From Candidatus Bathyarchaeota archaeon (lineage in GTDB: Archaea; Thermoproteota; Bathyarchaeia; Bathyarchaeales; Bathycorpusculaceae): 64,000 nucleotides of DNA. Of the stretch, positions 1 to 64,000 are shown one piece after another; within the stretch, counting starts at the first letter, position 1, and the number at the start of each line of letters is the position of its first letter. The stretch covers positions 106,315 through 170,314 of the forward strand of contig CAVYXJ010000013.1 in the NCBI GenBank assembly GCA_963772455.1, written 5' to 3'. The notes beneath the pieces are model-generated. The model worked only from the letters and a program-made list of their open reading frames with translations. It did no database searches and had not been told where the DNA came from. The position numbers and the translations under genes were made by a program.

Positions 1-22
1 AACTTTCAATTAAATCCTTAAA

Positions 23-775
23 TTAAGTAGGATTTGGGAGACTGCTTTTTTTATTGAATTTATTTGATACAATTTGATAGATAACAATTGCAGAGTAAAA
101 CCCATATGAAAGCAAAAGAACTGGGCGATATATTGCGTACTTAAGGTCACTGACCACAAATCCAACATTGTTATTTAGTGACCAAACTGTGTTTGGTCGA
201 AAATGAAAGCAGTAAGGTTCATAGACGCCAATCACTTTGAGGCCTTTTTTCTCTATCCATGATTTGATAAATCCATCTTCATAAGTGTGAAGATGAGCTG
301 GGATTTTTATATCATCAACGGTCTTTCGGCGAATCAAAAGGTCGTGAGTTCCGCCTCGTTGTTCAAATATTTTTAGTGTCATTCTTTCGAAAAGTCTTAA
401 TATTTTTGCTCCTTTTAGAACCGACCATATTTCAATTCCCCAGATTGCGCCGACATCTTCTTTAACAAATTTTTGTGCTTTAGCAAACCAGTTCTTTGAC
501 AATATAACGTCGCTGTCTACAAACATGAACCATTCAGTACTTACTAGTTGAATTGCTGTCTGTCTGGCTTTGCCTCTGGTCCCTTTTTCTTGAACAAATT
601 TTACGTTTCCGTATCTTTCTTGAAATTCGTTTAATATTTTCTCCGTCGCATCGGTGGAGAATCCGTCAACAACAATTAGGTTTTTGACAGGCACGTTGTT
701 ATAAACTGAGTTTATGCATTCTTTTAGCATTCTTGCGCTATTCTTTGTAAGAATTGCAACGTCAATAGCTTCCAT
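23..775 (-). CDS. Glycosyltransferase family 2
   Basis: IDVAILTKNS, LIVVDGFSTD and FVDSD (DxD) GT-A motifs; start taken at ATG 775 within ORF 23..859. Confidence 0.85.
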   Translation of the reverse strand: MEAIDVAILTKNSARMLKECINSVYNNVPVKNLIVVDGFSTDATEKILNEFQERYGNVKFVQEKGTRGKARQTAIQLVSTEWFMFVDSDVILSKNWFAKAQKFVKEDVGAIWGIEIWSVLKGAKILRLFERMTLKIFEQRGGTHDLLIRRKTVDDIKIPAHLHTYEDGFIKSWIEKKGLKVIGVYEPYCFHFRPNTVWSLNNNVGFVVSDLKYAIYRPVLLLSYGFYSAIVIYQIVSNKFNKKSSLPNPT

Positions 776-1202
776 GTTATTGGAGACTCCTTCGATATTT
801 GTGAAGGGTTCCTTCAGCGAGAAGCATAAAAAATTCAGGGTTTTCAAGATCTGAAACAAATAATTGAACCGGAATGCCTCTCATTAATTCAACCCTTTCG
901 CTGAAGTGTTCCCAAATTGTAAGAGCTATATTTAAACAAACAGTATAACCCCTTGAGATTAACTTGAAATGTTTCTTTTTCTTTTGATAACTGCTTAGAA
1001 ACAGCCTTGTAAAATCAAAAAATTATTCCTTAATGGTTTCAATGTGCTACAATTTCGCAAAAGACTTTGAAATGAACTAATGAAATTCCATGTAGTCGTT
1101 ATACTTGCACCAAATGGAACAATTATTAAATTATTTGTAACGTGAAAGTCGCAAAATATAAAAATCATGCGCAAATAGAAAATGCTCCTCAGGGTGACCT
1201 CA

Positions 1203-1538
1203 ATGAACTTCTGTCCAGAATGCGGAGGAATACTTCAAGTCATCAAAAAAGGTGCTCCTTCACTCAGATGTCCAAAATGTAAATATCAAAAACAACTAAA
1301 ACCAGAAGAAAGAAAACAGAAAATTAGCATACAATGCGGTAAATCTGCAGAAATTGCGGTCATCGACAAAAAAGCAGCATCCCTAAGGCAAATGCCCATA
1401 GTTAATATTGTTTGCTTAACATGCGGCCACACCCAAAGCGAAACTTGGAACGTGGAAGCTGCAGACGAAACCATACACTCGACTATTACCTTCTTTAGGT
1501 GCACAAAATGTGGAGCAACAAGAAGAGAGTCAGGATGA
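1203..1538 (+). CDS. Transcription factor S / RpoM-family two-zinc-ribbon protein (divergent paralog)
   Basis: MNFCPECG..CPKC N-terminal ribbon and CLTCG..FFRCTKCG C-terminal ribbon; QTRxxDE motif altered. Confidence 0.8.
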   Translation: MNFCPECGGILQVIKKGAPSLRCPKCKYQKQLKPEERKQKISIQCGKSAEIAVIDKKAASLRQMPIVNIVCLTCGHTQSETWNVEAADETIHSTITFFRCTKCGATRRESG

Positions 1539-1854
1539 TTCAACAATGAAAGACTATTGCAACTAAATGTGAGAAATTTCTTCCTTTTAGTGATGGAAAA
1601 TTATAACTAAAAGTTACCTTGGAAGTTTTTTTAAATTCCATTAATTTAATCGATTTTTTTAATTTTTGGTGAGAAAGCTGGATTTAAACCGACTACCTTT
1701 ACCAAGAGGGAACAAAGTGTCACGAGCATTGGTTCAGTTTCTGTCTTTTCATTGGGGTTGGACCCTGAATTCCATGATGAATTTAAGAAGATTCCTACAT
1801 TAATCCAATGTCTTTTTATAATTCTGTAATGTATGTTTTTAAAAGAAAATGTTT

Positions 1855-1994
1855 GGGGTTGTAGTATAGCCAGGTAGTACGGCGGGCTCCAGAAAGCATT
1901 GATTGCTTGACCCGTATGGGGATGACGAAATTCTGGAGCGGTCTACTTTGGGGAAACCCGTTGGTCATCGGTTCAAATCCGATCAGCCCCACCA
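1855..1994 (+). tRNA. tRNA-Trp(CCA) with 63-nt intron (1893-1955) at position 37/38
   Basis: Acceptor GGGGTTG/CAGCCCC, anticodon CCA 1889-1891, T-arm GGTTCAAATCC, encoded CCA end, bulge-helix-bulge (CTCC pairs with GGGG 1950-1953). Confidence 0.93.
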
Positions 1995-2216
1995 TCTTTT
2001 ATTTCAAGTATTAAAAAGAAAACAAAAACAGTATTATTTGATAATGTGAGTAAAGAGAGAAAGTGAACTCATTTTTAACTAAAGTTTCAAACTGTAGCTT
2101 TCTTTGCCTTATCGTAATGTATGCATAAACTATTGAATAACTCTGAGAACCTTTGCCCTCTCGCTTTTTTGCTGCATAAATACTCCAAATTTTTTTCTTT
2201 CTTTTTGTTAATTCAG

Positions 2217-2627
2217 TTATCGGAACAACTTCCATTCTGTTCGCAATAAGATACTCAGAATAACGATACTTGCACAATTAACTATTATGCCAAATGTCAA
2301 AATTCCAACAACCATGCTGGTTATGAATGCAGCAATGGCGGTTAGGCATATTGCGTAAAATCCCACTTTTCTCCACATGAGAAGTGCTATGATTGAGCAT
2401 ATGCTAATTATTGTGTAAATTATAAAAAGAGGTATTGACCAAAGCGGAGAACCACCAAAGAAGCCATCAAAAAATGAGAAAAGAATTGCTCCCAAGGGGA
2501 AGAAAAGTAAACGTATACTAGGTACTTGTGAGAGCAGAAATATCATATTTCCAAGCAGAATTATTACAAGCCAAAAAGTTAACCCTCCGTCACGTTTTTT
2601 GGGCTGGTTTGGCTGGTTTTCTGACAT
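2217..2627 (-). CDS. Hypothetical membrane protein (about 4 TM)
   Basis: ORF with four hydrophobic segments. Confidence 0.65.
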   Translation of the reverse strand: MSENQPNQPKKRDGGLTFWLVIILLGNMIFLLSQVPSIRLLFFPLGAILFSFFDGFFGGSPLWSIPLFIIYTIISICSIIALLMWRKVGFYAICLTAIAAFITSMVVGILTFGIIVNCASIVILSILLRTEWKLFR

Positions 2628-3146
2628 ACTTTTCAATTTGTTTGGTTTTAGCTTTAAGTTTTGCCTTTTGACCTTGATTTTCTGCCTTTCCTAGTGAATT
2701 CAACCGATTCCATAACTCGAAAAGTTCCCATTTAATCGGTAGTATGTGTGCCCATCATTTAACTTATTCTTGGGTGTTGTCCTGACTCTGTTTTTGCTTA
2801 GAGAACTGTTCTGAACGGCTCCTCTATAATTAGCAATAAAAGCGCAGCGGAATTTCTTTATCATAGGTTGCAAAACAGCCTTTCTTTCCAAATGGGTGTT
2901 TCCATTTTTTGTAGATTGCCGTTGTTTCGTTTATGCTTCTTACGAGGTATCCTGTGCTTTTCCTTAAGTGGCTTTTCCAGAAAAATTTTGTGGCGAGTAA
3001 ACATTTTTTTCTGGCGCTTAGTCAATATTTGTCTAGACTACGACCCACCCTGCTATTCAGTGTGCAAATAAGTAACCTGCAACAACAAAATATTTCATTA
3101 ACGTATCCGTACTTTGGAATAAGGCAAGACAAAAAACCGTGGGCAA

Positions 3147-3479
3147 CTATTTGATTGCTATTAACTCGAATTTCTTGAATTGAGATCCTGATTGCTTCAT
3201 AACTTGTAAGCTATGACGAAGTTTAGTGTCCTTCAACGATAGTTCAGTTAGCTCTCTTTCAAGATCTCCGCTAAGATCGGCAGTATATACTTTGATGGTG
3301 GCAAGGTAAATCTTCGCTTTCTTTATTTTATCCAAATCCAGATCGCTTTGTGCATCAAGACAAAATGGAACCCCTTCATCGATGTTTTGGGCATCAAGGT
3401 GGTGTTCTTGTTTGTTTACTTTCATGACGCGAATTCTCCTCTGAACAGTTTCAGCAAACTTCCAATCCGGACTTGACAT
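3147..3479 (-). CDS. Hypothetical protein
   Basis: ORF with GGGGTGA Shine-Dalgarno upstream of ATG 3479. Confidence 0.65.
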   Translation of the reverse strand: MSSPDWKFAETVQRRIRVMKVNKQEHHLDAQNIDEGVPFCLDAQSDLDLDKIKKAKIYLATIKVYTADLSGDLERELTELSLKDTKLRHSLQVMKQSGSQFKKFELIAIK

Positions 3480-3679
3480 ACTTATCACCCCTTTTAGCTA
3501 CATCCTTACATTTTACCTTAACTACATATTTTATTAAGAAAACAACAATAATTAAAAATAAGCAACTTGTTCCATAAAATACGTTGAAGAGAATTCAATT
3601 CTACTGTTAAAAGTGATGGTTTCAGATCAACAAAACAAAGATCTTTAAAAAGCTGTGAATCTTCCTTTTTTCAATAAAA

Positions 3680-3698
3680 AAAACAGAAGGTATATATG
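3680..3698 (+). promoter_or_regulatory. BRE/TATA promoter of 5S rRNA
   Basis: Purine-rich AAACAGAAGG followed by TATATAT about 25 nt upstream of the 5S start. Confidence 0.55.
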
Positions 3699-3720
3699 GG
3701 ATAATTGAACATTAGGGTTG

Positions 3721-3843
3721 GGTTTGCCGGTCAAAGGACTCGGGTTCCACCTGATCCCATTCCGAACTCAGAAGTTAAACCGTGTTCCGTTTCCAGCTGT
3801 AGTGTGGTCTTAGGCCACGTGAACCTGGGAAAGCTGGCAACCT
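3721..3843 (+). rRNA. rrf: 5S rRNA (stand-alone)
   Basis: CACCTGATCCCATTCCGAACTCAGAAGTTAAAC 5S signature; terminal helix TTGCCGG/CTGGCAA; about 122 nt. Confidence 0.93.
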
Positions 3844-3934
3844 ACTTCTTATTAATTTCAATATAGAATTCAACGTGATTTGGCATAGCTTTATAACTTA
3901 CTTTTAATAGTTTTTGGAGAAGTGGTGTCTTAAA

Positions 3935-5044
3935 GTGAGTCTTATTCCCGGAAGCGATTCAATTACACAGATTATTAGTTTGCTATCATACGTGTTCTTC
4001 ATAGTTTTAATTTTCTATGGTCAACGTATTCAAATGTATGTAATGATCCGCGAGGTTGAAAACAGTCTCCATAAACTGCGGCACATAAAAGAAGAAGGCA
4101 GAAAAACCGCTATAGAAACATTAAAAGAAATAGGCAAACCTACAGCCGATCCCTCAGCCCGTGTAGACCGCTACCTAGAATACTTTACAATCGGACCCCA
4201 AAACATGGATCCTGCCGGGATAGTGAACAAGCTTGATCATATCCTAGACGTACGCGACGAACGACTAAAAGAAGAAGTCAGACTAATGGCACCTGCCGCC
4301 CAGAACGACGAAGTGCAAATCAACAACCTTGAAAACACCCTCGAAGCGGCAATGGCGCTTAACTTCATCTACAAAGTCGTGCGCCATTACTATATACAAG
4401 GCAAAAAAACCCTAAGCCTATACGTAATAATGCAACTTCAAATGATCTTGCCCATGGTTATGAAAGAGGCTGAAGCATATTCAAGCGCTCTCAAAGCATT
4501 CGCATATGGGCAACCAATAGGAGATGGTGCTGGACCTTTGGTGGCAGGAAAACTCATGCATGGTTACGAAATTCGTAAACTACCCAAAGACTGTGTAATG
4601 GCAACAGTCCCAATAGAAGGACGAACTGCCCTGGTTATCAAAGCAGAAGGCCCCGGCGGAAACGTAGGCAAACCTGGCGAGGCAGTTGAAGCAGTAATCG
4701 AAGAAAACGAAGGCAAAATCGGTCTTCTAATCATGATCGACGCAGGCTTAAAACTTGAAGGAGAACTCGTAGGCGAAGTCTCAGAAGGCATTGGTGCAGC
4801 AATCGGCGGACCAGGCGTAGATGCATACAAAATTGAAGAAAAACTAACAAAATACAAGATCCGCAACTACGCAGTAATAGTCAAAGAAGATATCGGCGAC
4901 GCAGTATCTCCAATGCGCAAAGAAATACACGATGCAACCGACAAAGTCATCGAACGAGTTAAAGGCGTTATCTTGGAACGAACCAAAGAAGGTGACAAAG
5001 TCATAATCGTTGGCGTCGGCAACTCAATCGGAGTTGGACAATAA
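3935..5044 (+). CDS. DUF1512-family conserved archaeal protein
   Basis: N-terminal TM; PIGDGAGPLVA, KAEGPGGNVG, IDAGLKLEGE, GVGNSIGVGQ motifs. Confidence 0.8.
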   Translation: MSLIPGSDSITQIISLLSYVFFIVLIFYGQRIQMYVMIREVENSLHKLRHIKEEGRKTAIETLKEIGKPTADPSARVDRYLEYFTIGPQNMDPAGIVNKLDHILDVRDERLKEEVRLMAPAAQNDEVQINNLENTLEAAMALNFIYKVVRHYYIQGKKTLSLYVIMQLQMILPMVMKEAEAYSSALKAFAYGQPIGDGAGPLVAGKLMHGYEIRKLPKDCVMATVPIEGRTALVIKAEGPGGNVGKPGEAVEAVIEENEGKIGLLIMIDAGLKLEGELVGEVSEGIGAAIGGPGVDAYKIEEKLTKYKIRNYAVIVKEDIGDAVSPMRKEIHDATDKVIERVKGVILERTKEGDKVIIVGVGNSIGVGQ

Positions 5045-5484
5045 TGAGGATGAAAAACATGACACAAAACCAAACACAAGCAACAGCGCCAGCAAGCAAA
5101 AAAATCTCCACCTACCTCACCATGATTGTTCTAATAGTCATGGCATTAGCTGTAACAGCACTTTTCATTGCATTCGAAACATACGTGGCAGGCGATCAGA
5201 TAGCTGCAGGCGTCTTAGCAGGCATAGGAATAATCGCATTGGTACTTTCATTGTTCTTACTCTACCAATCAAAGCTGCAATCAGCACAAGTAAAAATCGA
5301 AGTTCCCAAAGTAATGACAACAATCGAATGCAAATGCGGCAGCAAAACAGTGCGAGAATTCCAGCGAGGCGACTACGTATACAAAGAACTTGACATTCCA
5401 TGCCAAAAATGCCCTACAACAAAACAAATGATAACCGGAATCTACAAAGAAGTCAAAGAAAAAGAAAAAACCTTCAACGTCTAA
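5044..5484 (+). CDS. Hypothetical 2-TM protein with C-terminal zinc ribbon
   Basis: Two TM helices then C-x-C..REFQRGDYV..CxxC; start overlaps the DUF1512 stop. Confidence 0.75.
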   Translation: MRMKNMTQNQTQATAPASKKISTYLTMIVLIVMALAVTALFIAFETYVAGDQIAAGVLAGIGIIALVLSLFLLYQSKLQSAQVKIEVPKVMTTIECKCGSKTVREFQRGDYVYKELDIPCQKCPTTKQMITGIYKEVKEKEKTFNV

Positions 5485-5517
5485 TTTTCCTTTTTTAATT
5501 TTAATTAACTCTATTTT

Positions 5518-6420
5518 CTAAGTTAAAACTTCGCAACCATCATCTTTTATTAATATTGTATGCTCAGCTTGAGCAACAGGTTTCTCGCTTGCTTCAACAA
5601 AAACTGGGTACCCCATGATTGCTTTTGAATCGAATAATTCTTTGAAAGCTGCTTTATGTTGTTCTTGAGGGATTACGCCTATGAGCCAGCGTTCGGCAAA
5701 TGGTAGCGTTCTAAAATTAGTTTCGATGTGTTTTAACATTTTTTTTGCTGAGTCAGTTTTCACTGATTTAGATTTTAATAAGCGGTAAATGGTCTTTTGT
5801 GGGCCATCATCGACTCTGCCAATTGCATCTGGAACAGTAACGAATGGTTCAATTGCATAGACTTCACCCGATTTTACTTTGTATGGTGAAAATCCAGCAA
5901 CATTAGGAATTGAAGTTCCAGCATGAATGAGGTATCGTCCAACCGAGTGACCCGTTAAGTTGCTAATGGGTTTAAATCCGCGGTTTTTTATGGTTGTCTC
6001 GATCAACGCCCCAATTTTACTAAGCATCATGTCACCATGAATGTTGTCGATAGCCGTTTTCAAAGCAAGTTCGGCAGTGTTTGCCAAACTTCTACCCTCT
6101 GAACTAAAACAAGCTGTAAATGCTGTGTCAGTAACGTAACCATCTACTTGGACACCTAAATCTACCTTAACTGTGGAGCCTTCAGGAATCAACGACTTAT
6201 CTCCGGGAGGTGAAGTGTAATGTGCAGCAACTTCATTTATACTCACATTGCAAGGAAAAGCAGGTTTTCCACCCTTAGCGCGAATTAGTCCTTCAACTTT
6301 CTCGCAGACATCAATGATTGGCATATTCTCTTTTACTTGGCTTCGCATTTCCTCGCGAGTTTCGCGCAGAATTTTGCCTGATTTGCGAAATGTTTCAAGT
6401 TCTTCCTTGTCGTACGGCAT
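5518..6420 (-). CDS. map: Methionine aminopeptidase type II
   Basis: AFPCNVSINEVAAHY, DLGVQVDGYVTDTA, NLTGH, AIEPF, AQAEHT. Confidence 0.95.
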   Translation of the reverse strand: MPYDKEELETFRKSGKILRETREEMRSQVKENMPIIDVCEKVEGLIRAKGGKPAFPCNVSINEVAAHYTSPPGDKSLIPEGSTVKVDLGVQVDGYVTDTAFTACFSSEGRSLANTAELALKTAIDNIHGDMMLSKIGALIETTIKNRGFKPISNLTGHSVGRYLIHAGTSIPNVAGFSPYKVKSGEVYAIEPFVTVPDAIGRVDDGPQKTIYRLLKSKSVKTDSAKKMLKHIETNFRTLPFAERWLIGVIPQEQHKAAFKELFDSKAIMGYPVFVEASEKPVAQAEHTILIKDDGCEVLT

Positions 6421-6679
6421 TGAATTTCACTTGATTCTGAATTTGGTTAATGCACTGCATGCTTAAATGGGTAACCACTCTTTGCAAACGAATGGTTTTG
6501 TTTTCTTAAGAAATTAAGATTGAATCAACTTTTGTAAAATGTTACTTATTCTTTTACTTCTTTGAATGTAACAGTTGTTTCTTTCGGTATTGTTTTCTGT
6601 GTTATTGTGTATTTTTTGTTTTTTTTGTTTGTCATGAGCAAGTAAACATTGGATCGTGCTTTATAAGTTGTGTTTTATA

Positions 6680-7234
6680 TCAGGATTTGTAAAGTTTAGG
6701 ATCCAATAGAGCGAAATTGTTTCCACCCGTGTGGTAGATTATTCGGGTTTTTTTTAGGTCATAGCCGCTTTCAGTGAATGCGCCCATATCAGCGTATGCT
6801 TCGAGGATTTTGCCCACAAATATTGTATGATCGCCTGTTGTCGTTTGGCTATCTACTTCACATTCGAGGTGGGCTATGCATTCGCGGATGGCTGGTGCTT
6901 TGACTTGTTTTGCTGGCATCTGTGTTAAACTAGTTTTTTTGAATTTGTCGAAGCTTCTGCCTGTTAGCGAGCCACAAGCGTAGACTGCCTGCAGGATTTC
7001 GAGAGTTGGGATGTTAACGATAAATTCTCCCGATTCTTCGATTAAAGAGTGGCTGTGGCGGGTTGGTGCGAGGCTTATAGCTAGGAGCGGCGGTTTAAGT
7101 GAGGTTGGCATTGCCCATGCAACAGTTGTAATGTTTGGTTTGTTAGTTTTTCCAACACATGAAATCAACACTGTGTGCATAGGATGAAGAAGCCTGAAAG
7201 CCGATGCTATGTTAACTTGAGTTTTAGCCGACAC
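6680..7234 (-). CDS. Flavin reductase-like (FMN-binding) protein
   Basis: PPLLAISL, GEFIVNI, GSLTGR..DKF, GDHTIFVG motifs. Confidence 0.88.
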   Translation of the reverse strand: MSAKTQVNIASAFRLLHPMHTVLISCVGKTNKPNITTVAWAMPTSLKPPLLAISLAPTRHSHSLIEESGEFIVNIPTLEILQAVYACGSLTGRSFDKFKKTSLTQMPAKQVKAPAIRECIAHLECEVDSQTTTGDHTIFVGKILEAYADMGAFTESGYDLKKTRIIYHTGGNNFALLDPKLYKS

Positions 7235-7488
7235 CTAAACCACCTTTACAATCTTCAGTTATTATGTTTGCCAAACTTATACTTTCTTTCTTTAATATGA
7301 AGAAATGTCTATTTTGGGATTATTGTTAAACGTCACGTTAAAAACCATTATCTATCTGAAGATAGCAACAATGAACCACAGTGCCTTAAGAGTTTGAGAC
7401 TAAATTTGCTTTTTTTAAAAAAAAATATTAACTTCAGAACCCATAAGAAAAATAAATTTAAAGTTCTTATTCCAATCTTCTGGCGTTA

Positions 7489-8109
7489 TCAAACCAATAG
7501 TTGCTGCAGGACAGTTAAAGTTCCATATCTTCCCAAACTTAAGAGATTGTCGCCTTTGAAAGTTCGCACTGATGCACCCTTAATCTGAACCAAATCACCA
7601 ACAGAGGGTAAGCTTGCCTGTTCACCCCAAAGACAAATCTTAACTTTCCCAGTTTCATCAGTCACCCACAAATTAGTCACCTTTACTCTGCTTCCATACT
7701 GGGTATTTACTATTTTTGGTTCTTCTATCTCAAAAACTTCTGCTTTTAAATTGATCTTTTTCATTCCACGCCGCAGGTTTTGGATAAAAATTAAGTCGAC
7801 TCCAAGATTTTGCTTAGACATTTGACGACGTATTTTGTCAGTGTCCAACCAACTTTCGAAACTTATGTTTTTCCTAAGGAGAAACGTTTCTTCAACTCGG
7901 AACTGCATTATAACTTTGTTAACTTTTGTAATTAGAAAAACTGCTTGATGATTTATGATGCCGCGGTATTCGATTGTTAGGTCTCCACATGTGGATTTTC
8001 GAAGTGCCCTGGCTGAAATTAATGCTTGGTAGAGTTCTGATAGGTACAGATTATATTTTACGGATAGAAATGCTAGGTGCTCGATTATTATTGGTTCTTT
8101 ATAGTTCAT
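7489..8109 (-). CDS. OB-fold (SSB/RPA-like) protein with N-terminal extension
   Basis: C-terminal half DETGKVKICLWGEQ..GDLVQIKGA..F.G typical of an archaeal SSB OB fold. Confidence 0.75.
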   Translation of the reverse strand: MNYKEPIIIEHLAFLSVKYNLYLSELYQALISARALRKSTCGDLTIEYRGIINHQAVFLITKVNKVIMQFRVEETFLLRKNISFESWLDTDKIRRQMSKQNLGVDLIFIQNLRRGMKKINLKAEVFEIEEPKIVNTQYGSRVKVTNLWVTDETGKVKICLWGEQASLPSVGDLVQIKGASVRTFKGDNLLSLGRYGTLTVLQQLLV

Positions 8110-8283
8110 TGTTTTTGCTCCATGGATTTTGCCAGAACGTCTTGAAAAAGCGGTAAGGTTAGCGCCAGTGATTCTTCTTCTTGAAAAATTTCCGACAAAT
8201 CAACTATAAAGGCTTGTGGAGTATATAGGGATAATAAAATATTGGGAGGTTTTTTCCATGCTTTTCTAAATTTTATAGGTTTA

Positions 8284-9390
8284 TTACCTTTTTACGTGGT
8301 ATTGCTGGATTACGTCTTTAGCTTTTTCTCGTCGCTGTTGGTGTTGCCCGAGGAATATGTTGAGTTTTTCAGCTATGTCTTTTTTGCATTCACCGCAGAG
8401 CATTTCCCCACCTCTACATTTACGTTCGCGTTCAACAAGTTTTACTATGTCTTCTTCAAAAAGGAAAAAGTAGTATTGGAAAATGCTGCAGACACCCGGA
8501 TCAGCGCCTTCTTTACGCTGTTCCGCCGCCGTACCTTTGCCACCTGTGAATGCATTCCAGATCTTCTTTTTGACTACGTCAGGCTGATCCATGGTAAATA
8601 TGCTAGTTTCTGGCTGAGAAGCGCTCATTTTTCCCCCTGCACCAAGACCTGGTAGGAAGCGGCAATGAATTTGTGCGGGTTTGTAGTAGCCAAGTTTTTG
8701 AGCAACGTCCCGGGTTACTCTCCAATAGGGGTCTTGGTCGATGGCGGCCGGAATCAGTGCTGGTACGTTTTCGCCTGTGAGTTTTTTGTGGAGAAAACAA
8801 GGTGCAGCTTGGATGGCTGGCCAGAAAACCCAGCCGATGTTAGTGCTATCTTGGAAGCCGAAACTGCTGCGGGCAGTGCTGTAGGTTATGCGTTTGGCTA
8901 TTTCGAGTGTTATATCATATAGTAAGTCGATATCTTCTGAATCATAAATGATGAAAGTATCTTCAGGTTTAAATCCTAACGCGATAAGGTCCAAGGCATT
9001 TTCGTACGCCCATTTGCGGGTTTGCTTAAGGTTTGCGTTATCACTGATTAAGAATTTTTCATCGTCTGTTAATTGAAAATAGAGCCGTGTTTTGAATTTT
9101 TGTTGAATATGAAGGCTGAATATCCAAGGAACCAAATGTCCAATGTGGACGGGTCCAGATGGTCCTCTGCCAGTGTACAAAACAAATTTTATGCCTTTAT
9201 CGTAGAGGTCAAGAACAGTGTCGAGATCTCGATGACTGAAAAAAATTTTTCGTTCAAGCTGAAGGTGGAGCTTACCAGTTTTGTTTTCCACTCGCTTGAG
9301 AAGTTCTGGAGATAAAGGTTGGGTACCGAATTCTTTTACGAGACGTTCGTAGTCTACTTTGCCCTTTACTTCCCAGGGAGTAACTACCAT
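8284..9390 (-). CDS. trpS: Tryptophanyl-tRNA synthetase
   Basis: VTPWEV, YTGRGPSGPVHIGH, IDQDPY, KMSAS. Confidence 0.96.
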   Translation of the reverse strand: MVVTPWEVKGKVDYERLVKEFGTQPLSPELLKRVENKTGKLHLQLERKIFFSHRDLDTVLDLYDKGIKFVLYTGRGPSGPVHIGHLVPWIFSLHIQQKFKTRLYFQLTDDEKFLISDNANLKQTRKWAYENALDLIALGFKPEDTFIIYDSEDIDLLYDITLEIAKRITYSTARSSFGFQDSTNIGWVFWPAIQAAPCFLHKKLTGENVPALIPAAIDQDPYWRVTRDVAQKLGYYKPAQIHCRFLPGLGAGGKMSASQPETSIFTMDQPDVVKKKIWNAFTGGKGTAAEQRKEGADPGVCSIFQYYFFLFEEDIVKLVERERKCRGGEMLCGECKKDIAEKLNIFLGQHQQRREKAKDVIQQYHVKR

Positions 9391-9673
9391 TTCTCCATTG
9401 TTTTCTTCAGCATTCGCCGTTTATGTTCACCAGTGCTTTTAATGAGAAACGGTGTTTTGACATATATGCTTTTTTCGGTAGAAAACTTTAGTCAAAAACA
9501 TTGCTGAAAACTCTAAAGTGGGTCAAAGGTCGTATTGACGAATGACCCACTAAGCATTGAAAAACAAAAATGCGAACCTTGGTCAAGAAAGATGAAGTTA
9601 TCTTGTTTGCTTGTTTTTTACAAAATGGTCGAAGGCAAAAATCTAACAAAAGAAAAACAAAGTGAAAAAGGAT

Positions 9674-10639
9674 TTAGGCAGATTCGCATTTCTGCAAAAG
9701 TCGTTGCCAACGTAGATCAGTAGTACTTTGGATTTCATCGATTATGTGCTGGTTCTGAGGCGTGAATAGGTGTCTGAACCTGCCTTGTCCTTCAAGGTAC
9801 GCTTTCACTGGTTTCTTTTTCTGCGGTGCTAGAGCAATTAATTTGCTGGGTATTGAAAGTTGTCGTTTGCCGTTTACTGCTTCCCAGATTGGAAAAACAC
9901 ATGACTCAACGGAAAGCTTGGAGTACTCCATGGTTTTTGCTGGTTCGCTTCTCCAGCCTCTTGGGCAAGGAGCAAAAATATGTAGAAATGCTGGACCTTC
10001 AACTTCCAAGCCTTTACGGACTTTAGTTAGCATGTCTTTCCAATAGTAAGGTGTCGCGGTAGCAACATACTCCATTTCATGAGCTAACATTATTTCGGTG
10101 ATAGGTTTTTTCTTTTCTAACTTGCCAGGATTGACTGAACCAGCTGGGGTTGTGGTTGTTGCTGCGCCAACAGGTGTTGAACTGCTTCTTTGGATACCAG
10201 TATTCATGTATCCTTCGTTGTCATAGAGGATAAAGAGGAAGTCATGTCCACGTTCCACAGCGCCAGACAATGCTTGCAAGCCAATGTCGTAGGTTCCGCC
10301 GTCGCCAGCTAAAGCAATTATATCTATGTGCTCTTGTTTGATTTTGCCTTTTTTACGCATTGCTTTTATGGCTGCGTCAATGCCTGAAGCGTTTGCAGCG
10401 GCATTTTCAAAAGCGGTATGAAGCCAAGGTATTGCCCAAGACGAGTATGGGTAAATGGAGCCAACTATTTCCATACAACCTGTTGCTTGAGTCACAATTG
10501 TTGGTCCACGTGTTGCTTTCATGACCATTCTAAGCATTGCTGCTGGACCGCAGCCTGCACATGCTCTGTGGCCTGACAAGAAAAGGTCTGGTTTGAGTGC
10601 AATATCTTTAGATGTAAATTTCCATTCTTGTGTTGTCAT
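9674..10639 (-). CDS. porB: Pyruvate/2-oxoacid:ferredoxin oxidoreductase beta subunit
   Basis: GHRACAGCG, GDGG TPP motif, DNEGYMNTGIQRS, PCPRGW. Confidence 0.92.
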   Translation of the reverse strand: MTTQEWKFTSKDIALKPDLFLSGHRACAGCGPAAMLRMVMKATRGPTIVTQATGCMEIVGSIYPYSSWAIPWLHTAFENAAANASGIDAAIKAMRKKGKIKQEHIDIIALAGDGGTYDIGLQALSGAVERGHDFLFILYDNEGYMNTGIQRSSSTPVGAATTTTPAGSVNPGKLEKKKPITEIMLAHEMEYVATATPYYWKDMLTKVRKGLEVEGPAFLHIFAPCPRGWRSEPAKTMEYSKLSVESCVFPIWEAVNGKRQLSIPSKLIALAPQKKKPVKAYLEGQGRFRHLFTPQNQHIIDEIQSTTDLRWQRLLQKCESA

Positions 10640-10652
10640 TTTTTTTCCTCCT

Positions 10653-11886
10653 TTACTCTCTTAATCCTAAATAATGCACTTGGTTTTCCACTTGACCGGT
10701 TTTAGCTATTTTTGTTAAATCTTCGAAGACGCGTCTTAGGTCTTTTGGACTATAATCTCTGCCGCCTAATCCAAAAATGTAATTTACTATTATTGGGCGT
10801 TGTTTTATATCGTAGAGTGCATTTCTGACTTCGTTGAAAACTGCAGCGCCCAAACCACCTGGACTCATGCTTTTATCCATAACTGCAACAGCTTTAATGT
10901 TTTTCAGTGCATTTCTGTAGGTCTTCTGTCGGTAGCGGCCTAAAGGTGCGCAAACGTAGAACTCCAGCTTTCACACCTTCTTCTCTCAACTGGTCAACTA
11001 TTACCTTTAGTGTTCCAGCGGTTGAACCTATGCAGACAATTGCGATTTCTGCGTCTTCAAGCTTGTATTCATCGATAAGTCCGTTTCCGTAGCTTCTGCC
11101 GCTGATTTTAGCATATTCAATATTGACCTCTTGTATCTTTTTTAATGCGTTACGCATGCCTTCTTCTTGTTGACGCTTAAACTCGAAATAGTAGTTCTGT
11201 AAAGCGTTGGGACCCATCGTCATGGGGTTTTCAGGGTCAAGTTTGAAAGGAACGGTTTTTCCTTCGTGGGTAAGTACCATTGGAAATTGACGTTCGCCAA
11301 CGAACTTTTTGATTTCGTCTTCTGAGAGCACATCTACTCTTTCAAGAGTGTGACTGATTGTAAAGCCATCTAAACCCACGATTATCGGCAATGATACGCC
11401 AACATCTTCAGCTATTTTGAAGGCTTGAACAATTGAGTCGTAGGCTTCTTGTGCATTTTCAACATAAATGTGAATCCATCCACTGTCTCGTTCGGCCATA
11501 CTGTCGGAGTGGTCACCGTGAATGTTTAGCGGTGCAGAAAGCGCACGATTAGCTACTGCCATTACTACTGGTGCTCGTGAACCCGATGTCACAAAAAGCA
11601 TTTCATGCATTAACGCTAATCCTGCTGAGGCGCTTGCAGTAAAAGTTCTTGCTCCTGTTGCAGATGCTGCAAGGCAAGCTGTCATAGCACTGTGTTCTGA
11701 TTCAGTGCAGACAAATTCAGTTAGCACTTCCCCGTTGGCGACGTATTCACTGAATTTTTCAACAATAATTGTTTGGGGAGTGATTGGGTAAGCTGCAACC
11801 ACGTCAACGTCGCATTGTTTAACCGCGAAGGCAACTGCTTCGTCACCATTCATTGCCATTGTTTCTTGTTTTGGTTTTTGCGTCAT
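10653..11886 (-). CDS. porA: Pyruvate/2-oxoacid:ferredoxin oxidoreductase alpha subunit (frameshift near 10912)
   Basis: AAYPITPQT, ESEHSA, GLGGRD; removing one A in CAGAAATGCA restores LQNALKNIKAVAVMDK. Confidence 0.9.
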
Positions 11887-11889
11887 TTC

Positions 11890-12174
11890 TTATTCCTCGG
11901 GCATTTTCATTGTTATCGCTTTTGCTTGGCATTCGTTAGCGCATATTCCGCAGCCTTTGCAGTAATTGTAGTCAATCTCAACTTTGCCCATTTCGGGACG
12001 CCATTTTATTGCACCCTCAGGGCAAACCATTACACATGTCAGGCAGATAGTGCATTTCTCTAGGTCGCGAATAGGCATGTAAGTTTTCCAGTCTCCAGTC
12101 ATGAATCCTATGCTGGATTTCGGGGGAACGCCGGCTATGGATATTTCTTTCCAAGTTTTTTCTTTACTACTCAT
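11890..12174 (-). CDS. porD: 2-oxoacid:ferredoxin oxidoreductase delta subunit
   Basis: TGDWKT..P, two CxxCxxCxxxC ferredoxin motifs, DYNYCKGCGICA. Confidence 0.92.
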   Translation of the reverse strand: MSSKEKTWKEISIAGVPPKSSIGFMTGDWKTYMPIRDLEKCTICLTCVMVCPEGAIKWRPEMGKVEIDYNYCKGCGICANECQAKAITMKMPEE

Positions 12175-12734
12175 TCAACTTTTGCCTCCTTGTAAGCTTC
12201 CTTAATAACTGCAAAGTTTTTCTCAGCCAAATCAGGTCGGAAACGACCCTTCAGGGTTTTCTCAATACCTTCCAAAGTAACTATGCCAGTGGCTTTAGCA
12301 ACAACACCCAAAAGTGCGGTGTTTGTTATTGGAGCACCCAAAATTCTAAGAGCAATTTCGGTTGCTGGGACCGTCCAAACTTTGCCTTTAGTAACCCCGA
12401 GGTTTTTCTTTAAAACTGCAGGTTCTTCACTGGAGTTAATAATTAGAGAATCGTCATCTCGGTTTAATCCAGAAGTAACATGGACGGATTTAAGTAAGGT
12501 GTTGTCTAAAACAATGACAACGTCTGGGTTATAGATCGCACAATGTAATCTTATTGGTTCAGTGCTTATTCTTGTAAAAGCAGTTACTGGGGCACCCATT
12601 CGTTCAGGCCCAAATTCTGGGAAAGATTGAATGTATTTGCCTTCGTCAAGGGCTGTTCGAGCCAAAAGTTCGCTGGCTGTCCAAGCGCCTTGCCCGCCTC
12701 TACCATGCCACCTAAACTCCATCATAGTTTTCAA
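12171..12734 (-). CDS. porG: 2-oxoacid:ferredoxin oxidoreductase gamma subunit
   Basis: HGRGGQG, FPEFGPERMGAPV. Confidence 0.92.
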   Translation of the reverse strand: MKTMMEFRWHGRGGQGAWTASELLARTALDEGKYIQSFPEFGPERMGAPVTAFTRISTEPIRLHCAIYNPDVVIVLDNTLLKSVHVTSGLNRDDDSLIINSSEEPAVLKKNLGVTKGKVWTVPATEIALRILGAPITNTALLGVVAKATGIVTLEGIEKTLKGRFRPDLAEKNFAVIKEAYKEAKVE

Positions 12735-13012
12735 AACTTATTCCCCTCGCTAAGTCTTTTCTAGCTAAATTGACGCATACCTTGATATACATTTTTGTGT
12801 CGAAACGCAAAAACACTTCAATTTAATGTAAAAATAACAAGAGGTTAAATTGACATAAAAACCGTCAACACCACCGCTTAAAGGGTCAAAAAGTTTATCG
12901 ATTTGAACATTTTCCTTTTTCATTTGAGCAATAAAGTTATATTTTACTATTGACTGACTAGATTTTTGGTTCAAGAGGCTGTTTTTGATATGACTAAAAT
13001 GGGGAACAGCAA

Positions 13013-14476
13013 GTGCCAGATGTGATTTTAACCGCAGACAGAACATTAATGAGCAATTATCATAGCAACGAATTTCTAGGATTCGGAACCTGCGCTCCCC
13101 CAAACTTTCTTCCAGAATGGCTCTACAGCTACCTTTTCTTTCCACCAATAAAAACAACCAAGGGTCAACCCTTAACTGCCCCGTATGGTTTGAGAAAGAC
13201 TGAAGCTCAACTTCTAAAAGAAGGTTTTACAGTTGAAACAATAAGCCCAAACCACATAGGAAACAGCCTGAAAGAAACAAAGGTGCTGGGCATTCATGCT
13301 ATGGACCCTTTTGGTTTAGGTCCAGCTTCAACAACCCTCGCATTTATATTCAAAAAAGAACCCTACCTTGCAAAACATTTTCAAGCATTACTAAAAAGCC
13401 CAGCTATTAAGAAGGCTAAACAAAACGGATTAAAAATCATTGTTGGTGGACCTGGCGCCTGGCAGTTTCAATATCGAGAGAACGCTACTAATGAGTTAGG
13501 TATTGACTGCATCGTTGAAGGGGAAGCAGAAAACATATTGGGAAAACTATTCAGGTCAGCTATTGAAGGGCAAGAACTTCCCAGTCACTACGAAGTCGGC
13601 GTTGGTGAGGTTCCATGTTTGGAAGAAATCCCAGACATCGTTTCACCATCTATTAACGGTTTAATTGAGATTGGAAGAGGCTGTTGTCGAGGATGCCAAT
13701 TCTGCAACGTTACTCAAAGACCCTTAAGGTGGTACCCAATTGAAAAAATAGATCGCGAATTAAACGTTAATCTTAATTCAGGAAAAGTATCTGCTGTTTG
13801 CCTCCATTCAGAAGATGTTATGCTTTATGGATCAAACAATACAACATCTAATTATGATAAACTTGTAGAATTGCACGAATTAGTTATGAAGAAAGTAGAT
13901 AGCTTAAGCTGGAGCCATTGCTCGCTTGCAGCTGTTGCATCTTCACCTAAGCTTTTTTCGAAGTTATCAGAAATTATTTTGGAGAAACAGACTTGGTGGG
14001 GCGCCGAGGTAGGTATAGAAACTGGTTCTCCTGAAGTGGCTAAAAAAATTATGCCTGCAAAGGCTCATCCATTTAAGGCTGAAGATTGGCATGACGTGGT
14101 CGTTAATGGAATGGGTTTAATGCATGATAACAAGTTGGTTCCTGCTTGTACCTTGATTGTCGGATTACCTGATGAACAAGAAGAAGATGTTATAAAAACA
14201 ATGGATTTAGTTGCCGACTTAAAAGATATGCGAAGCCTTATTGTTCCCTTATTTTTCGTGCCTCTTGGAAAATTGAAGAGCGAAGACTGGTTTACAAATA
14301 CTCAACTAAACAAGTTACACAAACAGCTTCTGTTACAATGTGTTGAACACGACTTTCACTGGGTTGATAACTTGCTTGACTGGACTTTTTCTGGCAAATG
14401 GTATTCTCGAATAATGAAGGATTTCTACAAGGGTTTCTCAGCTATTGCAAAGCATAAAGTTAGGCAAATAGAATAA
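13013..14476 (+). CDS. Radical SAM protein with N-terminal B12-binding-like domain (archaeal family)
   Basis: RGCCRGCQFC CxxxCxxC, IIVGGPGAW, GIETGS. Confidence 0.88.
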   Translation: MPDVILTADRTLMSNYHSNEFLGFGTCAPPNFLPEWLYSYLFFPPIKTTKGQPLTAPYGLRKTEAQLLKEGFTVETISPNHIGNSLKETKVLGIHAMDPFGLGPASTTLAFIFKKEPYLAKHFQALLKSPAIKKAKQNGLKIIVGGPGAWQFQYRENATNELGIDCIVEGEAENILGKLFRSAIEGQELPSHYEVGVGEVPCLEEIPDIVSPSINGLIEIGRGCCRGCQFCNVTQRPLRWYPIEKIDRELNVNLNSGKVSAVCLHSEDVMLYGSNNTTSNYDKLVELHELVMKKVDSLSWSHCSLAAVASSPKLFSKLSEIILEKQTWWGAEVGIETGSPEVAKKIMPAKAHPFKAEDWHDVVVNGMGLMHDNKLVPACTLIVGLPDEQEEDVIKTMDLVADLKDMRSLIVPLFFVPLGKLKSEDWFTNTQLNKLHKQLLLQCVEHDFHWVDNLLDWTFSGKWYSRIMKDFYKGFSAIAKHKVRQIE

Positions 14477-14543
14477 ACATTTTTAAAACAACTAAATTTA
14501 AATACTCTTGTTGAACTGAAAGAGGAAGAAGAACCAGTGGGTT

Positions 14544-14620
14544 GCCGCTGTTGCATAGCCCGGTAGTGCGACTGACTGTTAATCAGTAGGTCAAAGGTTC
14601 GAGTCCTTTCAGCGGCGCCA
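14544..14620 (+). tRNA. tRNA-Asn(GTT)
   Basis: Acceptor GCCGCTG/CAGCGGC, anticodon arm ACTGA-CTGTTAA-TCAGT, GGTTCGAGTCC, CCA end. Confidence 0.95.
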
Positions 14621-14953
14621 ATCTCCATCTACTTTCATACTGAATTTACCGCTTTTTTCCTTTTTATTTCAGATGTTTCAAAATATTTGCTACTAAAGCA
14701 TTTTGTGGTGCAAGGTTAAAAATGGTTGTAGTCTAGTTTGGTCTAGGCTTCGATGGCGTTAACTCCATTTCACTTCTGACTTTCTTCAAAAACTTTGTTT
14801 TCTTTTGAAATTAGGTGTGAATAAGGTTGTTTTTTTTTAAATGGTCTGTTGCTTGTTGTAGTGGCGAGGCTACAGCACGACTTTATATCTTCAATCGTCA
14901 CTCTTAATATTGATTAGATTCAGTTTTGAACTGTTCTAAAGAGGTGAAATATT

Positions 14954-15268
14954 TTGAACAGAAAAATCTTCCATGGAGCCATTCTCGAAAGTATCCTACT
15001 CGACCTCATAAGCGAAACATCCGAACGCGGCCTACACGGCTACGCCATCTTGAAGGCAGTGGATAAAAAATTCGGAATACACTTGGGCGCATCAACTATA
15101 TACCCTGAACTTAAGCGTTTGGAGAAACATGGGCTTATTGGTTCAAGTTGGGAGTTCGTTCTGGGAAAAGCTCGAAGGCAATATCGAATTACGAGGAAAG
15201 GGAGGAGTCTGCTTATGGCATATTTTGTGGAGTTAAAAGCTGTTATCCCAGTTTTTGTTACCTGCTAA
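14954..15268 (+). CDS. PadR-family transcriptional regulator
   Basis: HGYAI..GASTIYPELKRLE..GLI..RRQYRIT.KG; GAGGTGA SD upstream. Confidence 0.9.
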   Translation: MNRKIFHGAILESILLDLISETSERGLHGYAILKAVDKKFGIHLGASTIYPELKRLEKHGLIGSSWEFVLGKARRQYRITRKGRSLLMAYFVELKAVIPVFVTC

Positions 15269-15707
15269 ACTGAAGGCTGTTTAGTTGCATTGAATGAATA
15301 AGATTATCTGTTTCTAAATTTTGAAGATTTGCAGAAACATACTGTATGGAAACAGTTATGCGTTTTCGGCTAAAGATGCTTCTTATTTCGTTGTTTATTT
15401 TTGAATCGTTTATGCCTTTACTTGCATGCACAAAACGATGCTGATCAGGCGAAGAGTGACTGTTTGGTGTTAGGGTCATACATTCTGATGTTATGCTGTT
15501 TTATGAGGTCTGCTTTGACGATCAAGTTTTGGACTAGTTTGCGTAGATGTTTTGCGGTTATGGATTTTGTTTTGCGTCTCATTTCGTCTCGGATTAGGGT
15601 GATTCGCCAATTAGTTCTTCGAGCGGCATTTTGAGTGTTCCTTTTCCTCTGCGCTATATGGAACAAAAAAGTTAAATTCTAAAAACACCTTGGTTGCATG
15701 ATTTCAC

Positions 15708-16331
15708 ATGCCTTATTGCGAAAACTGTGGACACCAATTAAATCCAAACGCTAATTTCTGCGGAAACTGCGGAAACCAACAAAAACAGCAAGTCCAACAT
15801 TTTCCACCTCCCCCTCCACCACCTACATTTATGCCTCAAATTGAACAAGTCAAGACATTAAACTCAATTAGTCAAGTTGGCACTGAACAAATTTTAAGCT
15901 TTATTATTGCTCAAAAATCAAAGAGATTCGGAAATGCAGACTATTACACGGGCATTCTAACTAATCAACAGCTAATTTTTGTTCCAATTACTAAAGAGAT
16001 ACTCAAAGAAATCTCTGAAATATCAAAGCAGCAGGCGAAAAGAAAACAAGGTCCAGAACCGATAACATATCCCTATCAACAAAGATACCTCTCAATGTCG
16101 CCTTCGGCAATATTGGCTAGTATTCCAGGTTGCATCGTAATTCAACATAGTTCTATCCAGGAAGTCAACTTGGCAGTAGTTGGCTCGATTGGCGATGGAT
16201 ATTCAGATACCAATGAGTATGAATTGAAAATTACTTCTAGTTTGGGAAATTATGTTTTTCAAATGACTAAAAGAGACGAATATGCTAGCAGGCTAAAGCA
16301 AATCTACCAAAATAAGTTAAGATTGCGGTAA
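15708..16331 (+). CDS. Zinc-ribbon domain protein with Pro-rich linker
   Basis: YCENCG..ANFCGNCG, poly-Pro run, C-terminal beta-rich (possibly PH-like) domain. Confidence 0.8.
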   Translation: MPYCENCGHQLNPNANFCGNCGNQQKQQVQHFPPPPPPPTFMPQIEQVKTLNSISQVGTEQILSFIIAQKSKRFGNADYYTGILTNQQLIFVPITKEILKEISEISKQQAKRKQGPEPITYPYQQRYLSMSPSAILASIPGCIVIQHSSIQEVNLAVVGSIGDGYSDTNEYELKITSSLGNYVFQMTKRDEYASRLKQIYQNKLRLR

Positions 16332-16481
16332 GTCAAAAAAATTCTCGTTTGAGCCTTTAGATCTTAACCCGCAAAGTCCAGCTGCTATTCAAGAGGTTCA
16401 AAAATTTTTCTTAATTTTAGAACGAAATTTCTGCAATACGGTTATATAATTGCGCAAGTTAGCTTCTTTGAGGTTGTTGTT

Positions 16482-16853
16482 TTGTCTGAAGTTACTTGGA
16501 ATAAACCTGTCTTATGCATTTTTAAAGAACGTGACGTTAACCCTGAAGTTGATCCCTTCGTTGTTGTCAAAGCAAAAAAGCTAACGATAAATAAAAGCGC
16601 AGAAGCAAAGTATTCTGGCAGCATAACGGATTTTTTCACTCTAATGGGCGACGCTGACTACTTAACAACAAAAGAAGGTTTAGCTGATCACTATGTTATA
16701 TGCTGGTTTGACGATACCGAGCCCGATACAACTAAAGATTTGAGGCGAATGAGGGGTGTCTCGTTCAAAGCCAAAGCCACCTGCGTAATAAATGAAAGCG
16801 GAAAAAGAACATATAATGCTACTTTTAACGCTGTGCATGCTAAACTTAAATGA
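16482..16853 (+). CDS. Hypothetical protein
   Basis: 123-aa ORF with GAGGT SD upstream. Confidence 0.65.
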   Translation: MSEVTWNKPVLCIFKERDVNPEVDPFVVVKAKKLTINKSAEAKYSGSITDFFTLMGDADYLTTKEGLADHYVICWFDDTEPDTTKDLRRMRGVSFKAKATCVINESGKRTYNATFNAVHAKLK

Positions 16854-17013
16854 CTAATTTTTATTCACCTAACTTTATTAGGTAACCAATTACCGTTCTT
16901 TTACAATTACAATTTAACATCCTAACTGATGAGTTAATGGTGAATTTTACAAAGTTTTTTAACCTACTCTTAAATATAACAGGATAAATTTCTATTGGGT
17001 AAGGTTGTAGGCC

Positions 17014-17415
17014 ATGGTGGAGCAAATATTAAGTGCTACTCTAATCACTGGTAGAACGATAGATCAAGGCGTAGGAAAAGAGATGGGGAAAGGCTCCAAA
17101 GAATACTTTGATAGTAGTTCAGTTTGCTTCATAGATAAATCTGACATGCTAAAACTTGGTATAAAAAGCGGAACAAATGTTCAAGTGACCTCTAAGTACG
17201 GTTCTGTCATCGTTAAAGCAGTAAAATTTCCAAGCGGAATCACACCTGGAATGGTTTTTATACCATGCGGTTTGTGGGCAAATGCAATATGTGGCGACGA
17301 AACTTTCGGAATGGGCATGCCTATTTTTAAGGGGTTTCCAGTTGAAGTCAAAGCTGCCCCAAATGAAGCTGTCTTAACCCTTGATGAGCTTCTAATGAAA
17401 GAATATGGACGGTAA
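17014..17415 (+). CDS. fwdD: Formylmethanofuran dehydrogenase subunit D
   Basis: LITGRTIDQG, VFIPCGLWAN, GMPIFKG. Confidence 0.92.
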   Translation: MVEQILSATLITGRTIDQGVGKEMGKGSKEYFDSSSVCFIDKSDMLKLGIKSGTNVQVTSKYGSVIVKAVKFPSGITPGMVFIPCGLWANAICGDETFGMGMPIFKGFPVEVKAAPNEAVLTLDELLMKEYGR

Positions 17416-17420
17416 TTATT

Positions 17421-18980
17421 ATGAAAGAAATAAAATCCGTTGTTTGTCCAATATGCGGCTGCTTATGTGATGATTTGGAAGTTACTGTGGAAAATAACGA
17501 AATTGTAAAAATGAAAAATGGCTGTGCTCAATGTGAAGCCAAAATGGTTCACGGGTACAAAAGCGATGAAAGAATTCTAAAACCAATGATAAGAAAAGAC
17601 GGCAAGTTAGTTCCTGTTTCCATGGATGAAGCCGTTCACAAAGCAGCTCAAATTCTCACCGACGCAAAGTATCCACTTCTATTCGGCTGGAGCAGCTCAA
17701 CTAGCGAAGCGCAGCGAGTGGGTGTAGAATTAGCTGAAGAATTAGGCTCAGCATTAGATAACTGCTGCAGCGTTTGTCATGGACCATCAGTTATGGCTGA
17801 ACAAGAAATCGGTATCCCTTCATGTACTCTTGGACAAATTAGACACCGTGCAGACCTAGTAATTTACTGGGCATGCGACCCATGGGCTTCACACCCAAGA
17901 CACCTTGAAAGATACACCAGTTTTACTGAAGGTCGCTTTGAAGGTAGCCAATGGAAAAATTACATGCAAAAGTTGAAGGGTGAGGCAAGCATGAAAAAGG
18001 TGGACGCTGCTTCAAAACTAATAACGGGCAGCACTATTCCTACTTTTCGTTCAAAGGCATGTGCTATCGATTCTCCCAACGCTCCACCTCAAACAATGCA
18101 GAAAGATGGACGTAAATTAATTGTTGTTGACGTAAGAAAAACAATAACAGCAGAAGCAGCTGATTATTTCCTTCAGGTAGAACCAAACAAAGATTATGAA
18201 ATACTAGACTCCATGAGATGTTTAATAGCTGACCAAGAACTGGATGTTGACAAGGTTGGTGGTGTTCCAGTTGAATATCTTAAAGAAGTTACAGACGCAA
18301 TGGTAAATTGCGATTTTGGCGTCATTTTCTTTGGTCTAGGCTTAACTCAAAGCGCAGGCAGATTCAGAAACATTGAAATAGCAATCGCAATGACACGTGA
18401 CCTTAACAGAAAAACCAAGTTCGTTATTTCACCCATGCGTGGACATTTCAACGTGACTGGTGCAAACATAGTTTTCGCTTGGCAAACAGGCTATCCATAT
18501 GCACTTGATTTCTCACAAGGATATCCACAATACAACCCTGGAGAATTCACAGCAATTGATTTACTCAATCGCGGCGACAACGATGCGACCCTAGTTATTT
18601 CCTCAGATCCAGGTGCAAACTTCCCAAAGGGAGCAATGCAAAAAATGATGCAGCACCCGATAATCACAATCAACCCAGACATGAACGCAATCTCAAGACT
18701 TGGCGATGTAGTGTTTCCAACTCAGTGGTGCGGAATAGAATACGAGGGAACCGCTTACCGCATGGATCTAGTACCAATAATGCTCCATAAAGTTGTTGAG
18801 CCACCAAAAGGCATTCTAAACGACGAAGAACTATTAAAGAAAATACTAGACGAAGTTCGAGCAATCAAAGCTAAAAATCCAGAAACAGAAACTAAAGCCG
18901 AACTCAAAGCACGCAACAAACTAGCACCCAGGATCGAAATTAAACAAAGAAAGAAAACAAAAAAAGCAGAGGTTGCTTAA
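17421..18980 (+). CDS. fwdB: Formylmethanofuran dehydrogenase subunit B (Cys form)
   Basis: CPICGCLCDD, VCHGPS, PMRGHFNV, GTAYRMD. Confidence 0.94.
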   Translation: MKEIKSVVCPICGCLCDDLEVTVENNEIVKMKNGCAQCEAKMVHGYKSDERILKPMIRKDGKLVPVSMDEAVHKAAQILTDAKYPLLFGWSSSTSEAQRVGVELAEELGSALDNCCSVCHGPSVMAEQEIGIPSCTLGQIRHRADLVIYWACDPWASHPRHLERYTSFTEGRFEGSQWKNYMQKLKGEASMKKVDAASKLITGSTIPTFRSKACAIDSPNAPPQTMQKDGRKLIVVDVRKTITAEAADYFLQVEPNKDYEILDSMRCLIADQELDVDKVGGVPVEYLKEVTDAMVNCDFGVIFFGLGLTQSAGRFRNIEIAIAMTRDLNRKTKFVISPMRGHFNVTGANIVFAWQTGYPYALDFSQGYPQYNPGEFTAIDLLNRGDNDATLVISSDPGANFPKGAMQKMMQHPIITINPDMNAISRLGDVVFPTQWCGIEYEGTAYRMDLVPIMLHKVVEPPKGILNDEELLKKILDEVRAIKAKNPETETKAELKARNKLAPRIEIKQRKKTKKAEVA

Positions 18981-20678
18981 ATGACTGAACTACTAATAAA
19001 AAACGGCTTCGTCTTTGACCCTATTAACAAGATTAACGGGGAAAAAATGGACATAGCCATCAAAGACGGCAAAATCGTCCAAAAAGTCAAAAGCAAAGCC
19101 CAAGTAATTGATGCCTCAGGCTTGACTGTCATGCCGGGCGGCGTTGACATTCATACCCACATTGCAGGTGGGGAAGTTAACACCGGCAGAATAATTCGCC
19201 CAGATGACCATATAAAAGACGTGGAGCGCAAAACAGTCATGACTCGCAGCGGCACAGGCTACTCAATTCCCTCCACTTTTACAACTGGTTACCGTTATTC
19301 TCGTATGGGATATACAACCGTTATGAATCCATCAATGGCTCCACTCCAAGCTAAACATACCCATGAAGAATTAAATGACATACCATTGCTAGACAAAGCT
19401 ACTTACCCGCTTCTTGGCGACTGGTGGTTTGTTTTAGAAAACCTAGCAAAAGGCAAAATTGAAGAATGCGCTAAACATGTCGCTTGGATGCTAGATATAA
19501 CCAAAGGGTACGCAATAAAAATAGTTAATCCCGGAGGCTTGGAATCTTGGGGTTTTGGACACAACGTCCACAGCATCGACGATCAAGTGCCTAACTTCTG
19601 CATTACCCCACGCGAAATCATAACAGGCTTAGCCAGAGTTAACGCTATGCTCAACCTGCCTCATTCTATACATCTTCACACCAACAACCTTGGATTACCA
19701 GGCAACTACACAACTACCCTAGAATCAATGAAGGCACTAGAAAGTGTACCTTACAACGGTAAACCAGTTGGCCATATTACCCACTTGCAATTCGCTAGTT
19801 TTGCTGGCGATGGCTGGGCACACTTCCAATCAGCCTCAGAAGAAATCTCAAGTTACATCAACGCCCACAACCACTTGACTTTTGACATGGGACAAATAAT
19901 ATTCACAGACACAACAACTATGACTGCTGATGGACCCTTCGAATTTTCACTCTACGAGTTAGGCGGCCATAACAAATGGGTTAACAGCGACATTGAAACC
20001 GAAACCAGTGGAGGAATAATACCCTTCACATACAAGAAAAAAAGCCCAGTTAACGCTTTACAATGGTCCATCGGGTTAGAATTAGCCTTACTCATAAAAG
20101 ACCCATGGAAAATGTTCATGTCGACCGACCACCCCAACGCTGGACCTTTCTTTGCCTACCCAAGAGTACTCGCTTGGCTCTACAGCAAGAAAGCACGCGA
20201 AATAACTCTGAAACACTGTCACAAGAAAGCTCAGAAAAAGAGTTTGCTTCCATCAATCGATCGTGAAATGTCACTATATGAAATAGCAATTATGACCCGT
20301 GCAGGACAAGCCAAAGCCTTGGGACTCACCAACAAGGGTCAACTCGGCGTAGGTGCAGACGCAGATGTTGCGATCTATAACATTAACCCCGAAAAACTCG
20401 ACATAGCTCAACAGTTCAAGGTTGCACGCAAAGCCTTCAAACACGCAACTTACACAATTAAAGATGGCACAATCGTCGTTAAAGACGGCGAAGTAGTAAA
20501 CAACCAAACGCCGGGTAGAACCATGTGGCTTGATGTGCAAACAAAGGATCCATGTGTGATTGACGATGAAATGAAACGCAAATTCAAACAATACTGGACA
20601 GTTGAATATGACAATTACCCAGTGTTCGAGCATTACCTCCATGTTCCACAGAAACTAACCGTAAAGGCAAGTGTCTAA
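18981..20678 (+). CDS. fwdA: Formylmethanofuran dehydrogenase subunit A
   Basis: GGVDIHTH, KIVNPGG, TTTMTADGP, TDHPNAGPF. Confidence 0.95.
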   Translation: MTELLIKNGFVFDPINKINGEKMDIAIKDGKIVQKVKSKAQVIDASGLTVMPGGVDIHTHIAGGEVNTGRIIRPDDHIKDVERKTVMTRSGTGYSIPSTFTTGYRYSRMGYTTVMNPSMAPLQAKHTHEELNDIPLLDKATYPLLGDWWFVLENLAKGKIEECAKHVAWMLDITKGYAIKIVNPGGLESWGFGHNVHSIDDQVPNFCITPREIITGLARVNAMLNLPHSIHLHTNNLGLPGNYTTTLESMKALESVPYNGKPVGHITHLQFASFAGDGWAHFQSASEEISSYINAHNHLTFDMGQIIFTDTTTMTADGPFEFSLYELGGHNKWVNSDIETETSGGIIPFTYKKKSPVNALQWSIGLELALLIKDPWKMFMSTDHPNAGPFFAYPRVLAWLYSKKAREITLKHCHKKAQKKSLLPSIDREMSLYEIAIMTRAGQAKALGLTNKGQLGVGADADVAIYNINPEKLDIAQQFKVARKAFKHATYTIKDGTIVVKDGEVVNNQTPGRTMWLDVQTKDPCVIDDEMKRKFKQYWTVEYDNYPVFEHYLHVPQKLTVKASV

Positions 20679-21492
20679 AATGATAATTCTAATACCAAAA
20701 CGAAAATTTGAGGTTCCCGTTCAAGCAGCTTGCATTAGCCCAGATGTATTCAGGGGTAAAGATATTGCTGAAATAGCAAACATGCCTATAACCGAAGGAA
20801 ATCGTAACTTAAAACTTGGCGACCTCTTCGAAATCCAAGAAGACAAACTTGAAACACCATTCATCACCATTAATGGCGATGTTAGCAAAGTCAAACGAAT
20901 CGGTTCAGCAATGAAAACTGGTGAAATTCTCGTCAACGGTGATGTAGGAATGCATACAGGGGAAAAAATGTCTGGAGGCAAAATCATAGTAAACGGTAAC
21001 ATTGGCGGTTGGTCGGGCAATGACATGAAAGGTGGTCTAATCGAAGTGCATGGAGATGCAGGCGACTACTTAGCTTCCCCATACCGTGGCACTAGTACAG
21101 GTATGAAAGGAGGCGTAATAATTGTTGACGGCAAAGTTGGAAGCGACTCAGGATGCTACTTGCACGGTGGCGTTCTCAAAATCAAGGGTGGAGCAGGTAG
21201 GTTCTTGGGTTACCATATGAGTGACGGGGTAATCTTGGTTGATAAGGCAGTTGATATTCGTCCTGGTGCATGTATGACTGGTGGCAAAATCGTTATCACA
21301 GGCACAGTTGACGAAGTAATGCCAACTTTCACGATCGACAGCGTTAAACCTAAAGTCAAAATTGACGATACAACATCAGCGGCGGGACCATTCTATGTGT
21401 TCCTAGGTGACTTAGCTGAACATGGCACAGGCAAAATATTCGTTTCAAAAGCCAACAATCCACAAATGAAATTCTACGAAAAATACCTTTGA
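20671..21492 (+). CDS. fwdC: Formylmethanofuran dehydrogenase subunit C
   Basis: GXGXG beta-helix repeats (MxGGxI.V.G), YRG..GMKGG, GDLAE.G.G. Confidence 0.94.
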   Translation: MSKMIILIPKRKFEVPVQAACISPDVFRGKDIAEIANMPITEGNRNLKLGDLFEIQEDKLETPFITINGDVSKVKRIGSAMKTGEILVNGDVGMHTGEKMSGGKIIVNGNIGGWSGNDMKGGLIEVHGDAGDYLASPYRGTSTGMKGGVIIVDGKVGSDSGCYLHGGVLKIKGGAGRFLGYHMSDGVILVDKAVDIRPGACMTGGKIVITGTVDEVMPTFTIDSVKPKVKIDDTTSAAGPFYVFLGDLAEHGTGKIFVSKANNPQMKFYEKYL

Positions 21493-21494
21493 AT

Positions 21495-21523
21495 AGGCTA
21501 CTAAAGAATTAGCCTTTTCTTTT
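21495..21523 (+). terminator. Hairpin plus T-tract after fwdC
   Basis: AGGCTA-N9-TAGCCT followed by TTTCTTTT. Confidence 0.5.
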
Positions 21524-21631
21524 ATTTTACTTCATTTTCAAAGCCCAATTATCCCGATGAATTGATCAGTCAAGTGCTAACTTAGCCGAATGCCTTATGA
21601 AGTCGGCTAGATTCAAAACTCACTAAGCAGA

Positions 21632-22426
21632 GTGAATGTTATGCGCCAAGTTGACATGACTAGGCTTGACTTATCCACGGGAAAAGCAGAAAAAACAACT
21701 GATTACGTGGCTGAAGAGGTTCCCCTACAAATCACCATAAACTCAGCCTATGCTTTTGTCATTTGGTGTTCTCCCTCACAATTCAAAGAACTCGCAGTCG
21801 GCTACTTGCTATCTGAGGATATTCTTAGTTCTGTTGATGAAATCCAAGAGTTAATCTCTAACGAAGCAAAGAATAGTTGCCAAATTACGATAAAGGCATG
21901 TGTGGATTTGGATGAACGAATGAAAAATATGCGGCAAAGTACACGCATAATTCCCCTTATAAAAGCAAGCACATCACCCTATCAACATGACCAGAAAATT
22001 CCCACGGTAAAATCCAAACTCACAATTAAAGCACAAACCATACTTGACGCAATCGACCAAATCAACAACTTAGCAAAGGGATTCAAAGAAACAGGTGGAC
22101 TACACGACTCAGCCATCTTCCAAGCAGACGGCAAAATGGTGGCTTTCTCAGAAGATGTCGGCAGACATAACACTGTTGACAAAGTCATAGGTGCGGCTTC
22201 GCTATCAAAAGCTGATTTTAACCAAAGCTTCATGATAATCACAGGGCGAGTACCGGGCGATATGATTTATAAAGCTGCAAAAGTTGGTTTACCCATAGTT
22301 GCTTCAGTAGCAGCGGTTCTCAACTCAGGAATTTCTTCGGCCAAAAAAGCCAATATCACTTTGATTGGATTTGTACGTGGAAAACGAATGAATATTTACA
22401 CTTGCGCAGAAAGGATTACTTGGTAG
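21632..22426 (+). CDS. fdhD: FdhD sulfurtransferase (Mo/W-bisPGD sulfuration)
   Basis: EEVPL, ELAVGYL, TGGLH, EDVGRHNTVDKVIG, TGR, TLIGFVRG. Confidence 0.92.
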   Translation: MNVMRQVDMTRLDLSTGKAEKTTDYVAEEVPLQITINSAYAFVIWCSPSQFKELAVGYLLSEDILSSVDEIQELISNEAKNSCQITIKACVDLDERMKNMRQSTRIIPLIKASTSPYQHDQKIPTVKSKLTIKAQTILDAIDQINNLAKGFKETGGLHDSAIFQADGKMVAFSEDVGRHNTVDKVIGAASLSKADFNQSFMIITGRVPGDMIYKAAKVGLPIVASVAAVLNSGISSAKKANITLIGFVRGKRMNIYTCAERITW

Positions 22427-23704
22427 GTGCCTGCAGTGAATAGACCTGACATTAAAAGATTGCCAAAACGCTCAAACCCAATGGATGCACAAAAGCAACT
22501 TCTTGACGCCGTCCACTCAAACTTAAATCCGAGCGAAATGGTGCAGTTGCAGAAAGCTTTAGGCAGAGTTTTAGCTCAAGATGCTATTTCAACTGTTAAC
22601 ATTCCTAACTACGACAAAACTTTCATTGACGGCTACGCAATCAACTCGCAAGATACTAAGGCAGCCTCAACTACAAAACCTGCAGCCTTCAAAGTTGTCG
22701 GAAAATTATTTCCAGCAGATTACCCAACCGCATTTGAAGCTGCTCATGGTGAAGCAGTTTATGTTGCATGTGGAGCTCCAATACCCAAAGGTGCGGATTC
22801 AACAGTAAAAGTTGAGGAAACAAGGTTAAACGGCGACAAAATCGAAGTTATTCGCGAAATCACTTCAGGCGAAGGCATAATACCGCTTGGAGACGACATG
22901 AAAAAAGGCGATTTAATTCTCAAGAAGGGGCAGGTCCTAAGACCGCAGGATATTGGGGTATTAGCTTCACTGGGGATGATCATTGCTGAAGTTGCTAAAA
23001 AGCCAAAAATCGCCATTATTTCGGGCGGAGACGAACTGATCAAGCAAGCCAGCAAAGACCCAGCCAAAATCGCCAATAATTATGCCCTTGTTGTTGCTGG
23101 TTTGGCTTCCGAATTAGGGGCTGAAGCGGAAATGGTTGGGATAATGGCCGATGATTTTGAAAAAGTTACTGCAAAAATCGCTGAAGAGATTGCGGATTCA
23201 GATATCGTGGTTACAATAGGCGGGACATCAGTTGGGGTGAAAGATTTTGTTCCTGATGCTGTCAATGCGCTTGGCGATCCTGGAGTGGTTGTTCAAGGTG
23301 TTTCGTTAAGGCCAGGTGCAGTTTCAGGCTTCGGAATAGTCTGTGGCAAGCCGGTGATTATGTTGCCCGGGCATATTGGTTCTTGTATAGCTGGGTTCTA
23401 CCTTTTTGTCGCGCCCTTAATTAGCCACTACCTCGGGGATAACGGCGATGGTGTGCTTCCAAAACTGAGCGCTGAGTTAGCTGAAGATCTGGAGACTGGT
23501 CCACAATTTCGATTCCAACTCACCCACCTAAAACAGTTTGAGGGCAAACTGTTAGCTGAACAAGTTGAAGGCGGATCAAGCGCATTAACAACTATCGTCA
23601 AATCAAACGGTTATACTATAGTGCCGCCGCATACGAGACTCGCGAAAGGGAGTCGCGTAGAAGTTTACTTATTTGGCAAACTGGAACTTACTCAAATCAT
23701 TTAA
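22427..23704 (+). CDS. moeA: Molybdopterin molybdotransferase
   Basis: GRVLAQD, DGYA, GAPIPKGAD, SGGDEL, GGTSVG.KD, LPG. Confidence 0.92.
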   Translation: MPAVNRPDIKRLPKRSNPMDAQKQLLDAVHSNLNPSEMVQLQKALGRVLAQDAISTVNIPNYDKTFIDGYAINSQDTKAASTTKPAAFKVVGKLFPADYPTAFEAAHGEAVYVACGAPIPKGADSTVKVEETRLNGDKIEVIREITSGEGIIPLGDDMKKGDLILKKGQVLRPQDIGVLASLGMIIAEVAKKPKIAIISGGDELIKQASKDPAKIANNYALVVAGLASELGAEAEMVGIMADDFEKVTAKIAEEIADSDIVVTIGGTSVGVKDFVPDAVNALGDPGVVVQGVSLRPGAVSGFGIVCGKPVIMLPGHIGSCIAGFYLFVAPLISHYLGDNGDGVLPKLSAELAEDLETGPQFRFQLTHLKQFEGKLLAEQVEGGSSALTTIVKSNGYTIVPPHTRLAKGSRVEVYLFGKLELTQII

Positions 23705-24793
23705 GAAACCTTGGGTGGATACCTGTGAACGTGACCGTCTTTTCCCATAACCCACGATTCACACCATGCCTTATCAGCGAATGCACGTTCAGCCAGAAGC
23801 AGACAACGGTTGCTTTCGAAAATTTTTGACTCGACACGGTAGTTATTTGCAGCTCGTAGATAAGCTTCTTTTCCTGCAAAATCTAACGTCGCAGCCAGTT
23901 CCGATTCCGTTTGTTTTTGTGATAGAGTAAACAAAGCTTCTCCTTGGTTTTCTTCAGCTACCCCGCTCCAAAAAAACGAATCACAAGCTTCCAAGTCGCT
24001 GGCACATTTAGCAAAGGTTTTTTGCGCTTCCAAAAGGTTGTTTTCTTGGAGCAATTTGGCTCCTTTTCTGAGAAGCTGCAAATCAGAAACCGAAAATACG
24101 CCCATGTTTAGGTGTACATTTTCTTTTACTGGTCCATATGAACGGCGGGTTTGCAGACGAGTTAGGTCTTCTTTTGAGTTTATGTTAATGAAGCTCTTTA
24201 GTTCCGGGTCGAGTGCTTTTATTTCGTTTACTGGAGAAATCAGCAAGGTTTTGCTGGCTCCTCGTGGAATATCATCTGAGCGAGGCCGTTTCAGTTGGCA
24301 TAGTGTATCCGTGATTTCTAAACTACTTTGGCGTTCCAAGAACCATTATAAGGGTTTCAAGTCTGCCGTTAGGCCACATTGGAACAACCACATCAGACTC
24401 TTCCGCTTCATTAAACATATATTCAGCAACTTTGGGCTGCAAAAAAGGCATATCGCAAGGCAAAGTTAAGCAATAATCCGCTTGAACAGCTCTTAAACCT
24501 GACATGATTGCCACGTTTGGGCCACTTATGTGGCTAATTTTTTCGTCAATAACAATCCTGACGTTTTTAATGGCATATTGTTCTAAAGTTTTAGTATATT
24601 TCGCTTTTCGTTCCTCATCGTTTACACACACAACGATTTCATCGACAATGTCCTTGACGTTTTCCATAGCGTGGATTAAAAGAGGTTTACCGTTGAGTTC
24701 AGCTAGGGCTTTATCTCGCCAGATTGCATCTATTGTTTGGAATCTGCGAGCTTTTCCCCCTGCCAAAATGAGTGCAGCCCGTTTAGCCATCAC
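23701..24793 (-). CDS. mobA: Molybdenum cofactor guanylyltransferase with C-terminal helical extension (frameshift near 24337)
   Basis: LILAGG..RRF..DKA, LPCDMP, then NINSKEDL in the second frame; one-base removal joins the two ORFs. Confidence 0.85.
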
Positions 24794-24799
24794 GTTTCC

Positions 24800-25372
24800 T
24801 CAGTTAACGGTTTTTGTGCTTGCTTTACCTAATTGTTCTTTTATAAGCGTGATTAGTTTTTGGCCCTCTTCAGGAATCTTGATTATCGGTATATTTCCAT
24901 AAGATGTATTGGTTGCGTTTGTGGCTGCAATACCTGTAATCGCAATGATTGGCTCAACTGTTCCCTGCAACGTTTCTTCGAGTCCTTCTCTGTTTTTCGC
25001 TGTAATAATTTTGGGCACATCAACTCTTTTAGCTATTAAGCTGTGGAAGCCTTCAATGAATACGATATCGAGTTTCTCTTGTTCCAAAAGAGCGATTATT
25101 TGGTTTAAATCGTTGAGTGCCATCTCGGTTTTTTTGATGATGTCTATTTCTTCAGGTGAAATGGCAACAATGACTTTGGAGCCTGCCTTTGCATAACGCC
25201 AAGTGTTGGTTCCTTCTTTATCCATCGTGAAGCCTTTGTGGTGGACATGCTTTATTGAGCCGATTTGGTAGCCTTCAGCTGACAGATGAGAAATAAGGTA
25301 CTCTAAAGTAACTGTTTTTCCTGAACCGCTAACGCCAACAGCGGCTATAACTAAAACCGTAAAGTCGCACAC
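24800..25372 (-). CDS. mobB: Molybdopterin-guanine dinucleotide biosynthesis protein B
   Basis: GVSGSGKT P-loop, IKHVHH, IEGF; exact start uncertain. Confidence 0.88.
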   Translation of the reverse strand: MCDFTVLVIAAVGVSGSGKTVTLEYLISHLSAEGYQIGSIKHVHHKGFTMDKEGTNTWRYAKAGSKVIVAISPEEIDIIKKTEMALNDLNQIIALLEQEKLDIVFIEGFHSLIAKRVDVPKIITAKNREGLEETLQGTVEPIIAITGIAATNATNTSYGNIPIIKIPEEGQKLITLIKEQLGKASTKTVN

Positions 25373-25521
25373 TCCGCATGGAATCAAGTTGCTTGGCTTT
25401 TTATAAATAATGCTCAAGCTGTTTGCTTTCTGCGGTAGTTTTCTTAAAGATAGCGCCAACCGCTGGTTGTCATTAAACCATATATGGCTGTTTTAAGATA
25501 AAAACAGTTCAGGTGTAGTTA

Positions 25522-26032
25522 GTGCCAAAGCTTGTAGCGGTTGTCGGTGGGAAGCATTCTGGAAAAACCACTGTGATTGAGCATTTGATAGTTGAGCTCA
25601 AGCGTCGTGGGTACCGAGTGGGAGCTGTTAAGGAGATGGTTCGGATTCCAACGTTGGATACGCCAGCAACCGAAACCGACAGGTACAGCATTGCAGGAGC
25701 AGAAACGATAGTTGCCGTTCCAAGAGACGAAACTGTGGTTTTCATCAAAAGAAGATTGAACATAGAAGAAATCGTGCCTTTCCTAGAAGGGTTAGATTAT
25801 GTTGTTTTAGAAGGCTTTGAGTCAGAAAAAATGCTTCCTAAAATAATCGCAGCAAAAACCGCTGATGAAGCAAAAAGCTATTATGATCCTCTCTACCATC
25901 GCCGTTTCAGGAATAATAACTGAATCAGACATCGAAACCAAAAAAGCGGCTGCCATAAAAGTTCCAATATTCAATTTGACTGAAACTGAAGCCTTGACTG
26001 ATTTGATTGAGAAAAAAGCTATTGAAATGTAG
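25522..26032 (+). CDS. mobB: Second MobB paralog (frameshift near 25892)
   Basis: GGKHSGKTT, DT.R..AGA, LEGF; one-base removal extends to ..IAVSGII..LIEKKAIEM*. Confidence 0.82.
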
Positions 26033-26033
26033 C

Positions 26034-26538
26034 TTAACGGACTTCGATTGCTACTACGCCTCTGACCCATCTTTGTGCAAATTGATCGCTGCCTATTATG
26101 AGTCGCAGTGGTCCTTCACCATCATCTTTTAGCGCTGTCAAGGGTGAGCCGTTTCTTTGGTAGGCTATGATAGTGTTTTGGTTCATTGCATCTTGGATAC
26201 TTATGGTCGTTCCGTAGCCGTCTGAAGCTTGAATGTATACGGAGGTGGCACTTGTCAAGGATGATGGCTTGGGCAAGTAATTCTGGAAGTTGAACGCCGG
26301 TGTAATTGTAAACACCGTTGTCTGATGGTCTGCTGCTAGACGACAATGTAACTTGTACAGTTGTTGATGGTTGTGTTTTGAGTTGGCTAAGTGTCAGTGT
26401 TGTTGGGTTGTTTACTTTTCCCTTAATCTGTAAGACATCAGTTTGCGTTGTTTCTGGACGCGTATAATAATATAGCGGCACTGCTGCGATAATCAAAAAA
26501 ATAAAGAAGACAAAAACAATTTTTGAGGCTTTCTTCAA
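26034..26538 (-). CDS. Membrane-anchored sulfite-oxidase-fold (Oxidored_molyb) single-domain protein (frameshift near 26265)
   Basis: N-terminal TM, LQIKGKV..P..L, YTGV.L.ELL, ASDGY, NG.PL..GPLRL..WVR.V..IEV; no Cys. Confidence 0.78.
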
Positions 26539-26549
26539 GCAAAAACGCC

Positions 26550-27476
26550 TTAGGTTACTGTAACTCCTGAAACCCACCTAACCCAATATTGACCCCACTT
26601 AAAATCTTCCGTTGGAACAACAAGGCGGTAAGGTTGACCGTTAACAGGTGTTAGGTAAGCGCCGTTTTCTTGGTATCCAATCAAGATACCAAGGTCTTTG
26701 GCTTGCTGGATCGTGTATTCTCGGCTGTAACCGTCAATTGCTAACACAGTGACTTTGCTGGCGCCTTCTGAGACACCGCTGGCTTGCAGAATACTCCAAA
26801 GACTCACACCAGTCCACTCAGAAGTTCTTTGGGGTTCTCCACCTGGAGCAAGCGCTGCCTGCACAGTTATGGGTTCATAATTTGCTAAGTTGTTGCCTGT
26901 TAATACAAGTGGGTTAGAGACTGCCCCTGTAAAGTTGATTGTCCACGGTTGCAAACGGATTTCACTTACGCTTTTAACATTAAAGTTTGATGCTAACCCT
27001 GGAGTTATTAGTTTTAGTGGTCCTTCAGAAATATCAGTTATCCAGTTTCCATTCTTGGCAAACGCCAAAATTATTTCTTCACCTGAATACTGTGTGCTGT
27101 TGTAGGCTTGATAGGTGTTTATTGTTTTGTTGAAGCCATCAGATGCAATTACGTTGATAAAGCCTGCATCCCATGAGGCACCGATGTGGTTGAGAAGCTG
27201 GAGCATTGTTACTCCGATGTAATTGGCTGTTTCGCCTTTAATTGTGCTTGTTACGTTTGTCAAGGGCATCTGGGTAAGGTCATCTATAGTCACGGTTTTT
27301 TCTGATGCAATGTCACCTGTGATTTTGAGTTGAACCTGCGGTGGATTACCACTAGGTAAACCTAAATTGCTTTTTTGAGCTGGACCGCCTGTTAAATAAT
27401 AAATGGATGCTGTTAATGCAATAATAACTACAGCTAATGTTGAAACCGCTAAAACGATTTTTCTGGTTTTATTCAA
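26550..27476 (-). CDS. Membrane-anchored protein with two tandem Oxidored_molyb-like domains
   Basis: N-terminal TM; two repeats of ITG..L..(Y/W)xGV..A.DG(F/Y)..NG..(G/Q)P..L..P; no Cys. Confidence 0.82.
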   Translation of the reverse strand: MNKTRKIVLAVSTLAVVIIALTASIYYLTGGPAQKSNLGLPSGNPPQVQLKITGDIASEKTVTIDDLTQMPLTNVTSTIKGETANYIGVTMLQLLNHIGASWDAGFINVIASDGFNKTINTYQAYNSTQYSGEEIILAFAKNGNWITDISEGPLKLITPGLASNFNVKSVSEIRLQPWTINFTGAVSNPLVLTGNNLANYEPITVQAALAPGGEPQRTSEWTGVSLWSILQASGVSEGASKVTVLAIDGYSREYTIQQAKDLGILIGYQENGAYLTPVNGQPYRLVVPTEDFKWGQYWVRWVSGVTVT

Positions 27477-28044
27477 TTTTTTTTCCTCCGAAACCGATTT
27501 TTCCTACTCTAAATAGAAGCATGTTAGCGATGAATCCTCCAATGCAACCGCTTATTGCTGCAACAACACTCAAAAATGAGAGCACCCCCAAAGGCAAAAA
27601 CAGAACTAATGCTCCCACTGAAATGGTTCCGACAACATTAGCTATTGCTGCGGCACCGATGCAACAGGCTGAACAGCAGGCTTTATGCTTTGAAATCAAA
27701 AAGAAAGCGTCGATTGCTAAGCCAGGGGCAAGATAGATGACAAATGAGAGGAGACCGAAGTTGCCGAATGGAAGCAGCAGACTAATGAAGGCTTGTGTTA
27801 AGGAGACCATTGAGGCAGCCCCGATTTTACGTACAAGACCAAACGCCATTACTGGCCACATCATGTATAATCCTCCGGCTACAGCACCAGTTGGGACGTA
27901 CAGTGGTCCTGTTATAGCGGCGACGAGTGGGTGGATAACATTTTTTGTTGCTAAGCCAAGGCTTGCGAAGAGTGCCATTAGGACTAAGTCTGTGGTAGCG
28001 ATTTTTAGGGTGCCTTTTGCCAAGTTTTGGTGTGGTTGATTCAT
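27469..28044 (-). CDS. ECF-transporter S component
   Basis: About 190 aa, 5-6 TM, TTDLVLMALFASL, VRKIGAA, PGLAID; CCSACC loop. Confidence 0.8.
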   Translation of the reverse strand: MNQPHQNLAKGTLKIATTDLVLMALFASLGLATKNVIHPLVAAITGPLYVPTGAVAGGLYMMWPVMAFGLVRKIGAASMVSLTQAFISLLLPFGNFGLLSFVIYLAPGLAIDAFFLISKHKACCSACCIGAAAIANVVGTISVGALVLFLPLGVLSFLSVVAAISGCIGGFIANMLLFRVGKIGFGGKKIE

Positions 28045-28053
28045 GCAAAACTC

Positions 28054-28077
28054 CGATGTTATCACTTTGTAACATCG
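28054..28077. promoter_or_regulatory. Palindromic operator candidate CGATGTTA-N8-TAACATCG
   Basis: Perfect 8-bp inverted repeat between a minus-strand TATA-like element (about 28079-28087) and ATG 28044. Confidence 0.6.
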
Positions 28078-28118
28078 ATAAAATAAACCTATCGTTAAAA
28101 AAAACAAACAAAACCAAA

Positions 28119-28448
28119 TTATGAAAGTTCCATTACAACGCCATCAAGTTTTAACTGAGCGTTCCGGTATCTTTTCACCAAATCTTTGCCAAAATCCGTA
28201 ACCTCCGAAGAACCACCACCCTTTGCCCCACCGCGAACCCGAGTAACCAAAGACTCACCTAACCTCTCCTCAGCCAAAGTTAGTCTATGCAAAGCATACC
28301 GATAAGACATCTTCAACTCATTAGCAGCCTCTAAAACAGAATGCCGTTTATCAATTTCTTCGAGCAATTCAGCTAAACCATTTCCAAAAACTGCTTCGCC
28401 TTTATCGTTAACCATCCAAAGCTTAATCGCAAAACCTAAAGCGCACAA
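28119..28448 (-). CDS. modE: ModE-family winged-helix regulator (N-terminal domain only)
   Basis: FGNG..ELLEEI..HSV..AA..L.MSYR.A..RGGAKGGGSS.VT. Confidence 0.85.
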   Translation of the reverse strand: MCALGFAIKLWMVNDKGEAVFGNGLAELLEEIDKRHSVLEAANELKMSYRYALHRLTLAEERLGESLVTRVRGGAKGGGSSEVTDFGKDLVKRYRNAQLKLDGVVMELS

Positions 28449-28658
28449 TTGTTGCTCACCGCTTGTAGTTAGGGGAGTTGAAGGGAATTAAGCTTAATGC
28501 CTGTTTTGTGAGATTGATGGTTTCTATTATCTATTTTTTATTGCAGGTTGTTGGAGCGTTGTGTTTAGTAAATCATAACGCTTTTATAAATGTGATATAT
28601 ACAATATATACTGTATATTTTTAACATATTTTGTACAGGTTAAGTGGAGAAGCGGAAA

Positions 28659-29546
28659 ATGGAAAGCAACAAACAAAACCAAGAAAATGCAAATACCTAC
28701 AAAATCCTCCAAAAACAGCAACTAAACCCACAAGTAAAACTTTTAAAAATCCATGCGCCAAACATAGCCCAAAAAGCCCAACCCGGACAATTCGTTATCC
28801 TGAAAGCACACCAAAACAGCGAACGTATTCCCCTAACCTTAGCCTGCTGGGATAAACACGCCGGCACAATTACCCTCATTTTCCAAGAAGTGGGATACTC
28901 AACAATCGAACTGGGCAAACTCGAAATTGGCAACAGAATAGAAAACCTCGCCGGTCCCCTGGGAAAACCCAGTGACATCCAAAGATACGGCAAAGTCGCA
29001 GTTGTATGCGGAGGAGTCGGAACTGCCGTTGCGTATCCAATCGCTAAAGCCCTCAAAGAGGCCAAAAACTGCGTTGTAACCATCATGGGCGCAAGAAACC
29101 AAGACCTCTTCATATTAACTCCCGAAATGATATCCGTGTCAAATGAATTCTACTTCACCACCGACGACGGCGCAAAAGGAACAAAAGGCTTCGTCACAGA
29201 CGTTCTCAAAACCCTGCTCGGAGAAGGCTACAAATTTGACGTTGTCTTCGCGGTCGGTCCTCCAATAATGATGAGTGCAGTCGCCGAAGTCACACGACCT
29301 TTTGGCATAAAAACAATCGTAAGTTTAAACCCCATTATGGTTGACGGCATGGGCATGTGCGGAGCTTGCCGAGTATCAGTCGGCGAAACGATCCAATTTG
29401 CATGTGTAGATGGTCCAGAATTCGACGCCCACAAAGTTAATTTCAGAGAACTCGTTCAGCGGCTCAAGAGTTACTCAACAGAAGAAAAAGTCACCACTCA
29501 ATGTAACGTTTTGGAAGGAGGCAATTGTAAATGTCACAACCAATGA
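28659..29546 (+). CDS. nfnA: NADH-dependent ferredoxin:NADP+ oxidoreductase small subunit (NfnA/SudB)
   Basis: PGQFVIL..ERIPLT, GGVG, MVDGMGMCGACRV..CVDGPEF. Confidence 0.9.
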   Translation: MESNKQNQENANTYKILQKQQLNPQVKLLKIHAPNIAQKAQPGQFVILKAHQNSERIPLTLACWDKHAGTITLIFQEVGYSTIELGKLEIGNRIENLAGPLGKPSDIQRYGKVAVVCGGVGTAVAYPIAKALKEAKNCVVTIMGARNQDLFILTPEMISVSNEFYFTTDDGAKGTKGFVTDVLKTLLGEGYKFDVVFAVGPPIMMSAVAEVTRPFGIKTIVSLNPIMVDGMGMCGACRVSVGETIQFACVDGPEFDAHKVNFRELVQRLKSYSTEEKVTTQCNVLEGGNCKCHNQ

Positions 29547-30991
29547 ACACCTCTAGAAATCGTTGGCAAGCTGTTGATGCAGCAAAACAAGACCCCAGGG
29601 CACGGGCGAAAAATTTTGGAGAAGTCCTACTGGGGTATTCCGAGAAACAAGCCTTGGTTGAAGCTTCGCGGTGTTTAACATGCTCCACAGCCCAATGCGT
29701 TTTGGGTTGTCCAGTTGGCGTTGACATTCCCGCCTTTATTAAATCCATAAAAGAAAGAAAATACAGCGAAGCCATTGCGAAAATAAGAGAAAAAAACAGT
29801 TTACCCGCAATTTGCGGTAGAGTTTGCCCGCAAGAAGAACAATGCCAAAAAAACTGCATTATGGGCAGAAAAGGCGACTCCGTTTCGATTGGTCGACTTG
29901 AACGATTTGCTGCAGATTTAGAGCTGGAAAAAGGCCAACGGTCCCATGGTAAAGTGCCTTTGAACGGCAAAAAAGTAGCAGTAGTCGGGGCAGGTCCTGC
30001 TGGCTTAACTGTTGCGGCGAATTTAGCTAAACTTGGGTATAAAGTTGTGATTTACGAAGCACTGCATGTTGCGGGCGGCGTTTTGGTCTATGGTATCCCA
30101 GAGTTTCGGTTGCCTAAACACGTTGTTCAAGCAGAAGTGAACTACGTTAGGAGTTTAGGCGTTGAATTGCAGACTGACGCGTTAATCGGCAGATTATTCA
30201 CCGTGAAGGAACTGCTGGCAAACGGGTTCGAAGCGGTTTTCATAGGCACAGGCGCAGGTCTACCAAAATTCATGGGAATACCCGGAGAAAACCTCTGCGG
30301 AATCTACTCCGCCAACGAATTCTTAATCCGCGTTAACCTAATGAAATCCTACCAGTTCCCAGAATATAAAACACCAATCCACATAGGTAAAAAAGTAGCA
30401 GTCATCGGTGGTGGGAACGTCGCTTTAGATTCAGCCCGTTGCGCGTTGCGATTGGGCGCTGAAAGAGTCGTCATTGTTTATAGACGGTCAAGGGACGAAA
30501 TGCCAGCACGTGAAGAGGAAATCAGCAACGCTGAAGAAGAAGGTATAATCTTCAAGTATCTTGCTTGCCCCACCCAGTTCATTGCAGACGACAAAGGCCA
30601 AATTAAAGGCATGGAATACGTCACTATGAAACTCAGTGAACCCGACGCGTCAGGCAGAAGTAAACCCCTACCCATCAAAGGCTCTGAAGCAATTTTGGAC
30701 GTTGACACTGTAATCGTCGCAATAGGACGTACCCCAAACCCCATAATCCAATCCACAACCGAAGGCCTAAAAACCCTAATTGGCGGCATCATAGAAATCA
30801 ACCGAAAAACTGGGCAAACTAGCCTTGAAGCAGTCTACGCAGGCGGCGACATAGCCACGGGAGAAGCAACCGTTATCAGCGCGATGGGTTCAGGAACAAT
30901 AGCAGCCAAAAGCATCGACGACCACTTAAAGAATAAACCTCAAAAAGAAAGAGAAATAGAACGCGAAATGCCTAAAAGCAAAGTGATTTGA
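29531..30991 (+). CDS. nfnB: NfnB/SudA large subunit (GltD-like)
   Basis: RCLTC..CVLGCPV, CGRVCPQEEQC, GAGPAG, GGGNVA, AGGDI.TG.ATV. Confidence 0.9.
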   Translation: MSQPMNTSRNRWQAVDAAKQDPRARAKNFGEVLLGYSEKQALVEASRCLTCSTAQCVLGCPVGVDIPAFIKSIKERKYSEAIAKIREKNSLPAICGRVCPQEEQCQKNCIMGRKGDSVSIGRLERFAADLELEKGQRSHGKVPLNGKKVAVVGAGPAGLTVAANLAKLGYKVVIYEALHVAGGVLVYGIPEFRLPKHVVQAEVNYVRSLGVELQTDALIGRLFTVKELLANGFEAVFIGTGAGLPKFMGIPGENLCGIYSANEFLIRVNLMKSYQFPEYKTPIHIGKKVAVIGGGNVALDSARCALRLGAERVVIVYRRSRDEMPAREEEISNAEEEGIIFKYLACPTQFIADDKGQIKGMEYVTMKLSEPDASGRSKPLPIKGSEAILDVDTVIVAIGRTPNPIIQSTTEGLKTLIGGIIEINRKTGQTSLEAVYAGGDIATGEATVISAMGSGTIAAKSIDDHLKNKPQKEREIEREMPKSKVI

Positions 30992-30995
30992 AGTT

Positions 30996-32054
30996 TTATT
31001 TTTCTTTTTTTGTTTCTTCATGCTCAATGCCCGATTCAGGGTTGGGCGTTTTAAAGGCGCGGTTCACTGTCATTTCAGCCATGCTAAATGCGCAATGACA
31101 GATTCTTTTTATGTCATCACGGGTTGAGCATATGCCGCACACTAAGTCAGAGCTTTTTGGGGGACCAGTGAAGGATTTTGTGGCTATTTCTACTTCGGCT
31201 TTGTCCATTTTTTGGCGGTACTTCATTATTTCAACTGCGGCGTCTATGTCTTTGGCGAAGAAGGCGGCGATTCCTTTATTGAAAAGATCCAGGACTTCTC
31301 TTCCTGTAGTAATCATAATCGCCAACACATTGTCGGGAATCTTTTGTTTTGCGCCGTTTAGCATAATGATGTGGCGGGAGATGTCGGCTGCATAGTCAGC
31401 TGCATATTCCATCCGGTAAACTAGAATTTGATGATCCATACAATCGAGCGGATCAACATGTAACTCTTTGGCCAGAGTCGGATTTTGGGCTGCGTCGCGC
31501 AGGATTCGCAGGATGAAGAATGCAAAATGATCCACGTCTTCGTCGAGAGTCATGACCGACTTAGCCAGTTCTATATCTCCGGTTTGCAACGCGTTAATAG
31601 CGCTTTCAACCATCGACGAGGCGATGAGGTGCATACGTTGTACGGCCTGCTCTAGGGAAGCCTTCGACTCGTCCATGAGGCTTTGGATGTAAACGCATTT
31701 TGAATCTGCTTCCATGACTCTCATGTAGAGCCTTCCAGCCATATGCCGAATTGCTTTCGTTTGATTTACTGTAAAAATTTTTCCTGAGGTAAGTATTATG
31801 CCTGAGTAGCCATTGAGGAAGGCACCCAAGATTTTCTGTTTTATGAGAAGGTCTTCTTCGTTTTGTCCTATGCTCAAAGTTATTTCTTTGGGCTCGGCTT
31901 TTTTGAAGGCTCCGGGGTAAATCACGAGTGAGCGGTCCCGTTGAATGGTGAATGAGACGGAGTCGCCTTTTTCCAAGTCGTTTAATTGCATCCATTCTGG
32001 GGGAAGAGAAATAACTGAAGAGGATTTCCCTAAGGACATGATTTTTCGTTCCAT
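30996..32054 (-). CDS. AbrB-PhoU family regulator
   Basis: N-terminal RKIMSLGKSS.VISLP.EW AbrB domain followed by PhoU repeats (DEDVD, E..AD). Confidence 0.85.
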   Translation of the reverse strand: MERKIMSLGKSSSVISLPPEWMQLNDLEKGDSVSFTIQRDRSLVIYPGAFKKAEPKEITLSIGQNEEDLLIKQKILGAFLNGYSGIILTSGKIFTVNQTKAIRHMAGRLYMRVMEADSKCVYIQSLMDESKASLEQAVQRMHLIASSMVESAINALQTGDIELAKSVMTLDEDVDHFAFFILRILRDAAQNPTLAKELHVDPLDCMDHQILVYRMEYAADYAADISRHIIMLNGAKQKIPDNVLAIMITTGREVLDLFNKGIAAFFAKDIDAAVEIMKYRQKMDKAEVEIATKSFTGPPKSSDLVCGICSTRDDIKRICHCAFSMAEMTVNRAFKTPNPESGIEHEETKKEK

Positions 32055-32208
32055 ATGTTTTCCCTGCTTGGCAGTATTAACAGTACATACTCTATTTACT
32101 AAATATATATTATACTTGTGAAACCTGTTTGTCAAAGGTATCTTTAACAACTGTTTTTCAGCAAATCAATTGCAAGAAAATGCCAGTACCGACTTTCCTC
32201 TTAAGGAT

Positions 32209-33228
32209 TTATACCTCGATAACCTTCGCGTTACTAAGCACGTTAACGTTACCATTGCCCTTTGTGATGTAGCCAACTTCGAAATGCCTGACTTTCCGCT
32301 TGTCCAATTCGCTCAATAAATCATCGGCGTCCTCTTTGGCTATGGCTATTAGCATTCCACCTGCCGTTTCCTTAGCTTCACCTTGCAACAAGGGGTAACC
32401 AAAAATTTCAGTTAAAACGGGCGTGCCACGAATTACCGCCAACTGGTCAATAACGACGTCCACTTTCCCAAGTCCTGCCATATTGGCAGCGTGCCCTTTC
32501 AACCCAAAACCAGTCACGTCTGTCGCGGCGTGAACGGGAACTTTCTGCATAGCTTCAGCGACCGGTTTGTTTGAGGTAATCATTACTTCAATAGCTTCAG
32601 CGACAGCCTCTTCAATTAACACTTCAGAAACTTCTTTTAGTACTTCTCTGCCCTCTTCTTCCTTACGCAAACGATAAGCAGCCATCGCAGGCGCAATCCC
32701 AAGAGGTTTAGTCAAAAACAAACGGTCACCAACCTGAGCCCCTTTTGTATAGACAATTTTCTCAATTTCGCTAACAGCAGTTGCCGCCCCTCCAATAATA
32801 GGCCAGGGATTCCTGATTGTATGTCCACCAACAACAGGTGCACCCATTTCGCGGCAGAAATCTCCAAACCCCTTTAGCATTCCTACTGCCAATTCGTCTG
32901 GCATGTTTTCGGGAAACGCCATAATAGACAGAACACTGACAATGTTTGTGACTGCCAAAGCGTAGATGTCACTTGTCACGTTGCTACCTGCGATTCTACC
33001 TTGGATTTCAGGTTCGTCAACCATGGGCGTGAAAAAATCAAGCGTATTTAGTACGGCAAGGTTGTCTGTGATTTTAACGACGCTGGAGTTTTCCCATGGA
33101 CCAGCCAATACATCTGAATTAAAACTCTCTGTTAAACCTGCGTTATCGAGCAATCCGCCGAGTTGATACTGTGGAAGTTTGCAACTGCAACCGTGAACTG
33201 GAACAACTTTTGTTAATCTGTAAGTCAA
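32209..33228 (-). CDS. selD: Selenophosphate synthetase (Cys form)
   Basis: HGCSCK, LDFFTPMVD.P..GRIA..N..SDIYA, GGHT, LTKPLG, TDVTGFGL.GH, ETAGGML. Confidence 0.92.
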   Translation of the reverse strand: MTYRLTKVVPVHGCSCKLPQYQLGGLLDNAGLTESFNSDVLAGPWENSSVVKITDNLAVLNTLDFFTPMVDEPEIQGRIAGSNVTSDIYALAVTNIVSVLSIMAFPENMPDELAVGMLKGFGDFCREMGAPVVGGHTIRNPWPIIGGAATAVSEIEKIVYTKGAQVGDRLFLTKPLGIAPAMAAYRLRKEEEGREVLKEVSEVLIEEAVAEAIEVMITSNKPVAEAMQKVPVHAATDVTGFGLKGHAANMAGLGKVDVVIDQLAVIRGTPVLTEIFGYPLLQGEAKETAGGMLIAIAKEDADDLLSELDKRKVRHFEVGYITKGNGNVNVLSNAKVIEV

Positions 33229-33327
33229 ATTTCATTTGCTCCAATTGTCGATATTATTCCAAATAGCACAGGGATTTATAGGTATAAAAATATTCAAACC
33301 AAAAAAAATGGAAAAGAAGAGTTTTGG

Positions 33328-34618
33328 TTACTTTCTTTTTTCTTGGATTATTTCAAGGAATGCTTCAATTCTGGTTTTTATCTGCTCGGAATCACCCATT
33401 GCATAGTCAGTTTCAATCTTTAGCATCGGCAAACTTATCGCCTTTAATGCACGGTCTACTTTGACGCCTTCAACGTTGTAGTCGTGGCAGTTCTGCAACG
33501 TGTAATAGATTACGCCTTCTGCTTTGAATTGCTTAGCCAGCTCTATTACACTTTTTATGCGTGCATCGTTGGGTGTGAAGCATGCACAGGGTATCTGGCT
33601 GTATTTTTCAACCATAGCCCAGAGCAAATCGTTTAAGCTGTCACCTTTCGGTTCAACCAAGTTAGTAAAGTAACGTGTGCCTACGCAACTCTCCTCAACA
33701 ATCACTGAAGCACCAGCCGCTTGAGCGATGCTGTGGACTTTCCAATTGGGAATCGCCATAGGGCAGCCAGAAATCATAACTCTTGGCGCATCTTTCGCTG
33801 TGACACCTATGCCTTTGTGTACCCGTTCGTCAAGTTCGTCGCAGAGTTCGTTGACTTTTGTGGTGAAGCGTTTTACGTCGTCGTTGAAGCTGATTTGGAA
33901 AATCAGTAACGCATCTAATCCGCTGATGGGCGATGGGTTGTTGGCGCGCAAGTCGGATAAACGTTTGAGGGCTTTTCGTTTGTTGTTGATTAATTCGATG
34001 GATTCTTTTAGTTTTTCGGCGGTTATTTTGTTGCCTGTAACTTCTTCAAGTTTGGTTTTGAATGCTTCAAGTTCTTTGTACCAGAATTCTTTGCCTTGTC
34101 GTGTATCTGGTTTATGAGGAACCTCTAAAACATAGGTTGGAATAAGTTCGTTTAGTAGTTCGTAAACTTTCTTTTTGCCATCGCAGGTTGTTTCTCCAAC
34201 CACAAGGTCGCTTGACTGAAAGTAGGGGCAAGTTTTGTTTAGTCTAAAGCCGTAGAACGATTTTATCAAGGGGCAGAGGTTTCTTGGCAAAATTGCTTCT
34301 GCGTCTGGAACTGAGAAGTCTGCTCCACCGCACAACCCAACCATGGTTGCGTCTGCCGCGTAAGCTAGTCTCTTCTGGCGCGTAAATGCAGAATGCACCA
34401 ATGACTTTTTTGCCTTTTGCTCTGAGGTCGTTGAGTTCTTTGATTCGTAACCCGTGGATTTCTGAGACGACAAAGTCGAAGTAACCCATTCCTTTAGGTC
34501 GGTTCTTCTGTGTTAGGTATAAGGCTCCGTAGTATTGTCCTAAGATGCCAAGGAGTTGGTTATGTTTTTCAATATCCATTCCGAGAGATTTCCACATTTC
34601 TACATATTTTTCTGCCAT
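33328..34618 (-). CDS. Double-cubane-cluster protein (DCCP) / 2-hydroxyacyl-CoA dehydratase family (frameshift near 34371)
   Basis: RPKGM.YFD.VVSEIHG.RI.EL, FCIYAPEE, LCGG, LCPLIKS, CPY, ETTCDGKKK, GCP, ESC.G, PCACF, IETDY. Confidence 0.85.
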
Positions 34619-34702
34619 AGCAATCACATGCCAATGATGAGCGTATTGAAAATTCTAATTATTAAAATTATTGATAAATATTATTAGAAATATTGATTGA
34701 GG

Positions 34703-34937
34703 CTAGCGTTTTTTAACTAAAACCTTAAACTCAGCGGCAGACTTCGAATGCTTCAACCACTTCATGACCATTATTCTTAACCCAACGCTGAATGTTATCA
34801 AACTCCAACTCACCCTCACCAACAACCTCCAACAACTGTCCAGCAACCATCGTCTCAAGCTTACGCTTCGTAAACACCACTGGCATGGGACACATTTTGC
34901 CCTTAACATCCAACTTTTCAATTTCCAAAAACGTCAC
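34703..34937 (-). CDS. tusA: TusA/SirA-family sulfur (selenium) carrier (frameshift near 34748)
   Basis: LDVKGKMCPMPV motif; one-base removal gives ..EASKSAAEFKVLVKKR*. Confidence 0.85.
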
Positions 34938-35287
34938 TAGAACACTATTACTTTGTCACTATTAACTGTCCATTCAACGAGTTCATGAACAGTCGCGATT
35001 TTTACCCCGTCGAAGAGGTCGGCTTGATTTAAGCCACGTGCTTCAACGCAGACCACGCAGGCTTTAACTTCGACACCGCCTTGAATGAGATTTTCAAGAT
35101 TTTGGCCGTAGTTGATTAAGCCTTGAGCGGGTTTTTGACCTTTTTTTGCGAGGTAGACACCGTTTTCGAACAGCCAGATTTTTACTTTGTGGCCTTCTAT
35201 GTCGCAGGTTGCGGCGAATCGTAGAGCTGACATTGCGCGTTCTTTTGCGTATGGGGCTTCGTTTATTATTATTGTGAAGGTGACCAT
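34937..35287 (-). CDS. DsrE/YchN-family sulfur relay protein
   Basis: NEAPY..E..ALRFA, GVYLAKKGQ, CVVC..ARG, DKVIVF. Confidence 0.87.
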   Translation of the reverse strand: MVTFTIIINEAPYAKERAMSALRFAATCDIEGHKVKIWLFENGVYLAKKGQKPAQGLINYGQNLENLIQGGVEVKACVVCVEARGLNQADLFDGVKIATVHELVEWTVNSDKVIVF

Positions 35288-35407
35288 ATCATCCAACCTT
35301 AATTTTCCTGATAGAGAATTATTAAAAAAACTAATATAAGCATTTTCTAAAACAAAAAGCAAATATCACAACAACCTCTAAGAAGCTTACACAGAGGCAC
35401 AAAATTC

Positions 35408-36342
35408 GTGGACACCATAAGGTTCGATTACCTCAACACCTTCCTCACAGTTGCCAGAACACGCAGCTTCTCAGTGGCAGCTAAAGAACTTAAAACCAGC
35501 CAAGGCACAGTAAGCCACCATGTAGCCGCATTAGAAGAGTATTTTGACGCTGAACTCTTCAAACGCACAGCAAATGGCGTAGAAGTTACCGAAGCCGGAG
35601 CCACCCTAAAAGAAACCGCGGAAAAAATACTTCAGCAAGCCCAAGATGCAAAAACCAAAATCTCCATGGCAAAACATAATTTGTCAGGTACTATAAGAAT
35701 TGCTGCAAGCACCATCCCAGAAGAACATATAATCCCAAGTTTAACCGCTGAATTCCAAAAAAAATATCCAGACGTAAAATTCAGGATAAAAGCAGAAGAT
35801 AGCCTAAACAGCCTAAGAAGCCTACAAGCTAACGACGCTGATTTTGCGGCTGTGGGTACAATTTGGGGTTTTGAAGAAAAATTCAGTTATCTCCAGATTG
35901 GTGAAGAGCAATTGGTTCTCATTGTGCCTTGTAACCACCAGTTAGCCAAACATAAAATTGTCAATCTAAACACGATCTTAACTTTCCCATTCGTAAGTCG
36001 TGAAGAAACTTCTGGAACAAGACTGGAAATCGAGCAGTTTACTGGAACAAAACAATCTCCATTCCCAGCAGTTGCGGGTGACGTTGGAGCTTGGAAGCAC
36101 AGAATCAGTAATAACAGCTGTTTCAGAAGGCAGAGGCATAAGCATAATCTCCTCAATCGCCGCAACAAAAGCCCAAGCAGCAGGTTTGGCTGAAAATAGT
36201 TGCAATTGAAGAAGCAAAAAACTGTCGAAAACTCTACATCGTCAGACCAAAAAAGTCTCTTCTAAAGACATCTGAGGCTTTCTGGGAATTCTGCAAAAAA
36301 TACAAATTCAAAAACGAAGCAATTACCTGCTCTTCAACTTAA
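35408..36342 (+). CDS. LysR-family regulator resembling the selenium-metabolism-associated type (frameshifts near 36038 and 36189)
   Basis: SFS.AA.EL..SQ.TVS..LE HTH, IAASTIP, SREETSGTR, ELGSTESV..AV..G.GIS. Confidence 0.85.
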
Positions 36343-36349
36343 AACTATT

Positions 36350-36673
36350 TTACTCTTCGTCAAGTTTAACCCAGATTTTTCCCGATTCAACCTTCCACTT
36401 AAACATGACTAGCTTCATTGACGGTGCGTCTTCGTACTCTCCAGTTTCCAAGCTGAAGCGCCAATCATGGCAAGGACAAATAATTACCAATCCATCAAGA
36501 GATCCGCCTAAAAAGCCACATGCCATATGGGGACAACGGTTATCGATAACAAAAATTTTTCCTTGTTGCTTAATGAACAAAAGTGGTATACCCTCAAAAG
36601 GTACAAGCTTCATTTTACCTTCTTCCAATTCATTTTCATCTAAAACAGGTACAAATTCTTCTTGATTATCCAT
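36350..36673 (-). CDS. Rieske [2Fe-2S] ferredoxin
   Basis: CPH..CPCH.W.F.L.TG. Confidence 0.9.
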   Translation of the reverse strand: MDNQEEFVPVLDENELEEGKMKLVPFEGIPLLFIKQQGKIFVIDNRCPHMACGFLGGSLDGLVIICPCHDWRFSLETGEYEDAPSMKLVMFKWKVESGKIWVKLDEE

Positions 36674-36879
36674 TTCTATTTTCTCCTAAACGATGCCTAA
36701 TTTCCAATATGTATTTGGCGTTGGTATTATTTTAGGAGAACTGCTAAGTTACTGATAATTGGAAAGCAAGAATATAGCTCTCCAACAACCACAACAACCA
36801 AACAAAAATAGCTAAACTCAAAAACCAAAAAATATACATAAACAAACTTAATTGGTTGAACACTCTACATTTTAAAACA

Positions 36880-37721
36880 ATGTTCCAAATCAAATTAATG
36901 CGCCCTAAAGATTTCGTTTTTGCTGCAGAATTAGCGAATACTATGAATTGGAATATGGCAATCGAAGATTTTCAATTCTTGACTTATCTTGAACCAGGCG
37001 GCTGTTTTGTCCTTTTTGATGATTCGCAACCCATTGGCATTGCCACATGCAATAGTTATGGCAAAGTCGGTTGGTTTGGGAATCTCATAGTCAAAGAAGA
37101 ATATCGAAGCAAAGGCGCTGGAAGCCAACTTGTGAAACACGCAATCGACTATTTACATGGCAAAGGTGTTGAAACCATCGGATTATACGCTTACCCAAAC
37201 CTCGTTCAATTCTACAGTAACTTGGGCTTTCGATATGATGAAGATTTTTCTGTACTACATGCACCAGCTCTCAAAGTCAATGTCCGCTGAAGCTCTGTCC
37301 AGCGATAGGAGCTAAAAATATCCAGCAAATAGCGCGGTTTGACTGTAGATGCTTCGGTGGTGATAGAAGAAAACTTCTTGAATCAATCATCCTTGAACAA
37401 GGCAACTTGAGCTATTACGTTTCTAAGGATGCCGAGATAACTGGATACGTGGCCGCTACAGTTTACGGGACAATGGCTTGGGTTGGACCCTTGGTGTGCC
37501 AAGAAGGCAGCGTTGACGCCGTTATTACGCTGATTAAAGCGGTTCTAAGCAAGTTAACTGGTTTGAGTGTTTACGTAGCATTGCCTAAAAAAGAGATTAC
37601 TATCATATCCACTCTTTCTTTGGCAGGCTTTAAAGAAGATTTTTCTGTTGCAAGAATGTTTTTAGGACCAAGTATCGCAAAAAATTGTATATACTTGGCT
37701 GAATCTCTAGAACGAGGATAA
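36880..37721 (+). CDS. GNAT acetyltransferase with tandem GNAT-like domain (frameshift at about 37270-37300)
   Basis: V..EYRSKGAG acetyl-CoA motif, FYSNLGF; second frame FGGDRRKLL..WVGPL..GF. Confidence 0.82.
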
Positions 37722-37723
37722 TT

Positions 37724-39085
37724 ATGGAAGATTATTGCAGACTTTTACTTGAGGATTTTTTGAAAACTTCCTTTCCAACCGTCAAGGTTCTAGTTGATGG
37801 CGCCATTGCCTCAAAGGGACAGAATAGCAATCGGAAAGTTACTTTGTTTCGATATGTTAATGGAAAAAAAATTTCATTTACTTTCTCAGATAGCCGATTC
37901 TATTTACGAGGTTCAGTTGAATATACTAACCCGCAATTAACGGTGGAGGAAGTTCAAGGAATTATAGGAACACGACTGCTTGAAACCTGCGCTAATTACT
38001 TCTACGAACACGGTTTGCGTGAGCCAAATGACAGTGACATAGTTACTCTTTCAGAGTTGCTTAAGAAACCAACGCAAGGATTCATCGTACCTTTTCTACT
38101 AAACACTGATGATGTAGAAGCTGACCGATACTCGATGAATCCACTCAAACAATCAATCGTTGACAGCGGGCAGAGTGCTTTTCCAGCGGCAAATGTTAAA
38201 ACAAGCGAACTAAAAATTGACGAAGCTTACTGTAAAAAGTACGATGGAAGCTTAATTTCCCAAAAAGAAGCAGAGCTAATCAAAGAAAGCCTGACAGAAA
38301 GTAATGGTTCGTACCTTGACTTAGTAGATTCCGTCAAATATAGTCAACTGAAAGATTTGTCAGTATTCTTCGGAATGGATCTCTCACTTTTCACTTTGCG
38401 AATGCCGATATCACCTCTGAAAACAGAAACTAAAGATGGATTGTTACATTACATAATCAAAGAAAGCAATCACGACTACTCGTCTATAGAAGAGGCATAC
38501 ACGTGTATGGGTCGCAGTTTAAAAAACCGCACAACTCTTCTGACGATACCGCATTCTCCTAAAGGATTCGGTTCCAAACGTGCAGCTCGCGGAAAATTAC
38601 ACTTTGAAAACGGCAGATTACTTGATGCAACCATAAAATACAAAACTACTCAACTCTACCCAAACGCCATGGATCCTCAAGACATAGCAGTTGCAGTATG
38701 TGAAGACAGCTTCTCAGTACCCGGTGAAAAACTTTCAGATTACAGTTATTCTGAAACACCTTCTTCACCACAGTTCTTCTTGTATTCGATAGGTTCCCCC
38801 GAGGATGCAACATTATGGCATGGAATTGGTGCATTTGCTGCTCCTCAATTACTTCAGAGTTATCGCTCTGGACGAATAGCCTGCAGAGAAGGAAAATTAA
38901 TTAAAAATTTGACTGAAAAATACAATATCAAAATAGATGTTCCCCTACAATTTAACCTTGCACCCGAAGGCATATGGAGCCATCCAATACACCGCAACAT
39001 TGACGCAAGCATTGGCAGCGTACAAGACCTTCCAGATTTGGCGCATCGAGGAATGAGACTTGAATATCTTCCAACGTTTAAGTAG
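37724..39085 (+). CDS. Hypothetical protein (453 aa)
   Basis: Long ORF starting 2 nt after the GNAT stop; no family recognised. Confidence 0.75.
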   Translation: MEDYCRLLLEDFLKTSFPTVKVLVDGAIASKGQNSNRKVTLFRYVNGKKISFTFSDSRFYLRGSVEYTNPQLTVEEVQGIIGTRLLETCANYFYEHGLREPNDSDIVTLSELLKKPTQGFIVPFLLNTDDVEADRYSMNPLKQSIVDSGQSAFPAANVKTSELKIDEAYCKKYDGSLISQKEAELIKESLTESNGSYLDLVDSVKYSQLKDLSVFFGMDLSLFTLRMPISPLKTETKDGLLHYIIKESNHDYSSIEEAYTCMGRSLKNRTTLLTIPHSPKGFGSKRAARGKLHFENGRLLDATIKYKTTQLYPNAMDPQDIAVAVCEDSFSVPGEKLSDYSYSETPSSPQFFLYSIGSPEDATLWHGIGAFAAPQLLQSYRSGRIACREGKLIKNLTEKYNIKIDVPLQFNLAPEGIWSHPIHRNIDASIGSVQDLPDLAHRGMRLEYLPTFK

Positions 39086-39100
39086 GAGCAGATTTGCAAT

Positions 39101-39628
39101 TTGACAGCAATAGAATATGCTTTTTTTAAAATCTTGCGGTTGTTTAGAAAACTCCCTTTTAACATAATAAGTATAGGAAGCCGTAAAGTAATTTTTTCTG
39201 AGTACTTCAAAGATTTTGAAAATGTTGAGGCGGTAAAGGGCATTTTTGGAGATAAGACTCATGAAGTTTTAAGTCATCTTACAGTCGAGATTAGTTGGAT
39301 TATGGGTTACATGTTCGTAGATGGTTCAGACGGGCATTTGGTTATAAGCAAAGGTTATCTTAACGAGGGTGACAAAACCGACATTTACCTTGATTTAATT
39401 CATGAATTGTGCCATGTTAAACAGTTTATGGAAGGGCGTGAACTTTTCGACCCACGCTATGATTATGTGGAACGCCCAACGGAAATTGAAGCTTACCGCT
39501 ACTGTATTCAAGAAGCAAGAAGAATCGGACTTAGCGAAGAGAGAATTTGTTGCTATCTGAAGACTGAATGGATGAATGACCCCGATTTCAAACGGTTGGC
39601 AAAATCTGTAGGCGTCTCATGTTTTTAA
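39101..39628 (+). CDS. Zincin-like (HExxH) protein
   Basis: LIHELCHVKQ..PTEIEAY. Confidence 0.72.
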   Translation: MTAIEYAFFKILRLFRKLPFNIISIGSRKVIFSEYFKDFENVEAVKGIFGDKTHEVLSHLTVEISWIMGYMFVDGSDGHLVISKGYLNEGDKTDIYLDLIHELCHVKQFMEGRELFDPRYDYVERPTEIEAYRYCIQEARRIGLSEERICCYLKTEWMNDPDFKRLAKSVGVSCF

Positions 39629-40804
39629 TGCTTCAAGATAAACTTTGAGCATTTTTTGACTGCAGATCTCCCAAGTAAAGTTTTTGGAGACGAACAATTG
39701 TCCATTAGAACCCATTTTTTCTCTAAGCGCCTTATCGGTGAGAAGTTTTAGTAAAGCATCTGCCAATTCATCAGTGTTTCCCTGATTAACAAGTAAACCT
39801 GTTTCTTTATTCAGCACGGTTTCATTGACTCCGCCAATATCAAAAGCAACCACGGGTTTAGCTGAAGCCTGTGCTTCCAGAAGAACAATTCCTTGTCCCT
39901 CCTGAATAGATGGCAAAACAAAAACATCTGCGCAATTGTAAACTTTTGGGAGCATGTCGTCTTTGAGGTTACCTATGAACCTGAAATTACCTGAAATGTT
40001 GGCGGATTTTACTGAATCATTCAATTGGTTTTTTAGTGGTCCTTCTCCAACAATCAAAAACTTTGTGTCAGATTGGACTTTGACTACTTTTTTAGCTGCT
40101 TCAACCAGAAAAGGGAGACCCTTCCGCGGAATCAGACTACCCACGAATAATACGCATGGTTCATTGCCTAAACCAAATTGTTGCCTTACCGTTTTATTAT
40201 CCATAGGCTTGAATTTTTCTATGTCAACACCGTTTGGAACAATCCGAACCTTACTCTGCTCAATCCCATAATATTTCTGAATTTTTTCAAGGGAATAAGT
40301 GCTGATTGTAACAACTATTGTAGCGTCTTTGGCTGTTTCCTCTTCCAGTTTTGAGAGCTTTTCCATAAAATAGTTTGCAGCCCAGCCTCTAATCGAAGGA
40401 TAGCCGTTTTTCTTTGCTTGCTCATATTCATCGGCCAGAACGCCATGAATTGTATGGATGAATGGCTTCTTTATTCTCTGTTTCTTAAGTGATTTAGGAA
40501 ATCCATATCCACTTACAGCGTGAGCTTCGTAGACATCCGCATTGATTGCGTTGGCTTTCTTGTTGAGGCTTCGGTTGAAAAACCAATTATCTACAGGGAA
40601 AAGAATATCTGTAGAATAACAAGGAACAAATTTCACTCCATTCATGCTGGTGGGATTTTTAAAACTAGCTTTAGTACCGCTATAAACCGTAATATCTGAT
40701 TGGTTTTGTATCCGCTTGGTAGTTTCCATTATGCGTCGCTCAACACCCCCAAAATACAGATGAGGTGGTTGGGTATTGAAGACGGCTAGCGAAAACTTCT
40801 CCAT
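39617..40804 (-). CDS. Glycosyltransferase family 4
   Basis: GGVE, VPNGVD, KG, FVLPS.QEGQGIVLLEA. Confidence 0.92.
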   Translation of the reverse strand: MEKFSLAVFNTQPPHLYFGGVERRIMETTKRIQNQSDITVYSGTKASFKNPTSMNGVKFVPCYSTDILFPVDNWFFNRSLNKKANAINADVYEAHAVSGYGFPKSLKKQRIKKPFIHTIHGVLADEYEQAKKNGYPSIRGWAANYFMEKLSKLEEETAKDATIVVTISTYSLEKIQKYYGIEQSKVRIVPNGVDIEKFKPMDNKTVRQQFGLGNEPCVLFVGSLIPRKGLPFLVEAAKKVVKVQSDTKFLIVGEGPLKNQLNDSVKSANISGNFRFIGNLKDDMLPKVYNCADVFVLPSIQEGQGIVLLEAQASAKPVVAFDIGGVNETVLNKETGLLVNQGNTDELADALLKLLTDKALREKMGSNGQLFVSKNFTWEICSQKMLKVYLEALKT

Positions 40805-41063
40805 GCGTTACATCTCGATTTACTGATAAGTGTGGTTTCAGATATAAGTTAACAGGATTTCTGCAGCCACAAATAAAAATTTAGTTTTAGTGTTACTTGG
40901 CAGAATTATTTGGTGATAGGTTTCAATAATTTCCATTAAATAAGCCCCCATTATTAAACTAAAAATTTCTAAAGTTTAAGCTAAATAAGAAAGTATTAGA
41001 AAAACAGTTATTTTTACAAGTTAAGTTAAATTAAAGTTCAGCATTAAAGTCAAGCGATGACTA

Positions 41064-41861
41064 TTGGCAGCTCATAAATCTAGGTTTAGCATGTTGCGAA
41101 GGAAAGCTCCCCAAATAATTGCTGCAACAATAATTGTCACGTTAGTCGTTTATCTTTTGTTTGAGTTTTTAGAAGATTATTCATTAAATGCTCCATTAAC
41201 AAGTGGTCCCTTGATTAGTGCAATAGTCGCTTTAACACATAACGTAAAAGATACAGTATTCGATTGGGGTTACAATTGGGGGTACTCAGGCATTTTCGGC
41301 TTGATGGTTCTTGAATCCAGTTCTCTGCCTATTCCCAGCGAGATTGTCCTTCCGTTTTCTGGTTACCTTGTTTCTATTGATCGCCTAAACTTTTGGGTAA
41401 CAGTTTTTGTTGCTACTGTTGCCGCAATAATTGGTTCATTGATTGACTATTACATAGGACTAAAGGGTGTTGAAGCCCTTGCTAAACGTCGGATTCTAGG
41501 CAGAGTTCTATTTTCCAAGCATCAACTTGTATTAGCATCTAGATGGTTCGATAAGTACGGAGCGATTATAATTTTTCTAGCACGGTTAATCCCTGGAATT
41601 AGAACTTTAATCTCATTTCCTGCAGGAGCAGCAAAGATGCCCTTGGCAAAGTTTTTGGTGTTTACGATGGCAGGGTGCCTTTTGTGGAACAGTGTTTTGA
41701 TTTACGTAGGTTATTATTTAGGCTCTAACTGGTCAGAAGTCGCCGGTTTTTCACACTTCATACTAATAGCTGTAATAGCTGCTTTGATAGCATTAATTGT
41801 TGCTTACTTCGTGATCCGAAGTAAAAGAAGAAAAGCTCGAGCCCAAACGCAAACCAGCTGA
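41064..41861 (+). CDS. DedA-family membrane protein
   Basis: LESSSLPIPSE, ARLIPGIRT.IS.PAG. Confidence 0.9.
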   Translation: MAAHKSRFSMLRRKAPQIIAATIIVTLVVYLLFEFLEDYSLNAPLTSGPLISAIVALTHNVKDTVFDWGYNWGYSGIFGLMVLESSSLPIPSEIVLPFSGYLVSIDRLNFWVTVFVATVAAIIGSLIDYYIGLKGVEALAKRRILGRVLFSKHQLVLASRWFDKYGAIIIFLARLIPGIRTLISFPAGAAKMPLAKFLVFTMAGCLLWNSVLIYVGYYLGSNWSEVAGFSHFILIAVIAALIALIVAYFVIRSKRRKARAQTQTS

Positions 41862-41868
41862 AAAAAAA

Positions 41869-42894
41869 TTAGCTTATAATATTAATTTTAGGTTTAATTT
41901 TACCTTTGATGCCCAGACCTTTTGCTTCTTTTATTTGTAGCATACAATCGACATGAGATGCCTCATTTAGCACTTTATAATCGATTGATCCAAGGAATGC
42001 AGCATCAATTGAGACAGGCGAGTCAGATGCGAAGACGCCCACGTTTTTCATGATGATTTCGCCTGGGTTAGGTAAACAATCACAATATTGAGTGATATCT
42101 TTTGCAAAACTTACATAGGAAACTTTGCTTGATCTGAATGTTGAGATAACTCCTAAAGCAGCTGAAGCTAACGCCTTGCAGAGGTTTCCTTTATCGACGA
42201 AACTGATAGCTTCCATTGGGCAAGCACCGATGCAAACTGGGCAGCACATACATAATGACGAAGTATTTCTTGCTTTTCCCTCGATGATTTCTGGAAGGTT
42301 ACTGGGGCAAGCTTCTTTGCATTTTCCACATCCGACGCATTTGGCTATATCTATTTCTAGACCAACTGTTCTGTGTTGTCTAAACTTTCCAAGAATCGCT
42401 GTGCATCCCATGCCTAAATTTTTTATGGCGCCGCCGAATCCGCTGAGTTCATGACCTTTACAATGTGAGATCACAATCATGGCGTCTGCTTGAGCGATAG
42501 CGCCTGAAACTTCAATTTCTTTCAAGATGCCTTTAGTTTTTATCGTTTGAAAGTTTTCGCCTTTTAGTCCATCTGCGACAATGAATGGTGCCATGTTGAA
42601 GCCATTCATTAAAGCTGTATTCATGTGGTCGTAGGCGTTATTTCTTTGAGCGTGGTAGGCTGTGTTGGAGTCTGTGAGAAAGGGTTTGCCTCCTGCATCT
42701 TTAATTCTGCGAATTATTTCATGGACAAAGCATGGCTGTACATAGTAAGGATTACCTAACTCGCCAACATGCAATTTGACCGCTACAAGATCATCTTTCT
42801 GTATACAATCAAAGGTCCCTGATTCATCATAGAGACGATTTGTTTCTTCTAACAAGTTACGGCTTGTATCCCATGGAACTAGATTAACAATCAC
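41869..42894 (-). CDS. DUF362-domain protein with ferredoxin insertion
   Basis: VAVKLHVGE.GN, PFLTDSNT, HCKGH..GFGGAIKNLGMG, CxxCxxCxxxCP twice, CDC, S.DPVSID. Confidence 0.85.
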   Translation of the reverse strand: MIVNLVPWDTSRNLLEETNRLYDESGTFDCIQKDDLVAVKLHVGELGNPYYVQPCFVHEIIRRIKDAGGKPFLTDSNTAYHAQRNNAYDHMNTALMNGFNMAPFIVADGLKGENFQTIKTKGILKEIEVSGAIAQADAMIVISHCKGHELSGFGGAIKNLGMGCTAILGKFRQHRTVGLEIDIAKCVGCGKCKEACPSNLPEIIEGKARNTSSLCMCCPVCIGACPMEAISFVDKGNLCKALASAALGVISTFRSSKVSYVSFAKDITQYCDCLPNPGEIIMKNVGVFASDSPVSIDAAFLGSIDYKVLNEASHVDCMLQIKEAKGLGIKGKIKPKINIIS

Positions 42895-42913
42895 GACTAT
42901 TTCCCCCGATTGG

Positions 42914-43165
42914 CTAATATTTTTTTCCTGAACTAAGCTTTTTTTGAATTTCTTGAACATCTTTTTCCTTATCGGATAAAATGTTTATCCACAGTTCAAA
43001 CTCAGCTTTAGAAATTTCTTTTTGGATTACTCCTTGTTGGTCTCCTGAAAAAAACTTTGATATTCCTGAGGAAAACAATTTCACATAGAAAATCCTATCA
43101 GCAATAATTATTTTGGAAGAACAACAAACTAGTTCACCCTCATCATAATCGATTTCATAGACCAT
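42914..43165 (-). CDS. Hypothetical protein
   Basis: 83-aa ORF with GAGAGGG SD; co-oriented upstream of the DUF362 gene. Confidence 0.6.
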   Translation of the reverse strand: MVYEIDYDEGELVCCSSKIIIADRIFYVKLFSSGISKFFSGDQQGVIQKEISKAEFELWINILSDKEKDVQEIQKKLSSGKKY

Positions 43166-43286
43166 TAATCAAGACCCTCTCTGAAAGCGTGGGTTAATGT
43201 TTACTTAAAATTTTCCCAAAAAAAAGACAAAATACCTTTTATAATTGATAAAGGTAAGACGAATTATTAATCTTCCATATTTTGTT

Positions 43287-44879
43287 TTACTTTCCATTAT
43301 CTTTGGAACTTTCCGAATTTTTGTGTTTGTATAACAAGTAACCCGAAGCTACAACGATAATTATAATGGCGACTACGGCTACAATTGCAATAATTGGGAA
43401 AGGTGAAACGTTAAAAAAAACTGTTTTTTCAGCTAAATTGCCTAAATCATCCGCGGCATAGAGAGTCAAACTGTGGGCTCCATTAGATAAAGCTGGCAGT
43501 GTGACATTACCGACAATATCTTTCTTACTTTGTCCATCCAAACTATAAGATAAATTAGAAAAAGCTTCATTTAGCGTAAACGTTAACTGAATGTCGGTTA
43601 CGCTGTAAGTTTGGTTTTGAGGAACTAATATCTGAAGAATTGGAGGAAGCATATCAATTGAGAAGAAAACAGTGTTCGAAAAACCCATGTTTCCTAAGCT
43701 ATCGTTCGCATAAATTGTAACGTTATGGGCTCCTTCAGAGAGACCTAGAAGATTTGTTTCTGTTTTTAAGGTGACATTTGGATGGTTGTCAATGCTATAA
43801 CCCATCCATTGTGTCCCCCTGTTAATTTTATACGATAAAGTAACATTTGAGTAAGTTTTGTTCTCAGGGGAAGTAATCTGAACGATGGGAGGAATCTTTC
43901 CATACCCTATGGGCTTATACTGTTCGTTCACATTTAGCCAGTTTGTTCCATCAAAACCACCTATAGCATAAAGAACATCATTTACTACCGCTACTCCCAA
44001 ATATGCTCTTGAAGTAGGCATAGATTCAGCAATGCTCCACGAATTGTTCTCATAATTGTATGCTTGAGATTGCCCTGTAAATTTTCCCGTAGAATGTCCG
44101 CCAACATAGTATATTCTTTGTAGAGCCATATACCCTTCAGTGGTTCCGGCTGCCCCGTAACTAACAGCATGAGGCAAATTTGCAGCTAAACTCCAAGTGT
44201 CATTTTGAGGATGAAAAACTTGGTTGGCATCTGTTGTTAGAGTATTCTCTAATGATAAAGATTTTAGTGATCCGCCCATAATGTAGATATTGCCATTGAA
44301 AACGGCTGAGGCATAACCCTGAACGGCAGTGGGAATTGACATTTTTGTACTCCAAGAATCGTTAGCTGGGTAATAGACTTCATTTATGTTAGTTTCATTG
44401 AAGAAGGGGGTTGTACTGGAGTATTTTTTGCCACCAATAAGGTAAATTTTATCATCAACTAAATTTGCACACAAGTCTGCTCTAGGTGTTGGCATCGATG
44501 TTTTTGTTTCCCAAGTGTTGGTTAAAGGATCATAGACCTCGTTGTTACCGACATATCCATAACCAACAGATCCGCCTATAACGTAAATTTTATTCTGGTA
44601 AACCGTGATTGCGAACCCGCTTCTGGGTGTAGGCATCGGCGTCTTGCTTATCCATTCATTAGTTTGAGGATTGTACTCTTCTGTTACGCTGACTGGAAGA
44701 TCACTTCCCGTTAAACCGCCAATTGCATAAATTTTTCCCTCAACAACAGCTACTCCGAACCCTCCGCGAGCGGTAAGCATAGGATTCATAGTGGTCCAAG
44801 AAGATTCTATGTCAGCTCCTTCTGTCGGGGGCAGATTGATTGCTGGTAGAAGGGTTAATGCGATAAGCATGATGATCAC
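43287..44879 (-). CDS. Cell-surface Kelch beta-propeller protein with Ig-like domains and C-terminal TM
   Basis: Signal peptide, six Kelch repeats (IY.IGG..Y.P..W), G.H..T.YA.D..GN repeats, C-terminal TM. Confidence 0.9.
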   Translation of the reverse strand: MIIMLIALTLLPAINLPPTEGADIESSWTTMNPMLTARGGFGVAVVEGKIYAIGGLTGSDLPVSVTEEYNPQTNEWISKTPMPTPRSGFAITVYQNKIYVIGGSVGYGYVGNNEVYDPLTNTWETKTSMPTPRADLCANLVDDKIYLIGGKKYSSTTPFFNETNINEVYYPANDSWSTKMSIPTAVQGYASAVFNGNIYIMGGSLKSLSLENTLTTDANQVFHPQNDTWSLAANLPHAVSYGAAGTTEGYMALQRIYYVGGHSTGKFTGQSQAYNYENNSWSIAESMPTSRAYLGVAVVNDVLYAIGGFDGTNWLNVNEQYKPIGYGKIPPIVQITSPENKTYSNVTLSYKINRGTQWMGYSIDNHPNVTLKTETNLLGLSEGAHNVTIYANDSLGNMGFSNTVFFSIDMLPPILQILVPQNQTYSVTDIQLTFTLNEAFSNLSYSLDGQSKKDIVGNVTLPALSNGAHSLTLYAADDLGNLAEKTVFFNVSPFPIIAIVAVVAIIIIVVASGYLLYKHKNSESSKDNGK

Positions 44880-45070
44880 AATTTGAATATGCTTATTTAT
44901 CGAAGTACCCCCAACAATTTTACTTTAGTATAAAATAGCACATTATCCTTATAATGCTAAGGGTAAAATGTCTTTGCATTGTTCCAGAAAAAATAACAGT
45001 TTCTAGTGGGCTTTGAAATTAGGAAAAGTTTAATGGCTCTAAGAAACATATTTTTCTTGGGTTTAATCTA

Positions 45071-45520
45071 TTGATTCGTAATGTTTTGGTTGCTATTGAT
45101 GGATCAGAAAATTCTGATAGAGCGCTGGATTTTAGTCTTGATCTAGCAGAAAAATATGGTGCAGCTGTCAGAGTTTTAAATGTTAGTGAATCTCCCGCGA
45201 TGGGGGCTGTTCCAATAGAACCAACGACTGTTTCTGGAGAGAGTATGGTTGTGTTTGCAAAGGACCTTCAGAGATTTCATGAAGAAATTCTAAATAAAGC
45301 AGTTGTTCATGCGAAAGAGCTTAAGCCTAACATAGTTGTATCATCAAAGTTGCGTGAGGGCGATCCTGCTTTGGAGATTGTTGATGAGTCGAAGGATGAA
45401 GGATTCGATATTATTGTGGTTGGTCATCATGGTTTAGGTAGAGTTAGGGAACTTTTTTTGGGAAATATTAGCGAGAAAGTCGCTCACTTGGCGCCTTGCC
45501 CTGTCGTAATTGTGAAATAA
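45071..45520 (+). CDS. uspA: Universal stress protein
   Basis: VAIDGSENS.RA, GDPA, IVVG..G..LGNISEKV..APCPV. Confidence 0.92.
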   Translation: MIRNVLVAIDGSENSDRALDFSLDLAEKYGAAVRVLNVSESPAMGAVPIEPTTVSGESMVVFAKDLQRFHEEILNKAVVHAKELKPNIVVSSKLREGDPALEIVDESKDEGFDIIVVGHHGLGRVRELFLGNISEKVAHLAPCPVVIVK

Positions 45521-45687
45521 ATTGTAGAAATTGTGGACAATCTAATATTAAACAGAAAAATTGCTAACCAAAAAAGGACTTAGATTATTTTCAATATTAG
45601 TTATCCATTTTTATTATTACCCAGTCTCTGAAAAAAGCGCTTTAGTTATATTTACCTTCTAAATCATATTTTACTTGGTTTTTTCAC

Positions 45688-46599
45688 TTGATAACTGTAA
45701 TTGGGGCTGGCAAAGTAGGAAGCGCAGCAGCTTTCGATATTCTACGTTATAAAATAAGTGACGTTGTGTTAATTGATACAAACGAAAAACAGGCAAAAGG
45801 TGAAGCCCTTGACATGATGCAGGCTGCGCCGGCAATCGAATTTGATGGTGTAATCCGTGGAACCAGTGACTATAAGGAGATGGCGGGTTCGGAACTTGTG
45901 ATTGTAACCGCTGGACTTGGTCGAAGACCTGATATGACACGATTTGACCTCATGAATACCAATGCACAAATCATAAGATCAATCGTTAAAGAAGTTGTAA
46001 AGTATGCACCTAACTGTAAACTCATGATGGTGTCCAACCCAGTTGACATTATGACATATATTGCATTTAACGAAACTGGTTTTCCTCGCAGCCGTCTGTT
46101 TGGCATGGGCAACATCTTGGACTCCATGCGTTTTAGGACCTACATTGCCAATGAACTGAATGTTTCACGTGAAGACACAAGAGCTTTAGTAATTGGTGAA
46201 CACGGCGACTCAATGGTGCCGCTGGTTGAATACGCCTCAGTTTCAGGCATACCTATATTGAGCCTACTGACAAGCGAGCAAATCGACGGAATAGTACATC
46301 GAACGATAACTTCAGGGGCAGATGTAATCCAATTAAAAGGCAGCACGGTATATGCGCCAGGCACAGTTATTGCGATAATGGCAGATGCAATTTTGACTGG
46401 AAGAAACCGCGTAATGAGCGTCTCAACATGTTTATGCGGTGAATATGGTGCTTCGGGAGTGTCAATTGGGGTACCTGTGATTCTTGGAAAAGAAGGGGTT
46501 GAAAAAATAATTGAACTTGAACTATCCAAGAAAACTAAGGAACTTTTTACAAAATCAATTACCGTGGTTAAAGATGCAATTGCTGCATTGAAGAGTTAA
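45688..46599 (+). CDS. mdh: Malate dehydrogenase (LDH-like)
   Basis: GAGKVG, TAGLGRRPDMTR.DL, NPVD, LDS.R, GEHGD. Confidence 0.9.
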   Translation: MITVIGAGKVGSAAAFDILRYKISDVVLIDTNEKQAKGEALDMMQAAPAIEFDGVIRGTSDYKEMAGSELVIVTAGLGRRPDMTRFDLMNTNAQIIRSIVKEVVKYAPNCKLMMVSNPVDIMTYIAFNETGFPRSRLFGMGNILDSMRFRTYIANELNVSREDTRALVIGEHGDSMVPLVEYASVSGIPILSLLTSEQIDGIVHRTITSGADVIQLKGSTVYAPGTVIAIMADAILTGRNRVMSVSTCLCGEYGASGVSIGVPVILGKEGVEKIIELELSKKTKELFTKSITVVKDAIAALKS

Positions 46600-46624
46600 A
46601 TTATCTATAAATTCAAAATAGATT

Positions 46625-46660
46625 GGGTAGTTTTGAAATTACCCTATTTTTTTATATTTT
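46625..46660 (+). terminator. Hairpin plus T-tract after mdh
   Basis: GGGTAG..TTACCC followed by T runs. Confidence 0.45.
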
Positions 46661-46722
46661 TTTGGGAGCTCTAATAAAAAAAGCTCATGTTATCTTATGT
46701 ACGTATTAAAAGAAGAAGAATT

Positions 46723-46917
46723 TTATATTACAGCCTTAATTTTAGCGCAGTAAAAATTACCATTTTGACGCACAAATGCCGGGCATTTTCCATTATAGCA
46801 ATTCTCAAGCCATTGACATGGAGCTCGAATTTCATGTATTCGAGGCATGTATCCGCGTGAATTAACCATTTCTTGGTGAGTTTCTCGTTTAGAAATTTGT
46901 TTTAAAATTGTTTCCAT
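46723..46917 (-). CDS. Small 4-Cys hypothetical protein
   Basis: 64 aa, AGGTG SD upstream, C-x5-C-x4-C-x11-C. Confidence 0.55.
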   Translation of the reverse strand: METILKQISKRETHQEMVNSRGYMPRIHEIRAPCQWLENCYNGKCPAFVRQNGNFYCAKIKAVI

Positions 46918-47110
46918 TTCAAAAACACCTTCAAGTTTTGCTAACCTGCTTGAGAAATACTATTGCTAAGTTCCTGTTATTAAAAATGTGTTGCAGTAGT
47001 TGTACAACAACATAAGCATATAAGCACTAACAAGTTCAAAGAAAAAAACTCTGACTTGGGTATACAAAGTGTTATTTAGCAGTTGGCGGCTTTCTTTGTT
47101 TTGGTGCTGA

Positions 47111-48034
<924 letters not shown>

Positions 48035-50251
48035 TTAAGTCGATGTGAATCGATCGAAAGTTGTAAGGGTGCTCATGGAGCCGCAAGAGGGGCATTTATG
48101 CAGGGTGCCGAACCAGTTTTTCTTGCAGTTATCGCAGAAGCTAACTAGGCGGTTGTAGGTGAAGAATTCTATTGATTGATTCTCCATTAGGCGTTGCGTT
48201 AAATTCATCAATGCTTCAGGCGTATATTGGGCATCTTCAAGTTCGATGATGCTGAGGTTTCCGCCAGCATTCAACCCTTTCCATCTCTGTGCTGTCTCAA
48301 GCATCTCAGTTTTTATGCTAAGAAGATCAGCAGCTTTCACTTGGAAACGTTTAGCAGTTGAATAATAGGGTTTTTCCCTTGTTCCTGAAAACTTCACTTT
48401 GGCAACGCCGTACCGTTCAATGTCCAATTGTGCCAGTCGCTCAGATGCTTCTGAGCTGCCAAGTATGACTGGGTAGAGACGTTTGCCATATTTTCTACCG
48501 ATTTTCTGTTTGAAAGCTAAAAGATTCTGGATTGTCTCTTCTGCAAATTTGCGGCTTTCTTCTGAGTTGACGTTTTTTTCGGTGAAGGCTTCCGTGGCTT
48601 CTTGGAGCCCAGCTAAATTAATTATTCGTGAGCAATTTTCAAGTCGGAAATAGGTGTCGCCGCCTGCTTTTTGCAGAAGAAAAGGCAATGAAGTTTTGCC
48701 GAATTGTTTGAGCGCATTATTCTTTATGCTCAACGCACGGGCGGCAAGCTCAAAACGTTCCCGCATCAACTCATAGAACTTGTTTTTGTCCTTCTCACAT
48801 TCAAGAGCAATTCTGGGTAAATTAATAGTTACAAATCCCAAACAACCAGTCCGCAATGTGTCCGTTTCCCAGTCACCTGTCAAATCAGCTGCGAATTTTA
48901 TGCCTGAAGAGGAAAAAGCCACGTTTTCGCTCTCCTTCTTAGTCATGTTAGCAAAATAGGGAATCCCACTTTTCGCCGCTAACTGATGTGCTTTAAGCAA
49001 AACCGATTTAGCGTTTTCGTCACCCAAAGCGGCTTCATTGATTTTTATAACCAGCCTTGGACTAAGCAAAGGTTTACTGATGCTTTCTTCAGCAAAAACA
49101 TCGATGACAAGCGATGCCACAAGTTGGCTTTCTTTTGTGAAGTCGCCATATTTACCGTTTGATTTGCCCTGTGGACCGATGGCTTCTTTTTCAGCAGTAA
49201 ATTTAGGAATCGAAAGCTCAAGACCCAAAGTAGCCTCAGCATGTTGATTGAGGTTTTGAATAAACAAGCGCAAGTTTTCTTTGATCTTTTCAACTTCGTA
49301 TCCCCTAACAAATGGGGCGAGAAAAACATTGAAGTAATTGAAGGTTTGAGTGTGATTTGTTTCTTTGCTAGCGTGCAAAATAACGTTAAATGCAATTGAT
49401 AATGCAGATTTTAGGTCGTTAGGAGTTTCCATGGCGACTTGAAGGGGATTGTCGAGTTTGATACCATGTTGAAAGAAATAGCGTAGATCATGGATGACTT
49501 CGTTGGGTTTCAGTATCCATGTGCCTAAGCCTTCGATGTGGAGGGCTCCTGATAGATGCGCATCGGCAATGTCTCTTGGAAAAACATTTAGCAATGTATA
49601 TTCACCAAGGACGGTTTGGCCTGCTTTGTTAATTGTTGCTTCTGAGTCTTGGGGGTGGTCTTTTGATTCGATTAACGCGGTTACTTCATGAATTGGCATG
49701 CCGACTCTTGTGAGTTTATTGCGGTAATCTTCAAAGCCTTTTTCAACTAAAATGCCGTTCACAACTTCCCTGATTAGCGAGGCTGTTAGATACTTTGTTT
49801 TTGATTTGACGAGGCGTTTTTCAGTTTCTTTAGCGGCTTTCTGAGCCAGTTCCGCTGGAACTTTCGCTTCTTTAATGAGGGAATTAGCTATTTTGTTAAC
49901 GTCAAATTCTTCAAGAGTTAAATGCGATGTGCGAACAACCATACCTCGTGGTTTGACTGCTTTCTTTTCTACGCGGTCAGCAACATCAAGCACCATTTTG
50001 CCAAGGTCAGTTAAGAAATACTTTTTTGCTTCAACATCTGCCTCAACTAAATCAGCTTTTAACAAGAATTTTAGGTGATAAGCGAACCTGCCAGCGTCTC
50101 TGCTGGGATTCATTTTAAGGTGGTTCATAAGTTCAGTGTAAGATAGGGCGCTTTTGTCGAAGAGTAGGTTTAGGATTTGCAGCCTAAGCGGTGATGAGAC
50201 TGCTTTAAGCACTTTGACGCCGCGTGTACGAATCGGAGGCTGATTTACCAT
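48035..50251 (-). CDS. ArsR-HTH + ATP-cone + class III ribonucleotide reductase-like fusion, probably catalytically inactive
   Basis: N-terminal winged HTH; ATP-cone (VVRTS..EEFD..KI..SL); NrdD-like body (AH.SG.LHI, HDLRYF, TINLPRIA, SERLA.LD, GGN, Zn CxxC..CPxCG); ends DRFTST* without GY. Confidence 0.85.
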   Translation of the reverse strand: MVNQPPIRTRGVKVLKAVSSPLRLQILNLLFDKSALSYTELMNHLKMNPSRDAGRFAYHLKFLLKADLVEADVEAKKYFLTDLGKMVLDVADRVEKKAVKPRGMVVRTSHLTLEEFDVNKIANSLIKEAKVPAELAQKAAKETEKRLVKSKTKYLTASLIREVVNGILVEKGFEDYRNKLTRVGMPIHEVTALIESKDHPQDSEATINKAGQTVLGEYTLLNVFPRDIADAHLSGALHIEGLGTWILKPNEVIHDLRYFFQHGIKLDNPLQVAMETPNDLKSALSIAFNVILHASKETNHTQTFNYFNVFLAPFVRGYEVEKIKENLRLFIQNLNQHAEATLGLELSIPKFTAEKEAIGPQGKSNGKYGDFTKESQLVASLVIDVFAEESISKPLLSPRLVIKINEAALGDENAKSVLLKAHQLAAKSGIPYFANMTKKESENVAFSSSGIKFAADLTGDWETDTLRTGCLGFVTINLPRIALECEKDKNKFYELMRERFELAARALSIKNNALKQFGKTSLPFLLQKAGGDTYFRLENCSRIINLAGLQEATEAFTEKNVNSEESRKFAEETIQNLLAFKQKIGRKYGKRLYPVILGSSEASERLAQLDIERYGVAKVKFSGTREKPYYSTAKRFQVKAADLLSIKTEMLETAQRWKGLNAGGNLSIIELEDAQYTPEALMNLTQRLMENQSIEFFTYNRLVSFCDNCKKNWFGTLHKCPSCGSMSTLTTFDRFTST

Positions 50252-50355
50252 GCCTTATTCACTCCAGAACTCCTCAAACTATGGGGTTTACCTATTATGA
50301 AGGTGCAGATTTTAAACTTAACTAAGAAGCGACATTTGCCAATCATGTTTAACGC

Positions 50356-51405
50356 TTAGACACGGCAGGGCTGTTGTTGACTGATGCAGTGGATGGTGCC
50401 AAACCCGTAAACCAAGTCAACACATCTTATACCAATGACTTTGTGGGTTGGGAACAAGTCCTGGAGAATAGATAGGGCTTTGCTGTCGTTTTCATGGTCG
50501 AAGACTGGAACGAGCACCTTTTGGTTGCCGATGTAGAAGTTTGTGTAGCTTGCAGGTAGCCGTTCATCTTCGTCGCTGATAACTTTGGGCATGGGCAACT
50601 TAACAATCTTGAATTTTCTGCCATCTTGGTCAAGGGATTGGCAGAGAATGTTATAGTTTTCTTTTAGGGTATCGTAGTCTACGTCGTTTTGATCATCTTG
50701 ATAAGCGCAAACGATGGTAGATGGGTTAATGAATCGGGCTAAGTCGTCGATGTGGCCGTCAGTATCGTCGCCCAAGATGCCGTTTTTGAGCCAGATGAAA
50801 TTGGTTGCCCCCAAGTATTCGGACAAGAATTTTTCAATATCTTTTTTGCATAGATGGGGGTTTCGGTTTCTATTGAGTAGGCATTGCTCGGTGGTCAGCA
50901 AGGTTCCTTTGCCGTTGACATCTATGGAGCCTCCTTCTAAAACAATGCCGGGTTTGAAGCATCGCAGGTTCATTTTTTGGTTGATAACATCTGGGATTTG
51001 CTTGTCTTTCAGGAGCGTTTCATATTTTTCTCCCCATGAATTAAAGTCCCAATGAATCATGGCCAACTCATGGTTTTGGTTTTTGACAAATATAGGTCCA
51101 TAATCCCTAAACCAAACGTCGGCGTAATCGGAAACGTGGATATGGATTTTATTTAGGTCTATTCTTGTCTCTTTGAACATCTTTTTAACTTTCTTTTCGG
51201 TGACTTCGTCAATCACAAAGAGGTTAACGTGTTCGCCTTCATGAATTTCTTTAATAATTTGAACATAAACAGCTTCTACCCGCTCTACCCTATCTGGGAA
51301 AGTTGTCGGGTCATAAGGCCAAGCAAGCCAGATTGCGTCGTGTTTTTCCCATTCTGCCGGCATACAAAATCCTTGTTCTCGGCAGCTCCGATCAGAACTA
51401 CTCAT
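50356..51405 (-). CDS. aguA: Agmatine deiminase
   Basis: MPAEWE, W.RDYGP, LEGGSI..NG.G, DTDGHID, ASY.NF, G.IHCISQQQP. Confidence 0.94.
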   Translation of the reverse strand: MSSSDRSCREQGFCMPAEWEKHDAIWLAWPYDPTTFPDRVERVEAVYVQIIKEIHEGEHVNLFVIDEVTEKKVKKMFKETRIDLNKIHIHVSDYADVWFRDYGPIFVKNQNHELAMIHWDFNSWGEKYETLLKDKQIPDVINQKMNLRCFKPGIVLEGGSIDVNGKGTLLTTEQCLLNRNRNPHLCKKDIEKFLSEYLGATNFIWLKNGILGDDTDGHIDDLARFINPSTIVCAYQDDQNDVDYDTLKENYNILCQSLDQDGRKFKIVKLPMPKVISDEDERLPASYTNFYIGNQKVLVPVFDHENDSKALSILQDLFPTHKVIGIRCVDLVYGFGTIHCISQQQPCRV

Positions 51406-52348
51406 TTTCTACATCCTTCATATCGTCTTTTAAGAGCTGTTTGTATGTGCTGGGACGGCGGTTACGTAGAAAACCCCAACCTTCCTGAATTCGTTTATTC
51501 TTGCTAAGATCAACTTTGACAATCAAAACCTCTTCTTTGGTTGTGGATGCCTGGTTGAGGATTTTCCCAAATGAATCGCACACAAATGAACCTCCCCAAA
51601 ACTGCAGTTCTCCCTCTTCCCCTACTCGATTAACGGCAGCAACATGAACTCCATTACTTATGGCATGGGCGCGTTGAACAGTTTTCCAAGCGTCATGCCA
51701 GTCACCATCTTCAGAAGTGTAACCCTTAACGTAGCCAATTGCGGTTGGGTAAAAAATAATTTCCGCCCCCTTTAACGAGCATATTCTTGCGGGTTCAGGG
51801 AACCACTGATCATAACAGATAAGCGCACTAATTCGGGCAAAGGGGGTTTCAAAAACCTTGTATTCTGAGTCACCCTCTTCAAAATAATCTTTTTCGTAGA
51901 AGTACGGGTCATGTGGGATGTGTGCTTTACGGTAGGTACCCAGCAACTCGCCGTTTACGTTGATTACTACAGCTGAATTAAAAAATTTACCCCTTTTTGC
52001 TTTTTCAAAGAGCGGCGCAATGATGACTAACTTATGCTTTTTAGCCAAATCAGAAAACATTTTTGTGGATTCCCCAGGAATAGCTTCAGCTAAACCAATG
52101 ACATCCTGTTTTTCGTGCTGTGGAAAATACTTTGTCCGATAAAGCTCCTGTAAGCAAACAATTTTGGCACCTTTATTTGCGGCTTGCTCGATTTTTTCCG
52201 ATGTTTCCTTCATATTTTGGGCTATATTTTCAGAAACAGACGTTTGGATAAGCCCAATGGATACTATTTTATCTATTTTTTTCTTTAACGCAAATGTGGT
52301 TGATTTTTCTTTTTGGACGGCTATTTGATTTTCCTTCCTTGTTTTCAA
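51398..52348 (-). CDS. aguB: N-carbamoylputrescine amidohydrolase (nitrilase family)
   Basis: LQEL, YRK.HIP, EK.YF, ICYDQWFPE.AR, YPTAIG; overlaps aguA. Confidence 0.9.
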   Translation of the reverse strand: MKTRKENQIAVQKEKSTTFALKKKIDKIVSIGLIQTSVSENIAQNMKETSEKIEQAANKGAKIVCLQELYRTKYFPQHEKQDVIGLAEAIPGESTKMFSDLAKKHKLVIIAPLFEKAKRGKFFNSAVVINVNGELLGTYRKAHIPHDPYFYEKDYFEEGDSEYKVFETPFARISALICYDQWFPEPARICSLKGAEIIFYPTAIGYVKGYTSEDGDWHDAWKTVQRAHAISNGVHVAAVNRVGEEGELQFWGGSFVCDSFGKILNQASTTKEEVLIVKVDLSKNKRIQEGWGFLRNRRPSTYKQLLKDDMKDVENE

Positions 52349-52552
52349 CTATCTATAATCTGCTCGTATTAACTTTTTTGAAAAATATTATAAAATCTAC
52401 TGAAAAAAATTAGTTAAAGCAAAATATTATTTTTCTGGGCTTTTTTGGAGTTCCTTAAACAGGCAAAATACTGTTCTTTTAGGTTCAAAGGGATGAAACT
52501 ATTTATTAAGCCAATGCAGTGACAATATCTTAGTTTACTGGGGCCAAATAAT

Positions 52553-53977
52553 ATGAAAATATTCATTGTTCAATTTCCTTTCGGCGTAGCAGCCTTCGAC
52601 GAAAACCATGGCTTAGTCGAAAAAGCTCTGTTTCCAAAAAACGCTCAGGATGCAGCAAAAAGCCTAGTTAAAACCGAGTCTGGAAAAATATCTGACGAAG
52701 TTTCATCACTAATCTCACTTCTAGCAAGCGTTGGTTATGACGTATTTGTTTTTGAATCCGCCAACTTGGCAGCGGAAGCTCAAAAGAAGATGAAAGTCAA
52801 CGTTGAAGTAGCTAAGCCAGCAGACACTGCAGTGCTCCATTCACGCATGGGTGAAATAGCCATCGAATCAGGTTTTGCTAAAGATGAACAAGAACTAAGC
52901 GAATGGAACCGCAGTGTCAGCTTAGAACTTGCTAAGATAAGAATTAAAGGCGCCTCAGAAAAACGGGATTTAATTGTTGCTCAAAGCATTCAAACACTCG
53001 ATAGTTTAGATCAAACAGTCAACCTCTTTATGGGCAGACTGCGAGAATGGTATGGCGTTTATTTCCCTGAACTTGATCGCTTAATCGAAAAGCATGAAAC
53101 TTACTCACGACTCGTTACGAACTTGGGTGATAGGGAAAACTTTACAGTTGAGAATTTAGAGAGAGAAAATATTCCAAAAGAACGAACCCAACTTGTTGCG
53201 AAAGCAGCGGAATCATCCATGGGCGCAGACATTGCAGAATCAGACCTTGAGATGGTACAAGCTTTAGCCAAAGATGTTCTTAACTTCTATTTGTTACGTA
53301 AAAAAATGGAAGATTATGTTGAGCAAACGATGGAGGAATTGGCGCCAAACGTACGTGCAGTTGCAGGTGCACTTCTCGGAGCGCGCTTAATCGCTATGGC
53401 GGGCAGCCTACGAAACTTGGCGATGAGACCAGCAAGCACCATACAAGTCATAGGCGCAGAAAAAGCCCTCTTCCGCTCACTAAAAACAGGAGCCCGCCCA
53501 CCAAAACACGGCTTAATCTTCCAACATACCCTGCTTCATGATGCAAAAAGGTGGCAACGTGGAAAAATCGCAAGAGTCATAGCAGGCAAACTCGCAATAG
53601 CTGCCAGAACAGATGCTTTCGGAGCAGGCCACTATATTGGAGACAAATTAAAAGCTGACATTAACAAACGCTTAGAAGAAATCCAAATTAAATACAAAGA
53701 CCCTCCAGCACCAAAAGAAGCCAAACCAAGACCCGAAGGCTCATTCGAACGCCGTGAACAACGACCACCACCGCGAAGAGATGACCGAGGAGGATTCAGG
53801 GGTGGCGGCAAAAACTTCGGAGGAGGCGACAGAGGTCCAAGACCACCACGTCAAGGTGGCGGTGGTGGAGGCGGAGGGCGCAACTTCAGTTACGGTGGCG
53901 GACGAGATAGAGGCGATCGACGCGGCCATGGCGGCGGTCCAAATCGGGGACCAGACAGACGTGCACCTCAAAGTTAA
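52553..53977 (+). CDS. nop5: C/D box RNP subunit Nop5 (Nop56/58) with RGG-rich C-terminal tail
   Basis: RLREWYG.YFPEL, APN, PASTIQV.GAEKALFR, PPKHG. Confidence 0.94.
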   Translation: MKIFIVQFPFGVAAFDENHGLVEKALFPKNAQDAAKSLVKTESGKISDEVSSLISLLASVGYDVFVFESANLAAEAQKKMKVNVEVAKPADTAVLHSRMGEIAIESGFAKDEQELSEWNRSVSLELAKIRIKGASEKRDLIVAQSIQTLDSLDQTVNLFMGRLREWYGVYFPELDRLIEKHETYSRLVTNLGDRENFTVENLERENIPKERTQLVAKAAESSMGADIAESDLEMVQALAKDVLNFYLLRKKMEDYVEQTMEELAPNVRAVAGALLGARLIAMAGSLRNLAMRPASTIQVIGAEKALFRSLKTGARPPKHGLIFQHTLLHDAKRWQRGKIARVIAGKLAIAARTDAFGAGHYIGDKLKADINKRLEEIQIKYKDPPAPKEAKPRPEGSFERREQRPPPRRDDRGGFRGGGKNFGGGDRGPRPPRQGGGGGGGGRNFSYGGGRDRGDRRGHGGGPNRGPDRRAPQS

Positions 53978-54659
53978 ACCTCATCCCAAATTCAAAGAAA
54001 TCTATCAGGTTATGCTTGAAGACGGTGCGCAACGTCTAGCTACAAAAAACCTAACTCCCGGCTTGAGAGTTTACGGTGAACGACTTTTCAAATTCAAATA
54101 CGTTGAATACCGTGTTTGGGATGCTTTTCGAAGCAAATTGGCAGGCGGTATAATCAAGGGCGTACAAAATGTTCCTGTTGAACCAGGTTTTAAGGTGTTG
54201 TATTTGGGGGCTGCTTCAGGAACCACTCCCAGTCACGTATCCGACATAGTTGGAGACTCAGGACACGTTTACTGCGTAGAGTTTGCACAGCGTTCTTTAA
54301 GAGATTTAGTTAACAATGTCGCAGCTTACCGAAAGAACATTTCGCCCATGCTTGAAGATGCGCGGCAACCCCAACGCTATGCCATGTTCATCTCAGGCAA
54401 AGTTGATTCAATCTATTGCGATGTCGCCCAGCCAGAACAAGCCAAATTGCTTGCAGACAACGCCGACGTTTTCCTCAAATCAAACGGTTGGGTCATGCTT
54501 GCCTGCAAATCCCAAAGCATCGACGTAACAATGGATCCCAACGCAGTCTACCGTCAAGAAGCCAATGTTTTAAGATCCAGAGGCTTTGATGTAAAAGAAA
54601 TTGTTGACCTTGAACCGTATGATAAGGCACACGCTATGATTGTTGCACAGCACCTCTAA
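53961..54659 (+). CDS. flpA: Fibrillarin-like 2'-O-methyltransferase
   Basis: VYGE, YRVW..FRSKL, VLYLGAASGTT.SHVSD, DVAQP.Q; GTG 53961 overlaps the nop5 end. Confidence 0.94.
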   Translation: MHLKVKPHPKFKEIYQVMLEDGAQRLATKNLTPGLRVYGERLFKFKYVEYRVWDAFRSKLAGGIIKGVQNVPVEPGFKVLYLGAASGTTPSHVSDIVGDSGHVYCVEFAQRSLRDLVNNVAAYRKNISPMLEDARQPQRYAMFISGKVDSIYCDVAQPEQAKLLADNADVFLKSNGWVMLACKSQSIDVTMDPNAVYRQEANVLRSRGFDVKEIVDLEPYDKAHAMIVAQHL

Positions 54660-54793
54660 AATATGGAATTAAAACAAATTATGTGGGTTACATTTTTTTG
54701 CTTGGATTAATTTTTTTTTGTGTTGGTTGATTTTTTGGAAAAGCATTATAGCTTAGAAAACTAAAGCTTCATTGTTTAGGAAGAAAAGCAGAA

Positions 54794-55456
54794 ATGTTGA
54801 TAGCTGGTGTTGACGAAGCTGGGCGCGGATGCGTTATTGGTCCATTAGTTGTTGCTGGTGTTGCTGTAAAATCCGAGAATCTGCAATTGATAGCTGGGTT
54901 AGGGGTAAAAGACTCCAAGCTTCTAACCGCCAAAAAACGGGAAGAACTCTACCCAGAAATCTTGAAGTTAACCCAAAATCACCATATTATAAAGATTCCA
55001 CCTGCCCAAATTGATAAAGTCGTTCGAAGTAGTAGAGTGCTTCACAAACTCAACAGGCTTGAAGCGCAAACGATGGCAAAAATAATTGAAGCTTTAAAAC
55101 CTGATCAAGCGTACGTAGATGCGGCAGATGTTTTAGCTGATAGGTTTGGCTATCACATTAGCGAATGCCTCAAATGCAAAACAAAAATTATATCGCAGCA
55201 TAAAGCGGATAGCACTTTTCCTGTGGTTTCTGCGGCATCTATTGTAGCTAAGGTGGAAAGGGATAGCGAGATTTCAAAGTTGAGATTGAAACACGGCGAT
55301 TTTGGAAGCGGATATTTAACCGACGAAAAAACTATGGTTTTTTTGAAGAGGCTGCTAGATGGCAAGGGTGAATTTCCAAGTTTTATTAGGAAGTCCTGGA
55401 AACCTGCTCAAAGAGCAAAAAGTGAATATGGATCAATACAGCAAAAACTTTTGTAA
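54794..55456 (+). CDS. rnhB: Ribonuclease HII
   Basis: GVDEAGRG, DSKLL, VSAASIVAKV.RD, GSGY. Confidence 0.95.
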   Translation: MLIAGVDEAGRGCVIGPLVVAGVAVKSENLQLIAGLGVKDSKLLTAKKREELYPEILKLTQNHHIIKIPPAQIDKVVRSSRVLHKLNRLEAQTMAKIIEALKPDQAYVDAADVLADRFGYHISECLKCKTKIISQHKADSTFPVVSAASIVAKVERDSEISKLRLKHGDFGSGYLTDEKTMVFLKRLLDGKGEFPSFIRKSWKPAQRAKSEYGSIQQKLL

Positions 55457-55554
55457 AATGCTAAAATTATTGTGTTTTGTAGTGTTTAAAAAGATACAAT
55501 TATAAACATCAACCGTGTTCCTAGTAAAGTAGGTTTTATTCGGCGGTAACTTGG

Positions 55555-57234
55555 ATGAGCGAAAAAGATGTAACCAAATTCTTGCAAATCTTAGGATTAT
55601 CAAAAAGAGAAATTCAAGTTTATATGTTCCTTGCAAAAAGTGGAGTACAATCAACTAGCTTCGTTGCGAAGCGACTCAAGATGGAGCGTGTTCAGGCTTA
55701 CCGTACTTTTAAGAAACTGCAGGAAAAAGGGTTTATTGAAGCTACATTGGAACGGCCAACAAGGTTCACTATAGTTGCTTTTGAAACCTTGGTTGATAAT
55801 TTCATAAATACAAAAAAGAGTGAAGTTGTTAATCTAAATGATCAGAAACAGGATCTTTTGGTTGCTTGGCAATCGATAAGTGCGCCAGAAACCGAATATC
55901 CAGTTGCTAAATTCTCAATAATCACCGGTAAAAAGAAGATTCATGCTAAGATGATTAGCATGATTGAGGAATCTAAATCTCAAATTATTGTTTTAACAAC
56001 TGCTCTGGGCATAATTCAGGAAGACATTGCAGGCATCTTTGATGCTGCTGTTACTCCATCCCAAGAGCGTAAAGTACAGGTCCAAATAATAACTGAAATT
56101 GTTCCAGAGAACCTTAAAACAGTGGATAGAATTGATCAAAGTATAGCTGAAGATAAATTAAACATTAAACTACGTCATGTGGGCATGAGTTCCAAGTTTT
56201 TCCCTCGATTTCTAATCAAAGACGAAGAAGAAGCCATCCTTTATGCTCCGTTTGGAAATGAAGCGTCTGTTTTAAACCTTGAAGATGAAGGATTATGGAT
56301 AAATGACAAGATGTTCATTTCTGTTTTGAAAGCGTTTTTTACACAGATGTGGCAAAGCGGCGTTGATGCTTCAAGACGAATAGACGAATTAAAGAGTGGA
56401 ATCCCAATCGCCGAAACCCTCGTTATTAAAAGTGTTGAAGAAGCATGGAGCAAAGTGACTAAGGTACTTGAATCGGCTAAAAAAGAAATTGTAATAATCA
56501 CCTCTTCACAGAGCATCAATCGGCTCGCTGAAGGTGATCCAATAGTAAAATACTTAAAAAAAGGCTTAAGCACACGAATAATGGCATCAATCGACTTAGA
56601 TAATCTTGAACCAGCACAGAAACTGGCAAAAAACTTTGAAGTAAAACATGTACCAATAAGTTATATGACAATGATGTTGGTTGATGACAAACACTTGTTC
56701 ATGTTCAAGATGCCTTCACTTAGTGATGATGCTGCAGAATCAGCCTTCTATTTTGCAGATACATTTTATTCTAGTGACCCCAGCCAGATTGAACGAGTAA
56801 GTGAAATGTTGAATGACATTTGGAAACGCGGCATTGATATTACAGAAATTAGCAGTCAAGCAGGAACAAAACTTCCAACAGTGGAAATTGCATCATCTGA
56901 GACAATAGCTAAAACAGTTGATAAGATGCTTGTTAATAGCGTCAATTCGATCTTAATCACTGAGAGCAACAAACCAATTGGCATTATTAACGATAGAGAA
57001 CTGCTGCGAGAGATTGTTAATGCGCAAAAAGATCCAGTTAAAACTCTTGCAAAAGACATCAATTATACTCCACTTATCGTTCTCGAAGGAGATGAATCAA
57101 TGCTTACAGCAATGAAAATTATGCAAACAAAAAAATTCAAGCGAGCAGCCATGGTTAAGAATGGACAATTAATTGGTATGTTGACAGAAGAAGCAGCCAA
57201 AAAAGCATCACTACAAAAGAAACCTGCTGTCTAA
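55555..57234 (+). CDS. TrmB-family regulator with two PLD-like effector domains and a C-terminal CBS pair
   Basis: LGLSKRE..VY..L HTH, L..KGFIE..RP; two repeated effector domains ending W..G; GIINDREL and LIGMLTE CBS motifs. Confidence 0.85.
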   Translation: MSEKDVTKFLQILGLSKREIQVYMFLAKSGVQSTSFVAKRLKMERVQAYRTFKKLQEKGFIEATLERPTRFTIVAFETLVDNFINTKKSEVVNLNDQKQDLLVAWQSISAPETEYPVAKFSIITGKKKIHAKMISMIEESKSQIIVLTTALGIIQEDIAGIFDAAVTPSQERKVQVQIITEIVPENLKTVDRIDQSIAEDKLNIKLRHVGMSSKFFPRFLIKDEEEAILYAPFGNEASVLNLEDEGLWINDKMFISVLKAFFTQMWQSGVDASRRIDELKSGIPIAETLVIKSVEEAWSKVTKVLESAKKEIVIITSSQSINRLAEGDPIVKYLKKGLSTRIMASIDLDNLEPAQKLAKNFEVKHVPISYMTMMLVDDKHLFMFKMPSLSDDAAESAFYFADTFYSSDPSQIERVSEMLNDIWKRGIDITEISSQAGTKLPTVEIASSETIAKTVDKMLVNSVNSILITESNKPIGIINDRELLREIVNAQKDPVKTLAKDINYTPLIVLEGDESMLTAMKIMQTKKFKRAAMVKNGQLIGMLTEEAAKKASLQKKPAV

Positions 57235-57570
57235 AGGTTCGTTTATATCACAGAAATAATAGCAACCTACCATTTTCTTTCTTTGTGGGGATGGTTGGTT
57301 TGGATGTGTTACCATCCCATCCTTGTTTGAGGGGGTTTTTGCTTTTTTGGTTTGGGTTGTTTTTCAGTTGCTGTTGGGATGGTGGAAGTGGAATTCTTGA
57401 ATGGAATTCTATGTGGTGTCATGTTGGGGTGGATGGGATGTGGATGGGAAAGCATGATGGAGACTCTATCAGGGTCTCATTAAAAGAAAAGAGAAAATGG
57501 ATCAGAAGAGGTTCGAATCGCATCCCTGCCTGTAAGAGCAAAATATATGGTGATTAGTCGATTCATTGCT

Positions 57571-58936
57571 TTATTTTATTTTGTTATAGATTGCGTCGGT
57601 TATAATTTCAATCGGTTCGCCTATAATTCGATAGCCATGTTCTCCAAAATATTTTCTGATGTAAAATTGAATCATTCCTTTAATCACTGCAAACTTTATC
57701 TTCAATTCACTCACTTGTGAAGAAAAAAGAAGCCTATGTTTAACCATTTGAATATTCTTCGGTTCTTCCCATTCGTCTGAAACTAGTTTGCCATTAAGTC
57801 TCTCAAATAATGGTGTCCCCGGAATAGGGTATGGCAACGTAAATGAGAGATAATCTAATGGAAGTGAGGATGCGAACTTTACTGTGTTTAGGATAGTTTT
57901 GGCGTTTTCTCCTGGATAGCCAAGGATGAAGAATGCTCCCGTTTTGATTCCTTGTTTTTTGCATATTTGAGTGGCATTGTAGGCTTGTTTTGTTGTTATT
58001 TGTTTATTCATTATTTTTAGGATTGAATCGTTTCCTGATTCAATTCCAAAAAACATTCTCACGCATCCGGCTTGTTTCATTTTATTAGCTGTTTCTGAAT
58101 CGAGCGTGTCAACTCGCGATAAACATTCCCAATCAATCCTCAAACCGCGATCAATGATCTCTTCGCAAACCTCAAGGAGACGTTTGCGATTTAAGGTAAA
58201 ACAATCATCAGCAAACCATATTCGATTGTAACCTAAGAGAATTGCTTCTTCAACCTCATCAGCTACCTTTTTCGCTGATCGAGATCTAAAGTCGTTGCCA
58301 AAGATTGGTCTACTGCAGAAATCACATGTAAATGGGCATCCTCTTGAAGTCATGATTGCTGTAGTTTTGTAGCCAAATTTTCCAGAATAATAATTTTGGT
58401 AGAGGCAATTTTCAAATAATTCTCTTGAAGGAGGTGGCAATCTGTCTATATCGTTGATTAAACCTCTGGAAGGAGTTAGTTTTATCTCCCCTGTGCTTTT
58501 GTCTTTGTAGGCGACTCCTTTTATCTGGGTTAGAATACTCTTATTTTTGTATATTTTGGCGATCTCGAGCATTGTTTGTTCTCCTTCGCCTATGACAACG
58601 ATATCGAAGTCATTCAAGAAAGTTTTAGGTTCTGTTGTTGGGAGTGCACCACCTGCAACAAGTAAATTGCAGTGATCCTCTTAGCGTCTTTGCAAGTTCC
58701 AATGATTTTTTTCTCATCGAATACATTGATTGGATTCCAATTATGTTTGGGTTTGAGTCAATGATTTTCTTGAGCGCTTGTTCCTGGTTGAGAAAAGTGC
58801 AATCAACGATTTCAACAGAGATACCGTTTTGTTTCAAGTAGGCTGCGATGTACCCCAATCCTAACGGTGGAAATCTGAAAATCGATGTATCAATACGAGG
58901 ATGAAAATACGGGTAAACAAGAGTTACATCGGTCAT
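57571..58936 (-). CDS. B12-binding radical SAM protein (frameshift near 58678)
   Basis: PPLGLGYIAA, VAGG after one-base repair, GEGE, SRGCPFTCDFC, GIESG. Confidence 0.88.
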
Positions 58937-58945
58937 CTTATTTTA

Positions 58946-59818
58946 TCATCCAAAAACTTCGATTTCATATTCAAATTGAGAGTATTCGGCACCCAGTTCA
59001 TAATCAAGACCAATCCAATCTAAAGAATCTTTGATTAATTCTCTCCCTCGTCGTAGTTTGGTTCCTTCTATTTTTTTTAGACTGAACCCAATTTTGTCTT
59101 GCTCGTTTGTTATTTTTGCCGTTTGCGATGTCACATCGTTCCAAGCACCTATTGCTTCATTATTCAACTTCAAGTTTTCTGAATCTGAATAATTTCTAAA
59201 AAAATGTGCTCCTTGTTCGTTTAAAACAAAGATTTTATCAAGATTGTTTCTTTCAAGTGATCTGAGGTCCAATTTTACTAATATTCGGTTCCGATCTAAA
59301 ACGTATGTTACAACAATTGTTCCTTTGGAGGGTCCTTTTATGAAGGTAGATTTTACTCCAAACTTGAAAAGCAGATTTCTAGTCAAAAGAACATATTGGG
59401 CAAAGTGTACATGGCTCTGATATTGTTTCTTATATATTGTTGAAATGTAGTCAAGTAACGTTCGAATTTTCGGGTTTTCAAGTTTACAATTTCTAATTGT
59501 ATTTCGGGTAACTAAATCCATAATGAACTTCTTTCGGATTTCCACAATGTTTTCCTGAGTACGAACAGTAAGAGATGACGAACCTGAAAATACTGTTTCA
59601 TCAAAATATTTGGCAATTGGAACTCCAAACCCTATTCCTTCTCCTATGACTTCAGACCCCTTATACAGAAAAATTAGGCCTTTCTGCAATTGAGCGGTTT
59701 TCATGTTCTTGGGTTTTGTATCTGAATGGACTCTTATTGCCACTGAATTAGAAATAGGATGAGTATTTGGAAGAGGCATAAAACAAGAGCTTCCGCTTTT
59801 TTCCTCAGATGTTATCAT
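58946..59818 (-). CDS. Hypothetical protein
   Basis: 290-aa ORF 9 nt upstream of the radical SAM gene; GEGIGFGVP and NEQGA.FF motifs. Confidence 0.7.
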   Translation of the reverse strand: MITSEEKSGSSCFMPLPNTHPISNSVAIRVHSDTKPKNMKTAQLQKGLIFLYKGSEVIGEGIGFGVPIAKYFDETVFSGSSSLTVRTQENIVEIRKKFIMDLVTRNTIRNCKLENPKIRTLLDYISTIYKKQYQSHVHFAQYVLLTRNLLFKFGVKSTFIKGPSKGTIVVTYVLDRNRILVKLDLRSLERNNLDKIFVLNEQGAHFFRNYSDSENLKLNNEAIGAWNDVTSQTAKITNEQDKIGFSLKKIEGTKLRRGRELIKDSLDWIGLDYELGAEYSQFEYEIEVFG

Positions 59819-60022
59819 TTATAAAAAAATCATCCTATATGTTAGGTTGTAGAATTTGAATAATAAACCTTGGGCTTGCAATTTTGTCAAGAATTACGAA
59901 TTGTGCTTGAGAGTATTTAGTGTTTCCGACTTTACCTATGGATTATTTTTGTTGTCTTAAGAATCATTTCTACTTATAATTTTTTTAGTCCTTGACCTGA
60001 TTAAAAGAGAATAAATCATTAA

Positions 60023-60853
<831 letters not shown>

Positions 60854-60867
60854 ACGTGTGAGATACC

Positions 60868-61749
60868 TTGAAGGTTGAAGCTGAATGCGAATCCTGCCTA
60901 CTTTTTCGGGCACAAATACAAACCTACCAGGCAACAACAAATCCCGCCCTACGTTTTAGGTGTTTAGCAGAAATCGTTAAGCTATTGAACAGAGAATTCA
61001 AACCTACTTCGGTAGCGGCAGATATTGGCACAAAAAGAGACCGTATAATTAGGCAATTAACAGGTAACAATGATCCATACAAATACAATAAGAAATTGGC
61101 AAATGAAAAAGCTCTAAAAATGCGTCCTCATGCCAAAAAATATGTTGAAACAGGGATTAATCAGCAGGAACGTTTCAAAAAAGCTTGTTTATGCGCGATT
61201 GTAGGAAATATAATGGAGTTTGATATTCCAGGGCACAAATTTACTTTGAATAACTTAGCAACTTGTGTTAGGGAAGCCGCTAAAGATTTGGCTATTGATG
61301 ATTTAGATAAGGCTTATGAGTTGGCTAAGAAGGCAAAGAGCGTTTTGTTCTTAGCGGATAATGCGGGAGAAATCGTTTTCGATTCTTTGTTGGTTGAGCA
61401 ACTAAAGAATATGGGGTTAAGAGTAACCTATGTTGTTAAAGGTGGACCAGTAATCAATGACGCCACAATGGAAGATGTTGAAATATCAAATATCGACAAA
61501 CTTGCTGACGAAGTAATAACTACTGGTTGTGACGCTGTGGGCTTGCAGAAAAAAGAAGCCTCCGCTGATTTCCTGAAAGTCTATGATGCTGCCGAACTTG
61601 TTTTCGCCAAAGGAATGGGGTATGCTGAAACCCTCACCGAATACAAACTAACTAAGCCTCATTTGCTAATGTTCCGCACAAAATGTGTGCCTGTCGCAAA
61701 CTATTTCTGTGTTCCACGTGATAAGAACATAGCAAAGCTGATGCAGTAA
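60868..61749 (+). CDS. DUF89/ARMT1-like damage-control phosphatase
   Basis: C..C, DPY, GN..(D/E)F, DNAGEIVFD, P.INDAT, AKGMG. Confidence 0.88.
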   Translation: MKVEAECESCLLFRAQIQTYQATTNPALRFRCLAEIVKLLNREFKPTSVAADIGTKRDRIIRQLTGNNDPYKYNKKLANEKALKMRPHAKKYVETGINQQERFKKACLCAIVGNIMEFDIPGHKFTLNNLATCVREAAKDLAIDDLDKAYELAKKAKSVLFLADNAGEIVFDSLLVEQLKNMGLRVTYVVKGGPVINDATMEDVEISNIDKLADEVITTGCDAVGLQKKEASADFLKVYDAAELVFAKGMGYAETLTEYKLTKPHLLMFRTKCVPVANYFCVPRDKNIAKLMQ

Positions 61750-63825
61750 ATGAAATTACCAACCATTACCTACCAAAAAGTAGCTCTCTCGCATTTTGGC
61801 GACCTAATTGAGAAGGAATGGTTGATAACCAACGGTTTGGGTAGTTATGCCTCCTCGACGGTTCTTGGGATTAACACGCGGAAATACCATGGATTGCTAG
61901 TTGCTGCTTTGGATCCGCCTGGAAACCACACCGTTTGCCTCTCAAAGCTCGATGAAGATGTATTAGTAGATGATGATGTTTTTAGATTGGGTTCTACTGA
62001 GTTTCATGATGCAATTTATCCTGAAGGATACAAGCTGATTGGGCAATTTTCAATCGCCCCGTTCCCAAAATACAATTATGATTTGGGCAATGTGCAAGTT
62101 AACAAAACGGTTTTTATACCAAAAAACAAGAACATCGTAGTTGTAACATACAAACTAACAAATAGGAATAATTCTGAAGCTAAAGTCAAGATTTATCCTC
62201 TTTTAACATGTAGATATTATCATACAGTGGTCTATCAAAATAAAGTTCCATTGAATTTTACCCTAAAAAGTGAGGGAGCTCTGTTTCAAGTTACTTTTCA
62301 ACGACCCCAAGCCACAATCGTTTGCCGCATATCCGATGGAGAATTCAAAGAAAAAATAAACTGGGTAAACCACATTCATTACCGCGACGAATTGCTACGT
62401 GGCGAAGCAGATGTTGACGATTGTTTCCAGCCTGGATACTTTGAGGTTCAGGTGCCAGCAAATTTGGAAAAAGAATTTGCAGTAACATGTGCCATAAACC
62501 ACGAAAGTCAACAAGCTAACTTAATTTCAGATTCAGTTGGGAGTTCAATCAGCAGCATAAAAAACGCATACTTTCAAGAGTTAAGTCAGAGGAGCAATTT
62601 GCTGGCTGATTATTATCGTAATCACCTCGATGTGCCAATGACCGATTGGCTAAACTGGATACTGCTTGCCGCTGACTCTTTCATTGTAGAAACCGAGCCT
62701 GCTAGAAAAGTCATCATCGCCGGTTACCATTGGTTTGAGTCATGGGGTAGAGACACTTTCATTTCACTACCAGGGCTAACTTTGGTGACTGGAAAATACG
62801 ACGATGCCAAAGACATTCTACAAAATTACATTCATTATTGCAAAAGTGGTCTGATTCCTAATTTTATCTCCGATAAATCAGGCATCCCGGTTTACAATAC
62901 AGTCGACGCAACTTTATGGTATGTTAATTCAGTGGCTCAATACATCAAATACACTGGCGACTTAGGGTTTGTCAAAGATGAGTTGTGGCAGAAACTTCAG
63001 GAAATAATAGAGAACCACCAAAAAGGCACTCTGTTTGGAATCCACTTAGATGCAGATGGCTTGCTTATGCACGGTCCTAGATTAACGTGGATGGATGCCT
63101 CAGTTGGAAACGATGTGATTACGCCTAGGACAGGAAAAGCCGTCGAAATCCAAGCCCTATGGTACAATACACTTCGAATCATGGAGTTGCTCGCGAATAA
63201 ATTTGAGGAATCCACTTTAGCTCAAAAATACGCCGACATGGCAAACCAAACACGGGAGAGTTTTAACGAGAAATTCTGGAACCCCCAAAATGAATGTCTC
63301 TTTGATGTCGTTGAAGATAAGGCTGTGGACGATTCAATTCGACCTAATCAAATATTCGCAGTCTCATCCAACTACACTATGCTTGACCATGAAAAAAGCA
63401 GAAAAGTCGTTGAAACCGTGAACCGTGAGCTTGTAACACCTTATGGGTTGAGAACACTATCTTTGGGTGACTCCAAGTTCATCGGTAAATGTGTAGGTGA
63501 CAGCAGAAGTAGAGACATGGCTTATCATAATGGGACAATTTGGCCTTGGTTACTGGGACCTTTCGTGACAGCATACCTAAAAGTTTACGAGTACTCAGCC
63601 GAATCGAAGCGGCAAACATTGGAAAACTTGGTTCTCCCCCTTTTCACAACTGGAATTCATCAAGGCGGCTTAGGAACAATAAATGAAATCTACGATTGTG
63701 ATCCACCCAACAAACCCAGAGGATGCATATCGCAAGCATGGAGTGTAGCTGAACCCTTGCGTGCTTACATTGAAGATATATTGCAGATTAAACCAAAAAA
63801 TGCCCAAGAATTCGCGGGGATTTAA
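61750..63825 (+). CDS. Archaeal glycogen debranching enzyme (amylo-alpha-1,6-glucosidase)
   Basis: EWLITNGLGSYAS..RKYHGLL, AGY.WF..WGRDT, TWMDA, RPNQ, YHNGTIWPW, QAWS. Confidence 0.93.
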   Translation: MKLPTITYQKVALSHFGDLIEKEWLITNGLGSYASSTVLGINTRKYHGLLVAALDPPGNHTVCLSKLDEDVLVDDDVFRLGSTEFHDAIYPEGYKLIGQFSIAPFPKYNYDLGNVQVNKTVFIPKNKNIVVVTYKLTNRNNSEAKVKIYPLLTCRYYHTVVYQNKVPLNFTLKSEGALFQVTFQRPQATIVCRISDGEFKEKINWVNHIHYRDELLRGEADVDDCFQPGYFEVQVPANLEKEFAVTCAINHESQQANLISDSVGSSISSIKNAYFQELSQRSNLLADYYRNHLDVPMTDWLNWILLAADSFIVETEPARKVIIAGYHWFESWGRDTFISLPGLTLVTGKYDDAKDILQNYIHYCKSGLIPNFISDKSGIPVYNTVDATLWYVNSVAQYIKYTGDLGFVKDELWQKLQEIIENHQKGTLFGIHLDADGLLMHGPRLTWMDASVGNDVITPRTGKAVEIQALWYNTLRIMELLANKFEESTLAQKYADMANQTRESFNEKFWNPQNECLFDVVEDKAVDDSIRPNQIFAVSSNYTMLDHEKSRKVVETVNRELVTPYGLRTLSLGDSKFIGKCVGDSRSRDMAYHNGTIWPWLLGPFVTAYLKVYEYSAESKRQTLENLVLPLFTTGIHQGGLGTINEIYDCDPPNKPRGCISQAWSVAEPLRAYIEDILQIKPKNAQEFAGI

Positions 63826-64000
63826 GTTTTTATTGTTTTTCTAAAGCTTTCTGCTGCGGTTTCAGGCGTTACTGTGTTTATATAGACTCCTGCGCTTTTT
63901 TCAAAGCCTGCCCAGGTGGACAATTTCGGGTAAACCTCCAAATGCCAGTGATAGCTATCTTTGGATTCTGGATTTATTGACATGTGAAATCCGTAATTAT
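63822..64000 (-). CDS. galT: Galactose-1-phosphate uridylyltransferase, 3' end (partial)
   Basis: Manual translation NYGFH..YHWHLEVYPKL..WAGFE..GVYIN.V.PE.AA; truncated by the window edge. Confidence 0.8.
   Translation of the reverse strand, partial: NYGFHMSINPESKDSYHWHLEVYPKLSTWAGFEKSAGVYINTVTPETAAESFRKTIKT

Follow-up and report, generated by a model that had tools for sequence, protein, structure and literature searches.

Can a prokaryote obtain its molybdenum or tungsten cofactor ready-made from its surroundings? By the usual view, every prokaryote has to synthesise Moco and its tungsten form on its own. According to the accessible part of one publication, several hundred organisms have molybdoenzymes without a complete Moco pathway, often without a molybdenum transporter, and the explanations offered there for such organisms are confined to unknown biosynthetic components or Mo-independent enzymes (PMC6147048). 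In the literature that we searched, with subscription-only papers lying outside it, we found no description of a prokaryotic importer of Moco or molybdopterin. The question is raised here by a minus-strand operon in the window, the 64,000-nucleotide stretch of a Candidatus Bathyarchaeota archaeon genome that was analysed. An earlier note on this DNA had proposed that non-catalytic surface proteins capture a pterin cofactor and hand it to an ECF importer. This proposal is supported by those of its computational tests that were run, and the operon and its relatives look like a so far undescribed uptake system for ready-made Mo/W cofactor.

The operon consists of a ModE-type HTH gene, a PF09819 S-component gene, a gene for a two-domain PF00174 protein and a one-domain third gene (Table 1). 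All the parts that the earlier note had described were found on the minus strand, and its coordinates hold. The ModE-type gene precedes the S-component gene at a distance of 74 nt. From there on the genes are closely packed: the S-component gene overlaps the 308-aa gene by 8 nt, and a gap of 11 nt separates the latter from the third gene. The flanking genes were checked with Pfam and NCBIfam profiles, which agree with the moeA/mobA/mobB/fdhD/fwd neighbourhood noted before. By its domains, the plus-strand block at 17014-23704 appears to encode a Mo/W enzyme and its cofactor maturation proteins; the names fwdA-D are our reading of the domains and their order. The mobA gene and the adjoining 212-aa ORF are split here; relatives carry the two as a single fused ORF of 360-365 aa (L022, L038, L039 and others). 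As had been remarked, no ECF A or T gene was found within the 64-kb window. A single solitary ecfA-ecfA'-ecfT module is located on another contig of this genome (C10:290286-292740).

Table 1. Features of the operon and its flanks; positions refer to the window.
Feature	Position	Strand	Description
ModE-type HTH regulator gene	28119-28448	(-)	109 aa; TIGR00637 ModE_repress and HTH_1 matches
ECF S-component gene	27469-28044	(-)	191 aa from ATG; PF09819/YkoE-like
Membrane-anchored two-domain SUOX-fold protein gene	26550-27476	(-)	308 aa, no Cys; PF00174
One-domain SUOX-fold gene 'SO1x'	26034-26538, TTG start	(-)	167 aa in relatives; frameshifted here
Extra-base site in third gene	26252-26254	(-)	blastn against L038 and L037
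mobB, divergent neighbour	25522-25923	(+)	133 aa; PF03205 73.4 bits; TIGR00176 83.9 bits (cut-off 76.2)
Second mobB	24800-25459	(-)	219-aa ORF; PF03205 97.9 bits; TIGR00176 92.2 bits
mobA	24323-24793	(-)	PF12804 112 bits
212-aa ORF	23701-24339	(-)	No known family; adjoins mobA
moeA	22427-23704	(+)	MoeA_N/MoCF_biosynth/MoeA_C (Pfam)
fdhD	21632-22426	(+)	FdhD-NarQ 224 bits (Pfam)
fwdC/A/B/D	17014-21492	(+)	Molydop_binding, Amidohydro_3, GXGXG (Pfam)

The identification of an ECF S-component is borne out by the PF09819 match (50.2 bits, cut-off 25.2), which is the only one in this genome, by a six-helix fold and by the ecfA, ecfA' and ecfT genes that stand alongside in relatives. An alternative ORF of 212 aa with a TTG start is probably too long. 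The AF2 model (pLDDT 84.4) shows six helices, and among PDB entries Foldseek ranks first the ECF S-component 5edl (E 5.3e-5, TM 0.70/0.68, 23% identity), which we take to be thiamine-bound YkoE. It is followed by RibU, BioY, PanT and ThiT. Close homologues carry the source name 'ABC-type thiamin/hydroxymethylpyrimidine transport system permease subunit'. The CCSACC stretch (residues 123-128) is part of a wider conserved motif, H-K-A-C-C-x-x-C-C (residues 120-128), in which H120, C123, C124, C127 and C128 are invariant in seven Bathyarchaeial sequences. Of the 32 Bathyarchaeial S-components, 31 contain CCxxCC; the 38 non-Bathyarchaeial ones have CCxxCC (14), CCxxC (14) or neither (10). In the AF2 model the motif lies between helices 4 and 5, which would place it on the cytoplasmic side and not in an outer loop, assuming the usual N-in topology. 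Cofactor salvage offers no explanation for the motif, and the predicted position of the motif together with its absence from those 10 of 38 proteins counts against that reading.

The two surface proteins had been described as anchored and free of Cys, with three domains in total. The Cys-less SUOX domains are real, but the third gene is broken in the assembly. The 308-aa protein scores 112.6 bits against PF00174 over two stretches, contains no cysteine, matches SorA (2blf) with E 2e-9 and has a single N-terminal TM segment (residues 7-25). The column of the Mo-ligating Cys holds a deletion in its domain 1, Pro in its domain 2 and Ser in the one-domain protein. The halves of the third gene match PF00174 profile positions 11-98 and 89-160 in different frames, neither half has an in-frame Cys, and blastn against intact 167-aa orthologues (L038 and L037) places one extra base near 26252-26254. 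The base at 26254 is missing from all four related-strain metagenome contigs that span the site (runs X2, X3 and X4). Intact one-domain orthologues occur in 53 loci, and the intact protein has 167 aa and an N-terminal anchor.

The AF2 model of the L038 one-domain orthologue (pLDDT 90.4) matched SorA, SoxC, YedY, SO and PruR in Foldseek. For the PruR structures 7kom, 7kos and 7rkb the TMt values were 0.72-0.76, with the highest for 7kom (0.76; profile E 1.9e-8). The pterin contacts of PruR, as given in the accessible part of its description, are N102, Y104 and W160 (PMC11194511). The invariant D-G-Y of the one-domain protein aligns with the pterin-contacting N-D-Y of PruR, with Tyr kept and Asn replaced by Asp, and Ser stands at the Trp position of the PruR P-W motif. 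The C-terminal Trp (PruR W160) falls outside the alignment; 'QRW' is conserved in many one-domain members. The G-P-x-R-L-(I/V) core motif is conserved in the SUOX-fold proteins, and the Mo-ligating Cys was found in 1 of the 205 SUOX domains located up to four genes from an S-component (0/77 archaeal, 1/128 other). All five SUOX paralogues elsewhere in this genome have it. The operon thus encodes SUOX folds without the Mo-ligating Cys, as the earlier note had supposed, and their closest small solved relatives are PruR proteins. Since the Mo-Cys, a dimerisation domain and any haem or other redox domain are all absent, and the hairpin on which the enzymes bear the Cys is much shortened relative to SorA, catalysis is not expected, and we read these proteins as non-catalytic binders. 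The similarly truncated hairpin of PruR is described as leaving a pocket too shallow for whole Moco, in the part of that source available (PMC11194511), so the pocket here might take only a smaller pterin.

A complex prediction for the S-component and the one-domain protein reached a score of 0.42, compared with 0.00 for the best of three controls. Runs shared at least 87% of the contacts, and the partner pLDDT was at least 77. Of 80 solved complexes, 58 reach the mark applied, and among 110 mismatched pairs 2 do so; at scores up to 0.60 it is reached by only 7 of the 80 solved complexes and by both passing mismatches. These calibration counts hold only roughly, as our own alignments were used. 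The predicted complex lends weak support to the pairing.

The gene called modE-like may be so in its HTH half. The 109-aa protein comprises the N-terminal HTH half only, and its matches to TIGR00637 ModE_repress (55.1 bits, E 6.2e-15, cut-off 98.5) and Pfam HTH_1 (25.3 bits, cut-off 26.6) are below the cut-offs. No Mop/TOBE match was found in it, and the C-terminal di-Mop molybdate-binding domains are absent. An orthologue adjoins the S-component gene in 27 of 32 Bathyarchaeial loci and in none of the 38 others.

The module recurs in relatives. Among the 70 related loci with a called S-component, 67 have a SUOX-like protein no more than four genes away (32/32 Bathyarchaeial, 35/38 other), and in 30 of 32 and 30 of 38 loci, respectively, the two are direct neighbours or fused. 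This arrangement is far beyond chance. The module ranges over Bathyarchaeia, Clostridia, Thermoleophilia and one Helarchaeote. In 29 of the 38 non-Bathyarchaeial loci, ecfA and ecfT are located up to eight genes from the S-component; in two Bathyarchaeial relatives (L025 and L026), two ABC_tran genes and a CbiQ gene (Pfam) follow directly 3' of the SUOX genes. In L070, L074, L076, L080 and L090, an extra TM segment joins the S-component to a SUOX-like domain in a single fusion protein, and in L071 the S-component is fused to a Phosphodiest domain. Many bacterial loci encode surface partners of the phosphodiesterase/nucleotide-pyrophosphatase and phosphatase types, and in many bacterial versions a purple-acid-phosphatase-type domain is fused to EcfT. 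Operons of the [Clostridium] ultunense type contain a NapH-like Fer4_5+FMN_bind protein and an FMN_bind::SUOX-like fusion. No DcpA-type GGDEF-EAL gene was found among the annotated neighbours. Cultured carriers include [Clostridium] ultunense DSM 10521, Zhenpiania hominis BX12 and Anaerosalibacter sp. ND1.

The link to cofactor genes recurs as well. The mobB gene is found within eight genes of the S-component in 26/32 Bathyarchaeial and 13/38 other loci, and MocA-like transferase, FmdE, xanthine-dehydrogenase-type (XDH) and DMSOR-type enzymes are further recurrent neighbours in unrelated phyla. Riboswitches were counted with Rfam in 46 non-Bathyarchaeial loci, a set separate from the archaeal window. 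Ten of them have a Moco riboswitch (RF01055) upstream on the same strand (54-82 bits, cut-off 36; L100, L075, L078, L098, L092, L091, L086, L073, L105 and L112), and a TPP, B12 or FMN riboswitch precedes the operon in none of the 46. The Moco-gene association first seen at this locus therefore extends over two domains of life, through mobB, the clostridial riboswitch and the Bathyarchaeial ModE-type HTH gene.

The earlier note had directed attention to genomes without moaA/moaC. MoaC is absent from 14 of 34 Bathyarchaeial carrier genomes; all 14 have AOR and none has the MoaA C-terminal domain. It is also absent from 7 of 45 other carriers. Five of these seven have XDH-type genes and six have PF00384; in the five of them that were tested, MoaA (0/5) and MoaE (0/5) were missing and MoeA was found once (1/5). 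The carriers without these cofactor synthesis genes include one closed and two single-contig genomes. In the closed genome, G162, tblastn with proteins of the present genome as queries revealed no moaC, moaE, moeA, tupA or tupB, and only weak radical-SAM matches for moaA; the Pst permease used as a control was detected. G162 retains mobA, three mobB genes, fdhD, fwdABCD and an ecfAAT module. Synthesis genes are likewise absent from G407, G409, G411 and G421, and all five genomes keep the system beside Mo/W enzymes. The system is thus present, together with Mo/W enzymes, in genomes without moaA, moaC and moaE, and often without moeA. In a class sample of 151 genomes, MoaC was absent from 27 of 147 without the S-component and from 2 of 4 with it. 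Loss of MoaC thus also occurs outside the carriers, among which it is modestly enriched (41% vs 18%, not corrected for phylogeny). With moaA, moaC, moaE and a TupABC-like transporter, the genome of the window is able to make molybdopterin itself and has no need of salvage. Three Bathyarchaeial genomes of 97-100% completeness (G133, G197 and G216) have neither MoaC nor a PF09819 match, yet each has 4-9 AOR matches, and another route or an unrecognised enzyme must therefore exist.

On balance it seems probable that the operon provides the substrate-capturing side of an ABC importer of the ECF type, with which the cell salvages a molybdopterin-type cofactor from its surroundings. The proposal is built on gene context and models, and binding, transport and regulation are all predicted. 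Candidates for the cargo are Moco, Wco and metal-free MPT, and dinucleotide forms may be trimmed first. The chemical lability of free Moco speaks against the proposal. Scarcity of the cofactor would switch the operon on through the ModE-type HTH protein in Bathyarchaeia and the Moco riboswitch in Clostridia. The anchored extracytoplasmic SUOX-fold proteins, having lost the Mo-Cys (Ser, Pro or deletion), would bind the pterin reversibly; in many bacteria, a surface nucleotide-pyrophosphatase-type enzyme and the EcfT-fused phosphatase-type domain may cut MGD or MCD down to the mononucleotide form. The binders would then hand the ligand to the PF09819 S-component, and EcfA-EcfA'-EcfT, the shared C10 module here and an in-operon module in most bacteria, would power import. 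In the cytoplasm, the neighbour-encoded MobB, MobA and FdhD would complete the cofactor and load it into enzymes such as Fwd and AOR. For the genome of the window, the system would add to de novo synthesis and not replace it. The direction of transport is presumed and not settled, as ECF cofactor export has a precedent in EetB/FmnA.

The reverse direction would mean an ECF exporter, in which the S-component moves Moco or MPT out to load Sec-exported surface SUOX-fold proteins, which could not be loaded before export. The model would be EetB/FmnA, whose exported FAD serves flavinylation outside the cytosol. We regard this as unlikely. This genome does encode several anchored, Cys-keeping SUOX paralogues with no twin-arginine motif in their N-termini (judged by eye), the NapH-like and FMN_bind::SUOX-like genes of [Clostridium] ultunense-type operons suggest extracellular redox activity, and ECF cofactor export with its direction set by the S-subunit is demonstrated for EetB/FmnA in the part of the report available (PMC9973259). 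However, EetB belongs to PF07456 and not PF09819, and carriers devoid of MoaA, MoaC and MoaE would first have to import whatever they were to export. Moreover, only one of the 205 neighbouring domains retains the Cys on which all characterised SUOX enzymes depend, and surface phosphodiesterase and phosphatase partners better suit nutrient scavenging. Metal import is quite improbable as well. Here the SUOX-fold proteins would catch molybdate or tungstate, or thio-forms of these where the habitat is sulfidic, and serve a metal transporter of the ECF type under the same kind of control as modABC/tupABC. Such an idea gains from the existence of metal ECF systems (CbiMNQO and NikMNQO) and from the conserved four-Cys motif, which could bind soft metal species. 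Molybdate and tungstate transporters are also classically under ModE-type regulators and Moco riboswitches, as stated in the accessible part of the source (PMC2408646). An oxoanion is useless, though, without MPT synthesis and MoeA, which the five genomes named above lack while keeping the system. The natural ligand of the SUOX fold is a pterin, and PruR, the nearest small relative, binds pterins; oxoanion uptake has no use for partners of the nucleotide-pyrophosphatase type; and the Cys motif, for which a cytoplasmic position is predicted, does not occur in 10 of the 38 non-Bathyarchaeial S-components.

The cargo might instead be thiamine/HMP or a non-Mo pterin (monapterin, neopterin or a methanopterin/folate precursor), with the Mo neighbourhood being secondary, which we consider very unlikely. 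Automatic annotation of PF09819 homologues points to thiamin/hydroxymethylpyrimidine and the best solved fold match is 5edl, but the identity to it is only 23%, and the TPP riboswitch is found at 0/46 loci vs 10/46 for the Moco riboswitch. Small pterins are the ligands of PruR-type proteins, whose hairpin is shortened much like that of the operon proteins, as far as the available part of the source describes it (PMC11194511); against this stand the mobB, MocA-like, FmdE, XDH and DMSOR neighbours that recur in unrelated phyla.

If the operon does serve cofactor salvage, it would answer the puzzle of molybdoenzyme genomes without a Moco pathway. Moco would join the exchanged vitamins that shape anaerobic communities, including those of uncultured Bathyarchaeia and gut Clostridia, ECF transporters would extend to metal-pterin cargo and to a binding-protein-assisted mode, and the Cys-less SUOX fold would gain a second non-catalytic role beside PruR signalling. 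A wider picture, to which we give slightly less than an even chance, is that Moco/Wco is a shared vitamin of anoxic communities. ECF importers with surface pterin-capture proteins would feed Mo/W enzymes with cofactor from neighbours, even after loss of moaA, moaC and moaE, and often of moeA and all Mo/W oxoanion transporters. This would be the first prokaryotic uptake system for a metal-loaded pterin cofactor and the first ECF system with extracytoplasmic binding proteins, and would explain the 'orphan molybdoprotein' genomes. Direct tests are feasible, since cultured strains are among the carriers.

Compared with known systems, the module is closest in its membrane part to the ECF vitamin transporters (PF09819/YkoE, 5edl), with which it shares the six-helix fold and EcfA/EcfA'/EcfT, co-encoded in relatives or shared here. 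Known ECF vitamin systems work without an extracytoplasmic binding protein, whereas the S-component here is almost always paired or fused with surface SUOX-fold proteins, often accompanied by surface phosphoesterases, and has an H-x-x-CCxxC(C) motif. Control would be by Moco riboswitches or ModE-type HTH genes and not by TPP. EetB/FmnA, the Listeria FAD exporter, likewise moves a cofactor between the cytoplasm and extracytoplasmic binders with shared EcfA/T parts, but, in the part of its description available, it differs in family (EetB, PF07456), cargo (FAD), outward direction and association with ApbE and flavinylated partners (PMC9973259).

The surface proteins resemble PruR of Agrobacterium and other Proteobacteria (7kos, 7kom, 7rkb and 7kp2), a small secreted or anchored protein that consists almost wholly of the SUOX fold, with no Mo-Cys and a short hairpin, as described in the accessible part of the source (PMC11194511). 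PruR has Trp in its P-W motif, where the operon proteins have Ser, Pro or a deletion. According to the same partial source, it works in signalling with the c-di-GMP enzyme DcpA and monapterin-type pterins (PMC11194511), while the proteins here go with ECF and Mo/W cofactor genes. PruR is periplasmic and proteobacterial; the SUOX-fold proteins here occur in archaea and Gram-positives. The SUOX enzymes (SorA, SoxC, YedY/MsrP, eukaryotic SO and nitrate reductase) share the PF00174 fold and the G-P-x-R-L-(I/V) core. In contrast to them, the operon proteins lack the Mo-Cys and the dimerisation and haem/redox domains, and have a plain N-terminal anchor for export.

Use of ready-made Moco from other organisms is known in Caenorhabditis elegans as dietary uptake; this is a eukaryote with a transporter given as unknown in the accessible part of the source, and no homology is implied (PMC7849362). 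ModABC, TupABC and WtpABC share with the present system a ModE-type HTH gene or RF01055 in front and the same cofactor maturation neighbours. They belong to the type I ABC importers, capture the oxoanion with a soluble binding protein and supply metal for de novo synthesis, whereas the system described here persists in genomes without cofactor synthesis.

The operon of the window is read from 28448 to 26034, and all four of its genes lie on the minus strand. The gene list of the earlier note, which comprised a ModE-type gene, the S-component of an ECF transporter with a CCSACC motif, and Cys-less proteins of the sulfite-oxidase fold (SUOX-like), was recovered, but the third SUOX-like gene proved to be frame-broken. 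Relative to the undisrupted 167-aa orthologue of the related locus L038, it has one extra base near 26252. The extra base at 26254 was absent from 4/4 related-strain contigs covering that position, a comparison that rests on related strains, the closest DNA run (X1) having no contig over 26248-26334. As judged from the sequences compared, the frameshift is thus confined to this assembly and could be an assembly error. A profile search did not find a Mop domain in the ModE-type protein, whose gene is separated from that of the S-component by a 74-nt spacer. As the earlier note had stated, the window contains neither an ECF A nor an ECF T gene; the single ecfA-ecfA'-ecfT module of the genome stands alone on contig C10.

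Features of the window, of other contigs (C) of the same genome and of related loci (L); positions without a prefix are those of the window
Feature	Position	Strand	Basis
ModE-type HTH protein, 109 aa	28119-28448	minus	TIGR00637 55.1 bits (below cut-off 98.5); HTH_1 25.3 bits
S-component, 191 aa, motif HKACCSACC	27469-28044	minus	PF09819 50.2 bits
Two-domain SUOX-like protein, 308 aa, no Cys, one N-terminal TM	26550-27476	minus	two PF00174 stretches, 112.6 bits
Third SUOX-like gene, halves in two frames	26034-26538	minus	PF00174
mobA + 212-aa ORF, split	23701-24793		fused ORF of 360-365 aa in relatives
Flanking genes: two mobB, mobA, moeA, fdhD, fwdDBAC			
DHODB-type Fe-S/NAD-binding subunit, GltD-like Fer4_20/Pyr_redox_2 subunit, PhoU/MazE-domain protein	28644-32150		
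SelD, N-terminal GCSCK	within 32209-36673		NF010705 332 bits (cut-off 291)
Double-cubane-cluster reductase	within 32209-36673		NF040772 457 bits
DsrE/TusD-like, YedF/TusA-like (68 aa), LysR regulator, Rieske protein	within 32209-36673		
PF00174 gene, split	C9:118898-119390		one ORF in relatives or duplicate contigs
trpE/trpG, in pieces	C5:145181-146705		intact copy on C2
Near-identical duplicated stretches	C15 and C5 (38-48 kb); C2 and end of C5; C12:163.5-166.5 kb and C23		
Anchored SUOX-family proteins with Cys	C15:11999-12664; C5:43025-43690; C12:202262-203269; C2:1739-2710; C11:64367-65179; C21:29512-30339		
Moco/Wco riboswitch	L100:463-580		RF01055; ahead of 14-kb plus-strand gene run closing with ecfA, ecfA, ecfT, mobB
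FMN_bind-SUOX fusion region	L100:6714-9466		counterparts in L075, L086, L092, L098, L107
NTPase_1, DUF364/DUF4213, MocA-like partners	L083:4230-6751		
FMN riboswitch and RibU-like S-component	L076:14646-15501		PF12822

The genome has 2.45 Mb in 24 contigs (92% complete; contamination 3.4%), and the window is part of its contig C13. Close homologues of its proteins are labelled Candidatus Bathyarchaeia in the databases. The split mobA and 212-aa ORF, the PF00174 gene on C9 and trpE/trpG on C5 suggest that several split genes are indel errors of the assembly and not true pseudogenes. The duplicated stretches on different contigs point to strain mixture or bin redundancy. Two further gene sets of the window were observed near the operon. 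One (32209-36673) is a selenium/sulfur trafficking cluster, and SelD-like, DsrE and TusA genes recur beside the ModE-type gene in other loci from Bathyarchaeia, for example in L038, L039, L050, L053 and L068; selenium and Mo/W enzymes may be linked. The other, with the DHODB-type subunit, stays next to the ModE-type gene across 11-15 Bathyarchaeial loci.

Neither the S-component nor the small SUOX-like proteins have a model in NCBIfam. The S-component had no match by sequence among PDB chains at E ≤ 1; therefore, a fold search was required. Its AF2 model, based on a 55-sequence alignment, has six helices and a pLDDT of 84.4. The best solved match was 5edl, described as an S-component of ECF transporter (E 5.3e-5, TM 0.70, 23% identity), followed by RibU, BioY, PanT and ThiT. 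In the model, the Cys motif sits between helices 4 and 5 and, given the usual N-in topology, would lie on the cytoplasmic face, a placement we infer by applying the positive-inside rule to the model. The family has few members: a search of 1.84 billion cluster representatives gave 205 matches at E ≤ 1e-3, of which 109 reached E ≤ 1e-10, and several of the matching proteins are 331-687 aa long.

The SUOX-like domains were aligned with a domain HMM that was built from three Cys-less domains plus five Cys-bearing paralogues of the genome and went through one iteration. At the Mo-ligand column, the five paralogues encoded elsewhere in the genome have Cys (5/5), and the window domains have a deletion, Pro and Ser. 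Among domains located ≤4 genes from an S-component, Cys was found in none of the 77 archaeal ones (Ser 29, gap 21, Pro 20, other 7) and in one of the 128 from other phyla. The absence of Cys, which the earlier note had seen in the domains of the window, extends at the Mo-ligand column to all but 1 of 205 neighbouring domains. The AF2 model of a one-domain orthologue (pLDDT 90.4) matched SorA, SoxC, YedY and chicken SO in Foldseek, and also the PruR proteins 7kom, 7kos, 7rkb and 7kp2 with TMt of 0.72-0.76. A profile of 53 one-domain orthologues matched 7kom at E 1.9e-8, on par with SorA, and their invariant D-G-Y was aligned with N-D-Y of PruR. Six further anchored SUOX-family proteins of the genome retain the Mo-ligating Cys, and no twin-arginine motif was seen by eye in their N-terminal anchors. 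Moco loading of such extracytoplasmic Sec-type enzymes could connect with the transporter, by export or by hand-off outside the cell.

Across 401 sampled genomes of the phylum, a strong S-component match was found in only 7, 4 of which belong to the 11 of the window's own genus. Six of the 7 have the S-component, SUOX-like gene(s) and mobB in this order, and in two of these six the genes for ABC_tran, ABC_tran and CbiQ follow directly. Scanning a single genome for each species gave 149 relatives. The best 80 loci consisted of 34 from Bathyarchaeia and 46 others, mainly from Clostridia, together with Thermoleophilia, one Actinomycetes MAG and one Helarchaeote. Neighbours were counted in the 70 loci with a called S-component ORF (32 Bathyarchaeia, 38 others). 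A SUOX-like protein was encoded ≤4 genes away in 32/32 and 35/38 loci, respectively, and was adjacent or fused to the S-component in 30/32 and 30/38. Within 8 genes, ecfA with ecfT was present in 1/32 Bathyarchaeial and 29/38 other loci, mobB in 26/32 and 13/38, and a ModE-type HTH gene in 27/32 and 0/38. The S-component is fused to a SUOX-like domain in five loci, through an additional TM segment and a linker rich in K/R, which place this domain outside the cell, and to a Phosphodiest domain in one locus.

Partners that recur in the bacterial loci include Phosphodiest/nucleotide-pyrophosphatase-type proteins (17 loci), EcfT fused to purple-acid-phosphatase and Metallophos domains, NTPase_1 (PF03266; 17 loci), Crp-type regulators (9 loci), DUF364/DUF4213, annotated as 'putative heavy-metal chelation' (8 loci), MotA_ExbB with DUF2149 (7 loci), NapH-like Fer4_5+FMN_bind (6 loci), and large SLH, fn3 or Big_2 surface proteins bearing several Cys-less SUOX domains. 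The NTPase_1, DUF364/DUF4213 and MocA-like proteins recur as cytoplasmic partners in L083 and 8-17 other bacterial loci; the MocA-like transferase is joined there to a CobC-like histidine phosphatase. An imported cofactor might be received or processed by these partners. In operons of the [Clostridium] ultunense type, one protein joins an RnfG-like FMN_bind domain to a SUOX domain without Cys (Asn at the Cys column), and the adjoining gene codes for the NapH-like Fer4_5+FMN_bind membrane protein. This pair implies electron delivery to surface proteins, possibly so that the pterin is brought to or held in its reduced state.

The connection with the Mo/W cofactor was examined by an Rfam scan of all 46 non-Bathyarchaeial loci among the best 80. 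The Moco/Wco riboswitch RF01055 was found in 10/46, L100 and L078 among them (54-82 bits, cut-off 36), in each case upstream of the operon and on the same strand. No TPP, cobalamin or FMN riboswitch precedes the operon in these 46 loci. The FMN elements of L076, L080 and L090 belong before a separate downstream RibU-like gene, and the B12 element of L078 lies far downstream of the operon. In L076, L080 and L090, the FMN riboswitch and the RibU-like S-component stand just 3′ of ecfA-ecfA-ecfT, and one energising module may serve both S-components. The mobB product scored above the equivalog cut-off in the window, [Clostridium] ultunense and the Helarchaeote; the MocA-like transferase had its best NCBIfam match, under cut-off, in the DVU_1551 family. 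Further neighbours are FmdE and, in L076, two xanthine-dehydrogenase-type enzymes; in L078, the gene of a DMSOR-type enzyme immediately follows ecfT.

The window's own genome has moaA, moaC and moaE together with a TupABC-like transporter. MoaC is absent from 7/45 non-Bathyarchaeial carriers of the system, which have XDH-type genes (5/7) and PF00384 (6/7). Five of these seven were tested, two being single contigs (1.84 and 1.90 Mb) and one an isolate; MoaA-C was found in 0/5, MoaE in 0/5 and MoeA_N in 1/5. The carrier Anaerosalibacter sp. ND1 gave no match for MoaA, MoaC, MoaE or MoeA. The earlier note had proposed a co-occurrence analysis, above all in genomes without moaA/moaC; of the Bathyarchaeial carriers, 14/34 lack MoaC (MoaA-C 0/14, AOR 14/14, MoeA 11/14). 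One of the 14, found through L061, is a closed 2.15-Mb genome (G470) that appears to be the same as G162. When the whole of G162 was searched with the proteins of the window's genome, no moaC, moaE, moeA, tupA or tupB was found, and moaA gave weak radical-SAM matches only; the Pst permease control was found. Likewise, no mod/wtp operon lies beside its ModE-like gene. G162 has mobA, three mobB, fdhD, fwdABCD and an ecfAAT module. From this gene content, such a cell would be able only to finish and insert a cofactor already bearing pterin and metal.

In a 151-genome sample of the class, MoaC is missing from 29 genomes. The S-component was strong in 4, of which 2 lack MoaC, as do 27/147 non-carriers. 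The MoaC-less share is 41% in the Bathyarchaeial carriers (14/34) vs. 18% in the non-carriers of this sample (27/147), a modest enrichment that is not independent of phylogeny. Of five MoaC-less non-carriers checked, three Bathyarchaeia (G133, G197 and G216; 97-100% complete, no PF09819 match) have 4-9 AOR matches each, and the other two have no AOR. The three would need another tungsten-cofactor route or an unrecognised substitute for MoaC; thus, either the system is not the sole way of living without MoaC, or such an enzyme exists.

Import of a molybdopterin-type cofactor (Moco, Wco or MPT) is the probable function and accounts for more of these features than its rivals do, including the cofactor-sensing regulators and the auxotrophic carriers. 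Lacking a covalent Mo-S bond, the Cys-less SUOX-like proteins could hold the pterin, perhaps with its metal-dithiolene end, in a reversible manner. Partners of the pyrophosphatase type could convert MGD or MCD to the MPT form bound by the SUOX fold, and the products of the neighbouring mobB and mobA could re-attach the nucleotide. Complex prediction for the S-component and the one-domain protein gave a score of 0.42 (best control 0.00), with at least 87% of contacts shared between runs and a partner pLDDT of at least 77. The mark used was reached by 58/80 solved complexes and 2/110 mismatched pairs, and at 0.60 or under by only 7 of 80 solved complexes plus both passing mismatches; our runs used their own alignments, and these benchmark counts apply roughly. 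The prediction gives the pairing weak support.

It is unlikely, though conceivable, that the ECF system works in the opposite direction and loads surface SUOX proteins with cofactor. Export has a precedent in EetB/FmnA, as described in the available part of PMC9973259, and would fit not only the NapH/FMN_bind partners but also the anchored SUOX paralogues with Cys that the window's genome encodes; however, it would be of no use to auxotrophs and leaves the missing Cys of the SUOX-like proteins unaccounted for. Uptake of a Mo/W oxoanion instead of a pterin is hard to square with carriers that have neither MPT synthesis nor MoeA, and we regard it as quite improbable. We give very little credence to a thiamine-type molecule or a small pterin as the cargo, which is favoured only by family names and the shortened hairpin. 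The MoaA/MoaC product cPMP was also considered, and was rejected for G162 and the five bacterial carriers because MoaE is missing there too.

No description of a prokaryotic Moco or molybdopterin importer was found in the literature searched. Several hundred organisms with 'orphan molybdoproteins' have been reported, with no uptake proposed in the available part of that report (PMC6147048), and the Moco-riboswitch targets listed in the accessible portion of PMC3766115 are biosynthesis genes and Mo/W transporters only. Neither 'molyb' nor 'ECF' occurs in the main text of the eLife flavinylation survey (PMC8238504), so the present system is not described there. The function would be new should the prediction prove correct; the kinds of protein involved, ECF transporters and PruR-like pterin binders, are known. 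According to the available part of PMC11194511, PruR is a periplasmic SUOX-fold protein without Cys, in which the pterin is held between Tyr and Trp and hydrogen-bonded by Asn, and its shortened Cys hairpin is said to exclude whole Moco. This hairpin is shorter by a few residues in PruR than in the one-domain SUOX-like proteins, whereas that of SorA is much longer.

Follow-up and report, generated by a model that had tools for sequence, protein, structure and literature searches.

A probable selenium operon of Bathyarchaeia that joins a double-cubane-cluster protein gene with selD

Known systems and layout of the locus

The closest described counterparts of this locus are the bacterial LysR_Se/SelD/YedE/YedF/DUF3343 neighborhoods of Lin et al. 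2015 (PMC5322559). There, as here, a selenium-type LysR regulator lies beside SelD, together with TusA/SirA-like and DsrE-like carrier domains and, in some relatives, YedE and PF11823 (DUF3343). The LysR_Se subfamily is mainly tied to Sec-decoding organisms. In the STRING table for Slackia, the LysR-like gene has a 2-hydroxyglutaryl-CoA dehydratase subunit as its top partner, and the partners of YedE/YedF include an activase. YedF is described as absent from archaea, and the sections on these genes do not discuss a gene of the double-cubane-cluster protein (DCCP) type. Unlike those neighborhoods, the present locus has an archaeal host, a SelD of the archaeal/eukaryotic branch, and TusA and DsrE as separate genes.

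In Carboxydothermus hydrogenoformans, DCCP is paired with an ATP-dependent reductase, DCCP-R (PDB 6ENO, 7YYL). The intact ortholog at locus L003 (432 amino acids; compared loci carry L numbers) matches 7YYL/6ENO over its full length with 509 bits and shares the seven-cysteine spacing, and the window DCCP passes the family model NF040772. In contrast to C. hydrogenoformans, none of 42 Bathyarchaeia-type loci has a DCCP activase within 10 kb, whereas 28 of 38 loci elsewhere in this DCCP subfamily have one. Instead, selD follows the DCCP gene, directly in 40 of the 42, in the position often occupied by the activase in other lineages.

Haft and colleagues (bioRxiv 10.1101/2022.07.06.499078) asked the same question of this DCCP family, using phylogenetic profiles and, in bacteria, adjacency to the SAO cassette; the SAO locus has a DsrE-like CxxC protein. 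The DCCP-SelD link was already stated there, and a selenium-bridged cluster and the action of DCCP on selenium compounds were proposed. Of the 15 DCCPs found in SelD-less assemblies, nine belong to methanogenic archaea, the sole mention of archaea in the available text. Here, unlike in that work, DCCP and selD are neighbors in one archaeal operon, without SAO genes.

Among archaea, Methanococcus maripaludis has a LysR-type selenium repressor, HrsM, which binds an intergenic region, and its TusAD and YedE are selenium responsive (PMC11097638). Sec use is proven in Methanococcus, whose SelD itself contains Sec, and the description of the HrsM regulon mentions no DCCP, whereas here the regulator adjoins genes for the carriers, DCCP and SelD. 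In Sulfolobales and Thermoproteales, which like the present host are TACK archaea, SelD-like proteins of the PurM superfamily (NF038049) are encoded beside TusA/DsrE-type genes. The SelD described here differs from them, reaching 38.3 bits on NF038049 (cutoff, 250) while passing true SelD models. In NifS-SelD fusions, too, SelD is coupled to a cysteine-based carrier of sulfur or selenium. However, a PLP desulfurase is covalently joined to SelD there (in all 120 listed of the 240 longer SelD forms found), whereas here TusA, DsrE and the reductase are encoded separately. By analogy, these fusions would fit a SelD that draws selenium from a persulfide-type partner.

The window, the 64-kb stretch of DNA that was analyzed, contains all five genes of the initial annotation (32209..36342) at the coordinates and orientations given there, with dsrE, tusA, DCCP and selD co-oriented and lysR divergent (Table 1). 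A Rieske ferredoxin gene adjoining lysR is an additional member of the conserved unit. The unit runs from the Rieske gene through the divergent LysR_Se (HrsM-type) regulator gene to dsrE-tusA-DCCP-selD. The comparisons support a module that is real, co-oriented, conserved and selenium related. The locus is very probably a conserved selenium-handling operon, or "selenium operon," of a Bathyarchaeia clade from soil and peat.

Table 1. Features of the locus in window coordinates
Feature	Position	Strand	Description
selD	32209..33228	-	Cys-type selenophosphate synthetase, 339 aa, intact; AIRS and AIRS_C domains
DCCP gene	33328..34627	-	Two frames, one extra base at ~34370; NF040772
tusA-like carrier gene	34703..34937	-	CPxP cysteine; extra base at ~34747; Pfam TusA
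dsrE-like carrier gene	34937..35287	-	Single domain, conserved CxxC; Pfam DsrE
Candidate LysR box, lysR/dsrE divergent promoter region	35319..35339	-	TATA-like, ATTA-N7-TAAT (T-N11-A)
lysR, LysR_Se/HrsM type	35408..36342	+	Three frames, extra bases at ~36036 and ~36191; stop codon 36340..36342; NF040786
Rieske-type [2Fe-2S] ferredoxin gene	36350..36673	-	Pfam Rieske, 65.5 bits

Gene families and conservation

The window SelD scores 332 bits on NF010705 (cutoff, 291) and 237.8 bits on TIGR00476 (cutoff, 125). Its best match among the reference proteins is human SEPHS1 (166.7 bits), followed by SelD of E. coli (107.5 bits) and Aquifex (85.5 bits). It belongs to the archaeal/eukaryotic branch, nearer to SEPHS1 than to bacterial SelD. 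The translated N terminus, VHGCSCK, confirms the annotated cysteine; HGCSCK aligns with KGTGCK of SEPHS1, which puts its first cysteine at the Sec/Cys position. The motif is present in all 40 Bathyarchaeia-type SelD relatives with a readable N terminus.

The C-terminal piece of the window DCCP reaches 457 bits on NF040772 (cutoff, 350). Seven-cysteine spacing is kept in 36/36 Bathyarchaeia-type DCCP ORFs of at least 385 amino acids, and the 10 remaining members of the cluster are fragments of 76 to 365 amino acids without it. In the tree, this DCCP clade is sister to that of Nitrososphaerota (support, 99). This placement, the proximity of SelD to SEPHS1 and the archaeal LysR_Se member HrsM lend no support to the acquisition from bacteria that had been proposed. 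The annotated lack of an adjacent activase extends to the whole window, where a tblastn search found none. The next-best matches to the Nitrososphaerota activase (56 to 57% identity) are two activases labeled Candidatus Bathyarchaeota archaeon, with an ambiguous tree placement, and an activase encoded elsewhere in the host is suggested.

The two carriers score 59.9 bits on Pfam TusA and 79.6 bits on Pfam DsrE. The motifs GKMCPmPV (TusA, 34 sequences) and EVKaCvVC..ARG (DsrE, 38 sequences) are conserved. The tusA product of L003 is 77 amino acids long. The dsrE stop overlaps the tusA start in the window; in relatives, a median of 9 nt separates the two genes (n = 22). The best NCBIfam names for the tusA product are YedF models, both below cutoff (39.9 versus 79 and 33.7 versus 110 bits). 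By BLASTP, TusA is 34% identical to the YedF N-domain (E value, 2e-9). An assignment of DsrE as the YedF C-domain was rejected at an E value of 9.8.

Both lysR pieces have the selenium-associated LysR model NF040786 as their best family (178.1 and 38.8 bits). This model scores 231 to 266 bits in 31/31 full-length regulator relatives, with no other family at an E value of ≤1e-55; 20 of them, including those of L001 to L004 and L062, reach its cutoff of 250. The divergent promoter region contains the best-conserved block among 34 aligned intergenic regions. This element occurs once in the window, versus zero occurrences expected by chance, and we infer that it is a candidate LysR box. The Rieske gene, with a conserved CPH...CPCH motif, adjoins lysR in 32/42 loci and directly follows selD on the same strand in L023.

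Across the Bathyarchaeia-type loci, selD, tusA, dsrE and lysR share the same layout in 38/42, and in 37 of the 38 with enough flank, so the DCCP linkage is conserved. The gene gaps are short, and the six-gene core is constant while the flanks vary. In L023 and L028, the operon also carries a split YedE (TIGR04112), an additional TusA, a Se/S-carrier protein of PF11823 and a Carb_kinase-like protein. In addition, the SelD-DCCP pairing appears to recur independently in two Deltaproteobacteria loci, whose DCCPs form a separate clade within the same subfamily. L053 encodes YedE, PF11823, a Carb_kinase-like protein, SelD (Sec), YedF, YedE/FdhT, TusA and DCCP in a string, and in L064 a Sec-type SelD directly follows DCCP. 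Unlike the window SelD, which scores best on NF010705, the L053 SelD is best on the general and bacterial-type models (TIGR00476, 373.5 bits; NF002098, 328.6 bits; NF010705, 164.2 bits).

A proposed selenium supply line and its alternatives

The tie between the DCCP family and selenium is known but unexplained, and this operon makes it directly testable. From the gene content, we tentatively propose a supply line in which DCCP acts upstream of SelD. Selenium would enter the cell, possibly through YedE where the operon encodes it, and be bound as perselenide or selenotrisulfide to cysteines in TusA (CPxP) and DsrE (CxxC). The double-cubane reductase would then turn carrier-bound or elemental selenium into selenide, with electrons fed by the Rieske ferredoxin and an activase assumed to be encoded elsewhere. 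SelD and ATP would convert selenide to selenophosphate, and LysR_Se may switch the operon with selenium status via the conserved box. We rate this whole chain, from carriers through reduction to SelD, at slightly less than an even chance.

Several observations favor the supply line, namely, the conserved layout with short gaps, the two SelD equivalogs passed, the single strong regulator family, YedE and PF11823 in L023 and L028, and the recurrence of Sec-type SelD beside DCCP in L053 and L064. The NifS-SelD fusions and the purifying selection on the locus (dN/dS, 0.065 to 0.118 over five segments tested) point the same way. In M. maripaludis, selenium depletion raises TusAD transcripts by 4.5 to 4.6 log2 and YedE by 5.28 log2 (PMC11097638). 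Furthermore, 955 of 970 DCCPs above 400 bits are in SelD-containing assemblies (bioRxiv 10.1101/2022.07.06.499078).

Other observations speak against it. Solved DCCPs work with an activase, yet the 42 loci and the window have none. The sister DCCPs of Nitrososphaerota (L034 to L036) are accompanied by DsrE, DsrH, TusA, PF11823 and an activase, with no SelD within 10 kb, so the DCCP-carrier link is not specific to SelD. Selenide release from perselenide should not need such a strong reductant. All 40 SelDs are of the Cys type, whereas, according to one review (PMC9312934), every Sec-using archaeon known to its authors has a selenoprotein SelD. No DCCP-SelD fusion is among the longer SelD forms listed (120 of the 240 found).

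The lack of a visible selenophosphate user also counts against the supply line, and here the negatives of the initial annotation hold for what was examined. No tRNA-Sec was found in the window (ARAGORN and Rfam). PSTK, SelB, SepSecS, SelA, SelU, YqeB/YqeC and xanthine-dehydrogenase-type proteins were not named among 60 further window ORFs and the 8 locus ORFs (NCBIfam; 15 with Pfam). Nor were Sec, SelU or YqeB/C genes seen in the flanks of relatives, and an in-frame TGA scan of the window gave four candidates, none convincing. Drawn from 64 kb, these negatives do not amount to the orphan SelD trait inferred in the initial annotation. Sec systems with a PSTK-aSelB fusion are reported in diverse Bathyarchaeota (PMC8762117, PMC9499178). 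The consumer would be encoded beyond the window, with selenocysteine synthesis, somewhat more likely than not, as the leading candidate sink.

The best-surviving alternative, although unlikely, is a regulatory or indirect link, in which DCCP reduces an unrelated small molecule in a selenoenzyme-needing pathway and shares the LysR_Se operon without ever touching selenium. Most non-Bathyarchaeia loci of the DCCP subfamily indeed lack a selenium gene (SelD in 2/38, YedF in 3/38). However, the carrier genes and selD flank DCCP on opposite sides in a tight, conserved order, L053 shows the grouping again, independently and together with YedE, YedF and PF11823, and the module has no conserved candidate gene for a substrate pathway.

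We consider it rather improbable that DCCP is itself the consumer, with SelD-derived selenium delivered by TusA and DsrE in place of the bridging sulfide, so that the double cubane of this clade would be selenium bridged. Such a role would agree with the placement of selD where other lineages often have the activase, with genome-wide DCCP-SelD co-occurrence and with the sister Nitrososphaerota DCCPs, whose sulfur carriers without SelD would fit a function in cluster maturation. Yet the DCCP and the solved enzyme are close relatives with unchanged cysteine spacing, the SelD-linked clade has no distinguishing feature in the sequence examined, and the module lacks a selenophosphate-using transferase. 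The reading is listed as a formal possibility in bioRxiv 10.1101/2022.07.06.499078, which calls other explanations likelier.

Still less probable is selenophosphate for a Mo/W enzyme (the labile-selenium cofactor trait) rather than for selenocysteine, an idea raised because the module sits among Mo/W genes. These comprise fwdDBAC, fdhD, moeA, mobA, two mobB, a ModE-like gene and Oxidored_molyb genes at 17.0 to 28.4 kb. A ModE-like gene lies within 10 kb in 29/42 loci, immediately downstream of selD in nine, and Mo/W genes flank the module on either side, depending on the relative. A molybdate-binding protein of M. maripaludis rises by 5.79 log2 upon selenium depletion (PMC11097638). However, no YqeB, YqeC or xanthine-dehydrogenase-type protein was seen in either the window or the flanks, and FwdB (17421..18980) carries the ordinary cysteine annotated earlier as CHGP (SVCHGPS). 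The flanks also differ around a constant six-gene core, which means that the neighborhood may be inherited gene order.

Sulfur handling, with the SelD homolog making a thiophosphate-type compound, as suggested in the initial annotation and as put forward for the SelD-like proteins of Sulfolobales and Thermoproteales, is very improbable: TusA and DsrE belong to sulfur carrier families and a sulfur role is proposed for Crenarchaeota SelD-like proteins (PMC9312934), but SelD falls far below the NF038049 cutoff while passing two SelD equivalogs, the regulator matches the selenium LysR model, and two relatives have YedE in the operon.

Frameshifts in the locus

Four in-gene frameshifts fall within 2.3 kb, one each in DCCP and tusA (near its end, altering the final residues in this assembly) and two in lysR. 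All are single-base insertions private to this assembly and absent from every close relative compared; the extra G in DCCP, for example, is missing from 7/7 aligned relatives. Changes of this kind are also found beyond the locus, at 24338, 25398, 25887, 26252, 26541 and 37303, and PorA, MobA, a B12-radical-SAM gene and others in the window are split by the same defect. Other assemblies of the clade (L002, L005, L037, L038 and L079) show similar breaks in selD or DCCP. As judged from these comparisons, the locus frameshifts are almost certainly sequencing errors, in line with the earlier proviso that they not be real. Despite their clustering, decay of the locus in this organism is extremely improbable given these features and the low dN/dS of the "broken" genes, which are intact in relatives. 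Compared with L003, dN/dS is 0.08 for selD; the two DCCP pieces have values of 0.065 and 0.115.

Layout and integrity of the locus

The initial annotation described dsrE, tusA, a double-cubane cluster protein (DCCP) gene and selD as co-oriented, with lysR transcribed divergently. ORF calls and family scans confirm this description, with the four co-oriented genes occupying 32209..35287 of the minus strand. Among relatives, the median gaps are 9 nt (dsrE-tusA), 74.5 nt (tusA-DCCP) and 78 nt (DCCP-selD). Within the divergent intergenic region, a single block is strongly conserved; it occurs once in the window and contains a TATA-like run and ATTA-N7-TAAT. The latter matches the T-N11-A form of LysR boxes and is a candidate LysR box. 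An Rfam search of 31500..37200 (E≤1) gave a single match, at chance level.

Features of the window discussed in the text
Feature	Coordinates	Strand	Remarks
tRNA (Rfam)	1855..1991	+	137 bases
Split gene outside the module	10653..11886
Mo/W block	17014..28448
Split gene outside the module	23701..24793
MobB-TGA-MobA frame	24323..25492	-	one frame, single TGA
Split gene outside the module	25522..25923
Split gene outside the module	26122..27476
NfnAB/sulfide-dehydrogenase-like pair, first gene	28644..29546
NfnAB/sulfide-dehydrogenase-like pair, second gene	29531..30991
AbrB-PhoU protein	30996..32150
selD	32209..33228	-	339 aa
DCCP gene	33328..34627	-	NF040772
tusA	34703..34937	-
dsrE	34937..35287	-	stop overlapping tusA start
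Conserved intergenic block	35319..35339
lysR	35408..36342	+	start 120 bases from the minus-strand gene group
Rieske ferredoxin gene	36350..36673	-	ends beside lysR
Split gene outside the module	36856..37721
Conserved gene	37724..39085	+	453 aa
Conserved gene	39101..39628	+	175 aa
DedA/UptA-family membrane protein gene	41064..41861	+
Split gene outside the module	57571..58936

A concern raised earlier was that the frameshifts in this locus might be real, but alignment with seven close relatives identifies the insertions as assembly errors. Single-base insertions private to the window fall in the DCCP gene (~34370), at the end of tusA (~34747), upstream of dsrE (~35315) and at two positions in lysR (~36036 and ~36191). 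Insertions of the same type occur outside the locus at 24338, 25398, 25887, 26252, 26541 and 37303, where the genes for MobA, MobB, a molybdopterin oxidoreductase and a GNAT protein are shortened or split according to ORF calls and family scans. Two more genes, for PorA and a B12-radical-SAM protein, are also split; overall, four of the split genes outside the module are broken by single-base insertions found only in this assembly. Every gene is intact in the closest relative, L003 (88.6% DNA identity to the window), and dN/dS between the two is 0.08 for selD, 0.065 and 0.115 for the DCCP pieces, 0.117 for dsrE and 0.118 for lysR. Comparable breaks are present in several other assemblies of the clade. 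Because the insertions are private and extend beyond the locus, L003 is intact, dN/dS is low (0.065 to 0.118) and other assemblies show such breaks, real decay of the locus is very unlikely. With indel noise throughout the assembly, apparent pseudogenes of the window call for read-level proof.

Conservation of the module, SelD and the DCCP

Species-representative genomes were scanned for synteny with the C-terminal piece of the DCCP as the query, yielding 159 relatives in 184 matched stretches, of which the best 80 were kept. By similarity, 42 of these loci are Bathyarchaeia-type and 38 are referred to here as other loci. The related loci are from metagenome-assembled genomes, many of one assembly series, and the titles of the 42 contigs include uncultured archaeon, Thermoproteota, Methanocella sp. 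and Limnocylindrales. Among the best 80 of 159, selD, tusA, dsrE and lysR accompany the DCCP gene in the window's layout in 38/42 Bathyarchaeia-type loci, and in 37 of the 38 that have at least 2 kb of upstream and at least 1.2 kb of downstream sequence. The linkage of selD and DCCP proposed from the window is thus conserved in this set. The exception, L026, has the DCCP gene alone, and the modules of three loci (L010, L013 and L027) are clipped by contig ends. The Rieske gene adjoins lysR in 32/42 loci; in L023, it comes after selD on the same strand. The six-gene core is constant between genomes, whereas its flanks vary. One assembly contains two diverged modules (L002 and L010), with DCCPs 95% and 84% identical to that of the window, and two DCCP loci (L045 and L057) lie in a single Jordarchaeia assembly. 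The contigs titled Methanocella sp. (L014) and Limnocylindrales bacterium (L052) hold a typical Bathyarchaeia-type locus, which suggests mis-binning.

The window SelD has both AIRS domains (PF00586 and PF02769) and passes the cut-offs of NF010705 (332 bits; cut-off, 291) and TIGR00476 (237.8 bits; cut-off, 125). It scores below the cut-off of the E. coli-type model NF002098 (161 bits; cut-off, 299) and fails NF038049, the model for SelD-related sulfur metabolism in hyperthermophiles (38.3 bits; cut-off, 250). Its N-terminal loop, HGCSCK, aligns with KGTGCK of human SEPHS1, placing the first Cys at the Sec/Cys position and retaining the Lys, and is found in 40/40 readable Bathyarchaeia-type SelD N termini. 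Residues C14, C16, K17, D64, D71, N83, D87 and D237 are invariant in 28 sequences; we take the conserved Asp and Asn residues to be metal/ATP ligands. On the basis of its AIRS domains, equivalog cut-offs and N-terminal loop, the protein is a predicted selenide, water dikinase. Among reference enzymes, human SEPHS1 gives the highest bit score (166.7), followed by those of Leishmania (140.9), E. coli (107.5) and Aquifex (85.5). The best 120 homologues are 85 to 100% identical, and those with names are assigned to Candidatus Bathyarchaeia archaeon, bar one Candidatus Acidoferrum sp. This clade is isolated among 1.84 billion cluster representatives, with the nearest full-length outsiders 41 to 45% identical, and several of the next matches begin just past the N-terminal loop, as expected of mis-called Sec-type genes. 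Among the 120 of 240 SelD fusions listed, only NifS-SelD forms and none with PF06050 were found, a blank of little evidential weight.

The C-terminal piece of the window DCCP scores 457.1 bits against NF040772 (cut-off, 350), and the intact DCCP of L003 aligns over its full length with the solved Carboxydothermus enzyme (6ENO/7YYL; 509 bits). A seven-Cys spacing of 18, 18, 29, 165, 34 and 30 is shared by all 36 Bathyarchaeia-type ORFs of at least 385 aa, while 10 shorter fragments of the DCCP cluster are without it. Solved DCCPs work with an adjacent ATP-dependent activase of the BcrAD_BadFG type. In contrast, and as noted for the immediate surroundings of the gene in the initial annotation, tblastn detected no activase in the 64-kb window or, without exception, in any Bathyarchaeia-type locus (0/42). 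The same search found one in 28/38 other loci (Nitrososphaerota, 7/7; Asgard, 5/7; bacterial, 16/24), usually directly 3' of the DCCP gene, the place held by selD in Bathyarchaeia. The next-best matches to a Nitrososphaerota activase in the protein collection are two activases named Candidatus Bathyarchaeota archaeon (56 to 57% identity), suggesting that some Bathyarchaeota carry an activase elsewhere.

In a quick IQ-TREE phylogeny of 70 DCCP rows (SH-aLRT support), the Bathyarchaeia-type proteins form one clade (99) that is sister to Nitrososphaerota (99). Within it, the selD-less L026 is the first branch and the 34 selD-linked rows form a clade (99). This topology fits inheritance within Thermoproteota and a single origin of the selD linkage but not a recent bacterial transfer, leaving the suggested acquisition from bacteria unsupported.

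Carriers, regulator and selenium genes around related DCCPs

The small proteins of the module retain the motifs of their families, namely the CPxP cysteine of TusA, CxxC of DsrE and CPH...CPCH of the Rieske protein. YedF (TIGR03527) fuses a SirA/TusA-like N-domain to a DsrE-like C-domain with CGxC, whereas the window encodes its carriers as two genes. TusA is 34% identical to the YedF N-domain and reaches 33.7 bits against TIGR03527 (cut-off, 110), a model that DsrE does not match at all. With an E-value of 9.8 against the YedF of the deltaproteobacterial locus L053, DsrE has no similarity to the YedF C-domain. A split YedF was therefore rejected, although TusA and DsrE may work like a split carrier pair.

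For both pieces of the split window lysR, the best family is NF040786 (178.1 and 38.8 bits), the NCBI model for "selenium metabolism-associated LysR" (LysR_Se/HrsM; cut-off, 250 bits). Among the full-length regulators of relatives, 20/31 reach 250 bits and 11/31 score 231 to 249; NF040786 is the sole family at E≤1e-55 in all 31, and the regulators of the five relatives closest to the window all reach its cut-off. A LysR_Se-type regulator is divergent from dsrE-tusA-DCCP-selD in 39/42 Bathyarchaeia-type loci.

Selenium genes also accompany related DCCPs elsewhere. L053 has the order YedE, PF11823 Se/S-carrier, Carb_kinase-like protein, SelD with Sec (GAGU), YedF, YedE/FdhT-like protein, TusA and DCCP, and in a second locus, L064, a Sec-type SelD lies directly 3' of DCCP. 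The L053 SelD scores best with TIGR00476 (373.5 bits) and NF002098 (328.6), followed by NF010705 (164.2), the model that is best for the window SelD (332). Since the L053 and L064 DCCPs belong to a clade separate from the Bathyarchaeia-type proteins, the juxtaposition of DCCP and SelD arose at least twice. The operon gains further genes at its upstream side in two Bathyarchaeia-type loci (L023 and L028), namely a split YedE, a second TusA, PF11823 and a Carb_kinase-like gene. Three Nitrososphaerota loci (L034 to L036), from hosts that we take to be non-ammonia-oxidising relatives of Thaumarchaeota, carry DsrE, DsrH, TusA, PF11823 and a Carb_kinase-like gene near DCCP and activase, with no SelD within 10 kb. 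This sulfur- or selenium-relay neighbourhood of the sister DCCP spans about 3500..6600 and 9500..12000 of these loci. The other loci are mostly without a selenium gene (SelD, 2/38; YedF, 3/38).

Selenophosphate sink, proposed function and neighbouring genes

Scans for tRNAs, Rfam and NCBIfam families found no tRNA-Sec, Sec machinery, SelU, YqeB or YqeC in the window, and of four in-frame TGA candidates none is convincing, in agreement with the absence of Sec machinery, selU and in-frame UGA initially reported. One frame joining MobB and MobA through a single TGA was read as two genes and not as a selenoprotein. The flanks of the 42 Bathyarchaeia-type loci (~0.8 Mb) likewise yielded no Sec, SelU or YqeB/C gene as far as scanned, which covered all loci with ARAGORN, 55 recurrent gene clusters, 100 of 163 rare ORFs (34 of them, without an NCBIfam family, also by Pfam) and a TGA scan. 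Of 298 TGA candidates across the loci, only the SelD of L064 was accepted, its TGA aligning to Cys in three homologues; TGA/Cys cases in L034 (10993..11718) and L036 (11248..11865) are antisense to the activase gene and were rejected as artefacts.

The window and these flanks are small parts of the genomes, and a Sec system elsewhere in the genome is likelier than the orphan SelD initially suggested, because both the regulator family and the literature point that way. In the accessible text of Lin et al. 2015 (PMC5322559), LysR_Se (HrsM in archaea) is restricted to SelD-containing, mostly Sec-decoding organisms and is marked by residues of its own, such as a conserved proline in the substrate domain. 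The available parts of PMC8762117 and PMC9499178 describe diverse Bathyarchaeota whose Sec systems include a PSTK-aSelB fusion, as well as a wetland-sediment lineage with tRNA-Sec. The sole point against such a system is the uniformly Cys-type SelD, as the review PMC9312934, in the sections available, gives SelD as a selenoprotein for every Sec-using archaeon known to it. On a short contig (L009), selD is closely followed by a VhuG-like hydrogenase small-subunit gene (5547..6533, minus strand). In Sec-using archaea, some Vhu-type hydrogenases are selenoproteins.

We know of no physiological substrate assigned to double-cubane cluster proteins. Our preferred reading of the module is a selenium supply line under a selenium-responsive regulator. 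Family assignments, gene order and independent recurrences are observed, and from them we infer which way selenium moves and what each protein does: TusA and DsrE would carry selenium on their cysteines, the DCCP would reduce the carrier-held selenium to selenide, drawing electrons from the Rieske ferredoxin and probably also from an unlinked activase, and SelD would turn the selenide into selenophosphate. Reducing elemental selenium to selenide is difficult, and this would be a reason for so strong a reductase in the module.

Three main rivals were weighed against this supply line. The sink for selenophosphate might be a Mo/W enzyme, as the window and many relatives place the module among fwd, fdhD, moeA, mobA/B, modE and modABC genes; for the labile-selenium molybdenum hydroxylase trait, no YqeB, YqeC or xanthine-dehydrogenase-family names were found by NCBIfam in the window and the relatives' flanks. 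The DCCP might instead take selenium into its cluster, or its link to SelD might be merely regulatory or indirect. A more far-reaching reading, with the DCCP as a selenium enzyme in its own right and the six genes as a self-contained SelD-dependent trait not serving selenocysteine, appears improbable to us. The DCCP would then either make selenide for SelD from elemental or organic selenium or hold a cluster with SelD-derived bridging selenium. If true, the physiological role of the DCCP family would be selenium chemistry.

The ideas on the DCCP in the initial annotation are reasonable but not new. The preprint that built NF040772 (bioRxiv 10.1101/2022.07.06.499078) states, in its accessible part, that 955/970 high-scoring DCCPs occur in SelD-containing assemblies, and offers selenium-compound substrates, selenium-dependent neighbouring steps or a selenium-bridged cluster as explanations. 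That near-perfect genome-wide co-occurrence was reported without a mechanism. The available text of PMC5322559 also links YedE, YedF and DUF3343 to SelD, and in its STRING table the LysR-like gene has a 2-hydroxyglutaryl-CoA dehydratase subunit as its first partner. According to the accessible part of PMC11097638, Methanococcus maripaludis responds to selenium depletion with raised TusAD, YedE and a molybdate-binding protein, and an intergenic region is bound by HrsM. Neighbourhoods of selenium genes that combine LysR_Se, carriers and a DCCP-family gene are of a kind already known. New are the archaeal host, a SelD of the archaeal/eukaryotic branch, carriers as separate genes, and DCCP and selD as direct neighbours with no activase nearby. 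The accessible literature yielded no description of this operon in Bathyarchaeia, although the preprint supplements may list archaeal cases, and the available comparative texts on archaeal selenium genes contain no mention of selenium metabolism in Bathyarchaeia.

This archaeal clade has the tightest DCCP-SelD link found: the two genes are neighbours and share a small operon with those of a selenium-type regulator and two chalcogen carriers, an arrangement kept over dozens of species-level genomes and of separate origin from the similar one in Deltaproteobacteria. The locus would extend the selenium-handling gene sets (LysR_Se, carriers, split YedE and PF11823) to Bathyarchaeia, which are very abundant in anoxic soils and sediments. 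Its four small genes can be co-expressed and assayed, turning a statistical association into a bench experiment.

The Mo/W block of the window, 3.8 kb from selD, comprises fwdDBAC, fdhD, moeA, mobA, two mobB, two Oxidored_molyb genes and a ModE-like regulator. The block abuts selD directly in two relatives (L001 and L041), and the Mo/W genes of L047 flank the module on its other side. Between selD and the block are the NfnAB-like pair and the AbrB-PhoU protein gene, a trio present in 17 to 21 of the 42 Bathyarchaeia-type loci and absent elsewhere, e.g., from L001. On the opposite side, the conserved 453-aa and 175-aa proteins belong to no Pfam or NCBIfam family, and their genes recur beside the module in 11 to 12 relatives. 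The ESM Atlas gave no usable match for the 453-aa protein; the 175-aa protein has a HELCH motif resembling the HExxH of zinc proteases. The DedA/UptA gene lies 5 kb from the module, and by tblastn its protein is found in only 2/42 Bathyarchaeia-type loci (L001 and L041). DedA proteins have been discussed for selenite uptake. Near the start of the window, the Rfam tRNA missing from the ARAGORN output is probably an intron-containing archaeal tRNA.

Follow-up and report, generated by a model that had tools for sequence, protein, structure and literature searches.

The 738-aa protein encoded in the analysed stretch of Candidatus Bathyarchaeota archaeon DNA (GCA_963772455.1, contig CAVYXJ010000013.1, positions 106,315-170,314; the whole 64,000-nt stretch is referred to as the window) is best explained, with a probability of roughly 0.6, as a transcription regulator that senses nucleotides and is linked to dNTP supply, an analogue of NrdR from outside the NrdR family. 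It would be a paralog of the class III ribonucleotide reductase (RNR) NrdD that has lost catalysis but still functions, and it carries an N-terminal ArsR-type winged helix-turn-helix (wHTH) domain. Active NrdD is a dimer, and a dimer of the NrdD scaffold would hold two wHTH domains out to DNA. The (d)NTP-pool sensor would consist of the retained allosteric parts, namely a variant ATP-cone of very high conservation and perhaps also the nucleotide sites of the barrel, and its state would tune the transcription of dNTP-supply genes, foremost among them the RNR gene, found immediately downstream in many lineages. Genes of the family of wHTH-fused dead NrdD proteins to which the window protein belongs (hereafter the fusion family) are often found just upstream of a working RNR, and the family thus probably has a part in controlling how DNA building blocks are supplied.

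The coding sequence starts with ATG and its TAA stop occupies positions 48035-48037, directly abutting the TAA of convergent pyrB, which ends at 48034 and leaves 0 nt between the two reading frames (Table 1). As the earlier note had claimed, no GY is recoverable beyond this stop, RxxG[YF] being absent from all three frames over the following 240 nt. The architecture proposed there, an HTH, an ATP-cone, an NrdD barrel and a Zn ribbon, was confirmed by the Pfam domains HTH_5 (residues 20-70, 31 bits, cut-off 22), DUF7347 (residues 14-88), ATP-cone (PF03477, residues 104-176) and NRDD (PF13597, residues 204-734, E 3.4e-71, profile positions 10-538 of 562). The ATP-cone match is marginal in this search, at 27.7 bits against a cut-off of 25.8, and reaches 33.1 bits in the genome scan. 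On the NCBIfam NrdD equivalog TIGR02487 the protein scores 258.1 bits, under the cut-off of 326.35, and the genome's own NrdD scores 568 bits. The AF2 model of the protein has a mean pLDDT of 87.4 and a pTM of 0.79.

Table 1. Features of the 738-aa coding sequence and its immediate surroundings, in window coordinates
Feature	Position	Strand	Evidence
Whole CDS, 738 aa: wHTH, variant ATP-cone, dead NrdD barrel, Zn ribbon	48035..50251	-	ORF, Pfam/NCBIfam, AF2
ArsR/SmtB-type winged HTH, residues 14-98	49958..50212	-	HTH_5, DUF7347, PDB profile matches, AF2
Variant ATP-cone, residues 104-186, VRTS...YLTAxLIRE...YRxKLTRxGxP	49694..49942	-	PF03477, alignments, AF2
Alpha/beta barrel of the NrdD type, residues 199-700, with E251 in place of the beta-A Cys and S449-I451 in place of the finger-loop Cys	48152..49657	-	PF13597, NrdD alignments, conserved-column census
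Zn ribbon, C706, C709, C720, C723	48083..48136	-	All four Cys invariant, 44/44 family rows
Glycyl-radical loop remnant FDRFTST, Ser737 at the Gly position	48038..48058	-	Alignments, orthologs with the same end
pyrB, convergent neighbour outside the 738-aa protein	47114..48034	+	OTCace_N and OTCace domains
Own promoter block of the 738-aa gene: BRE/TATA-like TTAGTTAAGTTTAAAA, then ATAATAGGTA about 25 nt downstream	50286..50327	-	34-sequence alignment

Conservation within the wHTH domain peaks in the recognition helix, DAGRFAYHLKFL, which is nearly invariant throughout the fusion family. The invariant residues of the domain are G54, F56, Y58, H59, L60, Y78 and G84; the predicted secondary structure in the AF2 model runs a1-a2-a3-aR-b1-b2-a5. 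In the family alignment of 44 sequences, invariant residues are packed most densely in the variant ATP-cone. Over 85 aa this cone shares 40% identity with the N-terminal end of an active archaeal NrdD (E 4e-20), and AF2 models it as a beta-hairpin with helices. The cone reported in the earlier note is therefore present over its cut-off, but in a variant form that reads VRTS (within VVRTSH) at the position of the canonical KRDG. Canonical ATP-cones carry a basic pair in the N-terminal hairpin (VxKRDG) with a role in phosphate binding; the K-R of the cone in the genome's own NrdD aligns with T108-S109 of the window protein, and the invariant R107 stands one position before. The lack of the canonical K-R pair was counted against the regulatory reading.

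When the protein was aligned with T4 NrdD (HMMER, 1h78, E 2e-12), C79 and C290, here taken to be the beta-A cysteine and the finger-loop thiyl cysteine, fell on E251 and I451, and N311 fell on C470. BLASTP against the genome's own active NrdD (25% identity over 680 aa, E 4e-39) placed the cysteine of GPYCV at E251 and MCCR at S449-G450, and residues 430-469 contain no cysteine at all. Both alignments thus leave the two active-site cysteine positions without a cysteine, as the earlier note had read by eye. At the C-terminus, DRFTST followed by the stop aligns with SRVVGY of real NrdD, which puts Ser737 in the place of the Gly; the next 25-35 residues of NrdD have no counterpart. The glycyl-radical residue of T4 NrdD is given as Gly580 in Table 1 of PMC2795772. 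The earlier description of a protein ending exactly at the RxxGY loop was correct in that the glycine is gone, but the chain does extend as far as the Gly position and stops just after it.

These losses extend across the fusion family. In an HMM-based census, which replaced a crude column-occupancy scoring of the HTH that had mislabelled long true NrdDs, 81 of the 150 cluster representatives carried a wHTH; 62 of these also had the Zn ribbon, with 59/62 having neither RxxG[YF] nor the finger-loop CR and 0/62 having both. Among the 70 full-length wHTH representatives, none had Cys at the T4-C79 column and none had all three radical residues, in contrast to the earlier note's scenario of orthologs that keep RxxGY and Cys, whereas nine HTH-less representatives had all three. 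The position equivalent to T4 N311 is variable in the family (C, N, S or I). Columns on which 15 or more of 17 active NrdDs agree were checked in 44 family rows; 31 were retained in at least 80% of the rows, including cone residues, H232, G235, D255, NLPR 477-480, G548/E551, R605/D610, Y630, GG 663-664 and the four Zn cysteines, and 40 were lost, including both cysteines, CR, GY and the HxHD motif. The alignment with NrdD that had been suggested as a check therefore gives a family-wide loss of Gly and Cys, together with retention of cone residues and of many motifs of the structure and the nucleotide sites.

The 738-aa gene is not a broken or merely truncated copy of nrdD. Among the homologs listed, the best 120 share 75-99% identity with the protein, are mostly 734-747 aa long and nearly all have the same four Pfam domains, and the tails of the four orthologs that were read all finish in TFDRF. 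Against 10 orthologs, omega was 0.03-0.07 overall and low in each domain (0.03-0.08 in the barrel), the least saturated pair (dS 0.57) giving 0.063 overall and 0.077 in the barrel. The checks named in the earlier note, conservation of the fusion and dN/dS, thus gave a conserved fusion under strong purifying selection. In a quick LG+G4 tree search with support by SH-aLRT only, all 44 family rows were gathered behind a single branch (SH-aLRT 99) that arises from within the archaeal NrdDs. The family is old and has a single origin, in an archaeal NrdD. Named members come from Bathyarchaeia, Nitrososphaeria, Methanomethylicia and Asgard archaea, and their public annotation is 'anaerobic ribonucleoside-triphosphate reductase'. 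One close homolog of the window protein, P0054, is 82% identical to it. No published description of the family was found in a full-text search of the main texts of openly accessible papers, and the family is large and apparently unstudied.

An RNR gene lies directly downstream of the fusion gene, on the same strand, in 6 of the 27 GTDB families examined, and no verified RNR gene adjoins it in the other 21. The downstream gene is nrdD, recognised by RPFCQxxD and SR[IV]TGYY, at loci L014-L018, L020, L029 and L112, and nrdJ (TIGR02504, 728 bits, cut-off 400) in the ammonia oxidisers, at 22 of 24 loci and separated from the fusion gene by 130-435 nt; nrdJ also follows in GTDB family f7. Two candidates were removed from the verified RNR neighbours, because the downstream 'NrdD' at L019 is a paralog that lacks the HTH and has Ala in place of the Gly, while the NrdD-like ORF at L124 has no GY. 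As the fusion family is itself a duplicate of NrdD, a position next to nrdD could be left over from a tandem duplication, and only the nrdJ cases escape this objection. NrdB was found in 0/5 genomes with nrdJ downstream of the fusion gene, and NrdD and NrdG over cut-off were likewise found in 0/5 each (four ammonia-oxidiser genomes and one other, all carrying the fusion gene), so that the link in these genomes is to RNR as a function and not to a paralog. The same five genomes speak against pairing with active NrdD, as entertained in the earlier note, as a general mechanism. Other neighbours recur as well, with pyrB/pyrI downstream of the fusion gene or of the fusion-RNR pair in 16/27 GTDB families, and mevalonate-pathway genes (thiolase/HMG-CoA synthase or HMG-CoA reductase) upstream in 6/27 and at the Asgard-like locus L160, the one locus covered from Asgard and Methanomethylicia genomes; these associations are conserved as much as or more than RNR adjacency and, like the 21 families with no verified RNR neighbour, weigh against the regulatory reading.

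The window's own clade has lost the ancestral RNR gene downstream and keeps the convergent pyrB, which lies at most 400 nt away in 73 of 74 testable related loci, and no NrdG, NrdR or NrdJ was found within 7 kb of the gene at any of 80 loci. The separate intact nrdD and nrdG that the earlier note had proposed looking for are present in a canonical nrdR-nrdD-nrdG operon on a separate contig, C5, of the same genome, and its statement that no nrdG lies nearby also held, as none occurs in the window and the genome's only NrdG over cut-off is the one beside nrdD on C5. The genome's own NrdR is encoded by a separate 148-aa gene (TIGR00244, 154.6 bits, cut-off 124.65). Because a canonical NrdR already accompanies nrdD-nrdG here, the 738-aa protein is not simply 'the' NrdR substitute in this genome; the NrdR analogy first drawn in the earlier note gains support from the adjacency to class III or class II RNR genes in 6/27 families. 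In a phylum sample of 301 genomes, NrdR over cut-off occurred in 17, all in the window's GTDB family, f1, which is exactly the clade where the fusion gene is uncoupled from nrdD. Passages of PMC9110341 describe NrdR as rare in archaea. The absence of pyrI beside pyrB was confirmed, but pyrI does exist in the genome (C5:10153-10614), and the use of pyrB as a regulatory hint was not upheld, the convergent arrangement being conserved relic synteny and not evidence for a pyr regulon.

One alternative explanation for these patterns, unlikely but with evidence of its own, is that the protein is a transcription factor with a regulon other than RNR (pyrimidine or general nucleotide, isoprenoid/mevalonate, or growth/cell-cycle genes), the RNR adjacency being synteny inherited from a tandem duplication of nrdD. 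The pyrB/pyrI and mevalonate-pathway associations described above, including pyrB at 73/74 loci of the window's clade, fit such a regulon, as does the strong constraint on the gene in f1 even though nrdD there lies elsewhere, together with NrdR. However, the convergent orientation of pyrB precludes a common promoter, an alignment of 43 sequences, read over 22 of its rows, gave no block common to the promoters of the fusion gene and pyrB, and duplication leaves unexplained the non-paralogous nrdJ downstream in two lineages without a class III system. Decidedly improbable is a role exerted mainly through binding to the active RNR, whose activity the protein would modulate as a pseudo-subunit or allosteric partner, the wHTH then serving protein contacts or being accessory. 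Adjacency to RNR genes, retention of the barrel and of the NrdD-type N-terminal cone common to active archaeal NrdDs, and the dimeric state of real NrdD are all compatible with such a role, but the family persists in the presence of class II NrdJ alone, where a heterodimer would need a different interface, the ArsR-type wHTH features include a nearly invariant recognition helix, and the 738-aa gene and nrdD are on different contigs in the window's genome.

It is very unlikely that the protein is still an enzyme, carrying out non-radical nucleotide chemistry in the barrel and using the wHTH for autoregulation in the manner of bifunctional enzyme-repressors. Every residue known for RNR chemistry is gone, the N311-equivalent position varies between C, N, S and I, and the most conserved segment is the cone and not the active-site region, against which the 31 retained NrdD-conserved columns (among them NLPR, RxAxLD, YY and GG) and the strongly constrained barrel (omega 0.03-0.08) could be set. 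That the gene is a decaying or truncated nrdD pseudogene, fused by chance to an upstream HTH gene, is hardly conceivable: the absent C-terminal glycyl-radical domain and the score under the NrdD equivalog cut-off would be expected of such a relic, but the listed best 120 homologs are alike in length and domains, the four tails that were read end alike in TFDRF, omega is about 0.05, and the family spans several archaeal classes.

The regulatory reading invites comparison with several known systems. As in NrdR, a DNA-binding module is combined with an ATP-cone-type module, the genes of both often adjoin RNR genes of any class, and nucleotide sensing by a domain borrowed from RNR would be an idea common to both; two adjacent palindromes before the ammonia-oxidiser nrdJ recall the paired layout of NrdR boxes. 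Unlike NrdR, the window protein does not have TIGR00244 among the NCBIfam matches listed for it (E up to 1), is 738 aa long as against about 150, contains a whole dead RNR barrel and a cone without the canonical K-R motif, and is predicted to bind DNA via an ArsR-type wHTH instead of a Zn ribbon. NrdD itself (T4 1h78 and the genome's own copy) has a homologous barrel, Zn ribbon and N-terminal cone, but in the fusion family the beta-A Cys, finger-loop Cys-Arg and glycyl-radical GY plus tail are missing and a wHTH is added; the window member falls under the equivalog cut-off, and the family occurs in genomes without the activase NrdG. A profile from 13 N-termini of the family matched PDB entries for ArsR (6j05, 3e-4), HlyU (3jth, 3.7e-4) and CadC (1u2w, 1e-3), such that the likeness to ArsR/SmtB lies in the wHTH profile and the predicted topology, with E-values of just about 1e-3 to 1e-4. 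The sensing site of ArsR/SmtB proteins for metals or metalloids is built from Cys/His, whereas residues 1-100 of the window protein contain no Cys and no Cys/His metal site, NCBIfam HTH_metalloreg scores 32.8 bits (under the cut-off of 55), and the wHTH is followed in the same chain by about 640 aa of sensor module, where ArsR/SmtB proteins stand alone at about 100 aa.

One-component regulators with enzyme-like sensor domains are exemplified by MocR/GabR, which join an HTH to an aminotransferase-like domain, and by ROK repressors. The fusion family would resemble these in pairing an HTH with a full-size, metabolite-binding enzyme fold of little or no catalysis, and would differ in that its scaffold is a glycyl-radical RNR barrel with an allosteric cone, for which no report as a regulator scaffold was found in the full-text literature search. 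For the control of RNR transcription in archaea, this large and deeply conserved family offers a concrete, testable candidate, found beside RNR genes of two classes and in ammonia oxidisers that can be cultivated. As a pseudoenzyme it would likewise be striking, a whole radical enzyme having been kept for its allosteric sites. Under its current annotation, a class III RNR would be falsely assigned to aerobic ammonia oxidisers, among other genomes.

Candidate operators were sought in the promoters of the associated RNR genes. Of 22 nrdJ promoters from ammonia oxidisers, 10 contain GTCAA-N5-TTGAC with at most one mismatch, always 60-100 nt ahead of the nrdJ start, with 0/22 for each of the other GTCAA/TTGAC spacers between 0 and 9; TATGAA-N1-TTCATA occurs in 11/22 of the same promoters, and GTCAA-N1-3-TTGA precedes nrdD at 4 of 10 non-AOA loci, all of these counts being drawn from related sequences and not from independent events. 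The spacing of the candidate palindrome varies by lineage (N5 vs N1-3). Tentatively, and with some doubt, a wider proposal can be made, in which the fusion family would be the missing archaeal counterpart of NrdR and a master regulator of dNTP supply in TACK and Asgard archaea, its sensor being the whole dead class III RNR (the variant cone plus the dimer-interface specificity site), binding palindromes of the GTCAA-N5-TTGAC type before whichever RNR class is used, and having been kept through the switch from NrdD to B12-dependent NrdJ in ammonia oxidisers.

The window's genome lacks the GTCAA palindrome at the promoters of the fusion gene, pyrB and nrdR, its nrd operon carrying NrdR-box-like repeats instead, and no block common to the promoters of the fusion gene and nrdR was found (28 aligned sequences, 30 nrdR loci). 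A k-mer search across 14 intergenic regions between the fusion gene and RNR (k = 9-11, 1 mismatch) gave top counts of 12, 9 and 8 of 14; as shuffled controls reached maxima of 12, 9 and 6, this cross-lineage result is not convincing. GATC-rich inverted repeats in the ammonia-oxidiser intergenic regions were set aside, occurring at 3-19/kb vs 4-5/kb locus-wide, with other intergenic regions reaching 16/kb. The fusion gene does have a conserved promoter block of its own, which is kept in 34 aligned sequences (the window and 33 close relatives) irrespective of the upstream gene, and a 42-nt PWM of this block has a single match in the 2.45-Mb genome, namely its own site.

The best-supported reading of the window protein is a putative transcription factor derived from a catalytically dead class III ribonucleotide reductase (RNR); this reading is assigned a probability of roughly 0.6. 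Among solved structures, its best sequence matches are class III RNRs (9d3x, 1e-12; T4 NrdD 1h78, 2e-12), and against the NCBIfam NrdD equivalog it scores 258 bits, below the cut-off of 326. As the NRDD match ends before the end of the profile (see table), the last 24 profile positions are absent from the protein. An AlphaFold2 model built from a 44-sequence alignment of its family, the winged-helix (wHTH)-fused, catalytically dead NrdD paralogs, was confident (mean pLDDT 87.4, pTM 0.79), with a predicted secondary structure that fits an a1-a2-a3-aR-b1-b2-a5 winged helix at the N-terminus, a cone of beta-hairpin and helices in the middle, and a large alpha/beta domain with a small terminal beta ribbon in the remainder. 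The cone is of a variant type, 'VRTS...YLTAPLIRE...YRHKLTRLG', which is common to the family and active archaeal NrdDs (40% identity over 85 aa, E 4e-20) and forms the family's densest run of invariant residues.

Domains of the window protein, and the canonical RNR operon elsewhere in its genome
Feature	Location	Strand	Evidence
Whole ORF, 738 aa	window 48035-50251	(-)	ORF call
HTH_5, ArsR-type HTH	residues 20-70		Pfam, 31 bits vs cut-off 22
DUF7347	residues 14-88, within N-terminal HTH region		Pfam
ATP-cone	residues 104-176		Pfam, 27.7 bits vs cut-off 25.8
NRDD	residues 204-734		Pfam, E 3.4e-71, profile positions 10-538 of 562
nrdR-nrdD-nrdG operon	L001 (G000:C5:88582-93309), ORFs 701-1147, 1144-3270, 3285-3962

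In the HMMER alignment to T4 NrdD, in which C79, C290 and N311 are taken here to be the active-site Cys and Asn residues, these positions correspond to E251, I451 and C470. BLASTP against the active NrdD of the same genome (25% over 680 aa, E 4e-39) likewise places the Cys of 'GPYCV' on E251, and 'MCCR' on S449-G450; the two alignments place the finger loop one or two positions apart, and residues 430-469 contain no Cys whichever is used. At the C-terminus, 'DRFTST' and the stop codon pair with 'SRVVGY' of real NrdD, such that Ser737 occupies the Gly position (Table 1 of PMC2795772 gives Gly580 for T4 NrdD) and the residues found beyond it in NrdD are missing. The stop codons of the window gene and the convergent pyrB abut (gap 0 nt), and no RxxG[YF] was found in any frame within 240 nt past the stop. 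These results confirm what an earlier note had observed from the sequence, namely that the active-site Cys positions lack Cys, that the protein ends at the glycyl-radical loop and that no GY is recoverable in other frames. The loss is selective: of the columns that at least 15 of 17 active NrdDs share, 31 were kept in at least 80% of 44 family rows and 40 were lost, with the retained set including cone residues, H232, G235, D255, NLPR 477-480, G548/E551, R605/D610, Y630, GG 663-664 and the four Zn Cys.

The window gene is not a broken nrdD copy, and the alternative of mere truncation is countered by orthologs of similar length with the same tail, by low dN/dS and by the family-wide absence of the full catalytic set. 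The best 120 homologs listed were 75-99% identical, mostly 734-747 aa long and nearly all carried the same four Pfam domains, and the four sequences inspected all finished in the 'TFDRF...' tail of the window protein. Nei-Gojobori dN/dS between the window gene and 10 orthologs, a set leaving out ortholog L035 (frame ending at 651 aa), was 0.03-0.07 overall and low in all four regions; omega for the least saturated pair (dS 0.57) was 0.063 across the whole gene and 0.077 for the barrel. A search of 1.84 billion cluster representatives returned 1870 matches at E<=1e-3 and 338 at E<=1e-30. Among the best 150 representatives, a wHTH was called by HMM (E<=1e-5) in 81, of which 62 also had an identifiable Zn ribbon; 59/62 lacked both RxxG[YF] after the ribbon and the [MSTA][GC]CR finger motif, two kept an RxxGY string, one showed a chance match to the finger motif and no representative had both. 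In an alignment including 70 wHTH-bearing representatives of 600-810 aa, the T4-C79 column was Cys in 0/70, a Cys lay within four columns of the finger-loop position in 12/70, and the Gly column showed Gly in 13 rows, a different residue in 32 and a gap in 25. All three radical residues were present in none of the 70 but in nine of the HTH-less representatives aligned with them, indicating that the catalytic set has been lost family-wide although Gly has not been lost everywhere. Several NrdD-like representatives of 1000-1700 aa (P0169, P0170, P0187, P0188, P0210, P0223, P0224 and others) matched in two to five separate stretches, suggesting possible inteins or other large insertions; most ends inspected carried a C-terminal R[IV]TGY glycyl motif, with P0210 and P0223 lacking it.

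Gene context was compared across 27 GTDB families, comprising the window's own and 36 loci fetched from 26 others, of which seven (L014-L020) were selected for two adjacent matches and the rest were representatives with coordinates in the phylum search. A same-strand RNR gene lay directly downstream of the family gene in 6/27 families: an nrdD with 'RPFCQxxD' and 'SR[IV]TGYY' in f4, f5 (with an intervening glutaredoxin gene), f6 and f9, and a class II RNR gene in f7 and f12. Downstream NrdD-like genes without GY, in f14 and f38, were excluded from this count. Family f12 is assigned to the ammonia oxidisers (AOA) given archaeal AmoA in 4/4 genomes tested; its downstream protein matched TIGR02504 NrdJ at 728 bits (cut-off 400), and the nrdJ start lay 130-435 nt past the family gene in 22/24 AOA loci, with no nrdJ found within the 3.5-kb stretch in the other two. 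In five genomes with nrdJ downstream, NrdB was found in 0/5, as were NrdD and NrdG over cut-off. Since the family descends from a duplicated NrdD, a tandem duplication could by itself have left it beside nrdD; adjacency to nrdJ is not explained in this way, and the association with RNR genes is therefore read as functional. Beyond the RNR genes, pyrB or pyrI followed the family gene, or the gene-RNR pair, in 16/27 families, and mevalonate-pathway genes lay upstream in 6/27 families and in the only Asgard-like metagenome locus fetched. A small conserved ORF of about 55 codons with two CxxC pairs was also seen in AOA loci between thiolase/DUF35-type genes and the family gene (L021 about 8000-8200, same place in L022-L024).

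Palindromes in the RNR promoters are candidate binding sites, as leads only. GTCAA-N5-TTGAC occurred with at most one mismatch in 10/22 AOA nrdJ promoters (0/22 for each other spacer from 0 to 9) and with at most two in 16/22, against a background of 0.83 per kb, always 60-100 nt 5' of the start codon; TATGAA-N1-TTCATA occurred about 21 nt upstream of it in 11/22. GTCAA-N1-3-TTGA was present upstream of nrdD in 4/10 non-AOA loci; all these counts are drawn from related sequences, and palindrome spacing varies by lineage. A cross-lineage k-mer search performed no better than shuffled sequences, and the motif was absent from the window's own promoters.

Within the window's clade, a convergent pyrB lay within 400 nt in 73/74 loci with enough downstream sequence, and no NrdG, NrdR or NrdJ was found within 7 kb of the family gene in 80 related Bathyarchaeia loci. 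Given this pattern, the pyrB neighbour is a leftover of the wider arrangement after departure of the RNR gene. The absence of a nearby nrdG, as previously noted, holds across these loci; intact nrdD and nrdG were located in a single operon with nrdR on contig C5 of the window's genome (92% complete), in which no class I or II RNR large subunit was found. The NrdD of this operon (708 aa) is over cut-off, as is the NrdR (148 aa; TIGR00244 154.6 bits, cut-off 124.65). NrdR over cut-off was present in 17/301 genomes of the phylum sample, every one in the window's own family, and in 30/31 genomes of a separate sample of that family. The operon is of canonical bacterial type, and the 50% identity of its NrdD to the best phage-collection match hints that it was acquired whole. 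The nrdR promoter carries conserved repeats resembling NrdR boxes by eye. This genome also has a perfect 9-6-9 inverted repeat, TTAACCAAT-N6-ATTGGTTAA (L001 480-503), some 200 nt upstream of nrdR, but its conservation does not extend to the nearest relative, L131. Stand-alone frames of about 90-135 aa, matching the NrdR model in its ATP-cone part only (positions ~47-124), were seen in several phylum-sample genomes across at least seven GTDB families (e.g. G128:C2:2435-2662, G017:C8:152392-152613).

The proposal that the protein is functionally analogous to NrdR is thus supported in part. The putative link to RNR regulation gains support from the family's conserved position beside RNR genes of two classes; in the window's clade the family gene is uncoupled from such genes, and the window's genome has a canonical NrdR. 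Despite this separate NrdR, the window gene is under strong constraint, and in this clade a conserved BRE/TATA block of its own precedes the family gene irrespective of the gene upstream. The protein would resemble NrdR in outline of action but is no member of the NrdR family, is homologous to NrdD but fails each catalytic criterion tested, and has an ArsR-like wHTH without the Cys for metal sensing. Fusion of an HTH to an enzyme-like sensor domain is a known kind of architecture (MocR/GabR); no published description of an RNR barrel in this role was found in full-text searches of open-access articles.

A quick LG+G4 tree, computed without the HTH region from 44 family members and 17 NrdDs lacking an HTH, placed the family on one side of a branch (SH-aLRT 99); with the genome's own NrdD as root, the family was nested among archaeal NrdDs. 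Its sister was an HTH-less paralog directly downstream of a family gene (L019 3177-5084 (-)), which keeps the beta-A Cys, carries Ala in place of the glycyl-radical Gly ('SRSIAFY') and may represent an intermediate form on the way to the dead family. Matches at E<=1e-20 occurred in 210 genomes of the 301-genome sample, a count pooling family members and true NrdDs; 43/43 genomes of f12 had a single match, beginning at the HTH. By their source names, homologs with the same domains come from Bathyarchaeia, Nitrososphaeria, Methanomethylicia/Verstraetearchaeota and several Asgard groups, with Nanobdellota also among Atlas clusters as a lead only. In databases the homologs are annotated as 'anaerobic ribonucleoside-triphosphate reductase', 'ArsR family transcriptional regulator' or 'helix-turn-helix domain-containing protein'.

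Elsewhere in the window, a stretch of some 40 nt, GCAGT.G...CAACAACA.AAGCATATAAGC.CTAAC (about 46900-46960), lies about 150 nt upstream of pyrB, is conserved in most of 22 rows inspected of a 43-sequence close-relative alignment, and overlaps or borders a small Cys-rich ORF (46723-46917 (-)). A Nop5/Nop56 homolog (52553-53977 (+)), with fibrillarin after it, has a long Gly/Arg-rich C-terminal tail, which looks unusual for an archaeal Nop5. A 559-aa protein (55555-57234 (+)) that carries TrmB HTH and effector domains together with a CBS domain is another multi-domain one-component regulator near the window gene.
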